Positions 1 through 64,000 of a stretch of 64,000 nt of DNA are shown piece after piece. The stretch comes from Gammaproteobacteria bacterium. Lineage in GTDB: Bacteria > Pseudomonadota > Gammaproteobacteria > UBA4575. The first letter of the stretch is position 1, and every line of letters starts with the position of its first letter. A model generated the notes under the pieces. That model was not told the DNA's origin and did not search any database. It worked only from the letters and a program-made list of their open reading frames with translations. The position numbers were made by a program, and so were the translations under genes. The DNA lies in the NCBI GenBank assembly GCA_965220875.1, contig OZ244849.1, positions 1,466,401 through 1,530,400 on the forward strand, written 5' to 3'.

Positions 1-237
1 ATGAGTGCGGCCACCATGGGCTTCGGGATTGCGGGGGCCGGCGTGGTGGGCTCGGTGGTGGTCCTGGCCACGCTGTTCCAGCGCATCAAGCGCAATCGCC
101 CGGAAGGCTATTACCAGCAGGGGTTTCGCATCCGCCTGCACGCGTTCGGCCTGTACCGCGCGCCCTGGGTGCTGCGAAGCGGCATCTGGGATCTCGGGAG
201 GACGGCCCATGCGCCGCTACCGGCTCGAAATCGATAA
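1..237 (+). CDS. 3' end of an upstream ICE conjugation-module membrane protein (partial, start outside the window)
   Basis: ORF open at the window start; hydrophobic GFGIAGAGVVGSVVVLATLF segment; about 68% GC matching the downstream ICE genes. Confidence 0.35.
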   Translation: MSAATMGFGIAGAGVVGSVVVLATLFQRIKRNRPEGYYQQGFRIRLHAFGLYRAPWVLRSGIWDLGRTAHAPLPARNR

Positions 238-877
238 CGTGCGCGCCCATGTGCGTTCCCTGTGGGGGGTGATCGGCATGCAGGGTCTCATCATCCTGGC
301 GCTGTGGCTGGGCTGGAGCCAGGCCCCGCATCACCTTCGCATTCACATCCCGCCGGATCTTCGCTCCGGGGCCGTGCTGGGCACGGAGGAAGTCCCTGCC
401 GCCAACGTCTACGCCTTCGCCTTCTACATCTTCCAGCAGCTCAACCGCTGGCCGGACAACGGGGCTGAGGATTACGGCCAGGCGATCTTCCGGATCGCGG
501 CCTACCTGACGCCACGTTACCGCAGCGACCTGGTTGCGGACATGGAACTGAAGGCCCGGCGCGGCGAGCTGGCCTACCGGGTCCGGGGCGTGCAGGAAGT
601 TCCGGGGCACGGCTATGAAGAGCGCCGCGTGGACATCCTTGCCTCCGGGGTCTGGATCGTGTGGCTGGACCTGGACCTGCTGGAGTCGGTGAAGGGGATG
701 ACCGTCAAGCGCACCACCATCCGTTATCCCCTGCGCGTGGTCCGCCAGGCGGTCGATCCCGAGACCAACCCATGGGGCCTGGCACTCGACGGCTATGCGG
801 GCGAGGGCCCGCAGCGCCTGGGCGATGTCGAGCGGACCACACCGGATGAATCCCCGGTTCAAGAGGAGAGTTCCTGA
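209..877 (+). CDS. Conserved ICE conjugative-transfer protein (PFL_4703-like family, ICEclc/PFGI-1-type)
   Basis: ATG at 209 (MRRYRLEIDN...); N-terminal TM helix; synteny with the downstream MPF-G gene set. Confidence 0.5.
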   Translation: MRRYRLEIDNVRAHVRSLWGVIGMQGLIILALWLGWSQAPHHLRIHIPPDLRSGAVLGTEEVPAANVYAFAFYIFQQLNRWPDNGAEDYGQAIFRIAAYLTPRYRSDLVADMELKARRGELAYRVRGVQEVPGHGYEERRVDILASGVWIVWLDLDLLESVKGMTVKRTTIRYPLRVVRQAVDPETNPWGLALDGYAGEGPQRLGDVERTTPDESPVQEESS

Positions 878-1692
878 TGCCTGACTTGCCTTTACCGTCC
901 CCTAAAAAAGCATGGCTGTTCGCCTTGCTGTGGTGTCTTTCAGCCGCGATCCATGCAGGCGCCGACCTGTCTGTACAGGATACTCCCGAACAGATCACTT
1001 GGCGCAAGGCTCCCATCGGGATCCTGCTGGTGGCAGGCGAGGAGCGCCTGGTGCATTTTCCGGACTCGGTGCGCCTCGGCCTGCCCCGATCCCTGGCCTC
1101 TATCCTGCAGGTCCAGAGCATTCACGGCACGCTGTACCTGCAGGCCGGCGAGCCCTTCGAGGCGACCCGGATCCTGGCCTACACGCAGCCCGAGGGACCG
1201 ATCTACGTGCTGGACATCGAGGCGGTGGCCGCGGGCGCAAGCCTGCATGCGCTGCCGGATATCGAGGTGGTCCACGAGCCTGTACAGGCGGAGCTGCCTG
1301 AAGTACAGGGGGAGGGCGGGCGCGCCTCGCCCTGGGGCTATGTCGCCCTGACGCGCTTTGCCGCCCAGAGCCTGTATGCACCTGAGCGCCTGGTCCCGGG
1401 GCAGCCTGGCGTGGTGGCCGTCCCGGTGGATCCCGAGCTGGTCGACCTGGTGCGCGCCGGTCCTCCCGTCCAGGCCATCCCGGTCGCGGCCTGGAAGGCC
1501 GGGCCGTATTACGTGACGGCCGTGCAGCTGACCAATCTCGCACCCCGTCCCGTCGTGCTGGACCCCAGGGTCCTGCAGGGTGCCTGGCGGGCCGCCACGT
1601 TCCAGCACAACCTCCTGATGCCGCAAGGCCACGAGGCCGATACCACGACCGTGTACCTGGTGTCCACGCGGCCCTTCGAGGCCGCACGCTGA
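877..1692 (+). CDS. Conserved exported ICE conjugative-transfer protein (TIGR03749-like)
   Basis: Signal peptide MPDLPLPSPKKAWLFALLWCLSAAIHA; start overlaps the upstream stop; conserved position before the coiled-coil protein and lipoprotein. Confidence 0.55.
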   Translation: MPDLPLPSPKKAWLFALLWCLSAAIHAGADLSVQDTPEQITWRKAPIGILLVAGEERLVHFPDSVRLGLPRSLASILQVQSIHGTLYLQAGEPFEATRILAYTQPEGPIYVLDIEAVAAGASLHALPDIEVVHEPVQAELPEVQGEGGRASPWGYVALTRFAAQSLYAPERLVPGQPGVVAVPVDPELVDLVRAGPPVQAIPVAAWKAGPYYVTAVQLTNLAPRPVVLDPRVLQGAWRAATFQHNLLMPQGHEADTTTVYLVSTRPFEAAR

Positions 1693-1710
1693 CCGGGGAG
1701 GGTATCCGTC

Positions 1711-3114
1711 ATGGCGAGACTCACCCGCAACCGCCTGCTGCCTCTTCTGGCCGGCATCCTTGTCGTGGCGGCCGTGGTTATCGGGATCCGGTCCTGCACC
1801 TCCGGTGAGGAGCCGGCCTTGCTGCTCGATGCCGTGCCCCGGGCCTCGGCCCCGGATGCGGACACGCCTGCCGACACCATCAAGACCCTGACGGCCAATG
1901 TAAGCGGCATGACCTCGCAGCTCAATGCGCTGCGCCAGGACAATGCCGCGCTCAGGCAGGAAAACCGCGAGCTCATCGAAGACCGGACGCAGATCGAGGA
2001 CTCCGTCGTCTCGAGATTGCAGGACATGCTGGATGCCAGGCAGGCTGATCCCGACGATCCTGAAACGATTTCCGCACTCGCCGCCCTGGGCGAACGTCTC
2101 GACGCCCTGGCCAGCCGGTTCGAAGCGGCAGACCCCGCCATGCCGCACACCGGGTATCCCGTGGGCCAAGGCCTTGAGACACCGCATCCCCGCGAGGGTG
2201 ACCGGGAGCCGCCGGTCTGGATCGAACCCCTGGAGCACGGGGCGGGGCCGGCTGATGTGGCCGCACCTCCCGGTCGCGCCTGGTCTGCCCTGGAGCGTGC
2301 CCGCCCGGCCCTGGAACCCGTGATGGAGCATGCCCGTGAGGCGGTCGAGACCGAGGTAGCGGTCTACACCGTGCCGCGCAATGCGACCCTGATCGGGTCG
2401 GTGGGCATGACCGCGCTGGTCGGGCGCGTGCCCATCCAGGGGCAGGTGCAGGACCCGATGCCGTTCAAGGTGATCACCGGCCCGGAGAACCTGGCGACCA
2501 ACGGGCTTCGCATTCCGGGAGTCGAGGGCATGATCTGGAGCGGCACGGCGATCGGCGACTGGACGCTGTCGTGCGTGAGCGGACAGCTGGAGTCGGTCAC
2601 CTTCGTGTTCGAGGACGGCACCATCCGCACCCTGTCCAGCGATGATCCCCGCTCGGTGGGTTTCGGGGGCGGCGGCAATACAAAACCCCTGGGCTGGATC
2701 TCGGATGCCTACGGGGTTCCGTGCGTCAGCGGCGAGCGCAAGACCAATGCGACGGCCTTCCTGGCGCAGCGTATCGGGGTGATGGCCATGGAAGCGGCCG
2801 GACAGGCCGTGGCCCAGGCCGAGACCACCACCCTGGTCAACGACTCCGGGGTGACCTCCAGCGTGGTCTCCGGGGAGACCGGCAAGTACGTGCTCGGCAA
2901 GGCGGCCAGCCGCGGCAGCGAGGAACTCGCCCAGTGGCTGCGCGAGCGCCAGGCGCAGAGCTTCGATGCCGTGTTCGTCCCGGCCGGGGTCGAGCTTGCG
3001 ATCCATGTCGACCATGCCCTCTCCATCGATTTTCAACCCGACGGCAGGAAACTTCATCATGAAACGAATCTTTTGTACAAAAACGCTGCTTCTGTTGGCA
3101 GTGGTCTTGACTAG
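1711..3114 (+). CDS. Conserved ICE conjugative-transfer protein with N-terminal TM anchor and coiled coil (TIGR03752-like)
   Basis: 467 aa; TM LLPLLAGILVVAAVVIGI; coiled-coil LNALRQDNAALRQENRELIEDRTQIED; synteny. Confidence 0.55.
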   Translation: MARLTRNRLLPLLAGILVVAAVVIGIRSCTSGEEPALLLDAVPRASAPDADTPADTIKTLTANVSGMTSQLNALRQDNAALRQENRELIEDRTQIEDSVVSRLQDMLDARQADPDDPETISALAALGERLDALASRFEAADPAMPHTGYPVGQGLETPHPREGDREPPVWIEPLEHGAGPADVAAPPGRAWSALERARPALEPVMEHAREAVETEVAVYTVPRNATLIGSVGMTALVGRVPIQGQVQDPMPFKVITGPENLATNGLRIPGVEGMIWSGTAIGDWTLSCVSGQLESVTFVFEDGTIRTLSSDDPRSVGFGGGGNTKPLGWISDAYGVPCVSGERKTNATAFLAQRIGVMAMEAAGQAVAQAETTTLVNDSGVTSSVVSGETGKYVLGKAASRGSEELAQWLRERQAQSFDAVFVPAGVELAIHVDHALSIDFQPDGRKLHHETNLLYKNAASVGSGLD

Positions 3115-3529
3115 CCTGGCCGGCTGCGCCACCACCAAGGAATCGGTGTTGCCGCAGGACGGCCCCACCATGAAAGCCATCTACGACCGGCACATGAGCG
3201 GCCTGCAGCGCGCCGGTCCCCGGGCCGATATGCGCGGCGCGCCGCTGGCGCAGGCCGGCATTGCCCATTACCACGGTTTCGTGCGCGAGGCGGCGAGCGA
3301 ACTCGAGACCCGGTTTCCGCGCCTGCCCAATCCCACCCTGGTGATGTACGTCTATCCCCACCTGTCCGGACCGCAGCGCAGCCCGGTGCCCGGCTACGTC
3401 ACGACGTTCCCGTTCTATGAACGCATCGAGTATGCCCTGCCCGGGGAGGTGCAGGGGGCCGCTGCAAGTCCACAGGCCCCGCCGCCGGTCGCTTCTCCTC
3501 CAGTCGAAATGCAGGAGCAGCTGTATTGA
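3059..3529 (+). CDS. ICE conjugal-transfer lipoprotein (TIGR03751-like)
   Basis: ATG at 3059; lipobox LAVVLTSLAGC; immediately upstream of the VirB4-like ATPase as in ICEclc-type elements. Confidence 0.6.
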   Translation: MKRIFCTKTLLLLAVVLTSLAGCATTKESVLPQDGPTMKAIYDRHMSGLQRAGPRADMRGAPLAQAGIAHYHGFVREAASELETRFPRLPNPTLVMYVYPHLSGPQRSPVPGYVTTFPFYERIEYALPGEVQGAAASPQAPPPVASPPVEMQEQLY

Positions 3530-6225
3530 GCTTCAATCCTTTCAGGGTGACCAAAGACCCGCCCCTGGCTACCTCATCCGTGCGGCAGCGCTATGCTCGC
3601 CCGCCCTCGTTCACCGACCTGCTGCCCTGGATGGAGTACCTGCCTGGATCGCAGGCCTTCGTGCTGGAGGACGGCGTCAGTCTCGGCGCACTGTTCGAGA
3701 TCGAGCCGGCTGGCTGCGAGGCACGCACGCCGGCGTTCATGAGCGGGCTTCGCGATGCGATCCAGACGGCCCTTTGCGAGGCCCTCCCGGAGCACGACGA
3801 GGCCCCCTGGGTGCTGCAGGTCTACGTGCAGGACGAGCCGAGCCTGGCGCGGTTCAGCCGGCAGCTGGATCACTATCCCGCACCGCCCATCCGTGCCTCG
3901 GAGTACTCAAGACAGTACCAGGCGGGGATGGACGCGCACCTGCAGGCCATCTCGAGGCCGGGCGGGCTGTTTACGGATGCCGCGGTGACCGGCGCTCCCT
4001 GGCGCGGCCAGGTGCGGCGCGTGCGCGCGGTGCTGTACCGCCGTCTTGCGCAGCGCGCCCGGGCGCCTTCTAGCGAGGAGGTGGAGGAAGCGCTGGGAGA
4101 TGTCGCCACCAAGTGGATCGCCGCCCTGGAATCCTGCGGCATCCGGGCCGTGCGGGCGAACGGGCAGGCGTTTTACGAGTGGCTGGCGAACTGGTTCAAC
4201 CCGAACCCGGCCCTGGAGGGGGATTCCGGGCCGCTGCTGGAGCTCGCCCCGTACCCGGGGGATGATAACCTTCCGTTCGGGCATGACCTTGGCGAGCAGC
4301 TGGTGCTGTCGATGCCGCGCTCGGACGCCGGTACGGCCACCTGGTATTTCGATGAACTCCCGCATACCGTCGTGAGCGTCCAGCACCTGCGCCGGGCTCC
4401 GCAGATCGGCCACTTCACGGCCGAGCTGCCGGGCGGGGACCAGGTCTTCTCGCTGTTCGACCGCCTGCCGGAGCACACCGTCATGGCCCTGACCCTGGTG
4501 CTTCGGCCCCAGGACGCCACCCGCAATCATATCGCGCGCATCCGGCGGGCCTCGGTCGGGGATTCGGCGGAGGCCACGCTGACCCGCGAGGATGCCGAGC
4601 AGGTGGAACGGGAGATGGCCCGCAGCAACAAGCTGTACCCGGCCAGCCTGGCCTTCTACGTGCGTGCCGACGATGAAAAGGCCCTGCGGGCCCACCTGAA
4701 CCAGCTCCATGCGCTGCTGCTGCCCAACGGCCTGCAGCCCATCACCCGGGAAGGGGACCTGCTGGCCCTCGACAGCTACCTCCGCAACCTGCCGATGGCC
4801 CACGACGTGGCCCTGGACAAGGGCCGGCGGCGCTCGCGCCTGGTCTTCTCGCGCCACCTGGCCAACCTGATGCCGTTTTACGGCCGCTCGCGCGGCACGG
4901 GCCACCCGGGACTCGTGTTCTTCAACCGCGGCGCCGAGCCGCTGGTGTTCGACCCCCTGCACCGCGAGGACCGCAAGAAGAACGCGCACATGCTGATCCT
5001 CGGCCCGACCGGGGCCGGCAAGTCGGCCCTGCTGGTGTACCTGCTCGAGCAGATGATGGCCCGCCACCGCCCCCGCATCTTCATCATCGAGGCCGGGGGA
5101 TCCTTCTCGCTGCTGGGCCAGCATTTTGCCCACCATGGCCTGTCGGTCCATGCGGTCACGCTCAAGCCGGAGGTCGACATCAGCCTGCCGCCCTTTGCCG
5201 ATGCGCAGCACCTGGCCGGACACCGTCATGGACCCCCGCCACCAGGGACCGATGATGCGGCTCCGGCCGGGCCTTCAGGGGAGGCGGGCGCCGGGCGCGA
5301 CCTTCTCGGCGAGATGGAGATTGCCGCCCGGGTCATGATTACCGGAGGGGATGCGGCAGAGGATGCCCTCATGAGCCGTGCCGACCGCCTGCTGATCCGC
5401 AACGCGATCTTCCTGGCCGCGAAAACCGTACGCGAAGCCGGGCGGGACCAGGTCATCACGCAGGATGTCGTGGATGCGTTCGCGGTGATCGCGGGCGATA
5501 CAAAACTGCCCGAGCCCCGGCGCCTGCGCGCCCTGGAGATGGGCGACGGCATGGCGCTGTTCTGCTCAGGGCTCGCCGGGCACTTTTTCAACCGGCCCGG
5601 TACCCCCTGGCCCGAGGCCGATGTCACGATCCTGGAAATGGGCATCCTGGCGAGGGAGGGCTACGAGGACCAGCTGACCGTGGCGTATCTGTCCATCATG
5701 AGCCACATCAACGACCTGGTGGAACGCCACCAGAGCGATGAACGGCCCACGCTGGTCGTGACCGACGAGGGGCACATCATCACCACCAACCCCCTGCTGG
5801 CCCGCTACGTGGTGAAGATTACCAAGATGTGGAGAAAGCTCGGCGCCTGGTTCTGGATTGCGACCCAGAACCTGGAGGACTTCCCCGATGCGAGCCGCAG
5901 GATGCTCAACATGATGGAGTGGTGGCTGTGCCTGGTCATGCCGAAGGAAGAGGTCGAGCAGATCGCACGGTTCCGGGAGCTCAGCGAGGAGCAGCGCAGC
6001 CTTTTGCTGTCTGCGCGCAAGGAGCCGGGCAAGTACGTCGAGGGAGTAGTGCTGTCGGACAACCTGGAGGCGCTGTTTCGAAACGTGCCGCCGCCGCTGA
6101 CGCTGGCGCTCGCCATGACCGAGAAACACGAGAAGGCCGAGCGCGCACGGATCATGCGTGAACAGGGATGCACGGAGCTGGAAGCCGCGTACGCGGTGGC
6201 CGAACGGATCGCGAAGGGCCGTTGA
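3526..6225 (+). CDS. traC: Conjugative transfer ATPase, VirB4/TraC-like (PFL_4706-type)
   Basis: 899 aa; Walker A GPTGAGKS; Walker B-like LVVTDEGH; the size and gene context are typical of MPF-G ICE ATPases. Confidence 0.8.
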   Translation: MSFNPFRVTKDPPLATSSVRQRYARPPSFTDLLPWMEYLPGSQAFVLEDGVSLGALFEIEPAGCEARTPAFMSGLRDAIQTALCEALPEHDEAPWVLQVYVQDEPSLARFSRQLDHYPAPPIRASEYSRQYQAGMDAHLQAISRPGGLFTDAAVTGAPWRGQVRRVRAVLYRRLAQRARAPSSEEVEEALGDVATKWIAALESCGIRAVRANGQAFYEWLANWFNPNPALEGDSGPLLELAPYPGDDNLPFGHDLGEQLVLSMPRSDAGTATWYFDELPHTVVSVQHLRRAPQIGHFTAELPGGDQVFSLFDRLPEHTVMALTLVLRPQDATRNHIARIRRASVGDSAEATLTREDAEQVEREMARSNKLYPASLAFYVRADDEKALRAHLNQLHALLLPNGLQPITREGDLLALDSYLRNLPMAHDVALDKGRRRSRLVFSRHLANLMPFYGRSRGTGHPGLVFFNRGAEPLVFDPLHREDRKKNAHMLILGPTGAGKSALLVYLLEQMMARHRPRIFIIEAGGSFSLLGQHFAHHGLSVHAVTLKPEVDISLPPFADAQHLAGHRHGPPPPGTDDAAPAGPSGEAGAGRDLLGEMEIAARVMITGGDAAEDALMSRADRLLIRNAIFLAAKTVREAGRDQVITQDVVDAFAVIAGDTKLPEPRRLRALEMGDGMALFCSGLAGHFFNRPGTPWPEADVTILEMGILAREGYEDQLTVAYLSIMSHINDLVERHQSDERPTLVVTDEGHIITTNPLLARYVVKITKMWRKLGAWFWIATQNLEDFPDASRRMLNMMEWWLCLVMPKEEVEQIARFRELSEEQRSLLLSARKEPGKYVEGVVLSDNLEALFRNVPPPLTLALAMTEKHEKAERARIMREQGCTELEAAYAVAERIAKGR

Positions 6226-6701
6226 TGGTGTACAGCCCGGACAGCGCGAGGGGCAGGGCCGTACCGGGGTGCGTGCTCACCGCATTCCTGGTGTTGTTAC
6301 TGGCACTGGTTCTGGTTCCAGGCAAGCCTGTGCGGGCCGGGGAGGCCCCGCGCATCGAGGTCTTCGTGACCGAAGAATTCCTGCCGCTTGCCGCCACGCA
6401 GGGGGCCACGGTCTACGTGATCGACGGCATCAGCCAGCTGCAGGTCGGGCTCTCCCGGGAACTGCCCGGGGACCCCAGGGCAGCCAGGGCGCTGGTCCTT
6501 GAGCGCTTTGCACGCATGGAGGCAGGGTCTGGCAGGCAGCTGGAGAATGCGGCACAGGGACTGGCGCGTGCCATGCACTACGGCATCGACCGCTACCCTG
6601 CGATCGTCTTCGACGGGCAGGCCGTGGTGTATGGCATTCCCGACATCGCTGCGGCCAGCCGGTTCTACCGCGAGTGGCAAAAGGCGCAGGCCCGCCCATG
6701 A
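6225..6701 (+). CDS. Exported ICE protein (TIGR03757-like)
   Basis: ATG overlaps the traC stop (TGATG); signal peptide LTAFLVLLLALVLVPGKPVRA. Confidence 0.5.
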   Translation: MVYSPDSARGRAVPGCVLTAFLVLLLALVLVPGKPVRAGEAPRIEVFVTEEFLPLAATQGATVYVIDGISQLQVGLSRELPGDPRAARALVLERFARMEAGSGRQLENAAQGLARAMHYGIDRYPAIVFDGQAVVYGIPDIAAASRFYREWQKAQARP

Positions 6702-7717
6702 AAACGCTGCACTGCCTCCTGCTGATCGTGCTGTTGTGGCTGCCTCCCGTGGCCCATGCGGGGTCGATCACCACCTCGCAGATCGTTGCGCGAACCAGTG
6801 ATGCGGCCCTGGCCTGCATGCGCTGGATGCCGGTCGGGGTGTGTTTCTGGCTGCGCTGCTCGCTCTCTGGCTGCAGGGTCAAGAGTTCGCTCAAGGTGGG
6901 TCATTACCAGCCGGATGCGGTCATCAGCAGCTACAACGAGCTGGGCGGCAATCCCTGGGTGGAGATTCGCAGTGCGCTAGGCCTTGTGCAGCGCAGCGCG
7001 GCCAGCGGGCTGCTTGGCAGCCTGCTGAACGTGCCAGCCGGCAGTGCCGGCAACCGCACCGAGGGCGGGCGGGGGAGCCGGGATCACCGCAACCTGGTGT
7101 TCCGGGAGGTGGACGTGATCGGCCATCCCCTGCAGTCCCTGTCCGGACTCGTCGCCACCGCCGGTTACCTGTGCCGTGCACAGACCCGGTCCTACTTTCC
7201 CTATTTCCAGTCAGTGCTCGATGCGCTCGCCTGGCGCACGGGGGCCGTGGAGATGCTTTACCCCGCAAGCCTGGCGCCCGGGCTTCGCGAGATCGGGTCC
7301 TGGCCGGCGCAGAGCTGGGGCAGCGTCTATCCACGCACCGGCTGGGTCATCCAGGCCGAGGAGCCCAAGGCGGCGGCCATTGTCGCACAGCGTGCCGCAG
7401 ATATCGTTACCCGCACGCACCAGCCCCACGTCTACGTGCCGATGACCGGCAGGTCCGGCTCCGGACAGAAGGTCTGGCGGCCCGGCCCCCTGCTTGAAGA
7501 CGACCCCGACACCGGGGAATGGCAGATGCTCCTCCCGAAGCCGGAGTCGGATTGCGGCCGGTTCGGGACGAATGACCTGGCCAGTGTTTCCGGCTGGGGC
7601 GGCGGGCGCATCGATCCCGGGGGAGATTATGTGTGGACCCTGTGGCGGCCCTACAGCTGCTGTCGCGATCGCGGCTCCTTCCTGTTCGAGATCAGCTGGA
7701 CACGGTACCCGCCATGA
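6698..7717 (+). CDS. Exported ICE protein (PFL_4710-like, TIGR03756)
   Basis: ATG 6698; signal peptide MKTLHCLLLIVLLWLPPVAHA; cysteine-rich; stop overlaps the next start (ATGA). Confidence 0.5.
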   Translation: MKTLHCLLLIVLLWLPPVAHAGSITTSQIVARTSDAALACMRWMPVGVCFWLRCSLSGCRVKSSLKVGHYQPDAVISSYNELGGNPWVEIRSALGLVQRSAASGLLGSLLNVPAGSAGNRTEGGRGSRDHRNLVFREVDVIGHPLQSLSGLVATAGYLCRAQTRSYFPYFQSVLDALAWRTGAVEMLYPASLAPGLREIGSWPAQSWGSVYPRTGWVIQAEEPKAAAIVAQRAADIVTRTHQPHVYVPMTGRSGSGQKVWRPGPLLEDDPDTGEWQMLLPKPESDCGRFGTNDLASVSGWGGGRIDPGGDYVWTLWRPYSCCRDRGSFLFEISWTRYPP

Positions 7718-9054
7718 ACACCTCGTACTTCCCCCGGATTCTTCTGTCGTGTGCGCTCATCATGATCAGCCAAGGAGCGGGCGCCGTAAAGGGGCCGACC
7801 GAGGACAGCCTGTGGTACTACGAGATCGGGGGCGCGCAGCCGGTCTCGACCCCGCTCAACCCCTCGGTGGTCTCGGTCACGCTCGGCGGGTCCGCGCAGT
7901 TGGGGCTGGGCTACAGTTGCGGCAAGTTCGATCCGGTGGCGGCGGTCACGAATACGCTCAACGAGATCGGTGCCGGTGCAGACCGCATGATGGATGCGAT
8001 GACGGTGGCGGCCACCAGTGCCATCGCCGCGCTGCCTGCGCTGATCCTGCAGCGCGCCAACCCGGGGCTCTACGACCTGTTCCAGAACGCCCTGATCAAG
8101 GCCGAGGAAACGCTGAGGCTGGCCACCAAGTCCTGTGAGCAGATGGAGGCGGAGATCGCCCAGGGCAAGAATCCCTATGCCGACCTGGTGGTACTGTCCA
8201 AGGGCAACGACTGGAAGGTGCAGATGGGCATCCCCGGCAACGATGCCGTCAGCGCCAAGATCTCGGTGGAGACCGCCAGCGGCGACAACGGGGTCCCCTG
8301 GATTGGCGGCCAGGCCGGCGGCAGCGGCCAGCCGGTGCTGGAGTTCACCGGGGATATCGTCGAGGCCGGCTACAACATCCAGATGAACCGGGCCGTGACG
8401 GACACGAGTCCCATACCGGCGTCCTCCTCCGCACGGCTGTCCGAGCTCTGGGCAACGCCCGCGCTGGCCCGGGACTGGGCGGTGGACGTGGTGGGCGAGA
8501 ACATCGTGACCACCTGCGACACCTGCCGCAAGGACAGCATCCCGGGCACGGGCCTGTTGCCGAGGCTGTTCGAGGAGTCCGCAACCGTCACTACAGACAT
8601 CCAGGCCCTGGTGCAGGGCACGGCCCCGCCCACCCTGGCCAATCTCGAGAAGGTCCGGGCGCCCAGTATCGCCATGACCCGGCAGGTGATCGAGGCCATC
8701 CGCGAGATGCCGGCCTCCGAGCAGGGCCTGATCATGAACCGCCTGGTGTCCGAGATCAGCACGGCGCGCACGGTGGAGAAGGCCCTCCATGTCCGCAGGC
8801 TCCTGCTGTCCGGCCGGCAGGTGCCCGAGGTCTACGCCACGCAGGTCGCCCGCGAGCATGCGGACCAGGCCATCGCGGAACTCGACCGCGAGATTGAGAA
8901 CCTGCTGTTCGAGACCCGCGTGCGAAAGGAGATCGTATCCGGCACCGTCACCACCCTGCTCGAGCGTGCCGCAGCGAGACGGCAGGGCTCGCTCACCGCC
9001 CCCGAGGTGCCGACGCTGGATCCCCATCCGTTGGGGGGCGGGCGTGTCCGGTAG
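7714..9054 (+). CDS. Exported ICE protein (PFL_4711-like, TIGR03755)
   Basis: ATG 7714 (MNTSYFPRILLSCALIMISQGAGA signal peptide); 446 aa; synteny. Confidence 0.5.
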   Translation: MNTSYFPRILLSCALIMISQGAGAVKGPTEDSLWYYEIGGAQPVSTPLNPSVVSVTLGGSAQLGLGYSCGKFDPVAAVTNTLNEIGAGADRMMDAMTVAATSAIAALPALILQRANPGLYDLFQNALIKAEETLRLATKSCEQMEAEIAQGKNPYADLVVLSKGNDWKVQMGIPGNDAVSAKISVETASGDNGVPWIGGQAGGSGQPVLEFTGDIVEAGYNIQMNRAVTDTSPIPASSSARLSELWATPALARDWAVDVVGENIVTTCDTCRKDSIPGTGLLPRLFEESATVTTDIQALVQGTAPPTLANLEKVRAPSIAMTRQVIEAIREMPASEQGLIMNRLVSEISTARTVEKALHVRRLLLSGRQVPEVYATQVAREHADQAIAELDREIENLLFETRVRKEIVSGTVTTLLERAAARRQGSLTAPEVPTLDPHPLGGGRVR

Positions 9055-9418
9055 CCCCCGGCTCCGGCGAAAGGGTCTGGTGTTTTTCACCGCCATCGCC
9101 GTACTGCTGACGGCAGGGTCTGGTTTTTTGCTCATGCACCGCCTGCAGCTCGAATCCGTGCAGTCCATCCGACAGGGCATGCAGGCCTGGAAGCCCGTCC
9201 TGGGGGCCGTGCGCGGGGCCGTGATCCTCTTGGTGGCGCTGGGCTGGAATCGCCTGCTCGCAGTGCTCGCCGGCACAGGCATGCTCCATCCTGCCAGGGC
9301 AGGGCAACTCGCTGCGCTGCGCTGGCGCATCGTGGCCTGGATGGTGATGCTGGAACTGGTGCTGGGGCAGGGCGTGCTGGTGCGCATCATGCAACTTGCA
9401 ACCGGGGCGGCATCATGA
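9044..9418 (+). CDS. Small integral membrane ICE protein
   Basis: GTG 9044; about 124 aa with three predicted TM helices; stop overlaps the traG start. Confidence 0.4.
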   Translation: MSGSPRLRRKGLVFFTAIAVLLTAGSGFLLMHRLQLESVQSIRQGMQAWKPVLGAVRGAVILLVALGWNRLLAVLAGTGMLHPARAGQLAALRWRIVAWMVMLELVLGQGVLVRIMQLATGAAS

Positions 9419-10980
9419 GTGTCGACAGTTATCTTGAGCTTTTCACCACCCTGTTCGGCTGGACCTTCTACGGCATCCTGTGGGACGTGCTGGCCAGCAC
9501 CGGCATCGTCTACCTGCCGTTCCTGGGAATCCTGGTCGATCACTGGCGTGAGCCGGCACAGGGTGCGCAGATGGAGCTTGCCAGCGGCCTGTCGCTGCGG
9601 CGCATGGAGATCGAGCTGTTCATCGCACTGCTGGTGGTGGTCCTTGCCGGACAGCCTGCCGCTCTGACGCCGCTGAATGCCTCAACCCTGTCCTACACGC
9701 CGCCGCCCACCCTCCAGAATCCAACCCCGGCCACGGCCACCGTGGCCTCGTCACAGAGCACCTACGGCACGACCGGCTTTACCGGCACGGTGGCGACCGT
9801 CAACGTGCCGGTCTGGTGGTACGGGGTGATCGCGCTGAGTTCCGGCCTCAATCACGCCATCGTCGAGGGCCTGCCAAGCGTCTCGGACATGCGCACCTAC
9901 GAGCAGCAGGCGCGCCTCGCCACCATTGCCGACCCGCGCCTGCGCCAGGAAGTCAGCGACTTTTTCAGCCAGTGCTACATCCCGGCACGCTCCAGGTACC
10001 GGGCCCGAAGGCCGGACACGCCCGCCATCCAGAACATCCTCGCCACCTACGGCACCGATGATCCGGACTGGATGGGATCCCATGTGTATCGCTACACCCC
10101 GGGGTATTACGATACGCTGCGCCCGGTGCACGCGGTCACGGGCTGGGCGTACAACACCGCCCGGGACACCGAGTACGACCCAAGCGCACCGCCTGCCTGG
10201 GGCAAGCCGACCTGCAAGCAGTGGTGGGAGGACTCGGGAATTGGGCTTCGGGGAAAACTGGTCAATGAGGCGGACGCCACGTCTGCCGGGTTCTCCGGCC
10301 TGGTGGTGGCCATTGCCCCGACACTGGCCAGCGAGCAGCAAAACGATGCCGTGGCCAGGACCGTGCTCACCAACGCACCACCGTCCTGGTCGAGCAACGA
10401 GCTTCTTGTAAACAACGCGTCCGGCCCGGGACTGGTCAGCTCCGCAGGCTCCACCATCAAGAGCGGGCTTGCGGCAGGCGGCATCATTACGGCCTCGGCC
10501 CTGTTCTCGGTCATGATGACCGCCGTGCTCCAGGCCCTGCCCATGATGCAGGCGATCATCCTGCTGGGTATCTATGCGCTACTGCCGCTGCTGGTGGTGT
10601 TGTCCCGGTATTCCATCTCCATGCTGGTCGTCGGGGCCGTGGCGGTCTTTACCGTCAAGTTCTGGAGCGTTCTGTGGTACCTGGCGATGTGGGTGGACCA
10701 GAACCTGATCCTCTCCATGTACCCGGACGTCAACTTCTTCCTGCAGGTGTTCGCCAATCCCGGCGAGCATGATTTCAAGCGCATGCTGCTGAACATGATT
10801 ACCACCAGCCTCTACCTGGGGCTGCCGCTGCTGTGGAGCATCATGATGGCCTGGGCGGGGATCCGGGCAGGGCAGTCACTGGAGCATGCGATGCAGCCGC
10901 TCAGCACCCCGGTTCATGATGCGGGCAGGCAGGGCGGGGCCTTCGGGAAGGCGACAATAGCCCGGGGCGTGAAGAGGTGA
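9415..10980 (+). CDS. traG: TraG-like conjugal transfer membrane protein (TraG N-terminal domain family)
   Basis: 521 aa polytopic membrane protein; last gene of the high-GC block; GC content drops sharply at 10981. Confidence 0.55.
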   Translation: MSVDSYLELFTTLFGWTFYGILWDVLASTGIVYLPFLGILVDHWREPAQGAQMELASGLSLRRMEIELFIALLVVVLAGQPAALTPLNASTLSYTPPPTLQNPTPATATVASSQSTYGTTGFTGTVATVNVPVWWYGVIALSSGLNHAIVEGLPSVSDMRTYEQQARLATIADPRLRQEVSDFFSQCYIPARSRYRARRPDTPAIQNILATYGTDDPDWMGSHVYRYTPGYYDTLRPVHAVTGWAYNTARDTEYDPSAPPAWGKPTCKQWWEDSGIGLRGKLVNEADATSAGFSGLVVAIAPTLASEQQNDAVARTVLTNAPPSWSSNELLVNNASGPGLVSSAGSTIKSGLAAGGIITASALFSVMMTAVLQALPMMQAIILLGIYALLPLLVVLSRYSISMLVVGAVAVFTVKFWSVLWYLAMWVDQNLILSMYPDVNFFLQVFANPGEHDFKRMLLNMITTSLYLGLPLLWSIMMAWAGIRAGQSLEHAMQPLSTPVHDAGRQGGAFGKATIARGVKR

Positions 10981-11232
10981 AGGATTTTCCTGATGGTGTT
11001 TTGGCTCCGGAACTTCCCATACCTGTAAAGTTATTCGAAATTATCAAGAGTGGTGTGGAAGCAATACTAAATTTTGTTCGTAAAGGAAGTGGACCTGAAT
11101 AGAACTGTTGATTCACAAGTTAATTTATTTTTGCGTTGGTAAAACGGGTGAAGTAATTGGCCTGAATCGGATTGATGGTCCTATTTATTTATCGATGCGA
11201 CACTAAAGCAACCAAAACAGCCTGTACAAGAT

Positions 11233-11277
11233 AGCAAGCCTCGTGCTGCCCCCCTAAACCTGGATCAAGTTTAGGGG
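11233..11277. other. Perfect 17-bp-stem hairpin (GTGCTGCCCCCCTAAAC / GTTTAGGGGGGCAGCAC)
   Basis: Palindrome seen directly in the AT-rich spacer between traG and the IS; no downstream T-run. Confidence 0.4.
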
Positions 11278-11538
11278 GGCAGCACAACACTTCAAATTGA
11301 GTGTAAGCACGTCTCTAAAGAATATTTTGCAAGACTTAAACGATCATCGCCCACTGTTAGGAGCAATTTTCTGCATACCCAAATACTAAATTCACTTTCT
11401 GTTCCCTTAGTTCTGACAAATGTTTCGTTCCCCTATCATCAGTGCCATACTATCAAGAAATTAAATCGTAATTTCAAGTTATGGGCTTGACTTGTGAGTT
11501 TAGCTGTATTATCATGCAGTTAACACAGGAGAGAAGCC

Positions 11539-12426
11539 ATGAACCTACTACAAATCTTTCACAAATTCCCGGACCAAGAGGCTTGTATCGAACATCTTGA
11601 GAAAGTGCGCTGGGGCGATCACCCATGCTGCCCGCACTGTGGCGGCATTCGGGTTGCCCACAAAGCAGATTCAGACCGTATTGGACGCTGGAATTGCCAC
11701 GATTGCAAGTCCAGCTTCAACGTGCTTTCAGGCACGATCTTCGAGAAAACCAGAGTTCCCCTACAAAAGTGGTTCATGGCAATCGGCCTGATTGTCAACG
11801 CCAAGAAAAGTCTCTCCAGTTGCCAGCTTGCCCGTGATTTGGAACTCACCTATCAGACTGCTTGGTTCATGCAGAAGCGCATCCGCGCTGAAATGGCCAG
11901 CAAGCAGAGCACCATCACCTTGCAGGGTATCATCGAGGCTGACGAAACCTACGTAGGCGGCAAGCCTCGCAAGTTCAATCGCCGTAAGGACGATGATAAC
12001 CAGAAGCCCAATGGCAGAGGCCGTGCCACCAAGAAAACGCCTGTAATCGGGGCTGTGGAGCGTGGCGGCAAGGTAGTTGCCCGCGTAGCTTCAGACCTGA
12101 CAGGCCGAGGCGTACTCAAGTTCATCAAGGACACTGTAGACACTGCTGGATCGGTGTTGATCACCGATGAGTACCGCTCCTACAGGACCGTACGCAAGAC
12201 GATTCCACACTCGGTTATCAATCACAGCAAAGCCTATGCAGAGGGCGTGGTTCACACCAATACGATTGAAGGCTTTTGGGCACTGATCAAACGTTCATGG
12301 TACGGCTCGCATCACCACTACAACCGAGAGCATATCCCGCTCTATATCGCTGAAACCGCTTGGAAGTACAACCACAGGGAGGATGACAACGCATTCGGTT
12401 CATTCGTGCGCGGGTGCTTCGCATGA
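11539..12426 (+). CDS. IS1595-family DDE transposase (N-terminal zinc-ribbon; HTNTIEGFWALIKR motif)
   Basis: 295 aa; CPHCGG...CHDCK zinc ribbon; EADETYVGGK and TDEYRSY/HTNTIEGFW motifs typical of ISXO2/IS1595 transposases. Confidence 0.85.
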   Translation: MNLLQIFHKFPDQEACIEHLEKVRWGDHPCCPHCGGIRVAHKADSDRIGRWNCHDCKSSFNVLSGTIFEKTRVPLQKWFMAIGLIVNAKKSLSSCQLARDLELTYQTAWFMQKRIRAEMASKQSTITLQGIIEADETYVGGKPRKFNRRKDDDNQKPNGRGRATKKTPVIGAVERGGKVVARVASDLTGRGVLKFIKDTVDTAGSVLITDEYRSYRTVRKTIPHSVINHSKAYAEGVVHTNTIEGFWALIKRSWYGSHHHYNREHIPLYIAETAWKYNHREDDNAFGSFVRGCFA

Positions 12427-14021
12427 ATCACCTGTACTACGGGGATTGCCTGACCATCATGCAGGAAATGCCCCTTGCCAGCGTGGACCTGATCTACCTT
12501 GATCCGCCGTTCAAATCAGACAAGGACTACCACAGCATCTACAAGGATGAGACGGGCCGCCCGCTGCCAGACCAGATCGAGGCGTTCTGCGATATGTGGA
12601 CGCTCACTCCAGAGCGCGAGCGGGCCATCAGGCAAATGCCCGCCATGCTTCGGGAGACTGGCATTGATGACAGCGTGGCAGAGTTCTGGCGCATTTGGAT
12701 GAATGCACTGCGCAAGACGCAACCAGACCTGCTGGCCTACCTGTCCTATATGGTGGAGAGGCTTATTTGGATGAAGGGCCTGCTGCGTCCTGCTGGCTCG
12801 ATCTGGCTTCATTGTGATCCCGAAGCCAGCCACTACATCAAGGTCATGCTTGACGGGATATTTGGGCACAACAACTTCCGCAATGAGATTACCTGGAAGC
12901 GTACCAGCTCGCACAGCGACTCAGGGACAATGGGCTGGGTGCATGACGTTCTGCTGTACTACACCAAGGGTGAAAAGTTCACTTTCAACACCGAGCACGC
13001 ACCGCATGACAAGGACTACATAGCCTCTCACTACCGGCACAAGGATAAGGCTGGCCGGAGATTCAGAACTGATAATGTCACGGCTGGCGGCCTGACTGGT
13101 GGCGGGTATGAGTATGAATGGAACGGAGTGAAAAAATGTTGGCGTTACCCTGAACATCGAATGCAGGAGTTACATGATGCGGGCAGGTTGCGATATACGC
13201 GCACAGGCACAGCTGAATATATTCGGTACTTGGATGAATCGGATGGAGTGCCCGTATCGGATTGGTGGGGCGATATTCCGCCTGTCAATTCGCAAGCCAA
13301 GGAACGTATGGGATACAGGACACAGAAGCCACTGAAACTTCTGAAACGCATCATCGGGGTGTCCAGCAACGAGGGAGACGTGATATTTGATCCATTCTGT
13401 GGCTGCGCCACGACCTTGGAAGCAGCCCACGCAATGGAACGCAAATGGATCGGGGTTGATATTGCTATTCATGCTGTCAAACGGGTAGCCAGAATCAGGC
13501 TGCAGGACAGGCTGGGTCTGGTAGAGGGCAAGGATTTTGAAATTGATGGGGTGCCACGCGATCTAGAGGGAGCCAAGGACCTGTGGGAACGAGACAAGTA
13601 CCACTTCCAAAAATGGGCCATAGAGGAGGTGGACGGGTTTGCCACAACCAAACGCACAGCCGATGGTGGTATTGATGGGAGACTCTATTTCGGTGACGTG
13701 GACAGGGATCTGAAAAGCATGGTAATCGAGGTCAAGGGCGGCAAGAATGTGAACATTGCAGACTTGCGGGCATTGCATAGCGTCATGGAACGTGACGATG
13801 CAGAAATGGCTGGCCTGATCATCATGGAGCCACTAGGCAGCCGGAAGGCCAAAAACTTTCATAGGCTGGTTGCCGAGGCGGGTGATATGACAGTACGAAG
13901 CAGGCCGTTTCCCAGAATGCAAATACTGTCAGTGCCAGAGATACTGGCAGGCAAGCGATTTGATACCCCGTACCCGCGTGGCAAGTCGGACCTAGTTCAA
14001 CCAGATATTGGACAGTTCTAG
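12423..14021 (+). CDS. Beta-class amino (N6-A/N4-C) DNA methyltransferase with a C-terminal PD-(D/E)xK-like domain
   Basis: DPPF (motif IV) near the N-terminus and FDPFCGCATT (motif I) downstream, i.e. beta-class order; C-terminal GIDGRLYF...VIEVKGGK nuclease-like motif; start overlaps the tnp stop (ATGA). Confidence 0.75.
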   Translation: MNHLYYGDCLTIMQEMPLASVDLIYLDPPFKSDKDYHSIYKDETGRPLPDQIEAFCDMWTLTPERERAIRQMPAMLRETGIDDSVAEFWRIWMNALRKTQPDLLAYLSYMVERLIWMKGLLRPAGSIWLHCDPEASHYIKVMLDGIFGHNNFRNEITWKRTSSHSDSGTMGWVHDVLLYYTKGEKFTFNTEHAPHDKDYIASHYRHKDKAGRRFRTDNVTAGGLTGGGYEYEWNGVKKCWRYPEHRMQELHDAGRLRYTRTGTAEYIRYLDESDGVPVSDWWGDIPPVNSQAKERMGYRTQKPLKLLKRIIGVSSNEGDVIFDPFCGCATTLEAAHAMERKWIGVDIAIHAVKRVARIRLQDRLGLVEGKDFEIDGVPRDLEGAKDLWERDKYHFQKWAIEEVDGFATTKRTADGGIDGRLYFGDVDRDLKSMVIEVKGGKNVNIADLRALHSVMERDDAEMAGLIIMEPLGSRKAKNFHRLVAEAGDMTVRSRPFPRMQILSVPEILAGKRFDTPYPRGKSDLVQPDIGQF

Positions 14022-14328
14022 TTGAATCAGGTATTTTAAGCCCATAACTTGAAATTACGCAATATAATTGTGGACTTTCATCATTCCATCTTGGATTTCA
14101 GAATCCGACTGCTCTTTAGACAAGACCTCTATATTTTTAAGCACTCTGCGTCCAGTATGTTTATCTACACCCAGAGTATCCAAGGTGATATTGAAAGCAA
14201 GCATTATCCCCTTGATCGTATTTTCGCTTGTATTATCAGGAGTGGATAAATAGCTTGCCTCTTCTAGATTGGCCATATTTCTTCCTTCATCGTGAAGTTA
14301 GTTCACGCATTGATATTCAGTGATGCAT

Positions 14329-15309
14329 TTAGGACTCATTTTCATCATTGTCCGAATTGGGTTGGTTGAGAGGTGAATCAGAACGATAAGGCACTCTTCC
14401 TGCAGGATAGGTATGTGATATTTTTTCTAGATGGAGATCTTGGTCATCAAAGAAAATATGTGGCCTAAACGCTTTCAATATTTTTTCTTTTTTCACCCCT
14501 CCTAAGAAGAAAACTTCATCTACGTAGACTCCCCAATATCGGAGGGTTTTAATTACACGCATTTCCGCTGGTGCGTTTCTGGCTGTGACAATCGCGATTC
14601 GCACTGGAGAAAATTCGACACTAAAAGGAAGTCGATCTTGCAATCGAGCGAGCTTACGTAAAAGCTTTGCATATGGGCCATCTTTCATAGGTATGTCTTG
14701 CTGTGCATCTTCCACTCTTTGAAATTCTTCTAGCCCTTTTGCCTTAAATACAAGCTCACTGCTTTCATCAAACAAAACCCCATCCCCATCGAAAGCAATT
14801 CGGACTTGGCCTCCAGGAATTTCACTACTTTCAGCTGGAGGAGGTTTGACAATTGCAGCAGCACACTCCCCTTCATTAATGACCTTTTGTGCATCATGTG
14901 TATTTGTTGTCAAGAATAAATCCACATCAAATGCTTCTAAGTAATCGACTACAGATTCGCCACCCGTATATGCAAGTCTAGTTATAGGTAGGTCCAACCT
15001 CCTTATGTTGTTTAATACGCGTACACCAGTTTCAGGGCTATTTCGCGACATCACAACAACTTCTACCAGAGGCGACTCAGCATTCGGTTCGTACCCGTTA
15101 AGTTTTAAAAGTGCTTTAACTAATGGCATACCAGTTCCAGGTTCAAGAGAATCATCCTCATGCTCAAGCATAAAACTGCGGTACTCTCTAATGGCTGTAT
15201 CACGATTCTCTTCGTATTTTTGACGAAATACTGAATCTGCTTCGCTTAGGTCAAACAAAGCGGTGGCAGATATACCGATTACGAGTGTATCTGAAAGATT
15301 AGTTGGCAT
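14329..15309 (-). CDS. HAD-superfamily 5'-nucleotidase (cN-IA/PF06189-like)
   Basis: 326 aa; HAD motif I IAFDGDGVLFDES; overall resemblance to bacterial cytosolic 5'-nucleotidase family. Confidence 0.55.
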   Translation of the reverse strand: MPTNLSDTLVIGISATALFDLSEADSVFRQKYEENRDTAIREYRSFMLEHEDDSLEPGTGMPLVKALLKLNGYEPNAESPLVEVVVMSRNSPETGVRVLNNIRRLDLPITRLAYTGGESVVDYLEAFDVDLFLTTNTHDAQKVINEGECAAAIVKPPPAESSEIPGGQVRIAFDGDGVLFDESSELVFKAKGLEEFQRVEDAQQDIPMKDGPYAKLLRKLARLQDRLPFSVEFSPVRIAIVTARNAPAEMRVIKTLRYWGVYVDEVFFLGGVKKEKILKAFRPHIFFDDQDLHLEKISHTYPAGRVPYRSDSPLNQPNSDNDENES

Positions 15310-15331
15310 TTTTCATGAGGCACACCTTTAT

Positions 15332-15844
15332 TCAGGCCCTAGAGTTACGGCTGCTAGTGCGTGTTGCCGGATCATCATAATCAGGGTTTCGCTCCACATC
15401 ACCCGTGTCGTTGACGCGGAATGGACGGCCTTTGGTTAGTCGGATCATATATTTTTGCCTTTCTCTATCTTTCCGGTTACTGATTGCTTCGACGATGGTT
15501 GCAGTATCAATACTTGTGTAATCTACCTGGCCTTCTTTGTCATGGTTTTTCCCGTATCGCGGTGGAAAGTCTAGGAAAGATTGGAATACACGCATGACAC
15601 GCTCGTCATATTGATCAGGATTCTTGAGAGCAAGATCAGCCAAAGTGACAGCACCCGCCGTGCGTCCTATGTAGGAGCTTCCTCGGATATTGCTATCCAA
15701 TAGCTCGGTTCCTACAACGAACTGATCTTCCAATCGATTCCTGTCGGCTACTTTAAAGCGCTGATGGGCAGTTATGAGTGCCAAGGCGGCAACTGCGGGC
15801 AACGCCAACTGCACCAACAACTCCGTCATGTAGACACATGTCAT
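15332..15844 (-). CDS. Membrane-anchored hypothetical protein (possible partner of the 5'-nucleotidase)
   Basis: N-terminal TM LLVQLALPAVAALALITA; 22 bp upstream of the nucleotidase gene on the same strand. Confidence 0.45.
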   Translation of the reverse strand: MTCVYMTELLVQLALPAVAALALITAHQRFKVADRNRLEDQFVVGTELLDSNIRGSSYIGRTAGAVTLADLALKNPDQYDERVMRVFQSFLDFPPRYGKNHDKEGQVDYTSIDTATIVEAISNRKDRERQKYMIRLTKGRPFRVNDTGDVERNPDYDDPATRTSSRNSRA

Positions 15845-16111
15845 GGTTTAGGCATCACACTTAGTATGTGCACTGATGTGAGTTCGGCTTTTGTCATCAT
15901 GCCATTTTTACAAACGCTTTGAATCTATTTATGATAGGTGATCACCAGTTTGATAATTTTTTCGCTAGCATTCAACATGAGAGTTACCTCCTGCAGTTAT
16001 GATGAAAACTTGTATTTTTATCAGATCAGGTTGAAACTCCAAACACTAGTTGCTTTTTGGTCATTTTAGTAAACATATCAAAGGTACCCTTGAACAGAAA
16101 GAGACAGCAGT

Positions 16112-16867
16112 ATGAACCGAAAGCAATTTATAGAATCTCAGGGGGCAACCTGTAAAAACTGGTCTTGGAGCTGGTCATTCATTAATGAGACCGAGAAATT
16201 CATAATATTTGGTGCATGGGATAAATACGATAGTGGTAACAAAGCCCTGATTTTTAGTAAGGATTGGGCAATCAGCCACAAAGGCAAAAGGAGTCAAGGA
16301 TACCGACAATCACGAGAGCACATACGGCTTATTGAAGAGGAAGGCTATCAACTTAAAACTTTCCCAATGGAGTACACGGTAGCTGATGAAAATGATGAAG
16401 AGGCGCCTGCAAAAATTAAGGGATTCACTCCAGAACTCAGTCCAAAAAAGCTAATTCGCATCGAGAACAATTGGTATGCCTCGGATCAGACTTGCGGGGC
16501 ACGCTTGCCAGAAGAAATATGTCCAGATGAGGTATTTAAGGAAGGAGCATCTAGAACTGTAATCGTAAATCAATATGAACGTAGTGCCGCGGCAAGATCA
16601 AAATGCTTGGAACATCATGGGTATAAGTGCGCAGTTTGTTCATTTGACTTTGAAAATACTTACGGTGAAATCGGTAAAAGCTATATTCATGTTCACCACA
16701 CTGTTCCAATTTCAGAAATTGGGGGAGAGTATGAACTTGATCCGATAAAAGATTTGATTCCTGTGTGCCCTAATTGTCATGCAATGATTCACATTACACG
16801 CCCTGCATTGAACATAGAACAATTAAGAAATCACATAAAAAATCATAGAAATCACGGCAGTGGTTGA
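16112..16867 (+). CDS. HNH endonuclease with uncharacterised N-terminal domain
   Basis: C-terminal CAVCSF...HVHHTVPISE...CPNCHAMIH HNH/zinc motif; N-terminal about 120 aa domain recurs as a stand-alone ORF at 44150. Confidence 0.7.
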   Translation: MNRKQFIESQGATCKNWSWSWSFINETEKFIIFGAWDKYDSGNKALIFSKDWAISHKGKRSQGYRQSREHIRLIEEEGYQLKTFPMEYTVADENDEEAPAKIKGFTPELSPKKLIRIENNWYASDQTCGARLPEEICPDEVFKEGASRTVIVNQYERSAAARSKCLEHHGYKCAVCSFDFENTYGEIGKSYIHVHHTVPISEIGGEYELDPIKDLIPVCPNCHAMIHITRPALNIEQLRNHIKNHRNHGSG

Positions 16868-16952
16868 GTTTGAAATGTTCTGCATTAACGTTATGTCATC
16901 ACGGCATATCTAGCATCCAGAAACAGCTAAGTGTCATTAGGTGTAACACAAA

Positions 16953-17699
16953 TCATAACTTCTTGAAGCTCTTCCCAGAAACCTCTTCAAATTTCCTTAA
17001 CAGATTGTGGTATTGATCAACTAGTCTTTGGTCACCAAATGCTTTGGCAGCATGTACACACACAGAAATACCTCTGTAGAAATAATTCCATAGATCATCC
17101 TTGTGTTCACTATAAACTTTGCATCTTCGCATACCGCGCATGTGAAATTGACCACCTTCGTACATATCCATTATTTGGGGCGACGCTGCATGTACATATC
17201 CAGAGTAGAATTTGCCTATAGTTCGCAGCAATTCTGTTCCACTGCTTGGGTCGAATGGATCAAATGTAGAACGGGCCAAATATGCTCGAATTTTCCGTCG
17301 AGGGACCATGGGCCGCTTCTGGGTTGATTGAATCGCCGTATCAGCATCGAATTCTTCTTCAAAAAATGCATCCAAGTAATCACGATGTAATGACGATGTA
17401 TAATCTCCTTGGAGAAATCCAAATACGAGGAAAAATATGTCCTCTTGAATCTCGTCTAAAACTCTCTGTAGACAAGCTTGCTCCTGCACAAAACCATGGT
17501 TGAGCAGAAGCCGTGCTGCATCAAGGGTACTTACCATGCGGGCCAGCTTTAAGACTATCGCTTGGAGAATCGTTTTCTCTGTATAACGAAATGCACGGAA
17601 ATCACCGAATTCTGTTAACTTCGGTTCAGGAACTTGATCGGCTAACGAATTCACTGCCTGTTCCAAGTGTTTCAAAATCTGTTCGTATATCTGGTCCAT
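16953..17699 (-). CDS. Hypothetical protein
   Basis: 248 aa ORF in the low-GC island; no recognisable motifs. Confidence 0.45.
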   Translation of the reverse strand: MDQIYEQILKHLEQAVNSLADQVPEPKLTEFGDFRAFRYTEKTILQAIVLKLARMVSTLDAARLLLNHGFVQEQACLQRVLDEIQEDIFFLVFGFLQGDYTSSLHRDYLDAFFEEEFDADTAIQSTQKRPMVPRRKIRAYLARSTFDPFDPSSGTELLRTIGKFYSGYVHAASPQIMDMYEGGQFHMRGMRRCKVYSEHKDDLWNYFYRGISVCVHAAKAFGDQRLVDQYHNLLRKFEEVSGKSFKKL

Positions 17700-17885
17700 T
17701 GCTCACATAATCTTTTGGTGTCTAAAGATAAGTTGTTGACAATTAGCCTAGCTTTTATAAGCACCATCATCTGAGATTTGAAATTGAAGCGGGCCAGCAA
17801 GAATTCCGCGATACCGTTAATGATATATTTGGGAATTATATATTTAAGTTTACAAAGCATCGAAGAAAGGTGCTGATTGAAATAA

Positions 17886-18194
17886 TCAGCTAACCCAAGT
17901 TATCGATGCTTCCTTATCAGTAGCCGGGCGGGGTTTAACTATAATTGCTGCATACGATAAATCATCTCCATGAGCATGCGGCAAAAAATACCTTGCTACT
18001 ACTTCATAGATTGTTCTGTTGGCGGGGTTATTACGATCTAAGCCTTTAACTACTCCTAGGTCAACAATAAGATCACCGATTACTGGCACGGTGTTAGCTA
18101 AATGAAAGAAGTCATATTCCCATCCTATGTCTTCATAACGGCCAGTGTTTTCATTTTCTATATGCAGCCGAATTGCAATCTCTTTTTCTGACAT
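17886..18194 (-). CDS. Hypothetical protein
   Basis: 102 aa ORF; RBS-like GGAGGAGAAT upstream. Confidence 0.4.
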   Translation of the reverse strand: MSEKEIAIRLHIENENTGRYEDIGWEYDFFHLANTVPVIGDLIVDLGVVKGLDRNNPANRTIYEVVARYFLPHAHGDDLSYAAIIVKPRPATDKEASITWVS

Positions 18195-18248
18195 AACATT
18201 CTCCTCCGTTGCTGTGTCTTTGGTGTATTAACTTAGTATAATATACTA

Positions 18249-18446
18249 ATGGAACAAATGAAATTTGAAGATTTAGCTGGGGAAGAGATTATCAGAAAAG
18301 CCAACCAGTGGCTTTATACTGCATTGGGAGAACAACATCTTCCTGCAGTATTTGAACAAAAACTCATGATGGCTTACCGCAGCACTAAAGATGTTCTCAA
18401 CTCCTTAGAAGAAATCAAGAATGAGGGGATGGAGAACCTTTTATAG
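18249..18446 (+). CDS. Small hypothetical protein
   Basis: 65 aa ORF with weak RBS; convergent with and overlapping a minus-strand small ORF. Confidence 0.25.
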   Translation: MEQMKFEDLAGEEIIRKANQWLYTALGEQHLPAVFEQKLMMAYRSTKDVLNSLEEIKNEGMENLL

Positions 18447-18588
18447 CTTCTCTAATCGCTTTAAGTTCTTTAACTGCTATTTCCATTAACTTATTCGTAA
18501 TTGACACTTGAGTTACTAAACTCGTTAACGTGTTGTTAATTATTTCTGCGTTCTCAGTTTTCGGTTTGTTTAATTCCTGTTCACTCAT
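18415..18588 (-). CDS. Small hypothetical protein (57 aa)
   Basis: Strong SD AAGGGAGGATAAAATG; followed by a GCCAGACTC...GAGTCTGGC hairpin at 18633-18664. Confidence 0.3.
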   Translation of the reverse strand: MSEQELNKPKTENAEIINNTLTSLVTQVSITNKLMEIAVKELKAIREAIKGSPSPHS

Positions 18589-18850
18589 TTTATCCTCCCT
18601 TCTTAATTGGACTAAAGTCTACTACAATAAAAAGCCAGACTCCTGTTAGCAAGAGTCTGGCCTGTGCCGCGAGGCAACAACGTGGGGGTTGTATACTCGC
18701 GTTAAGGGGCAAAGGTAGGATTTAGCAAATTCAACAAATGCCCCTGTTCAGATGTTAAGTGCAGCCTCCCGAAGGAGGCTGCGATGTCTACGAGTAAAGT
18801 GGGAGCTTCAACTCGTATACAAAGGGGGTGTCTAAGCCCCTTTGTTCTTG

Positions 18851-20296
18851 TCAGTCACGAGTCGTGCCAAAAGCACCAATCACGTGACCATCTTGGAAAT
18901 GGCCGGTGAATTCACCTGTAACGCCGGATGGGTATGTAGTAGTTGCCGGTCGTGGAGGAGTAGCCGCAGTGTCAGCTACAGGACCAAAGAGCCTACCTTG
19001 CCATTCTCCTGCGGTGTCGCCGGAACCAGTAGTGGCTCCAAAGGTTCCATCGTAAGATGTATTATCAGCATTTCCATCTCTTAAGTGGGCGCGGTTTAAT
19101 GTTAAACCCCAGTCAGAAATCCTGCCATTCGCATTATGGAAATTGCTTACTGTTCCACTAATCGTGAACTGATCCCTGTCTGAGATTTCATTGGATTTGT
19201 TGACATGTGGGCCAGTGCCAGACGTACTACCGAAATGAGCAGTCAATACTACGTCAGCAGAAAATTGCCCTGTTTCTACTGGAGTGCCTGTTACCTTGCC
19301 ATCTGCAACTTCCAAATCTTTCCGAGCATAGAGTCCTGTTGCGGAACCTTCGTAAGTGGCAGTACCATCTAGGCTATCAAGATCAGTACTCGTAAATGTT
19401 CCGTCAGTTGCAGATGTGTAGGGCATGTTACCGCCTGCAAAAGTACCAACTCCATATTTCATATCACTGCCCATGGGTGTTGTCTGTACCCAATACCCAA
19501 ATGACTGATAATCTGTATCAGGTAAAGCACCTGAGATCATATGAATATCTTGAGTGTCGTCTTTCGTATTATTTGGAGTAAAAGTCAAATTTCCGCCTGC
19601 TAGGGTAATCGCTCCATTACTGGCTGCATTCAAAGTGCAAGTCGCACTACATGTATATTTACCCGACACATTATGGAACGTTCCGTTAATTGCATTATTA
19701 TTCCCACTTGCAAGGCTCCTACCAATGCTAATTCCTGATATGCGATTAGCGAGCGCAGTAGGGATAGAACCCGCAGCAATTTCTATTGTGTTATACCTTG
19801 TAGTGCCTGTGGGTGGTGCATCTCCTGTAGGTGCTGCGGCCGTTACATTTACACCTCCTACATCTATTGCTCCTACTGTATAGAATAAATCCCATGCTTG
19901 GGGTTTTGCGTCAGCAACATCAGAATAGACTGTAAGAACATCTGTCTTGTTGTCTTTAACTCGGCTGTAAACGCTCGATTTTAGAGTTCCTATACTTAGC
20001 CGAGATTCAGAGGATGCATTAAATTCTTCAGTGTTAAGAATAGTGACATCATTCATTCCCAATCTGTCACTATCTACAGTAAGCATCCCATTACGCCCAT
20101 AAGTTGTATCAGCACTTGGACGCTTACTATGGTTTAGTTCGCTTCCAGTGGGAACACCAGGCTCTCCATCCCCGTCAGGGTCAGCAATAGCTTCTGTCAA
20201 TCCTGCAATTCGCGCCAACTCTGCCTCACTAGGTCCAGGCTCCATGCAGTTTGGTGGCGTTCCGACTTGTCCTTCCGGACAAGTATCTGCCATCAT
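18851..20296 (-). CDS. TbpB/fHbp-like beta-barrel domain protein lacking a signal peptide
   Basis: 481 aa; C-terminus GEFTGHFQDGHVIGAFGTTRD resembles the handle/barrel end of Slam-type surface lipoproteins; in-frame TAG immediately upstream of the MMADT start, so no leader; Gly/Thr/Ser-rich. Confidence 0.5.
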   Translation of the reverse strand: MMADTCPEGQVGTPPNCMEPGPSEAELARIAGLTEAIADPDGDGEPGVPTGSELNHSKRPSADTTYGRNGMLTVDSDRLGMNDVTILNTEEFNASSESRLSIGTLKSSVYSRVKDNKTDVLTVYSDVADAKPQAWDLFYTVGAIDVGGVNVTAAAPTGDAPPTGTTRYNTIEIAAGSIPTALANRISGISIGRSLASGNNNAINGTFHNVSGKYTCSATCTLNAASNGAITLAGGNLTFTPNNTKDDTQDIHMISGALPDTDYQSFGYWVQTTPMGSDMKYGVGTFAGGNMPYTSATDGTFTSTDLDSLDGTATYEGSATGLYARKDLEVADGKVTGTPVETGQFSADVVLTAHFGSTSGTGPHVNKSNEISDRDQFTISGTVSNFHNANGRISDWGLTLNRAHLRDGNADNTSYDGTFGATTGSGDTAGEWQGRLFGPVADTAATPPRPATTTYPSGVTGEFTGHFQDGHVIGAFGTTRD

Positions 20297-20471
20297 CTCT
20301 TCTTCATCCTCGAAGTTTGCACGGACTTGGCTCTGAGCAAATCTATGTCTATATTGGGTAGACTAAAGACCTTTGATAGCAGCCAGGGAAACACAAACAA
20401 GCAGTTGGCATTTGCAAGTTGATGAATTACAAATTCGTAGTTACAATTATATTGTTATAGAGGGTTAGATT

Positions 20472-20762
20472 TTGCACTGGACATGGGATGAAAACAAAAA
20501 CTGCATCAACAAGCGGAAACACGGCATAGGTTTTGAGACGGCGCAGTTCGTGTTTGGTGACCCGCTGATGGTACAAAGGCAAGATCCAAACTCGGAAGAT
20601 GAACGATGGCATACCATTGGTATGATCAGCAGTGTGGTGGTGATTGTGGCACATACATGGCCCGGATCAGAACATGAAACAGGTCTGGAAGTGGGTCGTA
20701 TATTCAGTGCCCGGAAAGCCACAGCACATGAAAGGAGAGCCTATGAAGAAGGGGATTTCTAA
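20472..20762 (+). CDS. brnT: BrnT-family toxin (DUF497 ribonuclease)
   Basis: WDENKN..KHGI.FE.A N-terminal signature of BrnT. Confidence 0.7.
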   Translation: MHWTWDENKNCINKRKHGIGFETAQFVFGDPLMVQRQDPNSEDERWHTIGMISSVVVIVAHTWPGSEHETGLEVGRIFSARKATAHERRAYEEGDF

Positions 20763-21021
20763 ACAACTTACCAAAAAGCAAAAGGCAGAGATTGAAGCGC
20801 TTGCTGCGCTTCCCGATGAGAAAATTGATACAAGTGATATACCAGAGATTCTGGATTGGGCTGGAGCAAAGCGTGGTCTTCTATATCGGCCGGTCAAGCA
20901 ACAAATCACATTGAGACTGGATGCCGACGTTGTGGCTTGGTTCAAGTCGAATGTCCCAGATGGACGCAAATACCAGACCGAGATTAACCGTGTTCTTCGT
21001 GAGTATGCTCTGCGTGCCTGA
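20743..21021 (+). CDS. brnA: BrnA-family antitoxin (RHH/CopG-like)
   Basis: Overlaps the brnT stop by 20 nt; ~92 aa; C-terminal RKYQTEINRVLREYAL typical of BrnA. Confidence 0.6.
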   Translation: MKKGISKQLTKKQKAEIEALAALPDEKIDTSDIPEILDWAGAKRGLLYRPVKQQITLRLDADVVAWFKSNVPDGRKYQTEINRVLREYALRA

Positions 21022-21775
21022 AACTGCGAGTAGTGAAGTGTAGTGGTTTTGTGTGGGGCTAGGAAGTTGCAGGTGAGGGTTTTACGCTGTGGGCATCGCT
21101 CAGATATTTGATACACATGCGGCAGGTGGATCACCATTGGTCGGACGGGCCACCTCTACATGCATAAACTAGAAGCTGGTTTCGGATTCTATGCTGACAA
21201 CGACCTTGGCGGTTCAGTGAACGGACCAGGGGAAAGCAGTACGATACAGGATGTTGCTGCATATATCATGTCTGTGCTAACGAACGGAAGATACTGGGAG
21301 TACATCACGGCAACATCCGGGAATGGCTGACACGGTGCTCAAATGGGTCCTTGAAGCATCTAAACAAGAGAACTCGGAAGCAAAAATAGGTCATCCCAGC
21401 ACTGGCAGGGTAGCTTACACTCAGCCCCTGGCTTCCAAGGTCCAAACTTGGCGGCAACTTTGATTGCATCATTATCTGCAAGCTTTCGTTCTGGCTAGAA
21501 GGAATCTGGTAGCCCCGGCAAGTTTGTCAAGCAAATGCAGGCCAAGCATCCAGGACAACGAGCCGGAAGTCCAAGCACGGATTCCACGTCACTACCTGAG
21601 AACGCAGAGAGCGTGGTAGTGATGCGTGACATTCGGAGCGCAGGGCAAGGCAACACTATTATATTCGGGCTGCGAGGCTCGAATGCTCTACGAATGTCGG
21701 TACTTCTGCCAGTACAATGAAAAACAGGACTGTCTTAAAGTAATTAGAGATAGTAACTTAGGACCATCATTCGAT

Positions 21776-21943
21776 TTCTGCTAAGACGGCTAGGCTCAGT
21801 TCAGGTACACTTATACACACAAGAGAAACTACTACAGGAGTATTGTAGATTGCGGTCAGGTTTAGTTCAGATACACTCGAACAGATGAACTGCCTGACTT
21901 ATCTCCTATTGTAGATTGCGGTCGGGTTTAGTTCAGATACACT
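21776..21943 (+). CRISPR. Minimal CRISPR array: degenerate repeat, spacer, repeat, spacer, repeat (36-nt repeats ATTGTAGATTGCGGTC[A/G]GGTTTAGTTCAGATACACT, 30-nt spacers)
   Basis: Two near-identical 36-mers at 21842-21877 and 21908-21943, plus a degenerate copy ending at 21811; spacers TATACACACAAGAGAAACTACTACAGGAGT and CGAACAGATGAACTGCCTGACTTATCTCCT; repeat ends GTTGTAG.../...CTACAAT-like as in type II-C. Confidence 0.75.
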
Positions 21944-22188
21944 ATAGCCTGTATAAGCTACTGATAATAAAGGGGAGCTTAGAATATGGATAGTTGTTTT
22001 GGTGCTTGTTCTGTCGGAACACGCTTTGAACCTTGGTAGACTTGCATCCTTTCAAATTGCTTCTCCGTTATCTTTAAAATGCGTACCTCCCCCTTCGGGG
22101 GGAGTATCTTTTTTCGCATTTGTACGCTTTTGGACTTGACAAGTTAGGGTAGTCCCTGTAGTCTATAATCATAGACAAGGGGGCTGAT

Positions 22189-23095
22189 ATGAACATACTA
22201 GATATCTTCCAATCATTCAAAACACAAGAGCAGGCTATCGAATACCTTGAGCAGGTACGCTGGAAAGGCGAGCCGGTTTGTCCATACTGCAAAAGCAAAA
22301 AAACTCACCGGCATGCCAGCGGTGACAGGGCTGACACTCGTTGGCAGTGCCAAGAGTGCACACGGGCCTTTTCAGTCAAGGTAGGCACCATCTTCCACGG
22401 GACACACATTCCCTTGCAGAACTGGTTTCTGCTATTGGGCCTGATGCTGAATGCAAAGAAATCAGCCAGTGCGTGCCAACTGGCCCGTGATCTTGGAATG
22501 AGGCGGCCTACAGTATGGCGCATGATGCACAAGGTTCGCGTGGCTATGGCTAATGATCAAACACAGTCAGATTTGCTTCATGGCATCGTAGAAGCAGATG
22601 AAACCTATGTGGGCGGCAAGCCACGCAAGAGAAAAGTTAACAAAAACAACGATCTACCCCCCCCCCTCAGCCCCTAGAGGCCGTGCTACCCGTAAAACCC
22701 CGGTAATAGGTGTCGTAGAACGTCATGGTCAGGTAAGGGCAGCGACTGCTGAAAGGCGCGACCTGTCAGCCAAAGGGCTGACCCGATTTATCAAGAAACA
22801 TGTGGACCCTGAAGGCTCATGGTTAATGACTGATGAGTACCGTGCCTACCGAAGCATGGCCAAGTTCATTGACCATTCTGTTATTGCCCACACAAGAACG
22901 TATGTTGAGGGGATAGTACACACCAACACGATTGAGGGTTTTTGGGCACTGCTGAAACGTGCATGGTTCGGGTCACACCATCACTACAGCAAAAAGTACA
23001 TGGATTTGTACGTGTCCGAGGCTTGCTACAAGTACAACAGGCGTGAGCACAAGTGTTCATTTGATCACTTGTTGGGGCTCATGGTCAACGCATGA
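22189..23095 (+). pseudogene. IS1595-family transposase disrupted by a frameshift at a 10-C homopolymer
   Basis: ORFs 22189-22677 and 22598-23095 together span a full transposase (zinc ribbon ... HTNTIEGFWALLKR); frame changes at C10 tract 22657-22666. Confidence 0.8.
22657..22666 (+). repeat. Poly-C homopolymer (10 C) inside the transposase coding sequence
   Basis: Seen directly; the copy A transposase has no such tract at the corresponding position. Confidence 0.9.
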
Positions 23096-24729
23096 ACCGG
23101 CTGTACTATGGCGATAATCTTACAATCATGCAAAAGGAGATCGCCGCCCAGTCTGTTGATCTGATCTATCTTGATCCACCCTTCAATTCACAAAAGAATT
23201 ACAACCTGATTTACACACAGGCCACGGGGAAGCCTGTCCCCGCACAGGTGGAAGCCTTTTGTGATACATGGGAACTGGATGCCGAAAAGGAAGAGCTGGC
23301 AAGCAAGATGCCGGTTATCTTGAGAGCCCATGAAGTAGAGGACTATTACGTTAAATTCTGGCGGTACTGGATACTTGCATTACGCAATACCCATCCCAAA
23401 CTTCTGGCCTACCTGCTGTACATGGTGCAAAGGCTTTTGTACATGAAAATTTTATTGAAGCCTACAGGGGCTATCTATCTTCACTGCGACCCGAATGCAA
23501 GCCACTACATCAAAGTCATGATGGATGGGATATTCGGACATGGCAACTTTCGGAATGAAATTACCTGGCGGCGTGTAACTTCGGATCAGAAGGGCAGCCA
23601 ACATGACAGGAAGAGCTGGGGAAACAACGCGGATATCATTCTGTTCTACACAAGGTCCAACCAGTACAAGCTGCATGGAACGCGGCCATTGACTACAGAG
23701 GAAGCTGTTCAGAAATTTAACCAGACTGACGAAACTGGCAGGCGTTATTACGATGACAGCTCACACATATGGAGGACACCCGGCATGGGGCCTCGGCCTA
23801 ATCTGTGCTACGAATGGCGCGGATTTACAAACCCGCATCCAAGCGGGTGGAGGCTGAAGAAGGAAAGGCTTGAAGAGGAATACCAGAAAGGCAATATTGT
23901 TATCCGGCCTGATGGCAAGCTGGAGCGCAGGAAATACGAGGAAGATTATCCGGGTGCGCCAATCGGGAATATATGGACAGACATTGGCCCCGTCCCTGCC
24001 AGAAGTGGTGAACGTATAGGCTACCCTACACAGAAACCAGTGACCCTGCTCAAGCGTATTGTTAGGGCTTCTTGCCCACCTGACGGGCTTGTTTTCGACC
24101 CTTTCTGCGGATGCGGAACTACGACCTACGCAGCACAGGAAACGGGTCGCCGCTGGATTGGATGCGATATAGCGATATTGGCTATCAAGCTGATCAAATA
24201 CAATCTTGAAAAGGCATATGGATTGCACGAAGACAGGGAATTTGAAATTGACGGAATCCCGGTGAGTGTGGAAGGTGCTGTACAGCTATTCAGGAAAGAC
24301 CCGTTTCAGTTCCAGCATTGGGCTGTGGAGCGGGTGGACGGTTTCCCTACTCAAAAGAAAGTGGCAGACAAGGGCATAGACGGCAATATCTATTTTGAAA
24401 CGGATGACGGCTACAAGGACATGGTTATATCTGTGAAGGGCGGGACAGTAAGACCGACAGACATACGCGATCTGAGAGGCGTGCTGGAACGTGATACGGA
24501 CAGTGGCACAGTGATGGCGGGGTTTATATCAAACAGGGAACCTACCAAGGCTATGAAGGATGAGGCGGCCAAGGCAGGCATGTATACTTATGCAGGCCAT
24601 GATTACGAACGCATCCAGCTATTGACTACCAAACAGATACTGGAAGACAAGATGGAGTTCAGGACACCCAGTAAAATTGGTGTGAAGCAAAAGATGGGAC
24701 AGCTAAACCTTGACATCATCAGAGCGTAG
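23092..24729 (+). CDS. Beta-class DNA methyltransferase with C-terminal PD-(D/E)xK-like domain (paralog of 12423-14021)
   Basis: DPPF ... FDPFCGCGTT; C-terminal GIDGNIYF...VISVKGG; ATGA overlap with the transposase stop; roughly 55-60% identity to the copy A MTase by eye. Confidence 0.75.
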   Translation: MNRLYYGDNLTIMQKEIAAQSVDLIYLDPPFNSQKNYNLIYTQATGKPVPAQVEAFCDTWELDAEKEELASKMPVILRAHEVEDYYVKFWRYWILALRNTHPKLLAYLLYMVQRLLYMKILLKPTGAIYLHCDPNASHYIKVMMDGIFGHGNFRNEITWRRVTSDQKGSQHDRKSWGNNADIILFYTRSNQYKLHGTRPLTTEEAVQKFNQTDETGRRYYDDSSHIWRTPGMGPRPNLCYEWRGFTNPHPSGWRLKKERLEEEYQKGNIVIRPDGKLERRKYEEDYPGAPIGNIWTDIGPVPARSGERIGYPTQKPVTLLKRIVRASCPPDGLVFDPFCGCGTTTYAAQETGRRWIGCDIAILAIKLIKYNLEKAYGLHEDREFEIDGIPVSVEGAVQLFRKDPFQFQHWAVERVDGFPTQKKVADKGIDGNIYFETDDGYKDMVISVKGGTVRPTDIRDLRGVLERDTDSGTVMAGFISNREPTKAMKDEAAKAGMYTYAGHDYERIQLLTTKQILEDKMEFRTPSKIGVKQKMGQLNLDIIRA

Positions 24730-24731
24730 CA

Positions 24732-24971
24732 CTAGTATAGTCCAAAAGCGTACAAATGCGTCTTTTTTATTCTTTTGCAGTGTACTTCTGCACTTTCATC
24801 ACTGGCACAGTGTCTAGTGTAAACGGAGTACTGCAGCATTACAAAGCCGTCCGTCATTAGTCTTTTGCGAAATCTACTGTACTGGTATCGGTCAGATTTG
24901 GTTTCGGTTGGGAGGTCAAAAAGAACCATAGTCCACAAACTTCGAAATCCTCCGAAAATGATTTCAGTCAT
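24732..24971 (-). CDS. cas2: Cas2, C-terminally truncated by the IS insertion (last 9 codons and stop supplied by the IS end)
   Basis: MVLFDLPTET...RFRKRLMTDGFVMLQYSVY matches type II Cas2; the reading frame continues across the empty site into a Cas2-like C-terminus ending at 21979. Confidence 0.75.
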   Translation of the reverse strand: MTEIIFGGFRSLWTMVLFDLPTETKSDRYQYSRFRKRLMTDGFVMLQYSVYTRHCASDESAEVHCKRIKKTHLYAFGLY

Positions 24972-25855
24972 ACCAAAGCAGGAATAGTCAGCTTACCTTT
25001 ATGTGTTTCCAACACTTTGCGCAAACTAGCGCAGTAGACTGCCAGCGCACTCATGCAGGGGGTTTTGCGTTTTTTGATTAAAACTGGAGCACTGAGTACT
25101 GTAAGTAAATCATTTTTTGCATTTCTATCCAATCCATTGAATGTTTCGGCTTGTGACAATTTTGCGACACACCGATCTATCAACGGCCTTAGTGGTTCCA
25201 TTACATCATCAGCCAAACAAAAAACATTGTATTGGTTATGATGATGTATGCCGAAAGCAGGATGTAGCCCTGCACTCATGAGTGCACGAGAACATGCTGT
25301 CCGAATCAGACTGTACCCATAATTCAGAAGAATATTTACATCATTTGATCCACTCTGATCCCGTTTGAAATCTTTACCAAAAAGAGATTTGAAGTAGATT
25401 CGAGATGCTTGGGATTCATGATTAGCCGTATCATTCAGTCGCACCGTTTTTGCCAGTCGTTGCAGTCTGGCACTTGTAATCCCATGAACTGAAGTGAGCA
25501 CTGCCGACTGCGTGTAGATTTTTGCTCGAATGATTTGCTGCCAAATAATGTGATGTACTTGTTCTGGAGTTGACGCTTGCATGCGCATAATCCTGCCTTG
25601 AGTTGTATGAGCATCGAGTGGTAAAAGCAGGGAGGCAGGGAGGTGTTTTTCATCCGTGACAATGAGTGCAATGTTTTGTTTGGCACAGTGTCGAAATACG
25701 CTTTGACTGCACGTAATCTGTGGATTGTCCAGAATCAAAAAAGCGATATCATCAAAAGGAATGCTGTGTTTGCCTTCCTCATTTAGGACGATCAACTGGT
25801 TAAGACTGACTTGAAGATGTGCTTCTGAAGAAATTTCTATAGTTCTACGGATCAT
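24968..25855 (-). CDS. cas1: Cas1 (type II)
   Basis: About 295 aa from ATG 25855 (ATGA overlap with the cas9 stop); Cas1-like throughout; an upstream GTG at 25930 is an alternative start. Confidence 0.8.
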   Translation of the reverse strand: MIRRTIEISSEAHLQVSLNQLIVLNEEGKHSIPFDDIAFLILDNPQITCSQSVFRHCAKQNIALIVTDEKHLPASLLLPLDAHTTQGRIMRMQASTPEQVHHIIWQQIIRAKIYTQSAVLTSVHGITSARLQRLAKTVRLNDTANHESQASRIYFKSLFGKDFKRDQSGSNDVNILLNYGYSLIRTACSRALMSAGLHPAFGIHHHNQYNVFCLADDVMEPLRPLIDRCVAKLSQAETFNGLDRNAKNDLLTVLSAPVLIKKRKTPCMSALAVYCASLRKVLETHKGKLTIPALV

Positions 25856-28800
25856 GCTGACGATAACAACCCCAGGTTTCCTAACTCTACCTTCCTGCAG
25901 TTCAGTTTGTCCAAGGATGTAATTCGCCACATTCCCCAGTCTGATTCAGTCCCCGAGACACTATGATGGCGCAGAAAAAGGTCTATCCTCTTGTCACCAC
26001 TGCCGCTCATTTTCTGCACTCTGAAGTACGGTGTCTCTGCGTGCTCAGGTGCAAATTTATTCATATCTTTAAATATACTCATATCCTCGCAATACACCAT
26101 ATCATTGATGCATAGATCCAATTCGTAATACCACCCTTCCAACTCAGAAGGCGGCTCTTTTACTATGACCGGTTTTCCTGCACTGGCACGCTTAGCGGCC
26201 TCCAGCATTGTTATAATCTGAAATCGCCTTTCTTTGTTAGTACCCTCCTGTCCATTATGAAAGATGATCATGTGATGATTGCTGCCGGACAGGACATATG
26301 AGTTGCCTGTCTTGATATAAGATTTTGTCATCGGTCGCGCAATACGAGCTTTCAGGATAGGGGTAGAGGGATTACCTCTTTTGTCAAGCACACGAGGTGG
26401 TGTCTTATCTAGTTTCGCTTTAATTGTGCTGGATTTTTCTCCTACTAGATTATTTATTTCCAACCAGTAGAAAAGGGCATCATGAATAGATTTCTCAACT
26501 ACCCATGTACCAGTCCCTGGTGTCCAATTCCTGGAAAGTTTGGACAGGTACTCAGCTGTCAATTCCTTGCGGCAAGTCACACAAGGTGTCTGATAGATAA
26601 TTTTTGTCAGCTCTTTTCCTTTCCAACGGGGCAATGTGCGGTCAGTTGGCTTAAGTTTTTTTACTTCCGCAGCCCAATGTAACAGGACTGAGCGCAGGTC
26701 CTCATCCAGAATACAACTGCCGCCATCCCCATCTGGTTCAGCTTGTGCAATTTGCTGCACTTTTTTTAGAATATTTGACCTCATGCTCTCAATGTTCAGG
26801 CACTGGTCAAAGTACGATTTTCCATAATTAGTCTCTTCGTGCAAAGCGCCCCAGACTTTGCGTTTGATCATGTGGGATACGACAGTGGTATTCAACCGAT
26901 TACTCAAAAGACTGTGCAAGTCATGACTATCCTCCCAGCTTGTAGACAATCTCAAACGATTCTTCTTGATCCAGTCTTCTTTGGTAGTTCGATGCGGCAA
27001 AAACTTCTTATCCTGTTCCTTTTTATGGGCTTCAATCATTGACTTCAGCATGGCCCGGTCAGTAATGGCCACCACAAACGCATCCACTGCGTGATGACGA
27101 TGGTCGTGTCTCGATTTCTCAGACTTTTCTGCTTTGTCCGCACTATATTGCAAAATTTCACCTGTCTCTGTATCAATCTCTTTACCTGTTTCTATATAGA
27201 CACCAGAATCAGGTTTCCGAGGCAAAACGGAGTTCAATCCCAGTCTCCGACGAAGCTCACTTGTAGCTGCACCGTTATTAACGTCGATTGGTACTCCATA
27301 TTTTTCCAACATCTTTTTTGAAGCTGTAGCAATGTACCGGGTATCATTGAGTTGTCTATTTACGAAATCACTTTCACTTTCCGGGCAATGTGCCTTTTTA
27401 AGGAGATTGTTTCGCTTGCGGAGATTCTGATCCTTGCCAAATTTTTCCTTGGCGAACTTCTCTATATGCTGCCATCGATTCTCATTATGTCCCCAAGCTT
27501 CATAAGGTGTTTGCTTTCCTTTTTCATCATTACAACTGCGGCAACTGACAAGCGTATTCATGTAATTCTGTCTGAAACCTGTGTACGGAAGGATATGCTC
27601 AACTTCTGCTCCACCAGAAAACAGTTGACCGATACCGATCAACTTCTGGCAGTAAGGGCATTGCTCATCCTGCTCTTTCCACATCTTGTATTTTGATCGG
27701 TCATCAGGACTGATACGGCAGGCGACACCTCCTCGCACTCCCTCCAGGTTGATCCCGATACTGCCTGTTTTGTAGTGTTTCAGAATTTCCTCTTCCGCAT
27801 CCTCGTTTCGTTTCCTGTTCTGATTTTGCTGGCTTGCAATCTCAGCACGGTGCCTTTTTGAAGATTTCATCTCCCGCGCCATCTCAATACGGATAATGGC
27901 TGGCTTGCCATAATGCTTCACAATTGCATTCACTACGCGACGTATTTCATAGAGCGCTTTCTGCACGGTCGGGTTCGCTATATTCGGGACATCCTCAATT
28001 TTCAACAGGTACCCTTCGTTAGTCGCTTTCTGTATCTTAGTAATGCTTTCAATTTGTCCAATTTGTTTTACTGCTGCATAAAGGTCCATACCATCACGCA
28101 GATGAGGGAGTAATTCGTTGATAGCCTTAAGACTGTACTTACTATAGCCATCTTCCAACTGTTCGTTCACGGCAAGTCCCAAAGCACCCTTTTCATGGTC
28201 ACGATTAGGAAGATAGGAAGGAAACTTCCAATACTTAACAAGTCTGTCATACAACGTTTTTTTATTGTGCATTGTATGCAGATCTTCAACTAATTTAGTC
28301 TGCTTTTCCTTACCTAATTGCTGCCACGCTCGAATACCAATTGAATGGCTGACGGCTTGAGCCGTTCGATTCCCGATGAGGCCATTTTTCCCTGCACCGT
28401 CATCACGACTCTCGCCATAATTTAGATCCTTGACCTTCACATCTAGCGCCCTAGCAACTTCTTTCCACGAGATACGCCCTTGCCTGTTTAATCTCTCTGG
28501 ATCGTCAGCTAAGTTCGTCAACTGCTCTCGCTGCTCTGCAGTTAACGGTTTTTCACCGATCTGTATATTGTTGATGACCTGAAGGGTCCGGAATTCCTGG
28601 AATTCCAGCCGCATCACAGTTGTGCGTTTCTTTTTTGGATAGATGCTGCAGTTACCTACCGTACTCTTTTGCAATTGAAGCGGGCGTTGATCGAAAATTG
28701 CATCTTTTATCCTAGTAGATTCGTCCTCAGAAAAATGTTGAAAAGAATGTTGCTTTTCCCATATAGCATCAAATTCCCTTTCATACATTTCGCGACTGGC

Positions 28801-29595
28801 ACGAAATTCCAATTTTTCAATAACAGTTTCACCTTTATGGGGTTTGGACCTTTCAAACTGAAACAGCGTGATGCGATGAGGTGGTATTTGCTTATCCTGC
28901 GATGCCTGCCAAATAAACTGGCCAAGGGTACGGTTGCCAAGCTTTTGATCTAACTCGTCAATCGCTGCTAAAACAAGACCTGTTTCTCTTTTCTCCTCCC
29001 CACTCAGGGTGTCCTGATCATCTTTAGGCGTTATGAGGTTCAAGGACTTAATCAGTTCAACATACTTTGCGCCCCGATTGCTGAAATACCCACGTCTGCG
29101 TTGCAAATGCAGTAGCAATCTACCAAACTCGTGAGGCTCCAGTTCTTCTACCAAAGAAAAATTTCGCATGGCATAAGGAGAGCAGTACGCTTTGTCAGTA
29201 ACAGACCATGCCTTGGACCAGGGTTTGCCAAGCTTGCGTTCGGCATATCTTCGGTCGATTTTATTAAGCGCTTTTTCCGGATTTACTTGGTAGTCCTGAG
29301 GTAGCAAACCTTTATTTAGAAGTATGCTTACAAGTTTTTTACGACGTTCTTTGTAATATGCTCGACGGTTGCGGGCACCATGTGCCTCACGGCGTTTTTG
29401 ATTTTTTGGGACCCGTGTTTTGGCCTCCAGCATCTCCAAAAATATGCGAGAGTTCAAAGCGCGCAATGAAACCGGCTGATAGCCGGCATAAATTCCTTGA
29501 TGGTTGCCTTCCTCTAGCTTGCAATCTACAACTGCCCATCCAATAGAACTGGAACCCACATCTAGGCCAAGAATGTAGGAATCTTTGTTTTGCAT
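25852..29595 (-). CDS. cas9: Cas9 (type II-C-like, 1247 aa)
   Basis: RuvC-I ILGLDVGSSSIGWAVV; arginine-rich bridge helix; HNH CPYCQ...EVEHILPYTG...CRSCNDEKG; RQLNDTRYIA and HHAVDAFVVAIT RuvC motifs; no csn2 or cas4 nearby. Confidence 0.9.
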   Translation of the reverse strand: MQNKDSYILGLDVGSSSIGWAVVDCKLEEGNHQGIYAGYQPVSLRALNSRIFLEMLEAKTRVPKNQKRREAHGARNRRAYYKERRKKLVSILLNKGLLPQDYQVNPEKALNKIDRRYAERKLGKPWSKAWSVTDKAYCSPYAMRNFSLVEELEPHEFGRLLLHLQRRRGYFSNRGAKYVELIKSLNLITPKDDQDTLSGEEKRETGLVLAAIDELDQKLGNRTLGQFIWQASQDKQIPPHRITLFQFERSKPHKGETVIEKLEFRASREMYEREFDAIWEKQHSFQHFSEDESTRIKDAIFDQRPLQLQKSTVGNCSIYPKKKRTTVMRLEFQEFRTLQVINNIQIGEKPLTAEQREQLTNLADDPERLNRQGRISWKEVARALDVKVKDLNYGESRDDGAGKNGLIGNRTAQAVSHSIGIRAWQQLGKEKQTKLVEDLHTMHNKKTLYDRLVKYWKFPSYLPNRDHEKGALGLAVNEQLEDGYSKYSLKAINELLPHLRDGMDLYAAVKQIGQIESITKIQKATNEGYLLKIEDVPNIANPTVQKALYEIRRVVNAIVKHYGKPAIIRIEMAREMKSSKRHRAEIASQQNQNRKRNEDAEEEILKHYKTGSIGINLEGVRGGVACRISPDDRSKYKMWKEQDEQCPYCQKLIGIGQLFSGGAEVEHILPYTGFRQNYMNTLVSCRSCNDEKGKQTPYEAWGHNENRWQHIEKFAKEKFGKDQNLRKRNNLLKKAHCPESESDFVNRQLNDTRYIATASKKMLEKYGVPIDVNNGAATSELRRRLGLNSVLPRKPDSGVYIETGKEIDTETGEILQYSADKAEKSEKSRHDHRHHAVDAFVVAITDRAMLKSMIEAHKKEQDKKFLPHRTTKEDWIKKNRLRLSTSWEDSHDLHSLLSNRLNTTVVSHMIKRKVWGALHEETNYGKSYFDQCLNIESMRSNILKKVQQIAQAEPDGDGGSCILDEDLRSVLLHWAAEVKKLKPTDRTLPRWKGKELTKIIYQTPCVTCRKELTAEYLSKLSRNWTPGTGTWVVEKSIHDALFYWLEINNLVGEKSSTIKAKLDKTPPRVLDKRGNPSTPILKARIARPMTKSYIKTGNSYVLSGSNHHMIIFHNGQEGTNKERRFQIITMLEAAKRASAGKPVIVKEPPSELEGWYYELDLCINDMVYCEDMSIFKDMNKFAPEHAETPYFRVQKMSGSGDKRIDLFLRHHSVSGTESDWGMWRITSLDKLNCRKVELGNLGLLSSA

Positions 29596-29624
29596 TTTTT
29601 GAATTTAGGTACTAATATGTGGGG

Positions 29625-29732
29625 TACTAAATAGTGTATCTGAACTAAGCCTGCTCGTTTTTTACAACAAAATTCTAGCAGGATATGTCTTTTATGACTA
29701 AACCTTAACGCCTCTCAATGGGGCGTTTTTAG
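29625..29732 (+). ncRNA. Candidate tracrRNA (anti-repeat + intrinsic terminator), divergent from cas9
   Basis: 29633-29668 AGTGTATCTGAACTAAGCCTGCTCGTTTTTTACAAC is complementary over about 30 of 36 positions (including G-U pairs) to the CRISPR repeat; hairpin CGCCTC-TCAAT-GGGGCG followed by TTTTT at 29709-29730. Confidence 0.6.
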
Positions 29733-30979
29733 TTTTAGGCAACTTGAATTTTAGAGGCCACCCTTTTTGGTACCGCATTGAGTACGAATCTGGCGGACTA
29801 TGCAGCCTTCAATGCCACATAATTACTGGACGTGATTATCCCCTGAAAACAAGTACAACTGTATTATGTGATTTTGCGATCATCCGAGGATAGCCGATGA
29901 CAGCGAGTTTCGCACCTACTTCTGTATTGAACAAGTACTGTGATTTGTGGGTCACTTGTAATCCTGCGCGTGGTGAGTAAGTCTATACTCAGTATGGGTG
30001 TTATGAGCATGATTCCCTGTTCATGCAAGCCCTAGGTAAAAAGGCACCCGAAAATACATTTTCATTCCTTGGGATACAGGCCATCGCTACTGGATAGTAG
30101 AGGCCAAGTCTACCTATCGTAGCTTTTCTCTAAGCCTTGGGAGAGGCACAAGACTACTCTGACAAAGTGAATCAACTTGGAGTTGGGCTCAGCAAGATTT
30201 GCCACTGAAATTGCAGGCACGATCAGTCTTTTTATGTAACTATTGCTTATTGGAATGGTAAAGAATGGCTTGAAGTTGCCATCAATAATTACGAAACCAC
30301 AGGCTTTCATACTCTAGACCAGTGCCTGAACATTCTGGACAGGAACAGCAACATTCTACCTCTTTTCGATGATGAGCCAGACAGGTTCTTGCGTAATGTA
30401 AACGCTATAAATCAGACCTTGCATGACAATGAAGTGCCAGCAAGAACAGGGCAAGCGTTATGGCAGCTCTATTGCTAGCAGTAGTGCAAGACGGGAAATT
30501 TACGTATCCATGCTAAGCTTAAGATTACTAATTCCGTAGTCAAATCAGGTGTACAGGCAGCTTGAATTGTCAGCCACTCTGCTGCTTGTATTGATCACTT
30601 CCTTACCGTCTTGGGCTGAAACTCTAAGGGATTTGCCCGAGTTAATACTCGTCTGATACGGCGGAAAATACTGGACTGTACATGTCCTGAGAGGACAGTA
30701 GTGGCTATCGCACCCAGACTGGCAAACGCCCTATTGCATCAACACAGAAGGCTGTTGCCATTGCTTCAGACCGAAATGATGAACGGGGCTCTTATTTCTT
30801 TTGATCACCTAGCAGGACTCACCGCTAAAGGTGGTGAATATGTGCGGAATCCTAAGAGCTTGCTTTGGTCTAAAGCGTTGCGAGAACTGAGAGATCAAGG
30901 CATTAGTAGTAACGACAGCAACGTTGATTGAGTATATCCCTGTCTTGATTTCTAAACTCTTAGACGTCAAATAAAAATT

Positions 30980-31432
30980 TTGGAACCTTTAGATATAATC
31001 CCCTTTGAAAACAACAAAGGAGTAACAAAAATAATGATAGCTAACTGGAAAAATGTACTGCTGCGAAAAATGGTTTTGCAGATATGCTCAATTTACGGAG
31101 ACGGCCATGCGTTCCTTGGTGAGAGCTTCTGTGAAGATGAGTTCGGAATGGTGAAGTCACAGACAGGCAGGGAGGGGATAGACGGGTATATTCGGCATTT
31201 GGCAGTTCAGGTAAAGCTTAAGTGGGTTACTCAAGAAAACCTGTCCAGTCGGTATGTCACCATAAAACCTGATGCGGGCTTTGACGTATTGATTGTCTGT
31301 AAAAACGGCGCCGAGGGCGATGTAGAGTTGTTTGGTGCATGGGAAAAGCAACAAGTAGAAGCTGTCAGAAAGCCTAATACCAACAGGATAAACCTCAAGG
31401 ACCTCGCACAGCTTAATTGCTTTCAGTTATAG
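30980..31432 (+). CDS. Hypothetical protein, PD-(D/E)xK-like (paralog of 40957-41376)
   Basis: 150 aa; GESFCEDEFGMVKSQTG...DGYIRHLAVQVKLKW...DVLIVCKNG motif block shared with the 40957 ORF. Confidence 0.5.
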   Translation: MEPLDIIPFENNKGVTKIMIANWKNVLLRKMVLQICSIYGDGHAFLGESFCEDEFGMVKSQTGREGIDGYIRHLAVQVKLKWVTQENLSSRYVTIKPDAGFDVLIVCKNGAEGDVELFGAWEKQQVEAVRKPNTNRINLKDLAQLNCFQL

Positions 31433-31471
31433 GATTCGCCATGAAAGATAATTCATATCCTCTGTACATTG

Positions 31472-31798
31472 CTAAGCGTCGCTTTGATGCGTTATTTGAG
31501 GCAATGGTCGTCCGAGGCCGGTCACCAGATCGTCGAAAATCGAACCCGGCTGTTCGCGACGGTTGTAGCGGTAGTTGAACTCTTTCATGTGCTTCCAAAG
31601 GTGCTGCTTCGAAACGTGTACATGCGTCCCCCGAATTGAAAACTTTAAACGCGACCAGAAAGTTTCAATCGAATTAACATGAACATCACTCCTTGCAATA
31701 CATGCATGGTTAAGTGGTGATAGGTGTTCTGAGCTGTACTGTAGCGGTTTGTCCGATGACGATGAAATCACCGCCGAGTATTGCCGGACCATGCACAC
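31472..31798 (-). pseudogene. IS1595-family transposase C-terminal fragment
   Basis: HVNSIETFWSRLKFSIRGTHVHVSK...YRYNRR matches the transposase C-terminus; the N-terminal half is missing where high-GC DNA begins. Confidence 0.7.
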
Positions 31799-31969
31799 AA
31801 TGGACAGGGCCTGTGTGCTAGTCTAAATCTGGTTGTTTATCCATTGAGGTTTGACAGGTGAGACCGTAGACTTTGTCATGACTTGCTCGCATGCCAGCCT
31901 GTGTAGAAGGTTATCGCGTTCATGCATCTGGCACGAGCTACATCATCCCAGTACTTTTCGGGAAAGCCG

Positions 31970-33151
31970 ATGCTGACATTTACAGAGGAACTCTTGCTCA
32001 TGCTGGGGGATGAGGAGGGCCTGTTTCTTCCCGTCAAGGAACATGCCTTTGAATGTGCACTGGCCGGTGCCATCCTGATGGATCTTGCCTTCGCATTTCG
32101 TATTGACACAGACCTGCAGGCACTCGTGGTCACCGACCCCACCCCTACGGGCAATCCCATGCTCGATTATGTGCTGGCAAAGATTGTTGCCCGCACGGAC
32201 ATTACAGACACCCCGACCTGGATCCGGGTCTTGGCCACCGAGGATGCCGCAGTGATTCGTGAGCAGGCCCTGGATGGCCTAGTGGGGCACCGCATCCTGA
32301 AAAGGCAGCACAACCGCTTTCTGGGGGTGTTTCGCTCCACCTGCTATCCCACCCTGGATGACCGGCCCGTGCAGGCGATCAAGTCACGCATCGAGGCAGT
32401 CGTCTCCGATGACATTCCGGACCCGCGGGACGTGGCCCTGATCTCCCTGGTGGACGCCTGCCAGATTCTCCCTGACCTGTTTCCCAAGTGGGAGGCGGAA
32501 CGCACCAACTCCCGGCTTGATCTGTTGCGCAGGATGGACCTGATCGGTCGCGAGCTCACCGGCACCATCACCGAAATCCAGAGCCGGATCATCCGTGCGG
32601 CACGCGCCCAGGCAGAACGCTTCAGGAAGACCCTACTAAGCCTGGCTGCGGTGGGCAGCGCGGCCACGATCGCAACCCTGCTGGTGCCGAGTATCGGGGT
32701 TCCGGACCGCTGGGGTCCTTCGCTCCCCGGGCTGCTCTGGTTCGACGGGTTCTGGAAGCAGTTCAGCGGCTACCTGCTGCTTGCACTCAGCATGGCCGGG
32801 CTGACAGTCGCGGTCACAATCAAGAAGCAGCTGCTGGCCTGGGTCTCGGGTTCACATCGCTGGAGGCTTTCCCACATCGTACTCGGCCTCGGCTGTGTAT
32901 TCATCCTCTTCATGCACACGGGATTTCGCCTGGGCAGCAATCTGAATGCCGCGCTGATGGGCAGTTACCTCACCGTGCTGCTGTCGGGCACGCTGGTCGG
33001 CGTGGTGGTCGGGGCAGCGCCGCGACTCAAGCAGATGGGCCTGCACAGGATCGGCCCGGCCCGGCGCACCCTGCTTTGGGTCCATGCCCTGGCGACTTGC
33101 CTGCTGCCGGCCCTGCTCATCGTTCACGTACTGTCCGTGTATCTCTACTAG
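31970..33151 (+). CDS. GPP34/GOLPH3-like domain protein with C-terminal multi-TM domain
   Basis: MLTFTEELLLMLGDEEG N-terminus resembles GPP34-family proteins; 4-5 C-terminal TM helices; about 65% GC. Confidence 0.5.
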   Translation: MLTFTEELLLMLGDEEGLFLPVKEHAFECALAGAILMDLAFAFRIDTDLQALVVTDPTPTGNPMLDYVLAKIVARTDITDTPTWIRVLATEDAAVIREQALDGLVGHRILKRQHNRFLGVFRSTCYPTLDDRPVQAIKSRIEAVVSDDIPDPRDVALISLVDACQILPDLFPKWEAERTNSRLDLLRRMDLIGRELTGTITEIQSRIIRAARAQAERFRKTLLSLAAVGSAATIATLLVPSIGVPDRWGPSLPGLLWFDGFWKQFSGYLLLALSMAGLTVAVTIKKQLLAWVSGSHRWRLSHIVLGLGCVFILFMHTGFRLGSNLNAALMGSYLTVLLSGTLVGVVVGAAPRLKQMGLHRIGPARRTLLWVHALATCLLPALLIVHVLSVYLY

Positions 33152-33161
33152 GAAGCATCGC

Positions 33162-34634
33162 ATGGTTCGCAGGCTCATGCAGGCTGTGCTGGTGATGACC
33201 CTGCTGGGTGCCGCGTACGTGATCGTGACGATGACTATCGCCGGAGACCGGCGCCTGCTGCTGAGCGGCCAGACCACCGGTGCCCACCACCAGCTGGAGA
33301 TGGCTTGCGAGACCTGTCATGGCAACTCCGCATTCGCCGGCGAGCAGGCTGCAGTAAAGGTGCTGAACCGGAATTGCAGGAAGTGCCACGAGGATGAACT
33401 GAAGGTGGCCAAGGACAGCCACTCGCGCAAGCGCTTTCGCAACCCGCGCATGGCGGAGTACTGGGGTATTCTCGATGCGCGGCGTTGCACTACCTGTCAT
33501 ATCGAGCACCGCCCGGAGATCACGCGAGCCAGTGCAGTCACGGTCCCGATGGACTTTTGCGTGGCCTGCCACTCGCAAGGCGAGCAGGACATCCGAACGA
33601 CCCGCGCCAGTCATGCCGGGCTGGACTTTGCCACCTGCGCATCGGCAGGTTGTCACAACTTCCACGACAACCGTGCACTCTTCGAGGACTTCCTGCTTGC
33701 TCATGCCGGCCAGTCCGAGCCTGAACGACCCGTTGTGCATGGGTTGTCTGCACGTTACTTAGCCCGGCCAGTGTCGGTCGACGAGGCCCTGGGACGAGGG
33801 GATGCCATTGCACCGCCTGCAGCACTTGCCGAACCGGGCGCACTGGATCACTGGGTGGATTCCGGCCATGCTCAGGCCGGGATCAACTGCACGAGCTGTC
33901 ATGTGCCCAAGCCTGTCAGGGATGCGCTGAACGTCGAGGCGTTGACACACTGGATCGATGTGCCGGAGACGGGGGTGTGCATGGAGTGCCACAAGCCGCA
34001 GGCTCGTACGTTTGTCCGGGGGCGCCACGGCATGCGCCAGCATCCCCGCATCGCAAAACCCAGGGATGCGGGCCGGGGGCTCACCCGGGTCGTACCTGCA
34101 TGGATGAGTCGCTGGCTCAACGACCCGGCCCTGCCCGTTGTGATGACCGTGGGTGAGGCGCGCCTGCCGATGCGCGCCGATGCAGACCCCTCCACGACAC
34201 TCAATTGCAGTACCTGTCACCGCGCACATGCCCTCGATACGGTACGTGCAGCGGCGGAGGCCTGTGCCTCCTGTCACGATGATGCGCATACTCGCAACTA
34301 TTTTGAAAGCCCACACTATGTGCTGTGGCAGCTGGAGCAGGTAGGCGGGGCACCGCCCGGTAGTGGTGTCAGTTGTGCAAGCTGTCACATGCCGAAGCTC
34401 GAACACCGCAGGCAGGTGCTTACCACCCACAACCAGAATGACAACCTGCGGCCCAACGAAAAAATGATACGGTCAGTTTGCCTGGACTGTCACAGCCTCG
34501 GCTTCTCACTGAATGCACTTGCCGATGTCGAACTCATCCGGCAGAACTTTACAGGCAAACCCAAGGTCCACGTACAAAGCATCGACTGGGCCATTGCACG
34601 CAGCCTGTCAAAGCCCGGTACGCCGGAGGACTGA
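33162..34634 (+). CDS. Multiheme cytochrome c (at least 10 CxxCH motifs)
   Basis: CETCH, CRKCH, CTTCH, CVACH, CTSCH, CMECH, CSTCH, CASCH x2, CLDCH plus CASAGCH; N-terminal TM anchor; RBS GGAAG upstream. Confidence 0.8.
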   Translation: MVRRLMQAVLVMTLLGAAYVIVTMTIAGDRRLLLSGQTTGAHHQLEMACETCHGNSAFAGEQAAVKVLNRNCRKCHEDELKVAKDSHSRKRFRNPRMAEYWGILDARRCTTCHIEHRPEITRASAVTVPMDFCVACHSQGEQDIRTTRASHAGLDFATCASAGCHNFHDNRALFEDFLLAHAGQSEPERPVVHGLSARYLARPVSVDEALGRGDAIAPPAALAEPGALDHWVDSGHAQAGINCTSCHVPKPVRDALNVEALTHWIDVPETGVCMECHKPQARTFVRGRHGMRQHPRIAKPRDAGRGLTRVVPAWMSRWLNDPALPVVMTVGEARLPMRADADPSTTLNCSTCHRAHALDTVRAAAEACASCHDDAHTRNYFESPHYVLWQLEQVGGAPPGSGVSCASCHMPKLEHRRQVLTTHNQNDNLRPNEKMIRSVCLDCHSLGFSLNALADVELIRQNFTGKPKVHVQSIDWAIARSLSKPGTPED

Positions 34635-34767
34635 TGGATGGTCGTACTCTGTGCGCTATTTGAAATTGCACGGCAATTTCAGTAATAATGTATCTTCAGT
34701 AGCAGACAGGGAATGGTAGATCACGAAGAAAATTGCAGCGCTGGCCGGGTTTTTATGGGGGATTGGT

Positions 34768-35286
34768 GTGGCTATGACAGCTGTTGCAGCCTCCGAAGGC
34801 ATACCCTACGCGAAGGTCGCCGACATGCTCTACCAGGTGATGTCGGCCAACCGCGAGGTCTACACCCGTGTCGTGGTCCAGCGTCTTACCGTGGATGAGA
34901 AAATCCTGACTGCATCGGAGCACTTCGAGGATGATGCAGCTCTGCCCCTGCCGTCACAGATGTTTCGATTTGTGGCCGAGGAAGTGTTGGACAACACGGA
35001 AGACTTCTCCTATTCACTGCTGTCCCTGCACCCGATTAACAAGAAAAACGGGCCTGCCACGGAGTTGGAGCGACAGGGGCTTGAACATGTTGCCAATGCA
35101 CCAGGAGAAAACTTTTACGGCGAAGAGGAACTCGGTGGTGAGCGCTATTTCAGTGCTGTGTATCCTGATTATGCGGTCGTTGAAGCTTGTGTCCAGTGCC
35201 ACAACAACCACAAGGATTCCCCGCGCAAGGATCTCAGCGAAGGTGAAGTCATGGGGGGTGTAGTCATTCGTATTCCTATGGACTGA
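34768..35286 (+). CDS. DUF3365-like c-type heme protein (CVQCHNNH)
   Basis: Single C-terminal CxxCH; the frame stays open upstream to 34720 encoding a signal-peptide-like KKIAALAGFLWGIGVAMTAVAA without an ATG, so the true start is uncertain. Confidence 0.55.
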   Translation: MAMTAVAASEGIPYAKVADMLYQVMSANREVYTRVVVQRLTVDEKILTASEHFEDDAALPLPSQMFRFVAEEVLDNTEDFSYSLLSLHPINKKNGPATELERQGLEHVANAPGENFYGEEELGGERYFSAVYPDYAVVEACVQCHNNHKDSPRKDLSEGEVMGGVVIRIPMD

Positions 35287-35545
35287 CGGGTATATCTGAT
35301 TAGTCTGTAATAATCCACAGGACTCATCGGAGTCTCACACTCCCTCTAGAACTGCAGTGACCGCTGGGATCAATATAAGTACACACCAGCCAGCAAGTAA
35401 CAGTCTGCGGCCCACCGAGTCATCTAGGCTTACACGAAACACTACCAGACAATCTTCCGCAGCCGAAATTCCAATGAAACATGTGGTCGCCCTGCCCTAA
35501 AGACGTTCGCAGGCTCATTGCCAAGCCAGTCGAGGCAACTCTCCC

Positions 35546-38500
35546 ATGAGGAGGTTTCCAGCAGTCCGACATTATTGCTGTAAAACACACTTTTTTGAGG
35601 TGTATACCTGGAAGGGTTTGTGTGTCCTGACGGTTCTTGGCCTAGCTACCCTGTCCATGGCCGGTAGCGATGCCTTTGCGGCTGCCGTGTGCAGCAACAC
35701 ACCTGGCGCAGGGAATCATATTCAATGTGAAGAACCAGCAACATCGACCAGCGATATAGATATTGATGCGGTGGGTGTCGATATCGACTTGACTGGGAGT
35801 GGCGTCTCCACTGCGGGGGTGCAAGCTGTGCATACAGGCAGCGGGGATGTGGATATCAGCATCAGCGGTGCGACAACCAACATGATGACCACTCCATCAA
35901 TGATCGACACGACAGGAAGCAATACTTTCGGTGTCCGTGGCACGCTGGTCGGCGAAGGCACCCTCACTTTCTCACTGGAAGATACCGAAATCCGAACACA
36001 GGGTACTGGCTCCATAGGACTGGGGGCCCGGCATATGGGCAACGGCCATCTCAAAGTGGACTTGAGGAACGGTGTCGTGATCGATACCCAGGGAGGCGGC
36101 AGCGCAATCGGTGTCAGGATGGTGCAGCAGAATACCGCTGCAAACCAAATGAACGACGTCACCTTTCTGGCCGAGGAAATTTCCGTTACTACTGCAGGGA
36201 GCCGAGGGTACGGCCTTTTTGCCACTCGAGAGGGCGGTCCCGGCAATATCCACATGACGGTCAGGGACAGTACGGTCATGACCCAAGGTAACATGGGGTT
36301 AGGCGTATTTGGCCAGCATTCCGGTACAGGCGACACAACGATCACCCTGGTCTGTACGGACTCCCCTGCAGTTCGCTGTGAGATCACGACCCCGGGGACC
36401 CAGGGACACGGCGTGCAAAGCTGGCATCATGCTAGCTCCAGCGGCGACATCCGGATCAAGGTACAGGGCAACTACGACATCCGAGCGGGGAGCACAGCTA
36501 CCAACAACGCCTACGGCATATACGGGCTGCATCAGGGTACCGGAAATATCGATATCGACCTGCAGGGCGGTGCCATCACCACCACCGGGGCTTCTTCCCA
36601 CGGCATTCATGGGTGAAAATTCACAGGAGCCCGGGGCAATGTCGACATCGACGTGCAGGGTGGTTCCATCACCACGGCAGGAACAGCTGCCCACGGCGCC
36701 TATGGGGCGCACCAGGGTACCGGAAATATCGATATCGACCTGCAGGGCGGTGCCATCACCACGGCAGGAACCACTTCCTACGGCGTCTACGGCTTGCATA
36801 CTGGATCCGGCAACATCAACCTCGCTACGGAAGGCGGTCATGGAGTTACCACACAAGGCTCCAATGGGCACGGCATCGTGGCCCTTCATTTGGGGAGAGC
36901 GACATCGGGACGCAATATCGACATCACGGTGGGCAGTCCGACCCGGCTGGGTGGTTTTATCAGGACAAGCGGCACAGGTGCCCGGGGTGTGCATGTAGGT
37001 GGCCTCAGCAATGGCGCACCGATCCGCGTGGCGGCCCGCGGTGCCGATGGCTTTTTGCAGCAGACGGTGCGGGTCAACCGGTCGATCACCAGCGCGGCCG
37101 AGGGGGTGTACCTGGCCGGGGGCGGCAAGGTCATCATCGGCCCTTCGGGCAGCATCGACTCGGACCTGGACATCGCCATCCTGGCCACCGGCACGGTCCC
37201 GGAAGATACCAGTGACATGAACAACGTGATCCCGGCTATCCCGCCCAAGCTGAGGGTGGACCTGAACCCCAGCGGGCAGCGCATGACAGGAGAGGACGGC
37301 TGGCTGGCCCAGGCCCTGGGCGGGGGCTGGATTCTCAACGAAGGTGGCGAGACCACGATTGCGGTCCACAATGTGGTGCTGCATGAGGGGGCGACGGGCG
37401 TCGTCCCCGGTGCGGTGGCCCGCAACGGTGCCTGGAACGTCACGATGCTGTCGGATGGGGTGACGGTGGCCCGCAGCACGGACCCGTTCACCGCCAGCAT
37501 GCGCACCGCAAATGTCTTCGCCGATCGCGATTTCTCTGAAGATGACTTCATGGAGCAGGTGCTCGCCTGCCTGGCAGGCCAGACCGGAACGCCCCCCAAC
37601 TGCATGGACCCTGATCCAGAACCCGATCCTGATCCTGAACCCGAACCAGAGCCCATGCCAGAACCCGATCCTGATCCTGAACCCGATCCTGATCCTGAAC
37701 CCGAACCAGAGCCCATGCCAGAACCCGATCCTGATCCTGAACCCGATCCTGATCCTGAACCCGAACCAGAGCCCATGCCAGAACCCGATCCTGATCCTGA
37801 ACCCGAACCAGAGCCTTCTGGCTCGGTGCTGATGGAGGACTATGCACCCCGTGCCGCCCTCTACGAGGCCCTGCCGAGCTTCCTGCTCGGCCTGCATACC
37901 GACCGCTGGCCGGGCCACCCCCCCTCGGCACCTGTCTGGATGGCCCTGTCAGGGACTACAGGAGACCAGGACTTTGATAACTCTACCGTAGACGTAGAGT
38001 TCGATACCGAACACCAGGTTTTTCAACTGGGGACTACCTTTGTACAGGACCCGCACTGGACCCTGCAGGCCACCCTGCACCATGTATCCGGTTCTGCGGA
38101 TGTCTCTTCTCCCGTACAGGGCGGAGACATTGATGCCGAAGGCCAAGGGATATCCCTTGCAACCCAATGGACCCGTGGTGGAGGTACCTATGCGAGGGGG
38201 AGGGTCGCCTGGACTGAATATGAGCTGGACATTGACTCCGAGGAAGTCGGGCGTCTGGTCTCTTCGCTGGATGCCGAGCGTCTTGCGATACAGCTTGAGG
38301 CTGGCCATCGGATGCCTTGGGGCGCCCGGGTTCACTGGACCCCGCATATCCGTCTTTCGCATACCCAAGTATCCATTGACCGCTTTACCGACCGTGTCGG
38401 GGCTCGGGTATCCTTTTCGGATGAGGAGCGTTCCAGTGCAGCCCTTGGCATCATGACCGATACCACGCGAAGTGCAGGGGGCGGTGAGCTTTCAATACGG

Positions 38501-38722
38501 GGGGCACTGCACCTGAAACATTACATCAGTGGTACGGACACCACCGCAAAGGTCTCCGGGATGAACCTTCGAGCCCGCACGCAGGACAATGAGGTGCTGC
38601 TGGACCTGGGGGCCAGGTGGCAGAAGGATCCGTGGATACTGGATGCAGCACTGTCTGTCCAGGAGGCAGGTTCCGGGAATCATGCGTACTCAGGTTCAAT
38701 CCATATCGGGATGCAGTTCTAG
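35546..38722 (+). pseudogene. Autotransporter (type Va) with repetitive passenger, interrupted by an in-frame TGA at 36614-36616
   Basis: Signal peptide; [18 protein letters not shown]-type passenger repeats continue in the same frame across the TGA; C-terminal beta-barrel ending ...IHIGMQF. Confidence 0.7.
37609..37815 (+). repeat. Three perfect 60-bp tandem repeats (37621-37800) encoding a [14 protein letters not shown] linker
   Basis: Sequence lines 37621, 37681 and 37741 are identical 60-mers. Confidence 0.95.
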
Positions 38723-39079
38723 GGGAAGTAGAATCCCAGTGACCCGTGAGGGTGGGCGGGGCCTGGATGCCGATCTCTTCGCTTTGTAATCGTAAGTTAT
38801 CTAACCTCAAGACCATCCTCCGATGATTCCAAACACCTACTACAGACCCATGTCTCATTGGAGAATACTGAAACTTGAAGCGCTTGTGCAGGCATGTTAG
38901 GGGAACTACATATGTGGCACACAATATGCCAGTCTACGCATAGATCCTGACATGGCAACGAAGCACGATAACCAAGTGGGGAGCCATCAAGGGTCGGCCT
39001 TCAGTAACGGGGCAGCTGGACGTGGAGGTGGCGACGTCAGTCGGCCTGTGAAGAGTCAAATGGATACCAAGTATATAGT

Positions 39080-39566
39080 TACCAGAAAACCCGCTGGATG
39101 GTGATGTAGAAGCGGATGAAACCTATATCGGAGGCAAGGCTTCTGGTGGCAAGCGTGGAGCGGTGCTCCCAACAAGTCTATCGCTTTCGGAATGCTGGAC
39201 CGGGATGGGGATGTAATGACCGAGGTTGTCCCGAATGTTAAGAAGAACACCCTTCAACCGATTATTGCTGCTAACGTCAAAAAGGGCAGCACGGTGCATA
39301 CTGATGAGCTTCGCTCCTATAAGGGACTGGACAAGGCTGGGTATGAGCGCAAGCGAGTTAACCACGGAACCGGGCAACACGTGAAAGACGATTGCCACGT
39401 CAACAGCATTGAAGGCTTTTGGGCCAGGTTGAAACTGTCTATTCGCGGTACACATATCCATGTCTCTAAGAAGTGCCTTCGGAAGTATCTGAAGGAGTTT
39501 GAGTTTCGCTACAACTATCGGAACAAGCCTGAGCAGATGTTTCCTGACTTGCTTTCTTCCCTATAG
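39080..39566 (+). pseudogene. IS1595-family transposase remnant (frameshifted, lacking the N-terminal third)
   Basis: EADETYIGGK motif at about 39100 then frameshift; ORF 39192-39566 carries HVNSIEGFWARLKLSIRGTHIHVSK; closely related to the 31472 fragment. Confidence 0.75.
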
Positions 39567-39911
39567 CAGCAGCTTCCAGTGCTGGCAGGGAACGTCCATC
39601 TGATACAGATGGATGTTCCCTGCAGAAACGCGCCAGCAAGCCAAATCGGCGTGCTTCTTCCAGACTGATAATATTTACCAACTGACATTGTTATCGTTCC
39701 TCTATTGCTTGCATTTTATACTTCACACATGTAATACTTTGTATGATCTCTTCATACTTCACAAGTAACTCGTTAACGGTCTAGCTTGGGTCCGCATTGA
39801 GGAGATCACTCTTCATATAAGTACTCTCATTTTAAGGCTCTGGGATTGAGCCTTTCTTTTTGGATTTACATACAATCAAAATCATCCATATCACACTCAG
39901 TAAATAAGATT

Positions 39912-40583
39912 TCATTTATCAACTCTAGATAATTTACGGGCAGCATCTAAATCCCCTCTCATTACATATCGCCTTAAGTTATTTAGATAGTTGTACCATT
40001 GAATAAGATCATCTCGATTCTTTGGGCAATTAGGTATTTGAATATCAAAATCTAGTAAAGCACTCTCCAAGGAAGCAATTTGCTTCATAAAATCGTGATT
40101 AAAAACAAGGCCACCAGTAAGCATCGAATCAGCCATATCAAGAGTTTCTTCTACTAAAAATTCGATATCAACATCACTAAATTTGGTTTTTGGCAATGTC
40201 TTTACTATTCGACGATAAACCCAAGGAGGTGCAGTAAAAATAAACCATACGAAAAATCCTGTGACAAATATAACTAGAATTAAGGGTGTAAATGCTGCTT
40301 GAACCTCGGGAGGGTCTTGCCAGATAAAATTCCCTTCCCTAGCAGCTGCTATTGCAGTTCCGTCAACAAGCTCAGTGACTTCAATCCCTATTCGTCGCCC
40401 ATCGTCATCGGTAGCTTCACAATCAGGTGGATCGTTACCTTGTCCTCGCAACTTGAACGAATGAAAGGGCATCTTCCCTAGCCTTTCAAGTTCCTCGTTG
40501 AATGTCAGGATCACGCCGATTTCGTTTTCCTCCTTCTTATTTGACAAAGCAAAGTAGGACGCATGCCGTCGTATACCATCCAA
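39912..40583 (-). CDS. Hypothetical protein with one TM segment
   Basis: 223 aa ORF; central hydrophobic LILVIFVTGFFVWFIF. Confidence 0.4.
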   Translation of the reverse strand: MDGIRRHASYFALSNKKEENEIGVILTFNEELERLGKMPFHSFKLRGQGNDPPDCEATDDDGRRIGIEVTELVDGTAIAAAREGNFIWQDPPEVQAAFTPLILVIFVTGFFVWFIFTAPPWVYRRIVKTLPKTKFSDVDIEFLVEETLDMADSMLTGGLVFNHDFMKQIASLESALLDFDIQIPNCPKNRDDLIQWYNYLNNLRRYVMRGDLDAARKLSRVDK

Positions 40584-40956
40584 AAGCTGAATGGCTCCTT
40601 GGCGCGATCACCAAGGCTTGGGTGCTGTCTATCAGGGGGATGGGATGCCGGCATCTTCAATCACCGCTCAAGGTATATACGGACAGCAGTCTCAACTGTC
40701 GACATCGTTCCTCCTCCAAGCTCGGTCTTGCTGATCCGGAATCCGCGCAGGGTACGGAGCACTATGCGCCGTGTTCTCGGTGCTGTTGATCGTGTAGGTT
40801 ATCTCTTAGCCTTCCTCGATGATTTCAGCCCTGCCGTGATTGAAATACGCGATGCGACCATCAAATGAGCCCCGCTCCGGGGGTTCGTGCAGAGGACTAC
40901 AGCTGTTAATAACGCATCAAAGCGATGCTTGACTACACTTCTCTGAACTTTAGTGT

Positions 40957-41376
40957 TCATAGTAGCGGGTAACAGGCAAACTGTTTCAGGTATTTCAACT
41001 TCACCTCGTTTGGAGGCGTGCTCTTCTTCCTGGCAGCTTCTACATGCTTTTTCTCCCAAGCACCAAACAGTTCCACATCACCTTTCTGGCCATCGATACA
41101 GACAATCAATAAGTCATAGTCCGCATCGGGTTTTATAGTGACATACCTGTCGTCTTTGTTTTTACTGTAGTGCCACTTGAACTTAACCTGAACGGCCAAG
41201 TCTCCAATGTGCCCATCTACATCCTTCTTGCCTTGTGCAGTTCTCACCATGCCAAACCTGTCTTCACAAAAACTCTCACCAAGAAACTCGTACACGCCAT
41301 CATAACGGGAAGGCATAGAACCCAATATCTGCAAAAGAACCTTGCGTACCCACGCGTTTTGCCAGCTGGCAATCAC
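40957..41376 (-). CDS. Hypothetical protein, PD-(D/E)xK-like (paralog of 30980-31432)
   Basis: Shared GESFCEDRFGMV...DGHIGDLAVQVKFKW...DLLIVCIDG motifs. Confidence 0.5.
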   Translation of the reverse strand: MIASWQNAWVRKVLLQILGSMPSRYDGVYEFLGESFCEDRFGMVRTAQGKKDVDGHIGDLAVQVKFKWHYSKNKDDRYVTIKPDADYDLLIVCIDGQKGDVELFGAWEKKHVEAARKKSTPPNEVKLKYLKQFACYPLL

Positions 41377-41741
41377 TTTTTGTCCTTCGCCTTGGTGTGC
41401 TCGGTTTTCACACCTGTAATGGGCAAGCCTGCAATGACGCCCCCCGTGAATCCGCCTGGAATTACGATCACACCATTTCCCTCCAGCCCTATATGGCGTG
41501 AGAGACCGTCTTTCCCGTAGTGATGACTGGTAATCTGCAAGTCGCCTTCAATGCGAATCCCGTGTTGATTAATGTGTTCTATTTTCTCATCAAGACCGGC
41601 AATTCGCTTCTTGTACCTGTGCCCTAACATCAAGATGCCTAGCACAGCACCAGCCCCAAGACATGCAGCCCAAACAAGGTGCAATACCCAGTGCTCGATG
41701 AAACCCTGTACCAGCCAAGTGATCGTTGCTTCGATTACCAT
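41373..41741 (-). CDS. Small membrane-anchored protein, translationally coupled to 40957-41376
   Basis: 122 aa; N-terminal TM helices; stop overlaps the downstream start. Confidence 0.4.
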   Translation of the reverse strand: MVIEATITWLVQGFIEHWVLHLVWAACLGAGAVLGILMLGHRYKKRIAGLDEKIEHINQHGIRIEGDLQITSHHYGKDGLSRHIGLEGNGVIVIPGGFTGGVIAGLPITGVKTEHTKAKDKK

Positions 41742-41917
41742 TGAAATATACTAGTCTAGTCACGTACAGTGTCAACGGAAATAACGCGATATAATCCCCC
41801 AAATTTTCAAACCAGAAGCACATTTGAATTTATGAACCTGTTCCTTGATGAGGTCGCAGATCGCACGTTTTTTGAGCAAGGTCGCTGGGGAGGCAAGCGA
41901 GTAAAAGGGAAGATTGA

Positions 41918-42460
41918 ATGAAGTCAAACAAAAGCTACACAACAATAACCGGTGCATCGGGAGAGTATTACGTTCTAAGCCAATTACTTCGGCGTGGATG
42001 GATAGCAGCATTGGCTCCTGATGGTGCTCCCAACATGGATATTCTTGTAACAAACGTTGAAAGCGAGAAAGTCTGTGCCATTCAAGTCAAGACTGCACGG
42101 CTGATAACGAGCAAGAACGGCTGGCACATGAGCCACAAGCACGAGACGATAATCAGTGACAAGCTGTTTTATGCTTTCGTCGATATTGGAGAGGAAGTAT
42201 CTGCTCCAATCGTCTCCTACATTCTGCCATCGCAGGTGGTTGCAGACTGTATCCGTAGTTGCCATGAAGTGTGGATGGATACTCCCGGCCGGGGTGGACA
42301 GCCCCACAAGGAAGTTGAGATGAGAATGCTCTTTCCAGACCACGCTTTCATCAAGCCAATAACCGACCAAGGAAAAACCATCATTGACCAGTATCGGGCT
42401 GGCTGGCTGGAACCCTATCGTGAAAACTGGGGTATACTGGGCTTGCCTGCGGTTAGATGA
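41918..42460 (+). CDS. Hypothetical protein, possible PD-(D/E)xK nuclease fold
   Basis: GEYYVLSQLLRRGW...DGAPNMDILV...EKVCAIQVKT resembles an E...D...(E/Q)xK arrangement; RBS AAGGGAAGATTGAATG. Confidence 0.4.
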   Translation: MKSNKSYTTITGASGEYYVLSQLLRRGWIAALAPDGAPNMDILVTNVESEKVCAIQVKTARLITSKNGWHMSHKHETIISDKLFYAFVDIGEEVSAPIVSYILPSQVVADCIRSCHEVWMDTPGRGGQPHKEVEMRMLFPDHAFIKPITDQGKTIIDQYRAGWLEPYRENWGILGLPAVR

Positions 42461-42850
42461 ACCATATAGCGTGCGTGTCAATAGGAAATAACGTATAGTC
42501 AACAAAAGGTTGTACACATTCACCCACAAGCAATGCAATACAGGAGTGCATTGTGGCCAACAAGAAAGCGAACGGCAGTGGCGATCTTCTAACCAGAGCC
42601 ATGAAACAGGTATTCAGCGAGGTTTTCGGCGAAAAGGTCGAACCTGTCATGAATGAAACGGGATCCATTGAGGGCCGACTCAATGATCGCATCGATACCA
42701 CCAATGAAAACATGCAATCCCAATCTGCTGAATAGAAAAGAAAATCAGCAAGATAATCGAGGTGGCACGTTAGACCAGTTCCTGGTATGGCTGGCGGCTG
42801 CGGGGTGCTACTCCCTTGACCCGAGAGCCACGATAGCGCTTCGTAGCGGC

Positions 42851-43782
42851 TAGCTTATCAACTCCCTGTACATCAACCGCTTGCCCACCATACCCGCTGC
42901 CACATTCTGCATCTGTTCCATGGTGTCGGATTCCCGAACGTTGTAGCGTCCTGAAAATTCATCGACATACCTGTCCAAGTGCTTCTCGCTCATGTGGTGG
43001 TACGTGCCGTGTAACCACACTTGAGTAAAGCCCAGAATGACTCGATGCCATTGGTGTGAGCCTGATCCTTGACGTACTGGCTGACTGAATGCTTGACGGT
43101 TTCATGCCTGTGAGGGATGCCCTGATAGCACTTGTGTTCATCGGTGTAGACGATGCTGTCAGGCTCGACACGGCTGTTAACGAAGTTATGCAAAGTCTGC
43201 TTGTCCGTGCTGGTGATCTTTGAAGCACTGACCTTACGGGTAGCACGATCCCCACTACAATGGACTTGCTGACTCCACTCATCCAGCTTTCAGCTTTTTG
43301 CCGGAATGCTTGTTGCGCTCTTTGCCACCCATGTAGGTCTCGTCAATCTCCACAGACCCTATGAAAGCATCCAGTCCGGTATCGCCCCAAGCCTTGTGCA
43401 ATCTATGCAGCATGAAACAAGCCGTCCTTTGCGTGACTTTCAGGTCACGATGCAGTTTCGTGCCGCTAACGCCCTTGAAGTTGGTTACATGCAGATACAG
43501 GGCAAAAGCCCACTTGCGAAGTGGCAGCCGTGAACTTTGCAGGGTGGTTCCAGTGCGAACGCTGAAGTAGTTATAATAATCATTACAGAAGTAGGGCATG
43601 GTCTTGTGCTCGGCTTCCACTGTCTTGGTACTGCCACAGCGACCACAGCATCGTTCTTGTGGCCAGTAAATGCTCTCGAACCATTTAATGGCAGATTCCT
43701 CATCGGGAAATATCTCTCCCAACTCAAGTAAGGAAATGCCCTCTCTGTGTGATTTTCCGGGTGCTTTCTTCTTTGTTTTCAT
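42851..43782 (-). pseudogene. IS1595-family transposase, frameshifted
   Basis: N-terminus MKTKKKAPG...CGRCGSTKT zinc ribbon...EIDETYMGGK; C-terminus continues in another frame (HTNGIESFWALLK ... HGTYHHMSEKHLDRYVDEFSGRYN). Confidence 0.75.
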
Positions 43783-43919
43783 ATCGAGTACGTGACACCG
43801 AACGTCAGCAGTAAACCTGATAGGTCTTCCATGCCAGGGCTTCTGTGGTTTGTGTTGTAGCGAAATTAATGTCCAATAAACTGGACTAAAGTTTCTAACA
43901 TTATTTACATATCGCAGCC

Positions 43920-44123
43920 ATGAAACTACAGGAATATCTTGAAGAGGCCGGGGTTTCAATCTCCAGGTTTGCTGAAAAGGTTGGCATCTCACGTCAGCTC
44001 GTGCACAAGTGGCTGAGAGGCAAAGAACCTCTGCTGCGTTATGCGCTGATTGTTGAGGATTTGACCGACGGCAAGGTCGACTGCAGGTCCTGGGGCAAGC
44101 CATCCGAAGAGCAAAATCTCTAA
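43920..44123 (+). CDS. Small HTH DNA-binding protein (Cro/YdaS-like)
   Basis: VSISRFAEKVGISRQLVHKWLRG helix-turn-helix. Confidence 0.5.
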   Translation: MKLQEYLEEAGVSISRFAEKVGISRQLVHKWLRGKEPLLRYALIVEDLTDGKVDCRSWGKPSEEQNL

Positions 44124-44149
44124 TTTTCCAGAATTTCCCACGCCTCGCA

Positions 44150-44521
44150 ATGAGTCGTAAGCAATTTATAGAATCACAGGGGGCAACCTGTAAAAACTGG
44201 TTCTGGAGTTGGTCATTCATCAATGAAGCCAAGAAATTCATCATATTTGGCATGTGGGATACAAGGGACGAGAGTGGCGAAATTTTGTGCGAGAGTTGGG
44301 TAATCAGCCACAAAGGCAAAAGGAGTCATGGGTACCCGCAGTCACGGGAGCATATCCGGCTTATCGAGGAGGAGGGCTACCTGCTCAAGACTTTCCCCAT
44401 GGAATACACGACTGCAGACGAAAACGATCCAGAGGCCCCCGCAAAAATCAAAGGATTCACCCCGGAACTCAGCGACAAAAAGCTGATTCGGGACGAAAAC
44501 TGCTGGTTTGCTTCGGACTAG
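44150..44521 (+). CDS. Stand-alone copy of the N-terminal domain of the 16112 HNH protein (HNH domain absent)
   Basis: About 80% identical by eye to residues 1-123 of the 16112 ORF (MSRKQFIESQGATCKNWFWSWSFINE...). Confidence 0.55.
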   Translation: MSRKQFIESQGATCKNWFWSWSFINEAKKFIIFGMWDTRDESGEILCESWVISHKGKRSHGYPQSREHIRLIEEEGYLLKTFPMEYTTADENDPEAPAKIKGFTPELSDKKLIRDENCWFASD

Positions 44522-44705
44522 AAATATGGGTGTACTTACCAGAAGAAATACATCTGGAGGAATTTTCCAAGCAGGATGTAACATATGAAATTACTTTGGC
44601 TAACAGGTTGAAGCATCTGGCCGGGGCTGCGCCCGTCCCGGGTGACCCCGGTATTCGCCTTGGGCAAAATCTTTCTAGCTCTCTCGAAGCAAGTATGGGA
44701 AATGT

Positions 44706-45328
44706 TTGGAGGGATACTTGGCCTTGTCTTTTGGGCAGTACTGCACCAAGTGCGGATGCACAGGTCGTATTACGAAGCAGAAGAACTATCGTAAGGGCTA
44801 TTGGCGCGGAGACTGCTGCAGCTTCATCAACTGCTTCACTGGAACGCCTCTTGAGCATAACAGGGTGAAGGACAGCAAAAGTGGATTTATGCTGCTCACC
44901 AGTTGATGGTGGCTCGCAAGGTCATTTCTGCCTTACAACTCAAGTACGAGTTGAAAGTCAGCTACCCTACTGCCTGGTACATGCTGCATCGGCTTCGTAT
45001 CATGTGTGGCACTGATCTTGAGGCTCTTCGTGGTGAGGTGGAAATGGATGCCACTTATCTTGGTGGACTGGAAAAGAACAAGCATTCAAGCGATAAGCTG
45101 AAAGCAGGCCGGGGAACGGTTGGGAAGCAATCTGCCAAAGAGTATGTCAATGGTATGGCTCATACCAATGGTATTGAGTCAGTCTGGTCTACGATCAAAA
45201 GAGGCTTCAATGGAATCTATCACCACTGGAGCAAGAAACATTGCCAGAAACATGTTGATGAGTTTACATTCAGACTGAACACGCCAGCAATCCATGAAAA
45301 AGCTGTTGCTGCCCACTCAAACATTTAA
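44706..45328 (+). pseudogene. Degenerate IS1595-family transposase (zinc-ribbon fragment + internally deleted C-terminal fragment)
   Basis: CTKCGCTG zinc-ribbon ORF 44706-44906, then LHRLRIMCG...ATYLGG...AHTNGIESVWSTIKRGFNGIYHH in 44903-45328. Confidence 0.65.
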
Positions 45329-45423
45329 GCGTACTATTCTACCCTGTTAAGTATGTCAAAGGGAACAACGCGAAACTAAAAGAAGTGTAATGACTTGAAC
45401 CAAAGCAAGGAATTAAACAAACC

Positions 45424-46260
45424 ATGAGACAATACACACTTGCGTTATACGTACTCCTTCTTACAGGTTGCATGGGAGGTGGAGGATCCGGTGATGTTCC
45501 CATTCCTCCACCTGAATACTATGCGATACAGGATTATGAACGGATTGCCACGAATGCCAATCTCTTGCTTTCCACAGACAGAATCAATTGGATACCAGAC
45601 CAAGCAGAACCGGAACGTGTATCCGTAGAATGTCTGGGCATGTACTGTTCGGTAGGCTATTCAGCTTTCATACATTCAGACAAGGTTATCGGCCTGAGCG
45701 TGGATGATCTTTCGGTACTATCCACTGTTCAAGGAATCAATACGGGAGTCGTGGAGTTCAGCAGCCCATGGTCCAACCTGCACAGCTATGGCGGTTGGAT
45801 GAAACACAGTTTCTTTGCTTCAACCGCTGTCATGTGGGTGAACGACCTAGACCCCGATCAGGGAGTGGTCCAGGCATACGGCACGGTGACCGGAAACTCA
45901 ATGTCCACCAATCCCACGATGGAGGCGACCTGGACAGGTTTTGTTACCGCAAAAGACCATAATGTTGCAACCGACCTGACATCAGTTGTAACAGGCGATG
46001 CCCGTATCTCTGTCAGCATTGATGAGCAGGTATTGGTGGACGTTCACTTGACGGATATGGTCAATGATATGACCAGCCAAAGCTACACTGACATGATTTA
46101 TGAAGGCATGCCAGCAACCGATGATCAGTTTGGCCGTTACCATGCAGATGATGACAAGGTATCCGGCGTGTTTTACGGCCCGAACCACGAGGAAGTAGGC
46201 GGAGTGTTTGACCATCCAGAAGGACTGGCTGGGGCTTACGGAGGAAAGAGAAAAGATTAA
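45424..46260 (+). CDS. Surface lipoprotein with TbpB/fHbp-like C-terminal beta-barrel
   Basis: Lipobox LLLTGCMGGGGSG; C-terminus SGVFYGPNHEEVGGVFDHPEGLAGAYGGKRKD. Confidence 0.6.
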   Translation: MRQYTLALYVLLLTGCMGGGGSGDVPIPPPEYYAIQDYERIATNANLLLSTDRINWIPDQAEPERVSVECLGMYCSVGYSAFIHSDKVIGLSVDDLSVLSTVQGINTGVVEFSSPWSNLHSYGGWMKHSFFASTAVMWVNDLDPDQGVVQAYGTVTGNSMSTNPTMEATWTGFVTAKDHNVATDLTSVVTGDARISVSIDEQVLVDVHLTDMVNDMTSQSYTDMIYEGMPATDDQFGRYHADDDKVSGVFYGPNHEEVGGVFDHPEGLAGAYGGKRKD

Positions 46261-46714
46261 ACAGTCTGTCAAACATGCCTTATGGTGGGGTAAGGTGACC
46301 CCATGCTCCCGGCAGCATGCTGACTTAAACGGGTGACTGCAAACCGAAAGAAGATATACCAGTTCCTCCCATGACCAAAAAGAACCTGAATCGCAGATTC
46401 AGGATGCGTTTAGATCGAAAGGGGAAACCTGTAATGGAAGAAGTGTAATAAGAGGGGTTTGTAAACTAATCTTTATAATTCCCTTCAGTTTGGTGCCCTC
46501 AATCTCACCAGTGGCGATCTTGGCAACTGTGACTGCACACCCAACTGCATCCGCCGGACGCTTTATCCGTTGGAATCTCGATCCGTATTGTGTAGCATTT
46601 GTATTTTCAGGGAGGTGGTATTGTATTACACTATTACACCCCTCTCTTTATCAATGATGAATAGCTGCTAGGCGTTACGGACAGATCTGCAGCCGGACAA
46701 TTGGGGGGAATGCT

Positions 46715-47839
46715 ATGAAGACGAATCAAACGAAGCGAAGAAGTTCCCGGTACGGGGTGGTTGGCTGGACAGCCGGTGCCGTGCTGGCGTGTCTGACCGG
46801 TCTGCCCGGGGTCGCGACAGGTGCCGAATCGGTCACGGTGGTTTCCTGGGGCGGCTCCTATGCCAGGGCCTGGGAGAAGGCGATTCTTGAGCCCTTCACG
46901 GCCGAGACGGGTGTCGAAGTGCGCCTGGAGAGTTTCAACGGCGGCCTGGCCCAGGTCAGGGCGCAGGTCGAGACGGGCAACGTGCACTGGGACATCGTGG
47001 ATCTTGAGCTTGCGGACCTTGTGCGCGGATGTGACGAGAACCTGCTCGAGCTTGTCGACATAGACCAGTTGCCCCCGGCCCCCGACGGCACCCCGGCACG
47101 GGAGGACTACTACGAGGGGACGTATTCGGACTGCGGGGGCAGCGGGATTTTCTACTCGACGATCTATGCCTATAACACCAAGAGTTTTCCGGGCGAGAAG
47201 CCGACCACCATCGAGGACTATTTCGATCTCGGGAAGTTTCCGGGTCGGCGCGGCATGCGCCGCACTCCCGGGGTGAACCTGGAGTTCGCGCTCATGGCGG
47301 ACGGGGTTCCTCCGGGCGAGGTGTACGAGGTGCTCGACACGCCGGAGGGCCTGGACCGTGCCTTTCGCAAGCTGGACACGATCAAGGAGCATATTGTCTG
47401 GTGGGAGGCTGGTGCCCAGCCGCCGCAGATGCTGGCCGACCAGGAGGTGGTGATGAGCACGGCCTACAACGGCAGGATCTTCAACGCCCAGGTGATCGAG
47501 AACCAGCCGCTGGTGATCGTCTGGGATGGCCAGGTGCTCGATTACAGCCAGATTGCGATCGTCGCCGGGACGCCCAACATGGAAACGGCAAGGGAATTCC
47601 TGCAGTATGCTTCCCGGGTGGAGTCGATGGCGGCGATCGGGCGTTACATTGCGTACAGTCCGACCCGCCGTTCGGGCGTGAGCCTTTTTCCCAAGCATGC
47701 GGAGACGGGTGTGGAGATGCGTCCGCACATGCCGAGTGCGCCGGAGAACCTGAAGCGAGCGTTGCGCAACGACTGGGAGTGGTGGAGCGATAACGCGGAG
47801 GAAGTGCACGAGCGGTTTAGCGCGTGGCTCAATCGCTGA
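46715..47839 (+). CDS. ABC transporter periplasmic substrate-binding protein (PotD/family-1 solute-binding-like)
   Basis: Signal peptide; 374 aa; general family-1 SBP features; about 60% GC. Confidence 0.5.
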   Translation: MKTNQTKRRSSRYGVVGWTAGAVLACLTGLPGVATGAESVTVVSWGGSYARAWEKAILEPFTAETGVEVRLESFNGGLAQVRAQVETGNVHWDIVDLELADLVRGCDENLLELVDIDQLPPAPDGTPAREDYYEGTYSDCGGSGIFYSTIYAYNTKSFPGEKPTTIEDYFDLGKFPGRRGMRRTPGVNLEFALMADGVPPGEVYEVLDTPEGLDRAFRKLDTIKEHIVWWEAGAQPPQMLADQEVVMSTAYNGRIFNAQVIENQPLVIVWDGQVLDYSQIAIVAGTPNMETAREFLQYASRVESMAAIGRYIAYSPTRRSGVSLFPKHAETGVEMRPHMPSAPENLKRALRNDWEWWSDNAEEVHERFSAWLNR

Positions 47840-47939
47840 GGGGTGCCAGGATTCGTGCGGCAGTTCGAACGCTGCTATGGTTAACAAGATCGAAGATGGG
47901 CCAAGTTGGGTGGCCTGCCCACATTTGAGGATAGCTGAG

Positions 47940-49361
47940 ATGAAACTACAAGCATGCAGACAGGTTTTCTGGGTCATTTTTTTGCTGCTCTTTTTTCTGC
48001 CCGTGGCGGCTGAGGAAACCGCCTCTGATGAGAATGAGGCCCTGCGCCAGCATATTGAGCACCTGGAGCAGGAGTTGGCGAAGGCCCGGGAAAAGCTTGC
48101 CGAGGTGGAATCCCAGAAAGAAGGCGGTGCACAACCGGTTGTGCTCGAGGAGCCGGCTGAACCAGAACAACGCCCGGTCCGGATCGGCGGCGCCCTGGGC
48201 ATACACTACGCATACGGCGATTATGAACATGACGGCTCCTTTGCACGCCGCAACGAAGACCTGGGAGACGTGGATCTTGATATCTTCCGCCTGAACGCCG
48301 ATATCGAGTCCGGCAACCTCATCGGCAGAATCGAGTACCGGTGGTATGACCCGTACAGCATGATGCACACTGCGTGGCTGGGATACGATTCGGAGCGTTA
48401 CGGCACGTTCAAGGCGGGTATCGTTCGCGTTCCCTTCGGTCCGGGACCGTGGGGAGTGTCCACCAGCTGGTTCTTTGACCAGCATTATTACGTCGGGCTT
48501 TCCGATGACATGGACCTGGGTATCCGATGGACCAAGTCCTTTGGAGACCTGACCGTCGATCTTGCCTACTACGTCGAGGACGAAGGGGAGTGGGACGGAA
48601 CCAGTCGTGATAGCTCACGCTACAGCTATGACCTAGTGACGTGGGATGAGCAGACCTACTATGAGGGTGAGCTGGACTCAGAGGGTGTGGCCCGGTCAGA
48701 GGGTGACGTCAAGTGGGGCGAAGGGGAAAACGGGTTTGAGGAAGACGGTCAATTGAACCTGCGGGTACTCTACGCGACGGAAAACCTCGGAACCCTGGGA
48801 GCCTCCTTTCAATACGGCTGGCTGAAGGGGAAAAACGTGGACGACAGTGGCGCAGACCATTACGCGATCTCCGCCCACGCCGAGAATTCGTTTGGGAATT
48901 TCACGCTTGCATCACAGATTTCCTACTACAAGTACGACATTACCGACGACACCCCGTGGGGAACCGGCGACCTGATCCCCATGGGGGCGTTCAACTTTGC
49001 CTGGCCCGTGGCATCCGAGGGCTGGGTACCCGCCTTATCCCTTCGATACAACGGCATCGACACGTCAGGCATCCCGTGGCTTGAAAGCGTTATGCCCTAC
49101 CTCGAGTGGAGCTCCATCCTGAAAGAGCGAAGCGATTTCAATGACAGCACCCTGTGGACACTGGGCGCCCTGTGGTACTGGGGCAACCTGTATATCTATA
49201 CCGATCTTGGGATCTCCGACGGCAATTATTTCGTCGGTGACAAGGGTGACAGCTACAGCAACATCTATGATGGCGTCGGCGACTTCGGTGCCAGCGGCAA
49301 TGACCGGTGGAAGAAGCGATTCAACATCAACGCCCGGTATTACTTCAGCCTGTTCAACTAG
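47940..49361 (+). CDS. Outer-membrane beta-barrel protein
   Basis: Signal peptide MKLQACRQVFWVIFLLLFFLPVAA; alternating amphipathic strands rich in Y/W/G; C-terminal ...YYFSLFN. Confidence 0.5.
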   Translation: MKLQACRQVFWVIFLLLFFLPVAAEETASDENEALRQHIEHLEQELAKAREKLAEVESQKEGGAQPVVLEEPAEPEQRPVRIGGALGIHYAYGDYEHDGSFARRNEDLGDVDLDIFRLNADIESGNLIGRIEYRWYDPYSMMHTAWLGYDSERYGTFKAGIVRVPFGPGPWGVSTSWFFDQHYYVGLSDDMDLGIRWTKSFGDLTVDLAYYVEDEGEWDGTSRDSSRYSYDLVTWDEQTYYEGELDSEGVARSEGDVKWGEGENGFEEDGQLNLRVLYATENLGTLGASFQYGWLKGKNVDDSGADHYAISAHAENSFGNFTLASQISYYKYDITDDTPWGTGDLIPMGAFNFAWPVASEGWVPALSLRYNGIDTSGIPWLESVMPYLEWSSILKERSDFNDSTLWTLGALWYWGNLYIYTDLGISDGNYFVGDKGDSYSNIYDGVGDFGASGNDRWKKRFNINARYYFSLFN

Positions 49362-50358
49362 CCTGTGAACGAATTTTCTACCGCCGATTAAGGTCCCGAT
49401 GGCTGTTCACCATATAATGACAATGGCTAGCTTTTTGATAGGGAATTATGTAGTAAAACCTGCAAGGGATTTCGGTGGAGTTGTCTTTTGACCATATAGT
49501 TTGCATACCTATTTCTAAGTTTCTTTGATGTACCCACAAATCGCTGATGAGTTATGGGGAAATTCGAAAAACTCTTGACCCGCATTCTTCAAGGGAGGTC
49601 TGATACTGAGATACCCTTTGCTGACTTATGTAACCTTCCTGAACGGCTTGGGTTTTAAACAAGGATTCGGGGTAGTCACCATATGTTCAGGAAAGCAGGC
49701 CTTAAATAGATTATTAATCTGCAGCAAACAGGTAGGAAAGCAAAACCTTGCCCGGTATGCCAGGGGACAGGTGGACTGGCAGTTCACAACCAAAGACACG
49801 CGACTGAAACTGAAACGATTCTACCCGACACTTGGGGTATGACAGGACACTAGTGACATTCACAGGATTCCAAGATCCTTACAGCATTGGTTTAGTCGGG
49901 GAGGAACAAACAGGCCGGTCCGCACGTGTTTGTACGCATCGCCGTTGTCGGGGAGGCCTTCAGTATCCGTGTCCTTTTCAGGCCCAGGGTATAATGGGAG
50001 GGACTCGGCTTTGCCTTTGCGACAACATGGGAAAAACTGGCAACGGGTTTCCATGACCATAACATCAACCATGTTCTTGAGTGGATTGAAAATCAGACCG
50101 GGCTCTTTGTCAGCTAATACCTGCGGGTAACGCTGAAGCCTGTCAAAGAGCCCGGCTAGACAGCACCGTGGATAAGCAGTTATCATTGACTTGGCAGTGA
50201 TGCCCTCGCGTCTTCACACAGGCTTCACAATCTCCTGCTAGACTAGCAACCAGTTCACCTGTCAGTACAAAAAACTGATCCACGTCTCCATGTCGTCAGG
50301 CTCCATGTACGGCCCGGCACGAAACGACGATGGTCCTTGACAAGCCGGAGTTTCCTTC

Positions 50359-51597
50359 ATGTCGCCTGTAAGCCCAATACTCAATCTGCTCCTGATCGTG
50401 CTCTGCGCGCTTGCTGCCCTGTTCTTTATGCGTTCGAAAATGGCCAAGGGGGACTCTTGGCACGCGACTCTCACCCCTCTTTCCTCGATCATCGGCAGCG
50501 GGTTTCTCATCATGGCCCCCTTGCTGGCAAGCATCGTGGGTCCTCTCGCCCCGGTGGCGATCCTCGGAATCGTCCTTCTGGCCTATACGATCGGTCATGT
50601 CATCCGGTTCAATATCCTTCATGTCGAGCCGCATCTCGCCGATGGGCGACTCTATCGGGGCACGCGCGAGATTGAGTATCTTAGCAACGTCGTCCTCGCC
50701 GTTGCGTACGTCATCGCGGTTGCCTTCTACCTGTCCCTGCTGTCGAGCTTTCTGCTTGCCTATGCTGGTATTGACGACCCGCGCTTGGAACGCGGGCTGA
50801 CGACGGTTATGATTGCTTTCATCGTCAGCGTCGGATATCTCAAGGGGTTGGCAGGGCTGGAACGCCTGGAAAGCGTCTCGATCACGATCCAGCTCTGCGT
50901 GATCGTCTCTCTCGTCACTGGTCTTGCGATCTTTGGTTTCGGGTTCTTGCCCGGCAGGGAAATCCATCTCGACTATCCGCAAAGGGATGTATTCACGCAG
51001 CTTCAGATGCTTGCCGGGGCTCTTCTCGTGGTGCAGGGATTCGAGACTTCGCGCTTCCTCGGAGAAAAGTACAGCCGGCAGATCCGAGTGACGAGCATGA
51101 GGAATGCCCAGATCATCTCCGGGATCATCTACATCGTTACTGTCATCCTGCTGATGCCGGTGGTGCAGGACATGGACTTGGTCCATATCAGGCTGTCCGA
51201 GATCATCGATGCCATGGCGCCGGTGGCCCTGATCCTGCCGGTCATGCTGATGATTGCGGCACTGACGAGCCAGTTCAGTGCTGCAGTGGCTGACATGGGT
51301 GGCGGTGGTGGCTTGCTGCAGGAGAACAGTCACGGCCGGCTCTCGGCTAGGATGGGCTATGTCACGGTTGCAGTTGCCGCAATCCTGCTGGTCTGGGCTG
51401 TCGACCTGCTGGAGATTGTCGCACTCGCGTCCAGAGCTTTTGCAGCCTACTACTTCCTGCAGACGCTACTTGCTCTTGTTTATAATTTCAGGGATTCCCC
51501 GCCGCATTCGAGACTGAGGCTGATCGACGAATGCCTGTTCTTTGCGCTCGCCCTTGTCCTTGCATATATCATCGTATTCTCGATCCCCGCGAAATGA
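50359..51597 (+). CDS. Polytopic integral membrane protein (about 11 TM helices), function unknown
   Basis: 412 aa, hydrophobic throughout; GGGGG loop. Confidence 0.55.
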   Translation: MSPVSPILNLLLIVLCALAALFFMRSKMAKGDSWHATLTPLSSIIGSGFLIMAPLLASIVGPLAPVAILGIVLLAYTIGHVIRFNILHVEPHLADGRLYRGTREIEYLSNVVLAVAYVIAVAFYLSLLSSFLLAYAGIDDPRLERGLTTVMIAFIVSVGYLKGLAGLERLESVSITIQLCVIVSLVTGLAIFGFGFLPGREIHLDYPQRDVFTQLQMLAGALLVVQGFETSRFLGEKYSRQIRVTSMRNAQIISGIIYIVTVILLMPVVQDMDLVHIRLSEIIDAMAPVALILPVMLMIAALTSQFSAAVADMGGGGGLLQENSHGRLSARMGYVTVAVAAILLVWAVDLLEIVALASRAFAAYYFLQTLLALVYNFRDSPPHSRLRLIDECLFFALALVLAYIIVFSIPAK

Positions 51598-51700
51598 CCA
51601 GTCGACAAACCGGATGGGCGGAGGATACGGGCACGCACGAGGTGACGGTACACTTGCCCCGGAACAAATTACCTGTGCCCAGAAAGGACCCGCTGCACAA

Positions 51701-51777
51701 TGGTCGGAGTGAGAGGATTTGAACCTCCGACCACCGCAACCCCATTGCGGTGCTCTACCAAGCTGCGCTATTCCCCG
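51701..51777 (-). tRNA. tRNA-Pro (anticodon GGG) with two mismatches at the base of the acceptor stem
   Basis: Reverse complement CGGGGAAUAGCGCAGCUUGGUAGAGCACCGCAAUGGGGUUGCGGUGGUCGGAGGUUCAAAUCCUCUCACUCCGACCA has the general tRNA-Pro cloverleaf layout; anticodon loop AUGGGGU; positions 6-7 do not pair with 66-67. Confidence 0.6.
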
Positions 51778-52249
51778 TTACCAAGTGTGCACTTGATACA
51801 CGGGAGAATCTTAGCAAAGTGTGGATGATGCGCCGCTGCCATGATTCAGGTCAATGGCAGTGCAGGGTTCAGTGTACTGCAGAAGCCCCCTGCCTAGACA
51901 ACTTCAGGACCAGCCTGTCAGACAGCCTCTTGAGCCTGCCATTGCTCAGTATCAGGATGTTATCACCCTTTTGCAAATCTCCTACCAGCAGCGTAATGAT
52001 CCCATTTGGGTAACGCTAAGGGACAACGCGCGATGTCGATCTTTATAAGAAATTTACCCTGAGCTTCGCTGTCACACTGCTGTAGACTGTTAGTGGAGCA
52101 GGTAGCCAATCTATAGTTCATGCGGGGTTCAGCCTGTAAACCGGTCGGCTATCTTATTAATTTTGTAAGCCATGAAACGACATGGCAAGTTGATTGAAAT
52201 CAATTTAGGGTGTTCAAAAGATAACTGGAGAATAATTTTACGAAATTGT

Positions 52250-52561
52250 TTATTCGACAGAATTTGGCACAGGCACATGGGGTGGCTTACATACAAACCA
52301 GACGGAGTTTTCTGAAACTTTCTCTAGATCAACGCTGAATTTATGTGGGTTCAACCAGTTGCCACACATGACTACTATCTCTCTCTCCCATGCATTGATA
52401 TTGGTAGTTGTGGCAGAGCCTTGTAATTCTATGCGATAAATATTTCCACCAAGCTTTTCAACGCTCTTCACAGTGGCGGCAGATGGTGGGGGTGTGAGCC
52501 AAGATAATTGTTGACATCCTGACAAGGCGAAAGCAATCAATACCAGGATTATTTTCTTCAT
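52250..52561 (-). CDS. Small lipoprotein
   Basis: MKKIILVLIAFALSGC lipobox. Confidence 0.5.
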   Translation of the reverse strand: MKKIILVLIAFALSGCQQLSWLTPPPSAATVKSVEKLGGNIYRIELQGSATTTNINAWEREIVVMCGNWLNPHKFSVDLEKVSENSVWFVCKPPHVPVPNSVE

Positions 52562-52912
52562 GTCTTTCCTCTATTTATCCAACGAGGTCGTCGAGGGCTC
52601 GGACCGGCGAGTCAGTTTTTTACGAACGTGCCTCATGCGAAAGTGGCCTGCTGGGTTGCTGCAGGTTGACAGTGAATCGACCCATAAAAATTCAGCTTGA
52701 GTTGCACTTGGGTGCCTGAAAATCTTTCCATACCTGCCTCCGGTCAAATTTCCCTTTCTATGGGAGGCAGATATAATACACACCTGCTGCTCGTTCGAGC
52801 AAACGGGTGGTTCAAGAACCAGAAGCCAGCATTCGTGTTCTGGCTTCTCGGTTTCTGAGATTATATTACCTTGTCGAGCCTGTTTATTTCAAACGGATAT
52901 ACTACCTCTCAT

Positions 52913-53758
52913 TCAATCTCGCTTGCCTCCGTATGCGCCCTGCAACCCCTGGGGGTGATCGAATACCCCGCCTACCTCCTCGTGGTCAGGACCGTAGAAC
53001 GCACCCGATAACCGGTTATTGTCGGCGTGATAGCGGCTGAATTGCCCTTCCTCTACCGTCATGTTCTCAAAAATCATATCGGTATAAGCCTGTCCGGTGG
53101 TGACATTGGACATGCCCGTCAAATGCACATCCGCCAATACCTGTTCGCCGATACTCACGGATATGCTGGCACCTCCCGTCACGACAGATTCGAGATCGTT
53201 TGCAATATTGTGATCCCTTGCCGTGGCAAAGCCTGTCCAGGTGGCCTCCACCTCGGGATTGGTATTCGTTGTATTCCCGGCTATGGTGCCGTAGGTTTGG
53301 ATGACCCCCTGGTCCGGGTCGATGTCAGCCCTCCAAAGCACTACTGTCGATGCAAAGAAACTGTACTCCATCCAGCCTCCGTAGCTGTGAAGATAAGCGA
53401 AGTTGTCGACGTAACGTTCTATTGCCGTATTGATGCCGTTGGTATCCGGCAGTAACGTGAGTTCTTCAGGCAGTAGGCGGAAAACCTTGTTTGCACGCAG
53501 GAAAGCCGAGTAGCCTACCGAACAATACAGGCCCTTGCATTCCACGGAAACACGTTCAGGCTCTGTTTGACCAGGCACCCAGTTGATTCTGTCCGTGGAA
53601 AGCAGAAGATTGGCGTTCGAGGCGATCCGCTCATAGTCCTGGATCGCAACGTATTCAGGTGGAGGAATGGGGATGTCACTGGACCCACTACCACCCATGC
53701 AGCCGACGACCAGTACACACAGTGCGAGCATGATGCAGAATTTTATGCCCGGTTCCAT
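52913..53758 (-). CDS. Surface lipoprotein with TbpB/fHbp-like C-terminal beta-barrel (paralog of 45424-46260)
   Basis: Lipobox LALCVLVVGCMGGSG; C-terminus SGAFYGPDHEEVGGVFDHPQGLQGAYGGKRD; collinear with the 45424 protein. Confidence 0.6.
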   Translation of the reverse strand: MEPGIKFCIMLALCVLVVGCMGGSGSSDIPIPPPEYVAIQDYERIASNANLLLSTDRINWVPGQTEPERVSVECKGLYCSVGYSAFLRANKVFRLLPEELTLLPDTNGINTAIERYVDNFAYLHSYGGWMEYSFFASTVVLWRADIDPDQGVIQTYGTIAGNTTNTNPEVEATWTGFATARDHNIANDLESVVTGGASISVSIGEQVLADVHLTGMSNVTTGQAYTDMIFENMTVEEGQFSRYHADNNRLSGAFYGPDHEEVGGVFDHPQGLQGAYGGKRD

Positions 53759-54602
53759 TCTCTTCTTGTTGTTTGTCACGAGATCACTAAACCTACGTTC
53801 TACTTCTCCGATGGTGATACCACTGCACACAAGAGAGACGCAGGACGTAGTGCAATGGCCTTGCGTTGCGAAATCAAGGAGGATTTCACAATATAACTCG
53901 ACTAATGTGCAGGCAGTATATCATACGGGGCACGATTGAATATAATCCCCTTGTATATGGCAGATGGCAGCCATCAATGTATGAGAGCTACTATATAAAC
54001 ATGAACTTGCAAGGGGACTTTGGAGATCATGCAGTGCATAAGGATGGATGGGGGCATATGCCCGCAGATCGCCTGTATCTCTGGGCGTTCATTCTCTATC
54101 ACCCTGCAGTCGAACAGGCAAGATATCCGAGTTATCACACGGTGAACGGATGCTGCAGGTACTGCAAGGCATGCCACATAGAACAGGTGGTATAGCAGTT
54201 TCAGGGACTGCAACGGGCGGTAATCTGGCCTAGACGGCTGATGATCCGGTAATAGATTCTCATATGATGGCATTCATGGGCCCTTGATACAAAGGAACTC
54301 CGAGTTGTATTATTAGGATGGAAATTTTCTCTATCTGCCATGCTACTTTATGGAATCCGGTTTCAAGCACTAGAGGTCCGATGGGACTGGCTGCAATCCT
54401 GCAGTCCTGGCACCAGCACCGTCGGTGCCCCTGAGGCCCGGCTGCCGCCAGGTCACCTCCTTTCTGTGCATGTGCCTGGCGGTGACTGGCTCCTTGTTTT
54501 TTTGGGCTCAACCATTCAACATGCATCAGTACATCCACCTTTAACTGCGGCAACGAATACAGTTATACTGCTTGACACAGCATTCAAGTGTTAAGAAAGG
54601 AT

Positions 54603-55052
54603 ATGGAGAATATAAGCGAAGAGACAAGACAGATTCTCAAGGATACAGAACATGTCTTTTGGGGCCAGCAGCTGGAAGTCTCCCGCCGCATGTATGAAAT
54701 CTTGTTTGAAAAATATCCGGAGACAAAAACACTTTTTAAACAATTCAAATCTCATCAGCCCAACATGTTTTCCGGAGCCTTGATGGCGTGCATGCTGAGC
54801 TTGGATGACCCGGAAGTGCTGTTAAGTTTTCGGGTGGGCATTGCACGTAGCCATGTCAAGGCAGGAGTAAAAGAAGAACACTACCCGATGATGGCGGATG
54901 CGTTGATCCGTGCCATGCGGGAGTTGCTCAGTGACCGGATGGATGAGAAAGCTATCCGTGCATGGGAAAGATGGTTTGATTTTCTTGCTGTCCTGTTGAT
55001 CGAAAGGGAACGGGAGCACTACCAGAAGGTTAAACCGTTGTTTCCCGAGTAG
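54603..55052 (+). CDS. Single-domain bacterial globin
   Basis: About 150 aa; resembles bacterial single-domain globins, with a proximal-His region HYPMMADALIRAMREL. Confidence 0.55.
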   Translation: MENISEETRQILKDTEHVFWGQQLEVSRRMYEILFEKYPETKTLFKQFKSHQPNMFSGALMACMLSLDDPEVLLSFRVGIARSHVKAGVKEEHYPMMADALIRAMRELLSDRMDEKAIRAWERWFDFLAVLLIEREREHYQKVKPLFPE

Positions 55053-55432
55053 GTTAAACACCACATCTTGTGGAGCAGGTTCTTGTGTGTCTACAGTCCG
55101 TTCCACTCAGGCATGCTTCCTTGTGGCGGATTTGAAGGGAACGGACAAACCCTTCGCATCATTACCCACCTGGAGTCTTATCACGAAGAACATGGAATGA
55201 ACCTGACCCAGCGCGCTGGGTCTTGTCAAGTATCCGGCGCTACCATGATGTAGTGGACTGGCGTTCCTATCCCAAAGAATCTGATGTCTACAAAAAAACC
55301 AAGGAGCAAGGCTGTACTGATGAGGAAGCCATAGGCAAGGCTAAAGCAGCCAGCAGCACCAGTCTGTCTTCCTCGTTATTTGTTGTAGACGATTAAAAAC
55401 TGCCGAAGTGTTATCTCGACACGGAGCATGAT

Positions 55433-56175
55433 TTGGTTGTCAACTGGGTTGCTCGTGATATAGGCGACTGGGAGCACATAGCGTTTGTTGAAAAGACTGA
55501 AGAAAGGGAGTTGAATGGAAAGACGACGTGCAAATCCCTGGACTCTTCAATTATGGAAATGGCTGATGATATTGCATATGGCATCCATGATCTTGAGGAT
55601 GCTGTAAGTCTCAGGTTTGTTAACAAACAACTGTTTGAAGAAGAGGTCAGAAAATTTCTTTTGAAGCCGCTTCTGTCCGAGCATTTTGGATCGTTGGACA
55701 ATGATGCATATGGTCGTTGGCTGAGCCTTCTTTTTTCAAGCGAAACTTTCGGCGTAAAAAAGTCATAGGGCAGCTTGTGAGTTACTGCCTGCAGAATGTA
55801 TATCTTGATCATGTGAATGAAAATGGGTTTTCATGTTCAATGTTTCGTTTTCAAGCCAAATTGAAAAAACCGGCAAAAGATCTTCCGGAGAAACTGAAAG
55901 GCCTTGTACGCAGGCATGTGATCCGCCAGACACCGGTACAGCAGCTGGAGTTCAAGCATCAGAAAATCATTACTGAGTTGTTTTATGCGTTTGCCACGGA
56001 CCCGGAGCGTCTGTTGGAGCGCCAGCACTATGAAAAGACAACCCGGGCAGGGGGTCCTGTGCCCACCGAACGAGTGATCTGTGATTACATTGCTGGGATG
56101 ACAGATGAATCTGCCACAAGGCGGTATCAGCAGCTCTTTGAGCCACGGATAGGCTCTGTCTTTGACAGGTTGTGA
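55433..56175 (+). pseudogene. dgt: dGTP triphosphohydrolase (Dgt-like) C-terminal remnant, frameshifted
   Basis: MADDIAYGIHDLEDAV and C-terminal ERVICDYIAGMTDESATRRYQQLF motifs across two frames; N-terminal HD region absent. Confidence 0.6.
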
Positions 56176-56190
56176 TGGCATTCTCCTGAA

Positions 56191-56853
56191 ATGTCTAATA
56201 TGCAAACTCTCACAACAAAACAACAACGTATATTTCAGTGGATCAACGATGAACTTGAGCTCCCGGTTTATGCCGATGTATTTAAAAGTGCTGTCTTTAG
56301 TTTAAACCTGAAATCCTTTGGGTATATAACGTTCGTGGCTCATGCGGGCAGAGATATCATGAACGGCCTAGCCCACGAGTACAAAGGAGGGCAGCGAAAG
56401 CAGGTTGACTATACGAAAGATGCGGACAGCCTTGCAGAAGTTTGGAATGGCAAGTGGGGAGGGTCAGCCGGGTCTCTTGATAGCAAAGAACCTCTCGCTT
56501 GGGAAATACCTAATGAGGTATGCAAAAAGGTAAAGGCACTGATTGATAACCACAAAGCTGAGCGAAAAAGAAGTGAATTTACTGATCGGCTCTTCTTTGC
56601 CACGTTTCTCGATTATGATGATATTGAAAATATCCCAAAGAATTATGAAGCGGAGTGGAAGAAGACGAAACAGTGGTTCCTGAAACATATACATATTCGG
56701 AGAGACGAGTATAAGCCAGAAGTGAAAGAGGAGATTGTCAAGCATTTTCAAATTTTAGAGACATATCTTTATACTGCTGCCTTGCAGCCGATTCGAGCAA
56801 ATACAAGAACTAGATGGAATCCTGGAACAAGCCAACAGATGACGAGGTACTAA
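56191..56853 (+). CDS. Hypothetical protein
   Basis: 220 aa ORF, low GC. Confidence 0.45.
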   Translation: MSNMQTLTTKQQRIFQWINDELELPVYADVFKSAVFSLNLKSFGYITFVAHAGRDIMNGLAHEYKGGQRKQVDYTKDADSLAEVWNGKWGGSAGSLDSKEPLAWEIPNEVCKKVKALIDNHKAERKRSEFTDRLFFATFLDYDDIENIPKNYEAEWKKTKQWFLKHIHIRRDEYKPEVKEEIVKHFQILETYLYTAALQPIRANTRTRWNPGTSQQMTRY

Positions 56854-57719
56854 AAGCTCTTGAATCCATAAAAACGGACAAGAGCCGCCAGTATTTCTTT
56901 TCAAAACTAAAGAATCCACTCTGGATCAAGCCGCTTGAGGAAAAAGGATTCTTCAGAAATCCTCCTGTGCCCCAGAAAACGCCGGATGGATACATCCACC
57001 CGTTTGGGCCTGAACTTCAATATCTGAAGAATGTTGCCGGTGAAGATCCAGATCAAGTGGTAAGTGTTGTTTCTGGCATTGATTTAACGGATAACCTTCG
57101 ACTGATCCAGGATGTAATCGATATTGTGCTCAATGTCGAAGCATCGATTTCAACCCAGCTCAAATCCAAAATAATTGATTACGTTCGGTGTCAAAGTTTT
57201 ATCACAATCTTCCATTTGGACGATGTGCTTCGTCATTGGGCTGATGATGGCCAAACTGAACCAGCCTTGGAGCTGGCTGCAGCACTTATTAGATTTAAAG
57301 CAGATCCGCAGGCCGGTCGTCCACAACCACTCTTCAGGACATGGGAGTACCAGGAGATCTTGGAAAAGGGTGTTCAAGCTTTGGCGGACTCTGAGCCGTA
57401 TCAAACTGCTCGAGTACTGATTAAAGCCGTAGGAAATATGATTTACCAAAGGTTTGATCAAACCCAGCTTGAAAGGCTTGGAGAAAGAGATTATTCAAAT
57501 GCTTGGTGTGTACGCGTATTTGAAACAGACAAGGAATATAAAAGTTCAGATGAATGTCTTGTTCATGCGTTAACCCATGCCTGTGAAAGGGTATTTGAGA
57601 AAACACCGGAGTTGGCATCTAAGCTGGAAAAAATATTAAGAGACCAGCGGTGGCACATCTTCACACGCATTCGCCACCATCTTTTCTCACTGCATCCAAA
57701 CAAAGAAACTGAACCCTGA
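56814..57719 (+). CDS. Hypothetical protein
   Basis: 301 aa ORF overlapping the upstream gene by 40 nt. Confidence 0.45.
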   Translation: MESWNKPTDDEVLKALESIKTDKSRQYFFSKLKNPLWIKPLEEKGFFRNPPVPQKTPDGYIHPFGPELQYLKNVAGEDPDQVVSVVSGIDLTDNLRLIQDVIDIVLNVEASISTQLKSKIIDYVRCQSFITIFHLDDVLRHWADDGQTEPALELAAALIRFKADPQAGRPQPLFRTWEYQEILEKGVQALADSEPYQTARVLIKAVGNMIYQRFDQTQLERLGERDYSNAWCVRVFETDKEYKSSDECLVHALTHACERVFEKTPELASKLEKILRDQRWHIFTRIRHHLFSLHPNKETEP

Positions 57720-57728
57720 ATTCGGGAG

Positions 57729-58700
57729 ATGATTCTCTCACATGAAGATTACAGTAAGTGGCCGTACCACTTTGAGTTTCAACGCATGACCTGCTCTTCA
57801 TGTGAAGCGTTTGGTGAAGATTTTCTCACTGTCGATGACAGAGAAAGGATATTTGAAGCTATTTTGAGCGGACCCTCCAAGCAGGATTTCCAGGAGCAGG
57901 CTGGGGACAAATTTACTGAAGAACTTTTCGAGGGTAGAAAATCCCGTTTCCACACGATGCAGCTAAGACCATTTGGTTCTGTGCTTTTTGGGAAATATCT
58001 GGACTACTTCCAGGAATTGGAAAACAAGAGCCGCGAAACAATCAAGGACATTGACTACCCACCTTACATGCCTGAAGGCTTTGTCCGGGTAGGGGAGTGT
58101 AGTCCAAAGTCAAACGAGGAATTGAAGCAGATGAAAGACGGGGAGATTCTTTCATACATCAATAACTGGCAAGATGCTCATTATGACTCTGAAACATTTT
58201 CAAGACATATAAGTATTTCAGGGTTTGCCGACGAATTTCAATCAGTCTTTAAAGAAGCGATTATCCCTGACAGTGAACGTCTGCGTTTCTGGGTCGCGAA
58301 CAGGAGCAAAATCAAAAGACCTATTTATATTCAGGCAATAATTTCTGCTATACGCAAAGATGTAGAACTAAAAAATTTTGAAGAGCTCAGCTGTTGGTTC
58401 AAGCTCTGTGAGTGGGTTCTACGTCATCAAGATCACCTAAGGGAAGAAGGTACCGATTATAGTGATGAGTCGGTAGAGAACCCGGGTTGGAACAGTTCAA
58501 GACGAGCAGTGGGCGATTTTATCGAAAGCTGCCTGAAGGATGGGGTCGATGTCCCTCTCTGTGCCCGCGAAGACATCGCCGCTTTATTGGACATGCTTTG
58601 CACTCAATATGATTGGCGGCTGGATGAGAACAAGCCTGTATTTCAGGATTTGGATGAACCGCTTACCGAGGAAATTAATGGGGATTATATACCTAAGTAA
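57729..58700 (+). CDS. Hypothetical protein
   Basis: 323 aa ORF, same strand, 9-bp spacing from the previous ORF. Confidence 0.45.
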   Translation: MILSHEDYSKWPYHFEFQRMTCSSCEAFGEDFLTVDDRERIFEAILSGPSKQDFQEQAGDKFTEELFEGRKSRFHTMQLRPFGSVLFGKYLDYFQELENKSRETIKDIDYPPYMPEGFVRVGECSPKSNEELKQMKDGEILSYINNWQDAHYDSETFSRHISISGFADEFQSVFKEAIIPDSERLRFWVANRSKIKRPIYIQAIISAIRKDVELKNFEELSCWFKLCEWVLRHQDHLREEGTDYSDESVENPGWNSSRRAVGDFIESCLKDGVDVPLCAREDIAALLDMLCTQYDWRLDENKPVFQDLDEPLTEEINGDYIPK

Positions 58701-58830
58701 CTGAGATTGTTGATTTTTGTTCGTTACTGTAATATAATTATTTACATTATAGTAACGTTAAAAAGTAAGGAAAATGAGTACGAAAGCACCAAAAGCACCA
58801 GGAAAATCATACAGAGAAGGTATTTCACTT

Positions 58831-59718
58831 ATGAAGGCTATGGACATGTTTCCAGATGATGAAACAGCCAGAAAGTAGTTTGAAGAAACTCGATGGCCTG
58901 ACGGAAATGTGCATTGTCATAAGTGCGGTTCTACCAATGTACAGTGTGGAACCAAGCATCCTACCATGACGCACAGATGCAGGGATTGTGGCAAGTTCTT
59001 TTCTGTGAAGTCTGGAACTGTAATGCAAGGTTCCAAGTTAGGTTATCGTGTTTGGGCCATTGCCATATTCCTGCTGACTACCAACCTCAAGAGTGTATCC
59101 AGTTTGAAGCTGCATCGTGATCTGGACATTACCCAAAAAACAGCTTGGCACCTTGCACACAGACTTAGGAAAGGCTGGCAGAGTGGACAAGGTTCATTTT
59201 CTGGTCCTGTGGAATTTGATGAAGCCTATATCGGAGGCAAGGAGCGAAACAAGCATGCAAACAAGAAGCTGAGGGCTAGCAGAGGTGGAGTCGGCAAGTC
59301 AGTTGTTGTGGGCATCAAGGACAGGGAAACCAACAAGATCAGCGCAAGACTGGTAGGCGACACGACTATGGAAACACTACATGACTTTGTGCTGAGTCAC
59401 ACTTGCGTCAATGCTTCCATCTACACGGATGACCATCGCTCTTATCAAGGCTTGCCGAATCACGAAGTGGTTAAGCATTCGGTCAGTGAGTATGTACGGG
59501 ATCAGGCGCATGTGAACGGGATTGAATCCTTCTGGGCACTGCTGAAAAGAGGCTATCACGGCACATTTCATCACATGTCAGAAAAGCACCTGGACAGATA
59601 CGTTGGTGAGTTCTCAGGTCGGTATAACCAAAGGGACTACGACACCATTGATCAGATGAAGTTGATCGTCAGAGGCCTTGAAGGAAAAAGCCTCAAGTAT
59701 CGGGAACTGGTGAACTAA
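58831..59718 (+). pseudogene. IS1595-family transposase with an in-frame TAG at codon 16 (58876-58878); otherwise intact
   Basis: MKAMDMFPDDETARK-TAG-FEETRWPDGNVHCHKCGS zinc ribbon ... EFDEAYIGGK ... HVNGIESFWALLKRGYHGTFHH; GTG at 58909 could re-initiate. Confidence 0.75.
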
Positions 59719-59850
59719 GATGAACTGGGTAGACGCAAGGTACAAGTGCACTCCCCAGCATTATCTTGAAAAGTTGGTAAAAACTGTCAGAAAGGATGTC
59801 GCTGCTTTCAACAAACTTCCTGGCGATAAAAAGGTATTCAAGTCGAAGAT

Positions 59851-60147
59851 GTGACCTCCGGGGTACAGGTTTACCAAGGCAAGTATGTCTACAATATGCA
59901 AAACAGGATTCTGGTTAAGGACGAGGAGCTGTCTTACGATTATGTGGAGTTAGTGCTGCAAGACTCAAATCTGATTGCTCACAGAGCCGAGCAGTGGAGT
60001 TTTGAAATCAAGACCCAATGGAACGAGCAAAAGCTGGAATGTGATTTGTATATTGAAGAAGGGAATGTGCTTTACATTTCCATGCTAAACACCCATCATT
60101 CTCCTGTCTCCATAGCTAAAGTAACCCAATGTCGGGTCTCTTGCTAA
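59851..60147 (+). CDS. Hypothetical protein
   Basis: 98 aa ORF. Confidence 0.35.
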   Translation: MTSGVQVYQGKYVYNMQNRILVKDEELSYDYVELVLQDSNLIAHRAEQWSFEIKTQWNEQKLECDLYIEEGNVLYISMLNTHHSPVSIAKVTQCRVSC

Positions 60148-60184
60148 ATACAATAACCTTTGGGTAAATAGGCAGAACATCTTC

Positions 60185-60812
60185 ATGAACAGGTTAATAC
60201 TTTTTCTCGTATTACTGCTCAGTACAGGGGTAAGTGCAGAAATCGATCTCACAAAGCCATCCTATAACTATGTCAGTCTGGAGTATGAAGTCGCCGATGA
60301 CCATGATGGGTCAAACGCAGTAACTTACGGATTCTGTTTCGAACCTGTAAAAGACCATGACTGGTTTCATATCTTCGGAGGTTGGCAGGAAGGAAACCTT
60401 GACCTTTCAATGGGCGTCAGGGCAAAGCGTGAAGGTTATCTTGTTGGCGGCGGGTTCAAGCACTACCTGAATGAGCGCAGCACAGTCCACGCCAGAATAG
60501 GTTACGTGGATTCAACGACAAGGATAAGAGGGGTTAGGATTCCCACACCTGGGGGGGGGGGTGATTGAACTGCCTACCTTGAGTGTTTCAGCTGTAGGTA
60601 AATATATTGAACTGGGAGCCAGAACTGTTCTGAAACCCAAATGGGAACTGATCAGTTTTGCCAGCTATGTAGACGCTGGCGGGTTCATCCGGCGATTTAT
60701 CTGGACGACACTGGAATATCGTGTTCTGGATAACCTTGGGCTTAACATTAGTGCAAGGGTTCAAGATGGAGAAGGCGATGCTGTGATCTATGCCATGAGA
60801 TATCATTTTTAA
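60185..60812 (+). CDS. Small outer-membrane beta-barrel protein, out of frame at an 11-G homopolymer (phase OFF as sequenced)
   Basis: Signal peptide MNRLILFLVLLLSTGVSA; ORFs 60185-60568 and 60561-60812 join into one about 209-aa protein ending ...YAMRYHF if the G tract were 10 nt. Confidence 0.65.
60551..60561 (+). repeat. Poly-G homopolymer (11 G) within the OMP coding sequence
   Basis: Seen directly. Confidence 0.9.
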
Positions 60813-61033
60813 CAGTGATTGGAGGCAAGATGTGAAAAAGAAAAGAATCATCAAACTGAAACACCTCAGCTACCAGCCGAAAAAGGCCGAGTTGGAAAAG
60901 AAAATTAGGATCAAGGCAACACCAGAGGAATTTGCGAAAGCCTTGATGCAGGATGTTGAAATCAAGTACGAGGAATGAGGGGTGGTTCGTTACTTAGGTA
61001 TATAATCCCCCAATTAATAATACAAGAAGCCGG

Positions 61034-61735
61034 GTGCTGGAAAGCTTGGTCAAGTTTGGTTATTGGGTACGTAACAAAACTAAAAACCAACAGGCAGAAA
61101 CACCAGAAGTTTTTGACATTCTGAACAAAAGGCTTGCTCCAGCATCTGACTACCCACTGACCGTGCCTGAATATGCCATCCTTGGGAGATGGTTTGGCCA
61201 TATATGGGAATTGGATCAAAATTGGACGACAGAGCATAAAAAATATTTTTCCCCACAGCAGACTATGCAGGCCTGAAAGGCAGCTTTCGAAAATTACTTG
61301 AGGTGCTTTCATCCCCGTGAACCAATCTTTGATACAGTAAAAAGTGAGTTTGTATTTGCACTTAAGAATCTCGGTAAATTTGAAGTGGGTCACGACCAAA
61401 GAGACGAACTGAAGAACTCCTTAAGCAAACACTTATTTTCATATTATCTTTGGGAAGCATACCCGCTGAAAGGGAGCAGTAGCTTGCTGGAGAAATTTTA
61501 CGAAAGTACTGAGGAAAACAAGACTCACTGGGCTGATTTGTTTGGTCATGTGGGCCGTATATTGAAAAACAACGAACAACTGGATAGTGGTATTAAGCAA
61601 AGAATCATCGAGTACTTTGATTGGCGCCTGGAAAAGAAAGATAAATCCGAGCTTAAAGAATTTACTTTTTGGCTTGAAGCTAGGTGCCTTGAAAATTTGA
61701 TTGGGTTCAGGGATGTAACAGCGATCCAACGATAA
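61034..61735 (+). CDS. Hypothetical protein; two same-frame ORFs separated by a TGA at 61274-61276
   Basis: ORFs 61034-61276 and 61298-61735 share a frame. Confidence 0.3.
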
Positions 61736-62016
61736 CGATGATTTGGGCAACTCTATAGATTGCTTACATGACGTCACTGGGTATGATAGGAATAAACAAT
61801 GGGAAAAAACATTGAGTTATGTTATTGCGCGCCCGCTGGATAAGTCATATAATATGGCAATAAGCTATTCGTGTTAGAGAATGCGAGAGCTGACTCCTAA
61901 TACAAGCCCATAAGGAAGAAGTACAGGTTCATAAGGAAGGAGGCAGAAATGGCTACAAAAAATCCATCATCACCCAGAAAGAAACCTTCCAAATCCAAGG
62001 CTCAGGCGCTTCTTCG

Positions 62017-63540
62017 TTGACAGCTGAAGAAAAGCTGGCCAGGAGGAAGCTGAGTGCGCTTCAGCGCGGAATACATCGAATCGGTGCGGAGGACACTACT
62101 CCATGCTCGGTTTCAGTGGTGGGGATAGGCAAAACAGGCGCAGACGTCATTGCACAGATTTTAAGAGAGAAAGCAGAACGTCAGGTCGAATCCGACAGTG
62201 CCCCGTTGAATGTGCTCGCCGTGGACATTGGTGACCAGGATCTCCATCAGCTACGTGAACTTGCTGACAAGCTGCCCGGGGATGCTGCAAATGTTGAAAC
62301 GGTGGCGCTTGAAGTCCCTGAGCGGGATGAACTTTTCAACAGTTTGCGCAGAATGCGTGAATTTCTAAAACTCGAATATCCCCGATACTACTGGAATCCA
62401 AACTACGAGCCCTGGCTGCCTTCCGGCATCAGCTTGTCCAAGGAAGGGGAACACTTTCAGCGTTCGGTATCAAAAGCCATTTATGCAAAAAGCTACTATG
62501 ACGGCACACGTCCGATGCGTGATGCGATGAAGCGTTTTGCCGAGAATGTCGACAATCTGCCAGGCCAATCCGTGGTGGCTGTAGTGTTCGGTCTCGGCGG
62601 CGGTACGGGCAGCGGGATCATGGTCGACATGGCACGTCATCTTTCGAATGTCTGCTTTGGCAGGCGTGCACTGGTGGTTGGCGTTGCAATTTTGCCCTGC
62701 GAAGGCGATGATGAAGCCCATCGAGGCAGTCATTTGTTCCCTGCCTTGAATGAGCTGGACTGCATGGGCGATGAGGAAAAGAACAAGGGTGTGGTGTCCG
62801 TCTGGGGTGACCTGTACCGGAATCCGTTTACGGGTGGTGTGATTGTCGTTCCTCAGAAGGCGGTTTGGGAGACAACTCGTGACTTGGAAGAAACCCATGC
62901 GCGAATGGACCGGGAAATTTCGGCATTTTTGACACACAACAATGGTATAGATCTTTGGGAAACACTCAGGATGCTGAACTGGGTAGGCGCTCCACCAACA
63001 CAGCATGCTGCGGCTCGAACTCCATATGGCAACCGGTGGGCGCATGTACTGGGATTTGCTGATACCGAGGGGGACCTGCAGGCGAGTGATGATATGGCCG
63101 GTCGCCTGGGAATTCGCGACACGTATAAGCCGGAGTTCTTGGAAGTACGGGCGGCTGACCCGGAAGATGATAGGGCTTCCAAGGCTGCCCAGGCTTTAGG
63201 CAAGTCGTTTTCGCCGGTGGCAGAACCCGCGATTGCTGCTTCGGCCGGACTGGGCCCGACGTCCATGCAGTTCGTCCTGCCCTGCATAAACAAGTTGGAT
63301 TTTGATTTGTTTTTCGAATCGCGCCAGGCCTATGACCAGAACGAGTGGGAACAGAAGCTGGCATGTCATGCGTGGCTGGTGGACTTGGGCGTCATGCTTT
63401 GCGAGCCGGCTATCCGGTTTAACGGCATGGCGGGAGAATGCCTGTGGGGTTGCGCCTGCTGGGTGGTCGTACCCTATGACCAGATTCGCGGACCGGATCT
63501 TGAACAAAATGTAAAAACCGCAGCAGCTGAGGCAGGCTAA
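62017..63540 (+). CDS. Tubulin/FtsZ-superfamily GTPase (divergent; GGGTGSG signature)
   Basis: 507 aa; VVGIGKTGADVIAQI glycine-rich N-terminal loop; VVFGLGGGTGSGIMVD matches the tubulin T4 signature [SAG]GGTG[SA]G. Confidence 0.6.
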   Translation: MTAEEKLARRKLSALQRGIHRIGAEDTTPCSVSVVGIGKTGADVIAQILREKAERQVESDSAPLNVLAVDIGDQDLHQLRELADKLPGDAANVETVALEVPERDELFNSLRRMREFLKLEYPRYYWNPNYEPWLPSGISLSKEGEHFQRSVSKAIYAKSYYDGTRPMRDAMKRFAENVDNLPGQSVVAVVFGLGGGTGSGIMVDMARHLSNVCFGRRALVVGVAILPCEGDDEAHRGSHLFPALNELDCMGDEEKNKGVVSVWGDLYRNPFTGGVIVVPQKAVWETTRDLEETHARMDREISAFLTHNNGIDLWETLRMLNWVGAPPTQHAAARTPYGNRWAHVLGFADTEGDLQASDDMAGRLGIRDTYKPEFLEVRAADPEDDRASKAAQALGKSFSPVAEPAIAASAGLGPTSMQFVLPCINKLDFDLFFESRQAYDQNEWEQKLACHAWLVDLGVMLCEPAIRFNGMAGECLWGCACWVVVPYDQIRGPDLEQNVKTAAAEAG

Positions 63541-63584
63541 CAGGTGCCATCAGCGAAAGCGCTTGTAAAAAGGTTACTAGAGCG

Positions 63585-63911
63585 ATGCCACTAGATTGGG
63601 CACTAGTGAAAAAGAGATACAAAGACGGGATGGAGGTGCCTACCGTTGCGGGAGGCAAGACCCTGACCGTTACGGGGTGTGATGACGAGGCGATTTATAT
63701 AGAGAATCCGATTTGGAAGGCACAGTTGAGCAGAAATAATCTTGAGGAAGGAGTCAGGCTGATTGAAGAAGGTGTGATTGATAAAGACCCCGGATTATTC
63801 GTAGAAGATTACCGGGTCTACGTAACAGATGAACGCTCAACGTCAGCTGCGCATATTCTATACGATTTGGGTTTTCTTGATGAAGACACGGGCTTTACAC
63901 CAAGATGCTGA
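63585..63911 (+). CDS. Hypothetical protein
   Basis: 108 aa ORF downstream of the tubulin-like gene. Confidence 0.35.
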   Translation: MPLDWALVKKRYKDGMEVPTVAGGKTLTVTGCDDEAIYIENPIWKAQLSRNNLEEGVRLIEEGVIDKDPGLFVEDYRVYVTDERSTSAAHILYDLGFLDEDTGFTPRC

Positions 63912-64000
63912 ATCTTGCTCATTTTCGACGTAAGGCATTCAGTAGTTTCCAAAAATTGCTTAATCCGATTTTAAGCATACAAAATGTTTGCTAAAAAGCA

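Follow-up and report, generated by a model that had tools for sequence, protein, structure and literature searches.

A defence-rich cargo hotspot probably adjoins traG in a pKLC102/PFGI-1-type conjugation module

In a 64,000-nucleotide stretch of gammaproteobacterial DNA (GenBank assembly GCA_965220875.1, contig OZ244849.1, positions 1,466,401 to 1,530,400; hereafter the window), a high-GC conjugation module stops abruptly after traG, and an IS1595-family insertion sequence, IS 'A', lies shortly beyond it. Was the module cut by this insertion sequence, or would it end at traG in any case? The composition break is probably the normal edge between a conserved pKLC102/PFGI-1-type core and variable, defence-rich cargo, and not a cut made by IS 'A'.

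The conjugation module

Positions 1-10980 hold eleven collinear, coupled plus-strand MPF-G genes in the order of pKLC102, with a GC content of 67.1%. Family membership places them in the pKLC102/PAPI-1/PFGI-1/ICEHin1056 class of ICE, of the MPF-G type, and judged from the sequence they would form the distal half of the T4SS (mating-pair formation) core. The host appears to be a low-GC organism with a genome of about 2 Mb. Eight genes exceeded their NCBIfam cut-offs (TIGR03746, 03749, 03752, 03751, 03744 (traC), 03757, 03756 and 03755), and the families matched are those of PFGI-1-class ICEs. The first-pass annotation had described eleven collinear, mostly coupled MPF-G genes through traG in an ICEclc/PFGI-1-type module. 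This description was borne out by the NCBIfam and Pfam matches (the PFL_47xx set), by start/stop codon overlaps at 877, 3526, 6225, 6698, 7714 and 9415, and by a gene order equal to that of the annotated pKLC102 record.

The window edge cuts a TIGR03750/DUF3487-type conjugal transfer gene, of which the 3' end is present (1-237; frame 1 open, stop at 235-237). The following gene encodes a PFL_4703-family ICE protein (TIGR03746, Pfam DUF2895; 209-877; 278.8 bits against a cut-off of 137); its start at 209 was picked from the comparison with L081, where the DUF3487 equivalent overlaps the following gene by 29 nt. Next come genes for a TIGR03749-family ICE protein (DUF3438; 877-1692; 231.5 bits, cut-off 138.8), which was 100% identical to P0255, a TIGR03752-family ICE protein (1711-3114; 453.2 bits, cut-off 241) and a TIGR03751-family conjugal transfer lipoprotein (3059-3529; 119.2 bits, cut-off 77.7), the start at 3059 being picked from the comparison with relatives. 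The conjugative transfer ATPase TraC/VirB4 (traC_PFL_4706, TIGR03744; 3526-6225; Pfam TraC_F_IV) scored 1320.6 bits and its match spanned positions 4-891 of the 892-position model. The gene for a TIGR03757-family ICE protein (DUF1525; 6225-6701; NCBIfam and Pfam matches) follows traC with no insert between them, indicating that the traC/traU-side hotspot is empty in the window. TIGR03756-family (TraU; 6698-7717; 351.5 bits; Pfam TraU) and TIGR03755-family (7714-9054; 462.5 bits, cut-off 270) ICE proteins are followed by a small conserved protein of 112-124 aa with no family match (9080-9418; start uncertain, 9044 or 9080). The gene at the equivalent position encodes 112-137 aa in L081, L082, L084, L087, L088 and L090, and 115 aa in pKLC102. 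The last T4SS core gene is traG (9415-10980; Pfam TraG_N, 266 bits), with a product 88-97% identical to that of nine related copies at a dN/dS of 0.08-0.15. The core genes were intact, and dN/dS against six relatives was 0.08-0.40.

The order TIGR03750, 03746, 03749, 03752, 03751 and ATPase is identical in pKLC102/PAPI-1, and it continues there in the same way with 03757, 03756, 03755, a small ORF and TraG. The window differs from these elements in its TraG, which is only about 29% identical, and in having a core of 67% GC on a background of roughly 45%. ICEHin1056 of Haemophilus influenzae, a reference for GI-type/MPF-G T4SSs, has the same TIGR037xx gene set as the window, but its 03757/03756/03755 genes are inverted and lie downstream of traG, and its TraG is also about 29% identical. 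Both references are typed MPF_G/MOBH (pKLC102 in PLSDB). The likeness to ICEclc/PFGI-1 of Pseudomonas lies in the NCBIfam set, the 'PFL_47xx' families being named for PFGI-1 genes. In ICEclc, the main cargo adjoins the integrase.

The boundary after traG

The GC content fell from 67.1% over 1-10980 to 39.7% over 10981-11466, in agreement with the sharp fall at 10981 reported earlier (as about 38%). Homology of the window to all other module copies stopped at about 11002, some 22 nt beyond the traG stop; this AT-rich tail (10981-11002, plus strand) is kept in the closest copies, and the L084 alignment reaches 11002. Since homology continues past the stop codon, the break lies about 464 bp short of IS 'A', and not at the insertion sequence as first supposed.

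Ten module copies from independent assemblies were compared: the window and L001, L002, L003, L019, L082, L084, L087, L088 and L090, the latter nine coming from related MAGs of about 2 Mb and metagenome contigs. In 44 of the 45 pairwise comparisons, the boundary fell at -34 to +26 nt of the traG stop; the sole exceptional pair was L088/L090, with homology extending to +88. GC after traG dropped from 62-70% to 40-55% in the nine other copies, and IS 'A' was present at this position in none of them (0/9). The DNA beyond traG differed in each copy and held mostly defence genes or toxin-antitoxin pairs. The sets in the nine copies were AAA_13/DUF2130/HsdM; HigBA with CRISPR-Cas9; HNH/DndB-like; methyltransferase/GmrSD/XamI; DUF8426-Mrr; MmeI-type RM/DEAD/T5orf172; MTaX1-HNH/1302-aa methyltransferase/SNF2; MvaI-BcnI RM; and HicAB. 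Toxin-antitoxin pairs stand directly after traG in L002 (HigBA), L090 (HicAB) and pKLC102 (ParDE). In a wider genome scan of 80 loci, made up of five of the ten close copies and 75 relatives at a greater distance, each downstream ORF cluster was limited to at most 10 loci; the commonest were type I RM, TIR, DUF499, SNF2, DUF4007 and CusCBA.

Comparison with complete elements had been proposed as a way to define what the window is missing. It spoke against a truncation: in pKLC102, traG is followed by 17.5 kb of variable cargo and then the MobH relaxase and integrase, and in ICEHin1056 by 11.7 kb of cargo (Tn3 with blaTEM) ahead of mobH-int. Together with the boundary shared by the copies, this makes a sharp stop of the conserved high-GC DNA at traG the expected architecture and no evidence of truncation. 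A small convergent ORF after traG is found in pKLC102, ICEHin1056 and free-living marine relatives but not in the window. A 2025 paper on PAPI-1-type islands describes 'GI-Hotspot 2', from TraG to a putative helicase, as a defence hotspot for defence systems of many kinds together with type II toxin-antitoxin pairs (PMC12629846). As in pKLC102/PAPI-1, variable DNA in the window starts directly 3' of traG. The window differs in that its cargo has a type II CRISPR-Cas9 locus and methyltransferase-carrying IS1595 elements, and that its 53 kb after traG contain no visible far boundary (helicase or MobH relaxase, integrase).

Insertion sequences and cargo

IS 'A' (11467-14059, plus strand, 2593 bp) is an IS1595-family transporter IS with Pfam matches to DDE_Tnp_IS1595, Zn_ribbon_IS1595, N6_N4_Mtase and Mrr_cat. 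It encodes a transposase (11539-12426) and, as passenger, an N6/N4 DNA methyltransferase whose C-terminal domain is Mrr-like (12414-14021; type II methyltransferase in PADLOC). The terminal inverted repeats are perfect over 22 bp (CGTAATTTCAAGTTATGGGCTT), and the flanks, AATTAAAT and CAATATAA, contain no 8-bp target duplication. IS 'B' (22115-24760, plus strand, 2646 bp), a second IS1595-family transporter IS, is inserted in cas2 and has an 8-bp duplication, TCTTTTTT, at 22107-22114 and 24761-24768; its transposase is frameshifted, its methyltransferase has 545 aa, and L002 carries the unoccupied site. These flanks uphold the earlier observation that 'copy A' is without a target duplication and 'copy B' has one. 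However, the two are not copies of one IS, as had been assumed: identity between the two is 50-59% for the transposases and 44.6% for the passenger methyltransferases, and the terminal repeats are not the same. IS 'B' and an element in L091 with IS 'A'-like architecture both have perfect 8-bp duplications abutting the same CG...CG termini. Because two related elements carry such duplications, the missing duplication of IS 'A' is meaningful and points to a rearrangement within the cargo region. Known IS1595-family transporter ISs share with the window elements DDE_Tnp_IS1595 with an N-terminal zinc ribbon, short terminal inverted repeats and one passenger gene; they also make 8-bp target duplications, which IS 'B' and the L091 element show. 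IS 'A' differs from them in having no duplication and in the fusion of its passenger N6/N4 methyltransferase to an Mrr-like domain.

The low-GC cargo region beyond IS 'A' (14055-21775; Pfam 5'-nucleotidase, HNH and BrnA) carries a PDC-S08 candidate defence gene (14329-15309, minus strand; PADLOC 6e-124), an HNH nuclease (16112-16867), a lipoprotein-like gene (18851-20296) and a BrnA antitoxin (20644-21021; Pfam BrnA). An unannotated 96-aa ORF (20472-20762) overlaps the BrnA gene from upstream and had no PADLOC match. L002 lacks this region; there, the first CRISPR repeat comes 0.85 kb after traG. The remnant CRISPR array of the window (21776-21943, plus strand) has one degenerate and two intact 36-nt repeats and two spacers; the L002 array has 29 repeats of the same sequence. 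The type II CRISPR-Cas genes cas1 (24968-25930; Pfam Cas_Cas1) and cas9 (25852-29595; Pfam RuvC_III, Cas9_a and HNH_4), both on the minus strand, are syntenic with L002 at 94.7% nucleotide identity over 5070 nt. The arrangement of traG, CRISPR-Cas9 and cytochrome is common to the window and L002, which is without IS 'A'. On the cargo side, GC is at the window background of about 45% and differs from that of the core.

The missing relaxase and the competing explanations

No relaxase or integrase was found by Pfam among likely-gene ORFs of at least 120 aa (overlapping and opposite-strand ORFs left out), and when the MobH and integrase proteins of the two reference elements, pKLC102 and ICEHin1056, were compared with the whole window by tblastn, the best E-value was 0.39. 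No att repeat was found; a single tRNA gene, tRNA-Pro (51701-51777), is present, and the window contains no second copy of its 3' half. The first-pass annotation was thus right that no relaxase, integrase or att site follows, for the 53 kb after traG. This length exceeds the cargo of both reference elements. A relaxase was likewise absent within 10 kb downstream of traG in 84 related loci (0/84) and among the Pfam-annotated gene calls of L087-L090, so the far boundary of the hotspot has never been observed in this lineage. The traG-to-cytochrome interval of L002 also has neither relaxase nor integrase, indicating that their absence from this interval predates IS 'A'. Counted against a cargo hotspot were the 53 kb without MobH, integrase or att repeat, the 84 loci without a nearby relaxase, the match of cargo-side GC to the window background rather than to the core, and the recurrence of cytochrome, globin, porin-like and hicA genes near traG in L002, L088 and L090, which could be host chromosome and not cargo.

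It is very unlikely that an adjacent deletion or rearrangement by IS 'A' removed the distal ICE (cargo, relaxase, integrase and att) and left 486 bp after traG. Such a deletion would stop exactly at the IS terminus and not at the traG stop, and the core boundary, 464 bp from the insertion sequence, is common to nine copies without it; L002 has the same traG, CRISPR-Cas9 and cytochrome layout with no IS 'A' and no relaxase or integrase between. In its favour are the pair of perfect 22-bp ends without the duplication of two related elements, a 73-aa minus-strand ORF that enters IS 'A' from the right and ends two codons within its terminus, the downstream DNA without relaxase or integrase, and the richness of the region in IS1595-family genes (seven genes or fragments in 64 kb). 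The missing duplication therefore stands as real and meaningful, but the truncation proposed from it does not, given the nine copies and L002. Exceedingly improbable is an assembly chimera of a high-GC contig and a low-GC genome: the very sharp GC change (67% to 40%) does start at a stop codon, but the same architecture appears in nine other copies, whose sources include no fewer than four MAG assemblies of complete chromosomes and no fewer than four separate metagenome assemblies. Synteny on the low-GC side also links the window with L002, and the first 22 nt beyond the stop are found in L084 too.

The module could also be an old ICE remnant without relaxase and integrase, or a host-recruited T4SS, fixed in one chromosomal neighbourhood; in that case, the sequence beyond traG would belong to the host chromosome of symbiont-like genomes, reshuffled by insertion sequences and colonised by defence islands. 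We regard this as rather unlikely. The absence of MobH and integrase in the 53 kb of the window and within 10 kb downstream of traG in related loci, the shuffled cytochrome/Tll0287, globin, porin-like and hicA genes, the background GC downstream and the purifying selection on the T4SS genes are all consistent with it, but L081 and L082 resemble transfer-proficient elements in having the coupling protein TraD and a DtrJ-like gene upstream, and one 2.14-Mb genome holds at least two full copies and a traG fragment. Similarity among the copies is mosaic, indicating ongoing exchange. Between the window and L002 the core is 75-85% identical beside a Cas9 region that is 94.7% identical, which fits badly with simple vertical inheritance of a fixed remnant. 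The reference elements, too, have more than 10 kb of cargo ahead of the relaxase.

Under the cargo-hotspot explanation, the family layout would place cargo between traG and the MobH relaxase with integrase, and the position after traG would be a hotspot of fast turnover in this lineage, holding mostly defence genes: restriction-modification, CRISPR-Cas9, PDC-S08, toxin-antitoxin pairs and methyltransferase-carrying insertion sequences. The short intergenic stretch 3' of traG would repeatedly gain, exchange and lose DNA while traG itself stayed under purifying selection, so that every copy would end up with a breakpoint no more than a few tens of nucleotides from the stop codon and with unrelated DNA beyond. 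IS 'A' is probably one inserted element of this hotspot that later took part in a rearrangement, which could be an adjacent deletion, an adjacent inversion or recombination with another copy. This event would have taken place inside the cargo, 464 bp from a boundary not made by the insertion sequence, and the element as a whole may or may not still be complete. SXT/R391 ICEs provide the same concept, since their conserved conjugative core has set intergenic sites at which unrelated phage-defence cargo is exchanged; they are a different ICE family (MPF-F, MOBH) with hotspots at other positions.

The first cargo-side DNA is a window-specific AT-rich spacer (11003-11466) that matched none of the related loci at either the nucleotide or the translated level. 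It contains a 41-aa ORF (10977-11102) and a hairpin (11243-11285); the 486-bp AT-rich stretch (10981-11466) with a perfect 17-bp hairpin, reported earlier ahead of the IS, was confirmed. The hairpin occurs once in the window and in none of the first 80 related loci; with no T tail, it is no canonical terminator. Its arms (11243-11259 and 11269-11285) enclose a 9-nt loop, and its predicted energy was -36.2 kcal/mol (z = -6.07), which none of 200 shuffled sequences matched.

Conjugation core of the window

The region 1-10980 (67.1% GC) carried eleven collinear genes on the + strand, the first of which was cut at the window edge. Eight core genes exceeded the curated NCBIfam cut-offs of 'PFGI-1 class' ICE families (TIGR03746, TIGR03749, TIGR03752, TIGR03751, traC_PFL_4706 (TIGR03744), TIGR03757, TIGR03756 (TraU) and TIGR03755, all on the + strand); the traC_PFL_4706 match was full length and scored 1320 bits. 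A full-length TraG_N protein above the Pfam cut-off (traG, 9415-10980) closed the series. Start and stop codons overlapped at six gene junctions, and the gene order was that of the annotated pKLC102 (NC_019202.1), typed MPF_G by PLSDB. These family matches, junctions and gene order bore out the first-pass annotation of eleven collinear, mostly coupled genes in MPF-G order through traG. Judged from its sequence, assignment of the module to a pKLC102/PFGI-1-class MPF-G conjugation core is correct. Genes for a TraD coupling protein, DUF2859, DtrJ-like, DUF3262 and DUF2976 proteins were found upstream in the related loci L081 and L082, a position that lies left of the window start.

The core genes were intact, and dN/dS values of 0.08-0.40 against six relatives indicated purifying selection. 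The product of 877-1692 was 100% identical to the protein-collection entry P0255. Relatedness of the core was mosaic: the related locus L019 was closest over 2-6201 (89.4% nucleotide identity) and L003 was closest for traC (92% amino acid identity). In L002, the Cas9 region was 94.7% identical to that of the window, yet the core was only 75-85% identical. This mosaic, with L001, L002, L003 and L019 compared, points to recombination or replacement among co-circulating elements.

Probable core/cargo boundary and IS1595 elements behind traG

GC content fell sharply at 10981, from 67.1% in the core to 39.7% over 10981-11466, as had been noticed at first reading. Similarity to other copies of the module ran about 22 nt beyond the traG stop at 10980, to about 11002, so the break lay 464 bp short of IS A, the IS1595-family element at 11467-14059, and not at the element itself as originally proposed. 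A TraG scan of species-representative genomes gave 80 loci, and further loci came from protein searches and contig look-ups. Nine copies had a TraG 88-97% identical to that of the window. Their sources were metagenome scaffolds and ~2-Mb 'Gammaproteobacteria bacterium' MAG chromosomes (OZ243969.1, OZ244850.1, a 2.15-Mb chromosome, and OZ242278.1 with two copies); the scaffold study codes of the close relatives, ROBB21-1 and NGUY21-1, presumably denote sponge microbiome studies. In all nine copies, a core of 62-70% GC dropped to 40-55% directly after traG. When the ten copies including the window were aligned from traG, similarity stopped between -34 and +26 nt of the stop codon in 44 of 45 pairwise comparisons; the exception was the pair L088/L090, in which it extended to +88. 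A 22-nt AT-rich tail at 10981-11002 (AGGATTTTCCTGATGGTGTTTT) was kept in the window, L084, L087, L088 and L090, with divergence beyond it; the tail may be no more than a relic of ancestral intergenic DNA, or it may serve in cargo exchange.

The first-pass annotation had proposed that IS A truncated the ICE after traG, which the comparisons do not support. IS A was found at the post-traG position in none of the nine close copies, and the boundary was not made by this element because copies without it have the same boundary. The most telling case against truncation by an IS was L002. Its order was that of the window (traG, CRISPR, cas1/cas9, cytochrome), and over 5 kb of the low-GC side the two were 94.7% identical in nucleotide sequence. 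L002 lacked IS A, and relaxase and integrase were likewise missing from its traG-cytochrome interval. Compared with L002, the window had 10.8 kb extra between traG and an array cut to two spacers. An assembly artefact at the junction was ruled out by the number of independent assemblies with the same junction. The annotated records of pKLC102 and ICEHin1056, both MPF_G/MOBH, had the gene set of the window. After traG, pKLC102 carries ParDE and a 17.5-kb variable stretch, and ICEHin1056 carries 11.7 kb of cargo including Tn3-blaTEM; in both, MobH relaxase and integrase genes lie only behind this DNA, where the element ends. Comparison with these complete elements showed that cargo regularly follows traG. 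A sharp end at traG is therefore the expected architecture for this ICE class and gives no evidence of truncation; the combined GC and homology break marks the core/cargo junction.

Within the AT-rich spacer 10981-11466, the perfect 17-bp hairpin described at first reading was confirmed at 11243-11285 (-36.2 kcal/mol, z = -6.07). It occurred once in the window. It was rejected as a canonical terminator because the T tail is absent, and searches found no Rfam match and no repeat copy.

IS A encoded an intact transposase (11539-12426; DDE_Tnp_IS1595, 130.3 bits; N-terminal zinc ribbon, 42.3 bits) and, as its passenger, a DNA methyltransferase whose C-terminal domain is Mrr-like. Its terminal inverted repeats matched at 22 of 22 bp (11467-11488 and 14038-14059; CGTAATTTCAAGTTATGGGCTT). 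No 8-bp target site duplication was present at IS A, with flanks AATTAAAT and CAATATAA, unlike IS B (22115-24760), which had the duplication TCTTTTTT; this earlier observation held. However, the two are not copies of one IS as had been assumed: their transposases were 50-59% and their methyltransferases 44.6% identical, and their terminal repeats differed. A third element, in locus L091 of a related 2.03-Mb chromosome (transposase 75% identical), had a perfect 8-bp duplication, AAAAAATA, and the duplications of both IS B and the L091 element abutted the same CG...CG termini.

A degenerate duplication at IS A was considered and rejected. Offset by 1 nt, AATTAAAT and AATATAAT agree at 6 of 8 bases, an agreement that AT-rich DNA could well give by chance, and such a duplication conflicts with the CG...CG termini of both control elements. 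Because IS A has two identical 22-bp ends, drift of its flanks is unlikely. Considered with the control duplications, these identical ends argue from sequence that IS A probably took part in a rearrangement after its insertion. The element may have recombined with a copy elsewhere in the genome, or a deletion or inversion may have occurred next to it. The right terminus of IS A was entered by a 73-aa ORF of the - strand, which fits a disrupted gene. Outer repeats around IS A, a sign of nesting in another element, were looked for and none were found. A composite transposon formed by IS A and IS B around 14060-22114 was also rejected, since these are different elements with different ends and mismatched outer flanks.

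Seven IS1595-family transposase genes or fragments were present in the 64 kb (at 11539, 22189, 31514-31720, 39094-39521, 42925-43737, 44876-45280 and 58822-59643). The majority were degraded or carried frameshifts, a pattern suggestive of heavy IS activity in the genome. The globin, cytochrome/Tll0287, hicA and porin-like genes near traG in L088 and L090 recurred in the window with altered order and distances. Rearrangement in the traG neighbourhood is evidently frequent; these changes, the one at IS A included, concern the cargo side rather than the core.

The three diverged IS1595 elements (11467-14059, 22115-24760 and L091 3924-6752) shared one layout, a transposase followed by a 535-545-aa N6/N4 DNA methyltransferase, and their transposases were 50-75% identical to one another. 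Both methyltransferases in the window had a C-terminal Mrr-like or inactive-REase-like domain; the L091 record listed only N6_N4_Mtase. The transposase family had 3770 metagenome proteins at E <= 1e-60, and these methyltransferase-carrying transporter IS look like a widespread family.

Defence cargo downstream of traG

The ten copies had ten different contents downstream of traG. L001 carried AAA_13, DUF2130 and type I HsdM; L002, HigBA followed by a 29-repeat CRISPR array and cas genes; L003, HNH, DndB-like and PAPS-reductase-like genes; L019, a methyltransferase, HNH, GmrSD and XamI; and L082, DUF8426-Mrr. In L084 we found ParA-like, MmeI-type RM, DEAD helicase and T5orf172 genes, and in L087, MTaX1-HNH, a 1302-aa methyltransferase, AAA_23 and SNF2. 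L088 had a MvaI/BcnI type II RM system and L090 had HicAB. The post-traG DNA of the window contained the two methyltransferase-carrying IS, a PDC-S08 candidate, an HNH nuclease, a BrnA antitoxin with an unannotated upstream ORF, and a type II CRISPR-Cas9 system. When window 10981-21800 was searched in translation against the 80 scan loci, and 10981-64000 against the downstream flanks of the nine close copies, the only matches were unrelated IS/methyltransferase genes, L002, and scattered genes in L088 and L090. More distant relatives with a free-living lifestyle (Porticoccus, Haliea, Sedimenticola and others, with a TraG identity of 73-82%) were equally variable in the 10 kb downstream of traG. 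The most widespread downstream ORF cluster occurred in at most 10 of the 80 loci, and the recurrent clusters were type I RM, TIR, DUF499, SNF2, DUF4007 and CusCBA efflux.

GI-Hotspot 2, on the TraG side, is the most diverse defence hotspot of PAPI-1/PAGI-5/PAGI-1 and is also rich in type II toxin-antitoxin pairs (PMC12629846). In the loci studied here, the variable DNA likewise started at traG and was unrelated from copy to copy, and their inventory comprised defence and toxin-antitoxin genes (RM types I, II and IIL, Dnd-like, GmrSD, CRISPR-Cas9, PDC-S08, HigBA, HicAB and a BrnA-type antitoxin). The right boundary, in GI-Hotspot 2 a conserved helicase/relaxase gene, was found neither in the window's 53 kb behind traG nor in the 10 kb downstream in related loci. 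The window is best explained as carrying a pKLC102/PFGI-1-class core with a TraG-side defence/cargo hotspot, which extends this hotspot of Pseudomonas islands to a distant marine and symbiont-associated branch. Cargo turnover outpaces core divergence in this branch, in which copies with 97% identical TraG already have unrelated cargo.

The CRISPR-Cas9 locus spanned 21776-29595, with cas1 at 24968-25930 and cas9 at 25852-29595, both on the - strand. Of its array, two intact repeats and a degenerate one were left, against 29 in the syntenic locus of L002. The cas2 gene was split by IS B; removal of the IS and one duplicate restored an intact 112-aa Cas2, so IS B lies within cas2. The unoccupied site was seen in L002. 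The CRISPR adaptation module is probably inactive in the window.

Directly right of IS A, the gene at 14329-15309 (-) encoded a 5'-nucleotidase-family protein (PF06189) that matched the PADLOC candidate defence family PDC-S08 nearly end to end (6e-124); it shared a - strand operon with a 170-aa ORF and the 73-aa ORF. HNH-nuclease paralogues at 16112-16867 and 44150-44521, 28 kb apart, had 77-86% nucleotide identity over about 350 nt, the second being shorter.

Relaxase, integrase and other features of the window

The first-pass statement that no relaxase, integrase or att site follows traG was upheld over 53 kb; none of these, including att repeats, was found there, and the 10 kb downstream of traG in the related loci likewise yielded none. 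No MOBH (MobH/TraI_2) relaxase matched Pfam among the scanned window ORFs of at least 120 aa; its position may be beyond the window. In tblastn, the MobH proteins of pKLC102 and ICEHin1056 reached a best E-value of 0.39 against the window. The window, which does not reach the element's left end, yielded no tyrosine integrase beside a tRNA gene and att direct repeats. The small convergent ORF seen after traG in the reference elements was found neither in the window nor in related loci, and tblastn likewise revealed no relaxase or integrase remnants. The only tRNA gene of the window, tRNA-Pro at 51701-51777, had its 3' end facing the module and permease-like, porin-like and solute-binding protein genes as neighbours. 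It was rejected as an att site on present evidence, its 3' half being unrepeated in the window.

Two readings of these results were weighed. The intact core under selection, the upstream genes in relatives, and the mosaic similarity among copies, which points to exchange between elements, speak for a living element whose variable region is large or rearranged. A retained module lacking a relaxase would fit the negative searches, and we consider it unlikely. A wider proposal is that these low-GC genomes of ~2 Mb each hold several high-GC MPF-G modules that are under purifying selection and have no linked relaxase or integrase, retained as machines rather than as transferring ICEs, in hosts that are probably invertebrate-associated, with the traG end anchoring rapidly exchanged defence islands including type II CRISPR-Cas9; as a whole it seems quite improbable. 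If relaxase and integrase were truly absent genome-wide, this would be an interesting case of conjugation machinery retained in small genomes. A living element remains the favoured reading.

A high-GC block at 31251-41147 (59.6% over 31901-38750) encoded GPP34-like, multihaem cytochrome c, Tll0287-like and autotransporter proteins, the last with Pro-Asp/Pro-Glu tandem repeats at 37589-37816. Inverted repeats of 122 nt (31251-31372 and 41026-41147; 79% complementary) and IS1595 fragments flanked the block, which may be a mobile or invertible segment bounded by IS. At 45466-53704, 230-nt inverted repeats (80% complementary) lay within paralogous TbpB-like lipoprotein genes at 45424-46260 (+) and 52913-53830 (-). 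The segment between them (56% GC) contained solute-binding protein, porin-like and permease-like genes, a hicA-like sequence and tRNA-Pro(GGG). Further right, several ORFs without a family match (56191-58700) lay upstream of a gene at 62017-63540 for a 507-aa TubZ-like protein with Tubulin_2/Tubulin GTPase domains, which is unusual for a gammaproteobacterial chromosome.

What the first reader, a model, noticed from the sequence alone, without database searches (positions are those of the whole stretch)
11467..24760. Two diverged IS1595-family elements each carry a translationally coupled beta-class DNA methyltransferase with a C-terminal PD-(D/E)xK-like domain
Copies A (11467-14059) and B (22115-24760) have different terminal inverted repeats, and their proteins are only about 55-60% identical. 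Both keep the same architecture: transposase stop overlapping the MTase start (ATGA), MTase motifs IV (DPPF) then I (FDPFCGC), and an extra about 150-aa tail with a GIDG...V(I/E)(S/E)VKGG nuclease-like motif. Conservation of the unit across diverged copies argues for a selected transposase-MTase partnership. Possible roles are self-protection or anti-restriction on arrival, control of transposition by methylation, or a mobile modification/restriction-like module. A random passenger capture would not be conserved this way. Copy B retains the passenger although its transposase is frameshifted.
Basis: partly seen in the sequence, partly recalled or inferred. Interest (0 to 1): 0.75.

Follow-up and report, generated by a model that had tools for sequence, protein, structure and literature searches.

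The report
Jumping gene carrying a DNA methylase
Two diverged copies of a small mobile element each carry a DNA-methylating enzyme behind their transposase; this pairing recurs across many bacterial phyla, so it is a real example of a known kind of cargo-carrying insertion sequence.

Summary
Copy A (11467-14059) and copy B (22115-24760) are IS1595-family elements. Each has terminal inverted repeats, a transposase, and a beta-class, Type III Mod-like methyltransferase whose start overlaps the transposase stop (ATGA). Measured identities are lower than stated: transposase 53%, methyltransferase 45%.

The pairing is a lineage. In other genomes, 12 of 13 methyltransferases at least 47% identical to A have this transposase directly upstream. 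Conversely, 13 of 15 transposases at least 50% identical to A's have the methyltransferase downstream. The two proteins co-diverge (r = 0.8). The unit has 8-bp target duplications. Removing copy B restores an intact cas2 gene.

The transposase is broken in 10 of 36 elements, the methyltransferase in 0 of 33. The central target-recognition region is swapped between near-identical elements, which argues against methylation controlling transposition.

Best reading: a transporter IS carrying phage-type protective methylase cargo. Whether the tail cuts DNA is unresolved.

The parts
11467..14059 (+). Copy A: complete transporter IS (IS1595 family), 2593 bp. No target duplication is visible.
   Evidence: IR pair I3; IR search; flanks AATTAAAT / CAATATAA
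11467..11491 (+). Copy A left inverted repeat, CGTAATTTCAAGTTATGGGCTTGAC. Its inner core supplies the TTGAC -35 hexamer.
   Evidence: The promoter-like site TTGACT-17-TATCAT at 11487-11515 matches 10 of 12 positions.
11539..12426 (+). Copy A transposase, 295 aa, intact
   Evidence: Pfam Zn_ribbon_IS1595 and DDE_Tnp_IS1595; NCBIfam transpos_IS1595 3e-55
12423..14021 (+). Copy A DNA methyltransferase, 532 aa, beta-class and Mod-like. Its ATG overlaps the transposase TGA (ATGA).
   Evidence: N6_N4_Mtase 1e-38; PDB profile hit to Type III Mod 6k0w, 2e-25; AF2 model pLDDT 82.5 with Foldseek top hit EcoP15I Mod, 4e-19
12888..13307 (+). Copy A central variable region (aa 156-295), the presumed target-recognition domain
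   Evidence: 27% identity between A and B here against 52-63% in the flanking catalytic regions; replaced wholesale between L004 and L007; bimodal identity across 120 homologues
13563..13946 (+). Copy A C-terminal restriction-endonuclease-fold domain (aa 381-508) with E401, D418, E436, K438
14035..14059 (-). Copy A right inverted repeat. The inner core is mutated to GGGCTTAAA.
22107..22114 (.). Copy B target-site duplication, left copy (TCTTTTTT)
   Evidence: read from the sequence
22115..24760 (+). Copy B: complete transporter IS, 2646 bp, inserted in cas2
   Evidence: IR pair I1; IR search; removal of the IS and one duplication copy restores a 112-aa ORF with a Pfam CRISPR_Cas2 hit of 5.5e-19 across the junction
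22189..23095 (+). Copy B transposase, interrupted by one extra C in the C10 run at 22657-22666. The repaired product is 301 aa.
23092..24729 (+). Copy B DNA methyltransferase, 545 aa. Its ATG overlaps the transposase TGA.
   Evidence: N6_N4_Mtase 1e-37; 45% identical to A over the full length
24313..24579 (+). Copy B C-terminal restriction-endonuclease-like domain with E, D, S, K at the four key positions
   Evidence: NA-iREase1 9e-8 at aa 408-496; EDSK is shared by its whole subclade
24735..24760 (-). Copy B right inverted repeat
24761..24768 (.). Copy B target-site duplication, right copy (TCTTTTTT)
   Evidence: read from the sequence

Best explanation
Both copies belong to one widespread lineage of transporter insertion sequences (tIS) of the IS1595 family.

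Shown: the unit is IRL (whose inner core supplies a -35 hexamer in copy A), then the transposase, then the methyltransferase, then IRR. It transposes whole and makes 8-bp AT-rich target duplications. The methyltransferase start overlaps the transposase stop. The cargo is a solitary, Type III Mod-like beta-class enzyme with a central target-recognition region and a C-terminal Mrr-like restriction-endonuclease-fold domain. The same protein family, tail included, occurs as a lone gene in phages and chromosomes.

Inferred: there is a single promoter, and methyltransferase translation is coupled to transposase translation. The DPPF motif suggests N6-adenine specificity. The cargo is of phage type. 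What is selected is the methylation itself. It protects whatever DNA carries the element (here the cargo island of a conjugative element) from restriction, or otherwise changes the host methylome. Specificity is renewed by swapping the recognition region. The tail is an integral part of the enzyme, and whether it cleaves DNA is open.
For: Unit and mobility: IRs flank both genes in the window and in 10 of 12 IS-linked relatives scanned. 8-bp duplications were read in 7 of those loci and in copy B. Removing copy B restores cas2.

Linkage: 12 of 13 genome loci with an MTase at least 47% identical to A have the transposase abutting it, against 0 linked in 65 of the 67 more distant loci; L014 keeps an abutting transposase fragment and L060 has an unlinked copy. 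All 3 extra homologues checked are linked. Among transposases at least 50% identical to A's, 13 of 15 have the MTase downstream; below 44% identity, 0 of 39 do.

Co-divergence: Spearman 0.75, Pearson 0.80 over 66 pairs.

Selection on the cargo: the transposase is disrupted in 10 of 36 elements and the MTase in 0 of 33, Fisher p = 0.001.

Specificity turnover: L004 and L007, from one genome, are about 99-100% identical at both ends, but the region at about aa 156-300 is unrelated. Of 230 pairs at least 80% identical outside that region, 108 are under 50% identical inside it.

Phage-type solitary cargo: non-IS relatives have no conserved neighbour. Relatives in viral contigs sit among terminase, portal, capsid, repressor and ParB genes.

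Context: the window copies lie in a low-GC island next to a TraG_N gene, together with BrnTA, HNH and Cas9 genes.

MTase class.
Against: No methylation data exist for any member, so activity and target are inferred. Protection from restriction has not been tested. An IS does not transfer between cells by itself, so the benefit has to act through its carrier DNA. The strictly conserved D418 and K438 in about 160 sequences, and the full E-D-ExK set in the A-type clade, would be unexpected for a purely DNA-binding tail and fit the restriction-modification rival. The neighbour-joining trees that interleave phage and IS copies are not robust, so the direction of capture is unknown. Some transposase 'disruptions' lie in homopolymers of long-read assemblies and could be errors.
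Confidence: 0.55

Rival explanations
1. Self-mobilising single-chain restriction-modification enzyme. The C-terminal Mrr-like domain is an active nuclease guided by the same recognition region as the methyltransferase, as in Type IIG/IIC enzymes but with a beta-class methyltransferase and a C-terminal nuclease. The IS then carries a one-gene addiction or defence module.
For: Restriction-endonuclease fold with the residues in canonical positions: E in helix 1, D at the start of strand 2, ExK in strand 3. E-D-E-K is kept in 118-120 of 121 close homologues. D and K are invariant in all relatives. There is no separate partner gene. Recognition-region swapping is frequent, as in Type I, IIG and III systems. 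The methyltransferase gene is never disrupted. A sister tIS carries a C5 methyltransferase plus an unknown 242-aa ORF that could be a restriction enzyme.
Against: The B-type clade, including window copy B, has S at the acidic ExK position. The distant family has S or Q there and lacks the helix-1 E. 12 of 21 tails also match Pfam's 'inactive REase' family NA-iREase1. Relatives sit in phage genomes in positions typical of orphan methyltransferases. I know of no precedent for this domain order (own knowledge). No cleavage data exist.
Confidence: 0.22
2. Self-regulation of transposition. The element methylates its own ends or promoter, so that only unmethylated (newly arrived) or hemimethylated (just replicated) copies transpose. 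This is analogous to Dam control of IS10 and IS50.
For: Expression of the methyltransferase appears tied to the transposase through one promoter-like site in IRL and an ATGA overlap. Dam-dependent control of IS10/IS50 is established (own knowledge).
Against: L004 and L007 have identical IRs, identical first 500 bp and 98%-identical transposases, but unrelated recognition regions. 47% of near-identical pairs differ in that region. The same methyltransferase family thrives without any transposase in phages and chromosomes.
Confidence: 0.07
3. Neutral hitch-hiker. One old capture is simply inherited with the IS and there is no selection on the partnership.
For: Co-divergence alone is expected from shared descent. 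Related IS1595 elements carry assorted other cargo.
Against: The longer methyltransferase gene is intact in 33 of 33 elements, whereas the transposase is broken in 10 of 36. Catalytic motifs are invariant at 38-45% overall identity. The lineage spans at least eight phyla or classes.
Confidence: 0.08
4. Transposition accessory nuclease. The restriction-endonuclease-fold tail cuts the second DNA strand at the element ends, as TnsA does for the DDE transposase TnsB in Tn7.
For: A DDE transposase and a PD-(D/E)xK-fold protein are encoded in one element. The Tn7 precedent is own knowledge.
Against: The same tail is present in all transposase-less relatives, both phage and chromosomal. Ordinary IS1595 elements transpose without it. 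The tail is fused to a complete methyltransferase with its own recognition region.
Confidence: 0.03

Closest known systems
Transporter ISs (tIS) of the IS1595 family, e.g. tISCpe8 and MTnSag1 (lincomycin resistance cargo). The concept comes from Siguier, Gagnevin & Chandler 2009.
   Same: IS1595-type DDE transposase with an N-terminal zinc ribbon, terminal IRs of about 25 bp, 8-bp target duplications, and passenger gene(s) downstream of the transposase inside the IRs (PMC5704250; PMC9330008). Furuta et al. cite the 2009 paper among examples of restriction-modification genes flanked by IS elements (PMC3467074).
   Different: The cargo here is a Mod-like DNA methyltransferase with a restriction-endonuclease-fold tail, joined to the transposase by a 4-nt overlap. 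The pair forms a deep, co-diverging lineage. The 2009 paper and ISfinder could not be read here, so I cannot say whether members of this lineage are already named.
Type III restriction-modification Mod subunits (EcoP15I Mod, PDB 4zcf; H. pylori Mod, 6k0w)
   Same: Beta-class motif order, DPPF/DPPY motif IV, a central recognition region, and the best sequence and fold matches. Domain swapping of the recognition region is known for Type III mod genes (PMC3467074).
   Different: There is no Res partner and no conserved neighbour at all. There is an extra C-terminal restriction-endonuclease-fold domain of about 130-170 aa.
Mrr-type PD-(D/E)xK nuclease domains (Pfam Mrr_cat; catalytic domains of AspBHI, MspJI, LlaBIII, FokI)
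   Different: The domain is always the C-terminal end of this one methyltransferase family and was not seen standalone or in other fusions among the best 150 matches listed. The acidic ExK residue is S or Q in most of the family.
Type IIG/IIC single-chain restriction-modification enzymes (e.g. MmeI, BpuSI)
   Same: Nuclease fold, methyltransferase and recognition region in one polypeptide, no partner gene, and modular change of specificity.
   Different: Known examples have an N-terminal nuclease and a gamma-class methyltransferase (own knowledge). Here the methyltransferase is beta-class and the nuclease fold is C-terminal. No cleavage has been shown.
Phage-borne orphan DNA methyltransferases (anti-restriction)
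   Same: Close relatives of both A- and B-type enzymes lie among terminase, portal, capsid, repressor and ParB genes in viral contigs, as single genes.
   Different: In this lineage the gene is carried and moved by an IS, and its start overlaps the transposase stop.

Membership tests
IS1595 family insertion sequence | DDE transposase of the ISXO2/IS1595 type with an N-terminal zinc ribbon | tested here: met
   Pfam PF12762 and PF12760; NCBIfam NF033547 at 187 bits against a cutoff of 75. D135, D210, N241/E244 and K251 are invariant in 9 transposases.
IS1595 family insertion sequence | Terminal inverted repeats bounding the element | tested here: met
   22-nt and 30-nt IRs, with 0 expected by chance. 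Homologous IRs were found in 10 of 12 relatives scanned.
IS1595 family insertion sequence | 8-bp target-site duplication | tested here: met
   Copy B has TCTTTTTT on both sides. Seven related loci have 8-bp duplications. Copy A and L001 have none.
IS1595 family insertion sequence | Assignment to an ISfinder subgroup (ISPna2, ISNwi1, ISNha5 and others) | not testable with these tools
   ISfinder is not available. The IR ends, which begin CGGAAT or CG(C/T)A, were noted.
Transporter IS (tIS) | Passenger gene(s) lie inside the IRs and move with the IS | tested here: met
   The IRs and duplications enclose both genes. The empty site is restored by removing the whole unit.
Transporter IS (tIS) | The passenger is not required for transposition | not testable with these tools
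   Indirect support only: the same gene family lives without a transposase, and related transposases carry other cargo.
Beta-class N6-adenine DNA methyltransferase | Circular-permuted motif order: IV (DPPY/F), then the recognition region, then I (FxGxG-like) | tested here: met
   DPPF at aa 27-30 and FDPFCGC at aa 322-328, invariant in 80 sequences. Fold matches to EcoP15I Mod, M.BceJIV, CcrM and RsrI.
Beta-class N6-adenine DNA methyltransferase | Methylates adenine N6 at a defined motif | not testable with these tools
   Inferred from DPPF (N4-cytosine enzymes usually have SPPY/F; own knowledge). No methylome data.
Type III restriction-modification system | The Mod subunit is paired with a Res subunit (helicase plus nuclease) | tested here: not met
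   No conserved neighbour in 78 loci other than the transposase. The window flanks hold no Res-like gene.
PD-(D/E)xK (Mrr-like) nuclease | Alpha-beta-beta-beta-alpha-beta core fold | tested here: met
PD-(D/E)xK (Mrr-like) nuclease | Catalytic D...(D/E)xK residues | tested here: inconclusive
   Copy A and its clade have E-D-E-K. Copy B and its clade have E-D-S-K. The distant family has (S/G)-D-(S/Q)-K.
PD-(D/E)xK (Mrr-like) nuclease | Mg-dependent DNA cleavage | not testable with these tools
   Needs biochemistry.
Type IIG/IIC single-chain restriction-modification enzyme | Nuclease, methyltransferase and recognition domain in one polypeptide that both cuts and methylates | tested here: inconclusive
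   All three modules are present, but in a different order and with a different methyltransferase class than known members. Cleavage is untested.

The most novel reading that the evidence does not exclude
The methyltransferase with its restriction-endonuclease-fold tail is a previously unrecognised architecture of single-chain restriction-modification enzyme: a beta-class, Mod-like methyltransferase, a central recognition region, and a C-terminal Mrr-like nuclease. The family has about 2,300 clusters at 50% identity. One IS1595 lineage has turned it into a self-transposing, one-gene defence or addiction module that changes specificity by swapping the recognition region.
Probability: 0.2. Interest if true: 0.7.

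Novelty: new member of a known kind. Interest (0 to 1): 0.45.

Why it matters
It shows that a DNA methyltransferase can be a stable, selected cargo of a minimal transposon across many phyla. Its start codon overlaps the transposase stop, it outlives the transposase when the latter decays, and it changes specificity by domain replacement. That gives a simple route by which methylation specificities spread and diversify within and between genomes. It also matters for interpreting methylomes and for the restriction barriers faced by the conjugative elements and phages that carry such ISs. The C-terminal restriction-endonuclease-fold domain marks a large, uncharacterised methyltransferase family. 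If that domain cuts DNA, the family would be a new form of one-gene restriction-modification system. In this window the element has also inactivated cas2, a concrete case of an IS disabling CRISPR spacer acquisition.

Tried and rejected
1. Literature. Seven full-text searches and several paper look-ups found no description of an IS1595-methyltransferase lineage. The key papers (Siguier 2009; Siguier 2014 FEMS review) are not held. Hits such as PMC9296519, PMC6211672 and PMC9796809 were irrelevant.

2. Origin of the window. The exact products of both methyltransferase genes are singletons on one 2.045-Mb contig with no name. The look-up of encoding contigs had no record for P0001.

3. Plasmid collection. 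There are 82 records with relatives, all under 60% identical. The two inspected (Megaera pPCS148, Mesorhizobium pMLa) are solitary methyltransferase genes without a transposase.

4. PADLOC gives only generic Type II / Type III methyltransferase models and no defence-system assignment.

5. Tandem Repeats Finder did not report the 3-repeat CRISPR array. It was seen by the repeat finder instead.

6. IS remnants were sought next to the transposase-less clade members L012 and L077 and the phage copies. None were found, except in the contig-end copies L091, L098 and L110, which do carry the right IR.

7. The idea that A and B form a composite transposon was rejected. B has its own target duplication, and the IRs of A and B differ.

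8. The idea that S436 in copy B is a decay mutation was rejected, because it is clade-wide.

9. Terminator and promoter scans gave counts close to shuffled expectation in copy A. Only the IRL promoter-like site of copy A is used in the argument.
Full report
OBSERVATION. The finding is in the sequence at the stated coordinates.

Copy A (11467-14059) has a perfect 22-nt terminal inverted repeat (I3). It encodes a 295-aa transposase (11539-12426) with the IS1595 zinc ribbon and DDE domains and an NCBIfam transpos_IS1595 match of 3e-55. It also encodes a 532-aa methyltransferase (12423-14021) whose ATG overlaps the transposase TGA.

Copy B (22115-24760) has a 30-nt inverted repeat, 90% complementary (I1). 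Its transposase is split into two ORFs. Its 545-aa methyltransferase (23092-24729) has the same ATGA overlap.

Neither inverted repeat occurs elsewhere in the window, and none is expected by chance.

Four corrections apply.
- The proteins are less alike than stated: transposase 53%, methyltransferase 45%.
- The two inverted repeats are homologous, not unrelated. Both begin with CG and share the inner core GG(G/A)CTTGAC with relatives elsewhere.
- Copy B's frameshift is one extra C in a C10 run (22657-22666). Removing one C gives an intact 301-aa transposase.
- Copy B has an 8-bp target duplication, TCTTTTTT. Copy A has none.

IS THE PAIRING MORE THAN A ONE-OFF? Yes.

A scan of one genome per species with a methyltransferase profile returned 80 loci. 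The IS1595 transposase lies directly upstream, ending at the methyltransferase start, in 12 of the 13 loci whose methyltransferase is at least 47% identical to A. It is linked in none of the more distant loci, apart from an abutting transposase fragment in L014; L060 holds an unlinked copy on the other strand. Three further homologues looked up independently are all linked.

The reciprocal test started from the transposase in metagenome contigs. Of 15 testable transposases at least 50% identical to A's, 13 have the methyltransferase immediately downstream. The figure is 3 of 10 at 44-50% identity and 0 of 39 below 44%.

Pairwise identities of the two proteins correlate (Spearman 0.75, Pearson 0.80, 66 pairs).

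In the related loci, inverted repeats enclose both genes as one 2.46-2.9 kb unit. 8-bp AT-rich duplications can be read in seven of them.

For copy B there is an empty-site proof. Deleting the element and one duplication copy restores a 112-aa ORF that matches Pfam CRISPR_Cas2 across the junction, at 5.5e-19.

The transposase is disrupted in 10 of 36 IS-linked elements. The longer methyltransferase gene is intact in all 33 fully covered ones (Fisher p = 0.001). Some of these disruptions lie in homopolymers of long-read assemblies and may be errors.

THE METHYLTRANSFERASE. Motif IV (DPPF) precedes motif I (FDPFCGC), and both are invariant in 80 sequences.

The best solved relatives by sequence are Type III Mod proteins: 6k0w at 2e-25, then EcoP15I Mod. 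A full-length AlphaFold model (pLDDT 82.5) matches EcoP15I Mod best (4e-19), followed by other beta-class N6-adenine enzymes. Adenine specificity is inferred from DPPF and has not been shown.

The central region, about aa 156-295, is the variable part. A and B are 27% identical there, against 52-63% in the catalytic regions on either side.

L004 and L007 are two copies in one Dehalococcoidia genome. They are about 99-100% identical in DNA at both ends, with 98%-identical transposases. The central region of the methyltransferase, however, is unrelated and carries indels.

Among 120 close homologues there are 230 pairs at least 80% identical outside this region. Of these, 108 are under 50% identical inside it. 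The recognition region is therefore replaced often, independently of the element's ends.

The tail is also not specific to IS-borne copies. It is present throughout the wider family. A profile of it finds 2,339 cluster representatives, and in the best 150 listed it sits at the C-terminal end of proteins of up to about 590 aa.

The four canonical positions vary by clade.
- A-type clade: E-D-E-K, kept in 118-120 of 121 sequences.
- B-type clade, including window copy B: E-D-S-K.
- Distant non-IS family: (S/G)-D-(S/Q)-K.

D and K are invariant everywhere. Catalytic competence is therefore open. Copy B's serine is the state of its clade, not decay.

THE WIDER PICTURE. Non-IS relatives have no conserved neighbour at all, so there is no restriction-enzyme or Res partner.

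In viral contigs there are 322 relatives. Some are IS copies, several of them at contig ends with the right-hand inverted repeat still present. Many close relatives of both types lack a transposase and lie among terminase, portal, capsid, repressor and ParB genes.

On neighbour-joining trees, the IS-borne and phage-borne copies share one clade, separate from the bulk of solitary chromosomal copies. These trees are not robust enough to give the direction of transfer.

Sister elements with the same CGGAAT-type ends carry other cargo:
- a P63C-domain protein;
- a P63C-domain protein plus a methyltransferase with the same tail;
- a C5 methyltransferase plus an unknown 242-aa ORF.

This IS1595 subgroup therefore habitually carries phage-like or DNA-modification cargo.

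In the window, both copies lie in a low-GC island (about 11-32 kb) beside a TraG_N conjugation gene. The island also holds BrnT/BrnA, an HNH protein and a Cas9-Cas1-Cas2 locus.

MECHANISM. Shown:
- the unit's structure;
- transposition of the whole unit;
- the 4-nt gene overlap;
- co-divergence of the two proteins;
- retention of the cargo after transposase decay;
- turnover of the recognition region;
- the restriction-endonuclease fold of the tail.

Inferred:
- a single promoter whose -35 hexamer (TTGAC) is the inner core of IRL. In copy A this is TTGACT-17-TATCAT at 11487-11515; the right-hand copy of the core is mutated in A, B and relatives;
- translational coupling;
- N6-adenine activity;
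- a benefit from protective or otherwise advantageous methylation of the carrier DNA.

I rate this reading at 0.55.

The main rival, at 0.22, is that the protein is a single-chain restriction-modification enzyme. In its favour are the conserved active-site residues, the absence of a partner gene and the modular specificity. Against it are the S/Q substitutions, the matches to the inactive-REase family and the phage contexts.

Control of transposition by self-methylation (0.07) is disfavoured, because the recognition region changes while the ends stay identical. A TnsA-like role for the tail (0.03) is disfavoured, because transposase-less relatives keep the tail. A neutral hitch-hiker (0.08) is disfavoured by the asymmetry in gene decay.

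COMPARISON AND NOVELTY. The kind is known. Transporter ISs were defined in the IS1595 family, as cited in PMC9330008 and PMC5704250. PMC3467074 cites that work among examples of restriction-modification genes flanked by IS elements.

I could not read that paper or ISfinder, and I found no paper describing this lineage. I therefore file it as a new member of a known kind.

What adds interest is the breadth of the lineage, the gene overlap, the recognition-region swaps between near-identical elements in one genome, and the large uncharacterised methyltransferase family with a restriction-endonuclease-fold tail.

Noticed in passing
window 21979-22114 and 24761-24971 (- strand), with cas1 at 24968-25930 and cas9 at 25852-29595: Copy B is inserted inside cas2 of a Cas9-Cas1-Cas2 locus. 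Removing the IS and one target-duplication copy restores a 112-aa ORF that matches Pfam CRISPR_Cas2 (5.5e-19) across the junction. As it stands, cas2 is truncated after about 70 residues, so spacer acquisition is probably lost.
   Followed up: yes
window 21775-21943: A minimal CRISPR array on the far side of copy B from the cas genes. It has two near-identical 37-nt repeats (97%) and one degenerate repeat (62%) at 66-nt spacing, so only two spacers. On the cas strand each repeat ends in CTACAATA, which resembles the repeat-internal -10 boxes of some type II-C arrays (recalled, not tested).
   Followed up: partly
window 22657-22666: A C10 homopolymer in the copy B transposase. C9 would be in frame. 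It could be an assembly error, slippage-prone length variation, or a switch for both transposase and coupled methyltransferase expression.
   Followed up: partly
window about 11000-32000, next to 9415-10980: A low-GC island (0.40-0.50) in a 0.64-0.69 GC background, starting just after a TraG_N conjugation gene. It holds a 5'-nucleotidase, an HNH protein, BrnT/BrnA toxin-antitoxin genes, the CRISPR-Cas9 locus and both IS copies. It looks like the cargo or defence region of a conjugative element. Further GC mosaicism occurs at 32-38 kb and 47-49 kb.
   Followed up: partly
L004 and L007 (one Dehalococcoidia MAG contig, CBDDQX010000001.1): Two copies of the element about 180 kb apart are about 99-100% identical at both ends, but the central third of the methyltransferase is completely different. 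This is a clean recognition-region swap between transposon copies in one genome.
   Followed up: yes
L009:5110-7455: The transposase and methyltransferase read as one 781-aa ORF, because the transposase stop is lost at a G9 run just before the methyltransferase start. This is either a homopolymer error or a real fusion.
   Followed up: no
L185, L187, L191, L193, L194, L197, L174 (metagenome contigs): Sister IS1595 elements with the same CGGAAT-type inverted repeats carry other cargo: a P63C-domain protein, P63C plus a methyltransferase with the same tail, a C5 cytosine methyltransferase plus an unannotated 242-aa ORF (possibly a restriction enzyme), or several small ORFs.
   Followed up: partly
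L095:2447-5605 (viral contig): In one phage-like contig the methyltransferase is the C-terminal half of a 1053-aa ORF, so it has a large N-terminal extension of unknown nature.
   Followed up: no
window 24710-24738 (+ strand): A promoter-like site, TTGACA-17-TAGTAT (10 of 12 positions), at the 3' end of copy B faces outward, into the antisense strand of the truncated cas2 and cas1.
   Followed up: no
window 11236-11292: A 27-nt inverted repeat with a 3-nt loop (85% complementary) lies about 180 bp upstream of copy A, in the GC transition zone. Its function is unknown.
   Followed up: no
window 22087-22114: Copy B inserted into the T-tract that follows a GC-rich hairpin (CTCCCCCTTCGGGGGGAG TATCTTTTTT). 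The duplicated 8 bp is that T-tract. The target duplications of relatives are also AT-rich.
   Followed up: partly

Follow-up and report, generated by a model that had tools for sequence, protein, structure and literature searches.

An IS1595-family element splits cas2 in a type II-C-like CRISPR-Cas9 locus of an uncultured gammaproteobacterium

How much of a CRISPR-Cas9 system can be expected to keep working when a mobile element has landed in one of its adaptation genes? This question is raised by a locus in the window analysed here, a stretch of 64,000 nucleotides to which all positions given below refer. On the minus strand, the genes follow each other in the order cas9, cas1, cas2; the start of cas1 overlaps the stop of cas9 in an ATGA, and cas1 and cas2 overlap in the same way. 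The tracrRNA gene lies just upstream of cas9 on the plus strand and is divergently oriented. The first-pass annotation of this DNA described the overlaps correctly, but it took cas1 and cas2 to be intact, read the whole span without an insertion sequence and passed over the near-empty array. The insertion and the near-empty array shift the functional reading of the locus: adaptation appears to have been lost, while interference may have been retained. The protein-coding features are the following:

25852-29595, minus strand: cas9, an uninterrupted open reading frame of 1247 aa
24968-25855, minus strand: cas1, intact, 295 aa
24761-24971, minus strand: cas2 5' fragment, native codons 1-70
about 21979-22106, minus strand: cas2 3' fragment, codons 71-112 plus stop, frame still open
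22115-24760, plus strand: IS1595-family transporter IS of 2,646 bp, splitting cas2 at codon 70
22189-23095, within the IS: transposase, its frame shifted by +1 within a run of ten C residues (22657-22666)
23092-24729, within the IS: DNA methyltransferase (N6/N4), 545 aa, with a C-terminal restriction-endonuclease-like domain

We set the boundaries of the element, its inverted repeats and its target duplication against a 94.7%-identical relative, locus L001. The inverted repeats are perfect over 21 bp (22115-22135 and 24740-24760), and this sequence has only these two matches in the window, where none is expected by chance. On either side of the element stands a copy of the 8-bp target duplication AAAAAAGA (22107-22114; 24761-24768), a sequence that is single-copy in L001. 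As is typical of the IS1595 family, the transposase combines an N-terminal zinc ribbon with an ISXO2-like DDE domain (PF12760, PF12762; NF033547); inverted repeats at the ends and a target-site duplication of 8 bp are likewise marks of this family. Deletion of one C from the run of ten yields a 301-aa transposase that is collinear with its paralogue; the frameshift may be an assembly error. The transporter elements tISCpe8 and MTnSag1 likewise combine a zinc-ribbon, ISXO2-like DDE transposase with an 8-bp target duplication and a single passenger gene (PMC5704250). They differ from the element described here in their 25-bp inverted repeats and in carrying a resistance gene instead of a methyltransferase with a restriction-endonuclease-like domain; a further difference is that the transposase in the window is frameshifted as assembled. 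The unit of transposase and methyltransferase is also found elsewhere. In Rhodomicrobium lacus, 55 bp separate one methyltransferase-carrying IS1595 element from a type I-C cas3 gene downstream of it. Judged from the perfect inverted repeats, the perfect target duplication and the still open frame of the cas2 remnant, the insertion into cas2 looks recent.

Cas1 is whole; it matches the model TIGR03639 (cas1_NMENI) with 284 bits (cutoff 120), is 97% identical to its counterpart in L001 and has evolved with a dN/dS of 0.13. The adaptation module as such is not intact, with cas2 split at codon 70. Its apparent open reading frame (24732-24971) comprises 79 codons, 70 of them native and nine read from the IS up to a stop at 24732, and the match to the Cas2 profile is limited to positions 4-58 of 96. 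The remaining 42 codons lie about 2.65 kb away in a fragment that is 91% identical to L001 Cas2 (tblastn), and when the IS and one of the two target duplication copies are removed in silico, a full Cas2 protein of 112 aa results. Since the last 42 residues of Cas2 are missing, spacer integration by Cas1-Cas2 has most likely been lost, and the short array could then not be refilled.

This array and its surroundings comprise the following elements:

21776-21943, crRNA sense on the plus strand: CRISPR array with two intact repeats, one degenerate repeat and two spacers
21776-21811, plus strand: degenerate terminal repeat, 62% identity
21812-21841, plus strand: spacer, 30 nt
21842-21877, plus strand: intact repeat, 36 nt
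21878-21907, plus strand: spacer, 30 nt
21908-21943, plus strand: intact repeat, 36 nt
21944-21978, no strand assigned: leader-like and non-coding, separating the stop of cas2 from the first repeat
22087-22114, plus strand: terminator-like GC hairpin with T-tract, antisense within the cas2 3' fragment

L001, in which cas2 is intact, possesses 29 repeats, and the relatives with an intact cas2 have 18-50; compared with theirs, the array in the window is shorter by a factor of 10 to 25. Tandem Repeats Finder gave it no score. The 36-nt repeats with their Neisseria meningitidis (Nme)-like ends had been recognized before. As the anti-repeat and the terminator of the tracrRNA lie on the plus strand, the predicted crRNA must be read from the plus strand as well. 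The stretch at 21944-21978 contains a motif, CCTGTATAAGCnnCTGAT, that is conserved across loci, and it would be leader-like by analogy to Nme, whose leader adjoins the cas-proximal repeat (PMC12477760). The GC hairpin at 22087-22114 is conserved in nine of nine relatives possessing cas2 and is the probable terminator of the array transcript; its T-tract is the point at which the IS inserted. Each intact repeat contains the promoter-like elements TTGCGG-N16-TACACT, of which the degenerate repeat has retained the TACACT box. This match is weak (7/12 to the consensus) and was missed by a consensus scan.

Neither of the two spacers in the window matched the window itself, the related loci or plasmid collections; only chance matches (E about 2) were obtained against phages, and IMG/VR contained no exact match to the 24-nt 3' portion of either spacer. 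The L001 array yielded only a chance 23-mer against phages, 250 spacers of relatives compared with the window and all loci gave nothing except intra-array duplicates, and the 245 unique spacers among those of the relatives had no match in plasmids. No PAM could be deduced from these searches.

The RNA that would pair with the array transcript is encoded at the opposite end of the locus:

29613-29618, plus strand: TAATAT, resembling a -10 element, upstream of the anti-repeat
29633-29730, plus strand: tracrRNA gene (anti-repeat, small hairpin, terminator)
29633-29668, plus strand: anti-repeat
about 29687-29698, plus strand: small GUC/GAC hairpin
29707-29727, plus strand: terminator stem, the terminator with its T-run extending to 29730

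From the position of the TAATAT sequence, the 5' end of the tracrRNA would lie a few nucleotides upstream of the anti-repeat. The same tracrRNA is found upstream of cas9 in ten related loci (L001-L010). In these eleven loci, including the window, the repeat and the anti-repeat can form a duplex of 32 bp that is 99.7% paired and contains nine compensatory pairs, a result not equalled in any of 500 shuffles. The window and L001 differ by a matched G-to-A change in both partners. RNAalifold independently arrived at this structure, and the fold has a z-score of -3.35; a candidate intramolecular CCUGCU/AGCAGG hairpin is paired to 90.8% and displays no compensatory change. A scan of positions 21000-30500 against Rfam with E-values up to 1 gave no match. 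The comparisons between loci strongly support the predicted tracrRNA. The earlier reading of an anti-repeat followed by an intrinsic terminator on the plus strand holds, with a gap to the cas9 ATG of 37 nt instead of 38. Its term "divergent" is accurate for the direction of transcription and not for the RNA sequence, which is highly conserved in the clade. The anti-repeat co-varies with the repeat, and a putative guide scaffold for the clade can be written down with comparative support, as had been proposed; the single guide would consist of the spacer followed by AUUGUAGAUUGCGGUCAGGUUUAG-GAAA-CUAAGCCUGCUCGUUUUUUACAACAAAAUUCUAGCAGGAUAUGUCUUUUAUGACUAAACCUUAACGCCUCUCAAUGGGGCGUUUUU. Within the tracrRNA gene, we also considered a candidate cas9 promoter on the minus strand (TAGTCA-17-TAGAAT); we discarded it as a conserved feature, since the single column that varies in the tracrRNA alignment coincides with its key -10 position.

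We consider it probable that the window shows a type II-C locus soon after its cas2 gene was hit by an IS1595-family element, with cas9 and cas1 intact, a conserved tracrRNA gene and two spacers left. Most likely, as far as can be judged from the DNA, Cas9, the tracrRNA and the two crRNAs have stayed functional, and new spacers are no longer acquired. The array would be transcribed on the plus strand, opposite to the cas operon, probably starting from the promoter-like elements in each repeat, as in Neisseria, and probably ending at the hairpin and T-tract antisense in the cas2 3' fragment. Nme is known to transcribe its array from promoters inside the repeats (PMC5965381). In crRNA biogenesis of this type, the 5' end of the crRNA falls within the spacer. 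Each crRNA, composed of the spacer and the 5' part of the repeat, would pair with the anti-repeat of the tracrRNA; the duplex would be bound by Cas9 and perhaps trimmed by RNase III, and PAM-flanked DNA would be cut by the HNH and RuvC sites. Integration of new spacers would most likely have been lost with the truncation of Cas2. In Nme, short arrays are as a rule replenished by acquisition that is stimulated by apoCas9 and requires Cas1-Cas2 (PMC12477760), and the near-empty array in the window fits such a dependence of II-C arrays on Cas1-Cas2. As the window probably stems from a metagenome assembly, like its closest relatives, the presence of the IS may be the state of a sub-population.

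Alternatively, the entire locus could be a decaying relic in which cas9 and the tracrRNA gene are disused and nothing is functional. Decay does occur in this clade, as seen in the related locus L005, which has lost cas1 and cas2 and whose eight repeat copies include no two that are identical, and an array reduced to two spacers, neither of them with a detectable target in the collections searched, would suit such a fate. However, even L005 has retained cas9 and the tracrRNA gene. In the window, the 1247 codons of cas9 are unbroken, all catalytic residues are present and the dN/dS relative to L001 is 0.16. The repeat and the anti-repeat have changed jointly since the split from L001, and the apparently recent insertion would have left little time for decay. 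We therefore regard the relic as unlikely.

We judge it very unlikely that the locus is fully functional including adaptation, either because the IS is an artefact of assembly or of a minority variant, or because the 70-residue Cas2 stub works. Both the window sequence and the related loci seem to derive from metagenome assemblies, and the frameshift in the run of ten C residues suggests that some consensus errors are present. Yet the IS junctions are exact, and together with the 8-bp duplication of a sequence that is single-copy in L001, they bear the signature of real transposition and not of a chimeric join. The much shorter array and a Cas2 profile match that breaks off at position 58 of 96 also speak against this reading.

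Cas9 matches TIGR01865 with 521 bits and the Pfam families HNH_4, RuvC_III and Cas9_a; it is a large single effector whose RuvC domain is split and which has an HNH domain inserted, and D12, E571, H667, N689, H835 and D838 are conserved across 40 homologues. These data bear out the domains noted in the first-pass annotation. The HNH motif is of the form E-H instead of D-H; in this family, E-H is the consensus. In Foldseek searches with an AF2 model of residues 48-1247 (pLDDT 80.9), the top matches were ThermoCas9, Nme1Cas9 and GeoCas9, each over the full length. The nearest solved sequences are II-C enzymes, and the Cas1 model named above is one for type II systems. Neither Csn2 nor Cas4 was matched among the open reading frames tested (about 11.5 to 36.6 kb of the window), which extends the earlier statement of their absence into the flanks, nor does either gene appear in the gene calls listed for eight relatives. 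Of these two genes, csn2 is a mark of II-A and cas4 one of II-B and of II-D, where it joins cas1 and cas2 in the adaptation module. The layout cas9, cas1, cas2 is also seen in relatives, and no further cas gene is part of the locus in the window. Arrays of II-C systems are transcribed opposite to the cas operon, and arrays facing the cas operon occur in II-B and II-C but not in II-A (PMC3936727); in the window, the predicted crRNA is on the plus strand and the cas genes are on the minus strand. From gene content, the type of Cas1 and the nearest sequences and modelled folds, the locus appears to fit a chromosomal type II-C CRISPR-Cas9 system of an uncultured gammaproteobacterium, as had been suggested before. 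An II-A system that lost csn2, an II-D system or a distinct long-Cas9 subtype is highly unlikely, since the surplus of about 160 aa over the Nme and Geo enzymes and the appearance of the small II-A enzymes SaCas9 and St1Cas9 among the fold and sequence matches stand against best matches to II-C enzymes by both measures, a score of 75.6 bits for the Cas9d model NF049971 (cutoff 375), the lack of csn2 and cas4 among the genes tested or listed, the array orientation, the Nme-like repeat ends and a II-C size range that already spans 984 to 1442 aa (PMC3936727).

Nor is this Cas9 unusually long, as had been claimed: about 55 database clusters with at least 45% identity to it have 1221-1304 aa, and the II-C enzyme CbCas9 comprises 1442 aa (PMC13153721). 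Its length is thus a property of the whole clade and lies within the II-C size range. Inserted domains, which structure prediction had been expected to define, did not emerge; by sequence, AF2 model and Foldseek, the surplus of roughly 160 residues over GeoCas9 is spread over several regions and forms no new domain.

A close parallel is the Nme system, which likewise consists of cas9, cas1 and cas2 only, with the array facing the cas operon, 36-nt repeats that start with (A/G)TTGTAG and end in a -10-like TACA(A/C)T, 30-nt spacers and leader-like sequence beside the cas-proximal repeat. By fold and by sequence (E 1e-33), Nme1Cas9 ranks among the top matches, and its identity to the Cas9 studied here is about 18% over the full-length structural alignment. 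The systems differ in that Cas9 of the window is about 165 aa longer, its tracrRNA scaffold has another sequence, its cas2 is disrupted and only two spacers remain. The Nme repeat also contains the TG of an extended -10 element, which is absent from the repeat in the window. The best PDB sequence matches are GeoCas9 entries (E 7.5e-44 to 5.5e-41) and ThermoCas9 (1.3e-43), which are also the best Foldseek matches over the whole chain and share the domain order of the protein studied here (RuvC-I, bridge helix, REC, RuvC-II, HNH, RuvC-III, WED/PI). Relative to them, the extra residues amount to about 77 before residue 252, 10 in REC/HNH, 17 in RuvC-III and 57 after residue 923. Both enzymes carry D-H in the HNH motif and stem from Geobacillus, whereas the Cas9 of the window carries E-H and belongs to a gammaproteobacterial MAG.

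This is an ordinary II-C system, and nothing about it challenges the current understanding of type II. It adds an uncharacterised clade of II-C Cas9 enzymes that could be used in a PAM screen or in ortholog mining, with limited practical value, and it provides a clean natural case in which a mobile element most likely disables the part of a CRISPR system that serves adaptation and spares the part for interference. It is quite unlikely that this clade of Cas9 proteins of roughly 1220-1310 aa forms a biochemically distinct II-C lineage and that, separately, methyltransferase-carrying IS1595 elements prefer CRISPR-cas loci. Features that could mark such a lineage are the enlarged REC and PI regions, the E-H motif, an anti-repeat that may pair back with a conserved AGCAGG segment and an array terminator antisense in cas2; if the idea were true, an unusual PAM or some form of self-regulation might be expected. 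The idea of an insertion preference rests on the insertion into cas2 and the one upstream of cas3 in R. lacus; were it correct, these elements would be agents that disable host immunity. We also considered whether the locus is cargo of a neighbouring conjugative element; the idea found no support, and no integrase was detected next to the tRNA-Pro gene at 51701-51777. The known members of the Cas9 clade come from gammaproteobacterial MAGs and from many metagenome contigs.

The locus is noteworthy mainly for the clean disruption of cas2 by an insertion sequence (IS) and for its collapsed CRISPR array. Its features are the following:

21776-21811: terminal degenerate repeat, 62% identical
21842-21877 and 21908-21943: intact repeats of 36 nt
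22087-22114, plus strand: GC hairpin with T-tract, downstream of the array and antisense in the cas2 3' fragment, at the codons for LPPKGE
24968-25855, minus strand: cas1, directly downstream of cas9; 295 aa, matching TIGR03639 (type II Cas1) with 284 bits
25852-29595, minus strand: cas9, an open reading frame (ORF) of 1247 codons
29633-29668, plus strand: 36-nt anti-repeat, separated from the cas9 ATG by 37 nt; it resembles the CRISPR repeat in reverse complement
29707-29730, plus strand: hairpin and T-run after the anti-repeat

The first-pass annotation had read a minus-strand cas9 with HNH and RuvC motifs, and profile searches bore this out: along its full length the product hits the Cas9 equivalog TIGR01865 with 521 bits, and the Pfam families HNH_4, RuvC_III and Cas9 alpha-helical lobe are recognized in it. 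The catalytic residues are conserved, and the residue ahead of the HNH histidine is glutamate, as in the consensus of the family. Among solved Cas9 sequences, GeoCas9 and ThermoCas9 come closest (E ~1e-43 for their best entries), followed by Nme1Cas9 (E ~1e-33), while the II-A enzymes St1Cas9 and SaCas9 are weaker matches; the score against the Cas9d (II-D) model falls far under the cutoff. An AlphaFold2 model of residues 48-1247 (mean pLDDT 80.9) has ThermoCas9, Nme1Cas9 and GeoCas9 as its top Foldseek matches, each aligned over the whole length. Csn2 or Cas4 domains were found neither in the ORFs tested from about 11.5 to 36.6 kb of the window nor among the gene calls listed for eight relatives. 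Since neither domain was found there, the nearest sequences and folds are II-C and the Cas9d score is so low, the earlier assignment to type II-C appears well supported, and we regard this as a genuine II-C locus whose Cas9 belongs to an uncharacterised clade.

The claim that this Cas9 is unusually long proved weak. About 55 database clusters with at least 45% identity to it span 1221-1304 aa, so that 1247 aa is typical of the clade; Cas9 proteins overall range from 984 to 1648 aa (PMC3936727), and the II-C enzyme CbCas9 has 1442 aa (PMC13153721; PMC12669027). The ~160 additional residues relative to GeoCas9 are dispersed along the protein (about +77 before residue 252, +10 in REC/HNH, +17 in RuvC-III and +57 after residue 923), and no additional domain is apparent in the model.

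A tracrRNA gene lies divergently upstream of cas9 in each of ten related loci, whose Cas9 proteins are 62-94% identical to that of the window. Its layout is conserved: the anti-repeat is followed by AAAAUUC-AGCAGGAUAU, then by a GUC-loop-GAC hairpin in which the loop varies, and by a GC-rich terminator whose loop length differs among loci, whereas the surrounding intergenic DNA shows no conservation. When the repeat of every locus was fused to its own tracrRNA and the fusions were aligned, the repeat:anti-repeat duplex comprised 32 bp that were 99.7% paired, with compensatory changes in nine pairs. None of 500 shuffles matched these values, a shifted register lowered pairing to 32-46%, and RNAalifold independently returned the same duplex, small hairpin and terminator. 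Between the window and one relative (L001), the repeat shows a G-to-A change that the anti-repeat matches. By this comparative evidence, the tracrRNA proposed earlier from its anti-repeat and terminator is real. No Rfam family matches it. Separately, the anti-repeat segment CCUGCUCG is able to pair with the conserved downstream CUAGCAGG (window 29650-29723; tracrRNA positions 18-25 and 42-50), a predicted hairpin of the free tracrRNA that would compete with the crRNA for pairing. Pairing in this hairpin reaches 90.8% across 11 loci, with no compensatory change among them.

The reported order cas9-cas1-cas2 and its overlaps stood, but the integrity of cas2 did not. The cas1 ATG overlaps the cas9 stop codon as ATGA, and a second ATGA overlap begins the Cas2-matching ORF, which has 79 codons and whose profile match ends at position 58 of 96. 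Alignment with L001 (OZ242278.1, a Gammaproteobacteria MAG chromosome, 94.7% identical) is collinear from 29829 to 24760, through cas9, cas1 and cas2 codons 1-70, and resumes at 22114-21842; the 2,646 bp between (22115-24760) are not present in L001. This segment carries perfect 21-bp terminal inverted repeats (CGCATTTGTACGCTTTTGGAC), which have just two matches in the window where none is expected by chance, and is bordered by an 8-bp duplication, AAAAAAGA, of a sequence that L001 has as a single copy. It encodes an IS1595-family transposase, which combines a zinc ribbon with an ISXO2-like DDE domain, and a 545-aa N6/N4 DNA methyltransferase that bears a restriction-endonuclease-like domain at its C terminus; the two genes overlap by 4 nt. 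Passenger genes, ~25-bp inverted repeats and 8-bp duplications mark a known class of IS1595-family elements (PMC5704250). In silico excision of the element and one duplication copy restores a 112-aa Cas2, and beyond the insertion, over L001 Cas2 residues 69-112, identity with L001 is 91%; hence, the insertion looks simple and recent. In the comparison of the window with L001, cas9 has a dN/dS of 0.16 and cas1 one of 0.13. The transposase itself is broken by a +1 frame change within a C10 run (22657-22666), and deletion of one C yields a 301-aa protein collinear with a paralogue. The frame change may be an assembly (consensus) error, or the run could be a slippage-prone tract that turns the transposase on and off.

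The 36-nt repeats and 30-nt spacers described before were recovered, but the near-empty state of the array had been missed: two spacers lie among two intact repeats and a degenerate one, and Tandem Repeats Finder reported nothing for it. Relatives with an intact cas2 carry 18-50 repeats right after this gene; the value of 18 (L003) is a minimum, as the far end of that array (about 10150-10220) meets a long C homopolymer and an N run marking an assembly gap. The exceptions are L004, whose array is cut by the contig end, and L005 (1479-5900), which has kept cas9 and the tracrRNA gene, has lost cas1 and cas2, and holds eight repeat copies that all differ from one another. Erosion thus recurs in the clade. 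Neither the two window spacers nor ~250 spacers from relatives had targets in the collections searched, and they yielded no PAM. In L008 alone among the relatives, a solitary degenerate repeat (ATTGTAGATTGCTGTCAAGCTCAGTTTAAATAAAAT; about 3830-3900) sits in crRNA orientation in the interval that separates the cas9 start from the tracrRNA gene.

With cas9, the tracrRNA and two crRNAs, the locus would still be usable for interference, whereas a Cas2 without its C-terminal 42 residues would not permit spacer acquisition; interference usable and acquisition lost is most likely its present state. Short arrays in Neisseria are usually refilled through apoCas9-stimulated, Cas1-Cas2-dependent acquisition (PMC12477760), and by analogy the broken cas2 would explain why the window array remains nearly empty.

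Because the anti-repeat and terminator are on the plus strand, we infer that the crRNAs are too and that the array is transcribed convergently with the cas operon, an arrangement known from II-B and II-C systems, in contrast to II-A (PMC3936727). Three features fit this reading. The hairpin at 22087-22114, whose T-tract is the IS insertion point, is kept in all relatives that have cas2 (L001-L004, L006-L010), down to synonymous sites (invariant CCC and GGG codons), and is plausibly an array-transcript terminator within coding sequence. TTGCGG-N16-TACACT occurs in every intact repeat, with TACAAT as the second box in several relatives, and the degenerate terminal repeat retains the TACACT box but not the 5' half; these putative promoters, though a weak match, parallel those inside the repeats of Neisseria and Campylobacter (PMC5965381; PMC12477760). 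Finally, a conserved non-coding motif between the cas2 stop codon and the first repeat resembles the Neisseria leader beside the cas-proximal repeat (PMC12477760).

A second, distinct IS1595-family element of the same architecture occupies 11467-14059, where conjugation genes of 67% G+C meet a low-G+C region. Its intact 295-aa transposase gene (11539-12426) overlaps that of a 535-aa methyltransferase (12414-14021) with an Mrr-like domain, 45% identical to the one in the cas2 element; its inverted repeats are 22 bp (CGTAATTTCAAGTTATGGGCTT), with no obvious target duplication around it. Further IS1595-related remnants lie on the minus strand: the C-terminal part of a DDE_Tnp_IS1595 domain at 31472-31798 and, at 43279-44319, an ORF whose zinc ribbon is of the IS1595 type. 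The family has repeatedly been active in this genome. Methyltransferase homologues (loci L012-L015) are 54-64% identical across the matches listed; an IS1595 transposase directly precedes the methyltransferase with a 4-nt overlap in all three whose context was checked, and many homologues lie on contigs of ~2.2-3.7 kb, as expected of a repeated element. In Rhodomicrobium lacus (CP125860.1; L012 1605-6611), the IS ends 55 bp upstream of a type I-C cas3, a second case of such an element adjoining a CRISPR-cas locus.

From about 14 to 32 kb, G+C is 40-49%, and the CRISPR region is part of this segment. Positions 1-10980 (67% G+C) carry genes for the type IV secretion proteins of a conjugative element (TraC, TraU, TraG_N, DUF2895, DUF3438, DUF1525). 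On either side the window is in synteny with L001, except that ~10.8 kb (10983-21792) have no counterpart there, and the L001 block homologous to 1-10980 begins ~0.8 kb past the array. In more distant relatives, various housekeeping genes flank the Cas9 locus. No integrase was found beside tRNA-Pro (51701-51777). The low-G+C DNA that separates the array from the second IS (14329-21137) may be a small defence island: it encodes a 5'-nucleotidase matching the PADLOC candidate PDC-S08 (14329-15309), an HNH endonuclease (16112-16867) and a BrnA antitoxin (20644-21021), along with several ORFs without family matches, for example 18851-20296 (481 aa). On the other side, the 409-aa protein encoded at 31922-33151 (plus strand) contains a GPP34 (Golgi phosphoprotein 3) domain (E 2.6e-39); as this family is mostly eukaryotic, its presence hints at a host-associated lifestyle.

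Follow-up and report, generated by a model that had tools for sequence, protein, structure and literature searches.

Insertion sequences (ISs) have repeatedly been found in cas genes, with 28 curated and 163 ISEScan-detected insertions spanning 20 IS families and 57 genera (Sheng et al., 2023, Nat Commun; PMC10359306); IS1595 is not mentioned in the text of that paper. The IS1595 family is defined by an N-terminal zinc ribbon in the transposase (Zn_ribbon_IS1595, PF12760; PMC8101967) and includes transporter ISs (tISs), for which tISCpe8, MTnSag1/tISSag10 and ISNha5 are the examples named in two later sources (Siguier, Gagnevin and Chandler, 2009, via PMC11891212 and PMC5704250). The IS1595 passengers cited in those sources are lincomycin resistance, mobilisation and transcription regulator genes; the element for which they cite a methyltransferase passenger is IS220, a member of the IS1380 family and not of IS1595 (PMC11891212; PMC5704250). 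As for the target considered here, type II-C CRISPR-Cas loci contain cas9, cas1 and cas2 only (PMC5965381), and the systems of Neisseria meningitidis and Campylobacter jejuni are the closest known ones (Zhang et al., 2013; Dugar et al., 2013; reviewed in PMC5965381).

In the window, i.e., the whole 64-kb stretch of DNA analyzed, the locus very probably arose by transposition of an IS1595-family element with a methylase passenger into the cas2 gene of a type II-C locus, which is the best overall explanation of the data. The element, referred to here as IS-A, is a 2646-bp tIS lying on the plus strand (22115-24760), delimited from its ends, its domains and the empty site in a relative. As a reading of the sequence alone (hereafter the sequence-only reading) had claimed, it is bounded by a perfect 8-bp direct repeat, since exact copies of TCTTTTTT (22107-22114 and 24761-24768) directly abut the inverted termini on both sides. 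By arithmetic, the probability that two fixed positions agree over 8 bp by chance is about 1.5e-5. The left terminal inverted repeat, CGCATTTGTACGCTTTTGGACT (22115-22136, plus strand), matches the right one (24739-24760, minus strand) at 22 of 22 positions, and the arms reach 30 nt at 90% identity, with TTGACA, a -35-like hexamer, at the inner edge of the left repeat. The ends, CGCATTT and CGGAATT, resemble the CGGnnTT ends of the ISNha5 group. No further copy of the terminal repeat occurs elsewhere in the 64-kb window, and shuffled sequence gives 0 matches. Outside the window, no copy of IS-A was found on plasmids (blastn against PLSDB), the only hit being a 15% partial match to a methyltransferase gene, and the exact inverted-repeat pattern has 0 matches in JGI metagenomes. 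IS-A shares with the described IS1595 tISs the zinc ribbon and the DDE_Tnp_IS1595 domain, the terminal inverted repeats and 8-bp target-site duplication that are traits of the family, and a passenger downstream of the transposase, but differs from them in that the passenger is a methyltransferase. Both genes of IS-A are on the plus strand, antisense to the cas genes.

The assignment to IS1595, already made in the sequence-only reading, is borne out by Pfam matches to both transposase domains. As sequenced, the DDE_Tnp_IS1595 domain is divided between two plus-strand ORFs: an N-terminal one of 162 aa (22189-22677), with the zinc ribbon (PF12760, E = 1.6e-11) and the first 24 positions of the DDE domain, and a C-terminal one in the +1 frame (22598-23095), with the remainder. 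Comparison of frames with a sister element (L005) places the break in a C10 homopolymer (22657-22666, plus strand), where the sister has C9. With one C removed, the transposase reads as 301 aa; it is 92% identical to that of L005 (300 aa, intact), keeps the zinc ribbon (E = 8.6e-11) and covers profile positions 2-153 of 153 of DDE_Tnp_IS1595 (PF12762) unbroken (E = 6.4e-34). The C10 frameshift could be either a true defect or a homopolymer sequencing error; in the former case, the break in the transposase frame may have left IS-A unable to move. A candidate outward promoter at the right end was dropped as a lineage trait, being common only to L005. The sequence-only reading did not include the transposase frameshift, the near-complete loss of the array, a second element in the window or the lineage-wide pairing of transposase and methylase described below.

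The passenger, correctly recognized from the sequence as a methyltransferase gene inside the inverted repeats, is flanked by the transposase on one side and the right repeat on the other (23092-24729, plus strand), and its start overlaps the transposase stop (ATGA). Pfam matches and motif order make its 545-aa product a beta-class N6/N4 DNA methyltransferase: PF01555 (N6_N4_Mtase) covers residues 22-368 (E = 1.2e-37), and DPPF (motif IV) is found near the N-terminus with FDPFCGCGTT (motif I, FxGxG-like) later. Adenine methyltransferase models give only partial matches, under their cut-offs. The C-terminal, restriction-endonuclease-like domain matches NA-iREase1, a family of the "inactive REase" type (E = 8.9e-8), and the whole protein has a database twin at 100% identity (P0121). 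Considering that IS-A holds a transposase and a methyltransferase only, with no cognate restriction endonuclease gene beside the latter, and that PADLOC returns methyltransferase models only, the passenger is treated as an orphan methyltransferase.

An element-free relative, L014, provides the state before insertion, with 94.7% nucleotide identity over cas9-cas1-cas2. One block of alignment joins window positions 29829 to 24760 to L014 9767-14836 (94.7%, 5070 bp, without indels) and a second joins 22114 to 21842 to L014 14828-15100; their 9-nt overlap in L014 holds a single copy of the target, AAAAAAGA, i.e., the empty site. The cas2 gene of L014 is intact (112 of 112 aa aligned, 94.6% identity). 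With no element, one target copy and a complete cas2 in L014, the comparison that could have refuted the sequence-only reading turned out in favor of it, and all of its claims on structure hold. The insertion is therefore later than the split from a relative about 5% diverged in nucleotide sequence. The event had been called datable, which holds for relative dating, after the split from the L014 lineage, but for nothing beyond relative terms. The exact empty-site junction has 0 matches in JGI metagenomes, and no empty site from the same species was found.

Within cas2, the insertion point lies directly after codon 70 of 112, at the end of helix alpha2, and cuts off the last third of the protein. 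What is left at the 5' side is a 79-aa ORF on the minus strand (24732-24971, read from 24971 to 24732), made of 70 native codons, nine element-encoded ones (THLYAFGLY) and a stop, while codons 71-112 and the original stop are detached on the other side (21979-22114, minus strand). The left inverted repeat supplies an ATG (22119-22117), from which a 46-aa ORF continues in the frame of this detached part. Excision in silico of 22115-24760, together with one of the two 8-bp copies, leaves a 112-aa cas2 ORF whose stop is at 21979-21981, and the full C-terminus that the sequence-only reading expected from such an excision is indeed restored: among 533 homologues, the best are 81-88% identical over 97-100% of the length (112-115 aa), and the junction (...CKRIKK|ILPPKGEVRILKITEKQFERMQVY...) is kept among them. 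The reconstructed protein matches CRISPR_Cas2 (PF09827, E = 5.5e-19) and TIGR01573. Its AlphaFold model (pLDDT 84.5) has a ferredoxin-like beta1-alpha1-beta2-beta3-alpha2-beta4 fold (beta1 12-19, alpha1 25-40, beta2 44-47, beta3 50-55, alpha2 58-70, beta4 77-84). An anticipated likeness to type II Cas2 also held, the best fold matches of the model being the Cas2 chains of type II Cas1-Cas2 integrases, with TM-scores of 0.73-0.80 and 35-40% identity, and the sequence aligning over residues 9-104 with Cas2 in 5xvn and 5xvp (Enterococcus faecalis) and in 8q2n and 6qxf (Streptococcus thermophilus); all of these matches are II-A systems, with no II-C Cas1-Cas2 structure among them. By this model, the truncated cas2 product has lost strand beta4 and, at the C-terminus, a tail of 28 residues.

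The rest of the locus is of subtype II-C, with cas9, cas1 and cas2 only, in that order, and neither csn2 nor cas4. The cas9 gene (25852-29595, minus strand) encodes a 1247-aa protein with RuvC_III, HNH and alpha-helical lobe matches (Pfam, TIGR01865), which is 94% identical to P0272 and equal in length to its relatives. A type II cas1 (24968-25930, minus strand; TIGR03639, cas1_NMENI) lies between cas9 and cas2; its listed ORF starts at an upstream GTG, and cas1 in relatives is 295-297 aa long. Neither gene has indels relative to L014. A tracrRNA candidate (29632-29737, plus strand) combines an anti-repeat (29632-29668), whose duplex with the plus-strand repeat is predicted at -45.6 kcal/mol, with a terminator hairpin (29707-29727) and a T-run after it. 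No further ORF with a Pfam match occurs between the array and 30980. The locus adjoins conjugation genes of the integrative conjugative element type, both in the window and in L014.

On the other side of IS-A, the CRISPR array is a remnant (21776-21943, plus strand) with two 36-nt repeats (21842-21877 and 21908-21943), a distal half repeat (21776-21811, plus strand) and two 30-nt spacers, CGAACAGATGAACTGCCTGACTTATCTCCT and TATACACACAAGAGAAACTACTACAGGAGT. The cas operon had been described as separated from its array, and it is, but the array is itself nearly gone, with two spacers against 28 (and 29 repeats) in L014. It was considered whether the two spacers were common to L014, and this was dropped, as they are not present in its array. 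Both spacers have 0 matches in IMG/VR, and no self-target occurs within the 64-kb window. The distance from the cas2 stop to the last repeat, given earlier as 36 bp, measures 35 nt and was thus right to within one base; the spacing is identical in three relatives (L001, L004 and L014). Inside cas2 codons 71-77, a GC-rich, terminator-like hairpin, CTCCCCCTTCGGGGGGAG, followed by TATCTTTTTT, lies on the plus strand (22087-22104); it is a look-alike of an intrinsic terminator on the crRNA-sense strand, with the left duplication, TCTTTTTT, as its T-tract.

Compared with the systems of N. meningitidis and C. jejuni, the locus has the same operon of cas9, cas1 and cas2 only, followed directly by the array after cas2 (PMC5965381), and crRNA and tracrRNA likewise run against the sense of the cas genes. 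At its 3' end, each repeat has, as in those systems, a -10-like TACACT. In sequence, TTGCGG, 16 nt and TACACT inside the repeat resemble a promoter by eye; a consensus scan did not list this pair. The present locus differs in its larger Cas9 (1247 aa) and in its array cut to two spacers. Regarding function, loss of Cas2 would mean that the Cas1-Cas2 integrase no longer forms, and the uptake of new spacers would stop. Polar effects on cas9 or cas1 are not expected, given the terminal position of cas2 in the operon. The crRNAs and tracrRNA would be read from the plus strand, opposite to the cas genes, and by analogy with Neisseria and Campylobacter II-C the crRNAs may start at promoters inside the repeats, in which case Cas9 interference with the two remaining spacers could persist. 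That adaptation was lost and interference retained, as the sequence-only reading proposed, is plausible, considering the loss of beta4 and the tail in the model, the intact cas9 and cas1, and the tracrRNA candidate.

IS-A belongs to a wider set of elements. In all 13 loci examined (IS-A, IS-B, L005-L013, L015 and L016), the transposase is directly followed by a homologous methyltransferase. With this pairing in 13 of 13 loci, and with the passenger of IS-A inside the inverted repeats, the arrangement is that of a tIS, in which a gene of a kind unrelated to transposition moves along with the transposase. The loci are spread over several phyla, with Proteobacteria, Acidobacteriota and Binatia metagenome-assembled genomes among their sources. 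IS-B is a second, different transposase-methylase element 8 kb from IS-A, with inverted repeats of its own, and it is the one exception to an inverted-repeat core, GTACGCTTTTGGACT, found wherever the sequence reaches the element ends. Duplications of 8 bp flank six other elements (L009, L010, L011, L012, L013 and L015). In Rhodomicrobium lacus (CP125860.1), one member is inserted at a type I-C locus, on the upstream side of cas3 and 23 nt from its start codon, the duplication being TACTTTAA. Two target preferences were considered and dropped: one for hairpins or terminators in general, as the empty sites of six relatives have no common structure or motif, and one for defence islands, as eight other loci are flanked by ordinary genes.

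Other explanations of the cas2 insertion can be weighed against transposition with loss of adaptation. The relatives are, by their contig names, long-read metagenome assemblies, and frame breaks fall at both homopolymers of at least 8 nt in the window, the C10 run and a G11 run (60551-60561), a hint of consensus errors; it could thus be argued that IS-A in cas2 does not represent the organism, being an artefact of assembly or carried by a minority of the population. However, perfect inverted repeats within a perfect 8-bp duplication, at a target present once in L014, are the signature of true transposition, such a duplication would not arise from a chimeric join, and the window holds no second copy of IS-A able to cause a mis-join, which makes an artefact or minority variant extremely improbable. 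Survival of cas2 function, with the 79-aa product being sufficient or the two fragments complementing each other, is also very unlikely. The catalytic activity of E. coli Cas2 is dispensable for integration, and the scaffold role alone would matter if the same applied here; moreover, the 46-aa ORF (22119-21979), with its in-frame ATG from the left inverted repeat, exists for the detached part. Nevertheless, the truncation is predicted by the model to take away beta4 of the four-stranded sheet as well as the tail, neither a minus-strand promoter-like site near the left end of IS-A nor, by eye, a Shine-Dalgarno sequence before the ATG of the 46-aa ORF was found, and the array has withered to two spacers.

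Transposition into cas2 being the preferred explanation, it can be asked whether, instead of being neutral decay, the insertion was selected for disabling or freezing CRISPR immunity, the lineage being an anti-defence element that turns off or rewires CRISPR-Cas and also methylates the host genome. The R. lacus member, also at a cas locus, and the adjoining conjugation genes in the window and in L014 are in favor of such selection, and experiments in E. coli have demonstrated selection for ISs in cas genes (PMC10359306). Yet ordinary metabolic genes, and neither cas nor defence genes, flank the eight other genomic loci, the duplicated targets of six other elements have no common motif or hairpin, and one extra case in 12 is anecdotal. 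Furthermore, an insertion in cas2 would leave interference, the very activity that is costly to hosts taking up mobile elements. Selection of this kind is therefore considered unlikely. Equally doubtful is a broader proposition, namely that these elements constitute a very large, cross-phylum IS1595-type lineage, undescribed as such, with an obligate methyltransferase, repeated hits on CRISPR-Cas loci (cas2 here and the cas3 leader in R. lacus), an anti-defence module and C9/C10 slippage acting as a switch instead of being damage. If it were true, the GTACGCTTTTGGACT core and the overlap between transposase stop and methyltransferase start would be the marks of the lineage, and the methyltransferase might, for example, couple transposition to methylation state or shield host or element DNA from restriction.

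The insertion of IS-A into cas2 is real and cleanly documented but of a well-known kind. It resembles the cases of Sheng et al. (2023) in that an IS with a target duplication inactivates part of a CRISPR-Cas system, and differs from them in that the adaptation gene cas2 is interrupted, not an effector, and that the IS carries a methyltransferase. Because ISs in cas genes are already on record, as are IS1595 elements with passengers, existing knowledge is unchanged, and the lineage of transposase-methyltransferase elements is the more useful by-product of the analysis. The documentation is unusually complete, as it comprises the site with IS-A, its empty counterpart in a close relative and the restored protein. 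The locus offers a case of how the adaptation module could disappear from a type II-C system whose effector is kept, and with the cas2 insertion the CRISPR locus may have moved toward a frozen or decaying state.

The element that interrupts cas2 (IS-A) measures 2646 bp (22115-24760) and lies between two copies of TCTTTTTT, at 22107-22114 and 24761-24768. Its termini are a perfect 22-bp inverted repeat, CGCATTTGTACGCTTTTGGACT, the arms of which reach 30 nt at 90%; no other occurrence of this repeat was found in the window, and shuffled sequence gave 0 matches. Duplication and inverted repeats are as the sequence-only reading had described them, its structural interpretation was correct and the insertion is real. 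The IS1595 family is defined by 8-bp duplications and by one transposase that has a zinc finger at its N-terminus and a DDE_Tnp_IS1595 domain (PMC8101967); all of these features are present in IS-A except an intact single transposase ORF. The initial assignment to this family is supported. At the right end of IS-A, the region's best match to a sigma-70 site (TTGACA, 17 nt, TAGTAT, 10/12 matches; 24710-24738, + strand) points outward, antisense into cas2'-cas1; it is present in L005, the sister element described below, and absent from the wider lineage.

Regarding cas2 itself (minus strand, start at 24971), 70 native codons are followed by nine codons of IS-A (THLYAFGLY), giving a product of 79 aa. 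When IS-A and one copy of the duplication are excised in silico, a cas2 ORF of 112 aa with its stop at 21979-21981 is obtained, for which 533 homologues were retrieved in a database search. The best six full-length Cas2 homologues (112-115 aa) cover 97-100% of the query at 81-88% identity, and the aligned segment past the junction (ILPPKGEVRILKITEKQFERMQVY...PTEQAPKQLS.F) is among the best-conserved parts of the family. The ancestral gene can indeed be reconstructed, as had been proposed, since full-length homologues match the excised ORF across the junction. The reconstructed protein matches PF09827 and TIGR01573, and its AlphaFold model (pLDDT 84.5) comprises beta1 (12-19), alpha1 (25-40), beta2 (44-47), beta3 (50-55), alpha2 (58-70) and beta4 (77-84). 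In a structural comparison the model comes closest to Cas2 chains from type II Cas1-Cas2 integrase complexes (TM-scores 0.73-0.80), in agreement with a sequence-level PDB search. Because alpha2 ends at residue 70 in this model and 70 native codons are left, the insertion point is exactly at the end of alpha2, and Cas2 as sequenced is without beta4 and the C-terminal tail.

The empty site is found in a close relative. A Cas9 search yielded P0272, a homologue of 1247 aa and 94% identity, whose contig (L014; ENA ERZ25069580, 2.14 Mb) aligns with the window from 29829 to 24760 over 5070 bp at 94.7% without any indel. The alignment resumes directly at 22114 and runs to 21842, the two blocks overlapping by 9 nt in L014, where AAAAAAGA is single-copy. 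The L014 cas2 is complete (112/112 residues aligned, 94.6% identical), and the first of its 29 repeats begins 36 nt after the cas2 stop. The comparison with a relative lacking the element was the check proposed in the sequence-only reading, and this relative with an empty site and a complete cas2 supports the insertion. The event had been called datable; this holds only in the relative sense that it is younger than the separation from a lineage that has diverged by about 5%. Uninterrupted cas9-cas1-cas2-array loci with the spacing seen in L014 are also found at about 76-78% nucleotide identity in L001 (22 repeats), L002/L003 and L004 (at least 57 repeats).

Other features can be seen around the junction. 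An ATG from the left inverted repeat of IS-A is in frame with the detached Cas2 C-terminus, forming a 46-aa ORF (21979-22119, minus strand) that starts MRKKILPPKGEV and has no evident promoter or ribosome-binding site. A terminator-like hairpin with a T-tract lies within cas2 codons 71-77 (22087-22114, +, the crRNA-sense strand) and may terminate array transcripts; a 32-nt stretch in this region is identical in L001, L002 and L004 despite an overall identity of about 77%, and L014 has a variant sequence in which the pairing is kept. The T-tract is the insertion point of IS-A.

The transposase of IS-A is split between an N-terminal ORF (22189-22677, +) carrying the IS1595 zinc ribbon and the first 24 positions of the DDE_Tnp_IS1595 profile, and a C-terminal ORF in the +1 frame (22598-23095, +) carrying profile positions 30-153. 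The frame is broken at a C10 run (22657-22666), and deletion of one C gives a transposase of 301 aa whose match to the DDE profile is complete and uninterrupted. L005 has C9 then GCA whereas the window has C10 then TCAGCC, a 4-nt difference in which one C fewer restores the frame. The close relatives are from long-read metagenome assemblies, judged by their contig names, so that the frame break may equally well be a consensus error in the homopolymer or a real mutation. Only one other homopolymer of at least 8 nt exists in the window, a G11 run (60551-60561), at which the frame likewise shifts by +1 from ORF 60185-60568 to ORF 60561-60812. With one G removed, the two ORFs encode a 208-aa protein that begins like a signal peptide, ends in ...RYHF and has no Pfam match, and this run is either an assembly homopolymer error or part of a phase-variable gene.

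The passenger is a 545-aa methyltransferase (PF01555; 23092-24729, +) whose start overlaps the transposase stop in ATGA. It belongs to the beta class, since DPPF precedes FDPFCGCGTT, and it has a restriction-endonuclease-like domain at its C-terminus. No endonuclease gene lies beside it, PADLOC and NCBIfam giving methyltransferase similarity only, and its matches to adenine-specific models are below their cut-offs. It is treated here as an orphan enzyme, probably of the N6-adenine type, the target base being inferred.

The locus is of type II-C, with cas9 (TIGR01865), cas1 (cas1_NMENI) and cas2 only, and neither csn2 nor cas4 at the window's cas locus. Cas9 has the length found in relatives, and the whole cas block is free of indels relative to L014. 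An anti-repeat just upstream of cas9 (29632-29668) is complementary to the + strand repeat (duplex of -45.6 kcal/mol), and the terminator hairpin of a tracrRNA candidate comes after it (29707-29727). The crRNA and tracrRNA would therefore be transcribed on the + strand, against the direction of the cas genes, an arrangement also known from Neisseria and Campylobacter. In these genera, crRNAs start at repeat-internal promoters (PMC5965381); each window repeat has TACACT at its end and TTGCGG 16 nt upstream, a resemblance to a promoter that is absent from the consensus-scan list. With cas2 last in the operon and the array probably transcribed on its own, it is reasonable that interference could persist while adaptation would be lost.

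The array is reduced to two full repeats (21842-21877 and 21908-21943) and two 30-nt spacers. A third copy (21776-21811) is really a half repeat: about 20 nt, on its cas2 side, agree with the variant of the repeat found in L014 (95%), and the remainder bears no relation to it, as though a break in the array had fallen within a repeat. No spacer is common to the window (2) and L014 (28). The distal array end has been remodelled, either before or after the insertion into cas2, since about 10.8 kb separate the array from the neighbouring traG-like gene, against 0.8 kb in L014. The 10.8 kb absent from L014 hold a second transposase-methyltransferase element (IS-B), a 5'-nucleotidase-like gene matching PADLOC PDC-S08, an HNH protein and BrnT/BrnA. 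ICE-type conjugation genes (DUF2895, DUF3438, TraC, DUF1525, TraU, TraG_N) flank the array side in both the window (5-10980) and L014 (17720-23744) at 85% nucleotide identity, and the II-C locus may therefore be carried by an integrative conjugative element or lie next to one. A tRNA-Pro gene (51701-51777) could be an attachment site; no integrase was found.

IS-A is part of a wider lineage. Its methyltransferase has one database entry at 100%, and the next best (64%) is in L005, a sister element on a 2835-bp contig with the ATGA overlap, inverted repeats GGCATTTATACGCTTTTGGACT and an intact transposase of 300 aa that shares 92% identity with the corrected one of IS-A; given these unequal identities, the passenger either diverged much faster than the transposase or was exchanged. 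The third-best match, L006, shows the transposase C-terminus and the right inverted repeat. Searching species-representative genomes with the corrected transposase gave seven loci at 61-65% identity (Burkholderiales, Acidobacteriaceae, Rhizomicrobium, Binatia and Alphaproteobacteria metagenome-assembled genomes), and in each of the seven the transposase gene is directly followed by that of a homologous methyltransferase (50-54% identical). Inverted repeats of 22 bp with the form CGGnnTnGTACGCTTTTGGACT bound six of these elements on both sides, only the left one being found in L008, and five (L009, L010, L011, L012, L013) have 8-bp duplications; the L007 contig stops 2 nt past the right repeat, leaving its duplication unreadable. 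L011 (3.5 kb) and L013 (4.2 kb) are longer elements. An IS1595 transposase also precedes the methyltransferase in L015 and L016, lower-ranked methyltransferase homologues picked for their long contigs. In L016, from a long-read metagenome-assembled genome, the transposase (1987-3004) is in two ORFs (285 and 70 aa) with no long homopolymer there (longest run 4). The L015 element (2030-4665; Rhodomicrobium lacus CP125860.1) has an 8-bp duplication, TACTTTAA, and is followed, 23 nt downstream and in the same orientation, by the start codon of cas3 in a type I-C locus (cas3, cas5d, csd1). In nearly all members the left inverted repeat has a TTGAC -35-like motif at its inner edge, and the analogy to other insertion sequences suggests that the transposase, when bound there, might regulate its own promoter.

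IS-B (11467-14059) is likewise an IS1595-type element. Its transposase is intact (295 aa) and shares 52.5% identity with that of IS-A, and its methyltransferase (535 aa) shares 44.6%; both genes lie between perfect 22-bp inverted repeats (CGTAATTTCAAGTTATGGGCTT) that differ in sequence from those of IS-A. Its flanks show no target duplication (AATTAAAT vs CAATATAA), a sign that one of the ends was probably rearranged later. Five more IS1595-family transposase copies or remnants (31514-31720, 39094-39521, 42925-43737, 44876-45280, 58822-59718), with about 30-46% identity to IS-A where they match it, make the region unusually rich in this family; one of them, a 269-aa ORF (58909-59718), looks intact.

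Passenger-carrying IS1595 members have been described as "transporter IS" since Siguier et al. (2009), and the portion of this literature drawn on here cites transcription regulators in ISNha5 and lincomycin resistance in tISCpe8 and MTnSag1. The methyltransferase passenger cited there is that of IS220, which belongs to the IS1380 family, unlike IS-A. Novelty is not claimed for the transposase-methyltransferase lineage, the comparison having been made with these cited passengers. It can be asked whether the methylase-carrying lineage is an anti-defence element, as the insertion upstream of cas3 in L015 is a second one beside a cas operon; however, no defence genes flank eight other loci, and this reading is for that reason considered improbable. 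Natural insertions of insertion sequences into cas genes have been documented in 163 cases from 20 families (PMC10359306), and the event in cas2 is of this known kind. The lead lies in the conserved methylase-carrying lineage together with its second insertion beside a cas operon.
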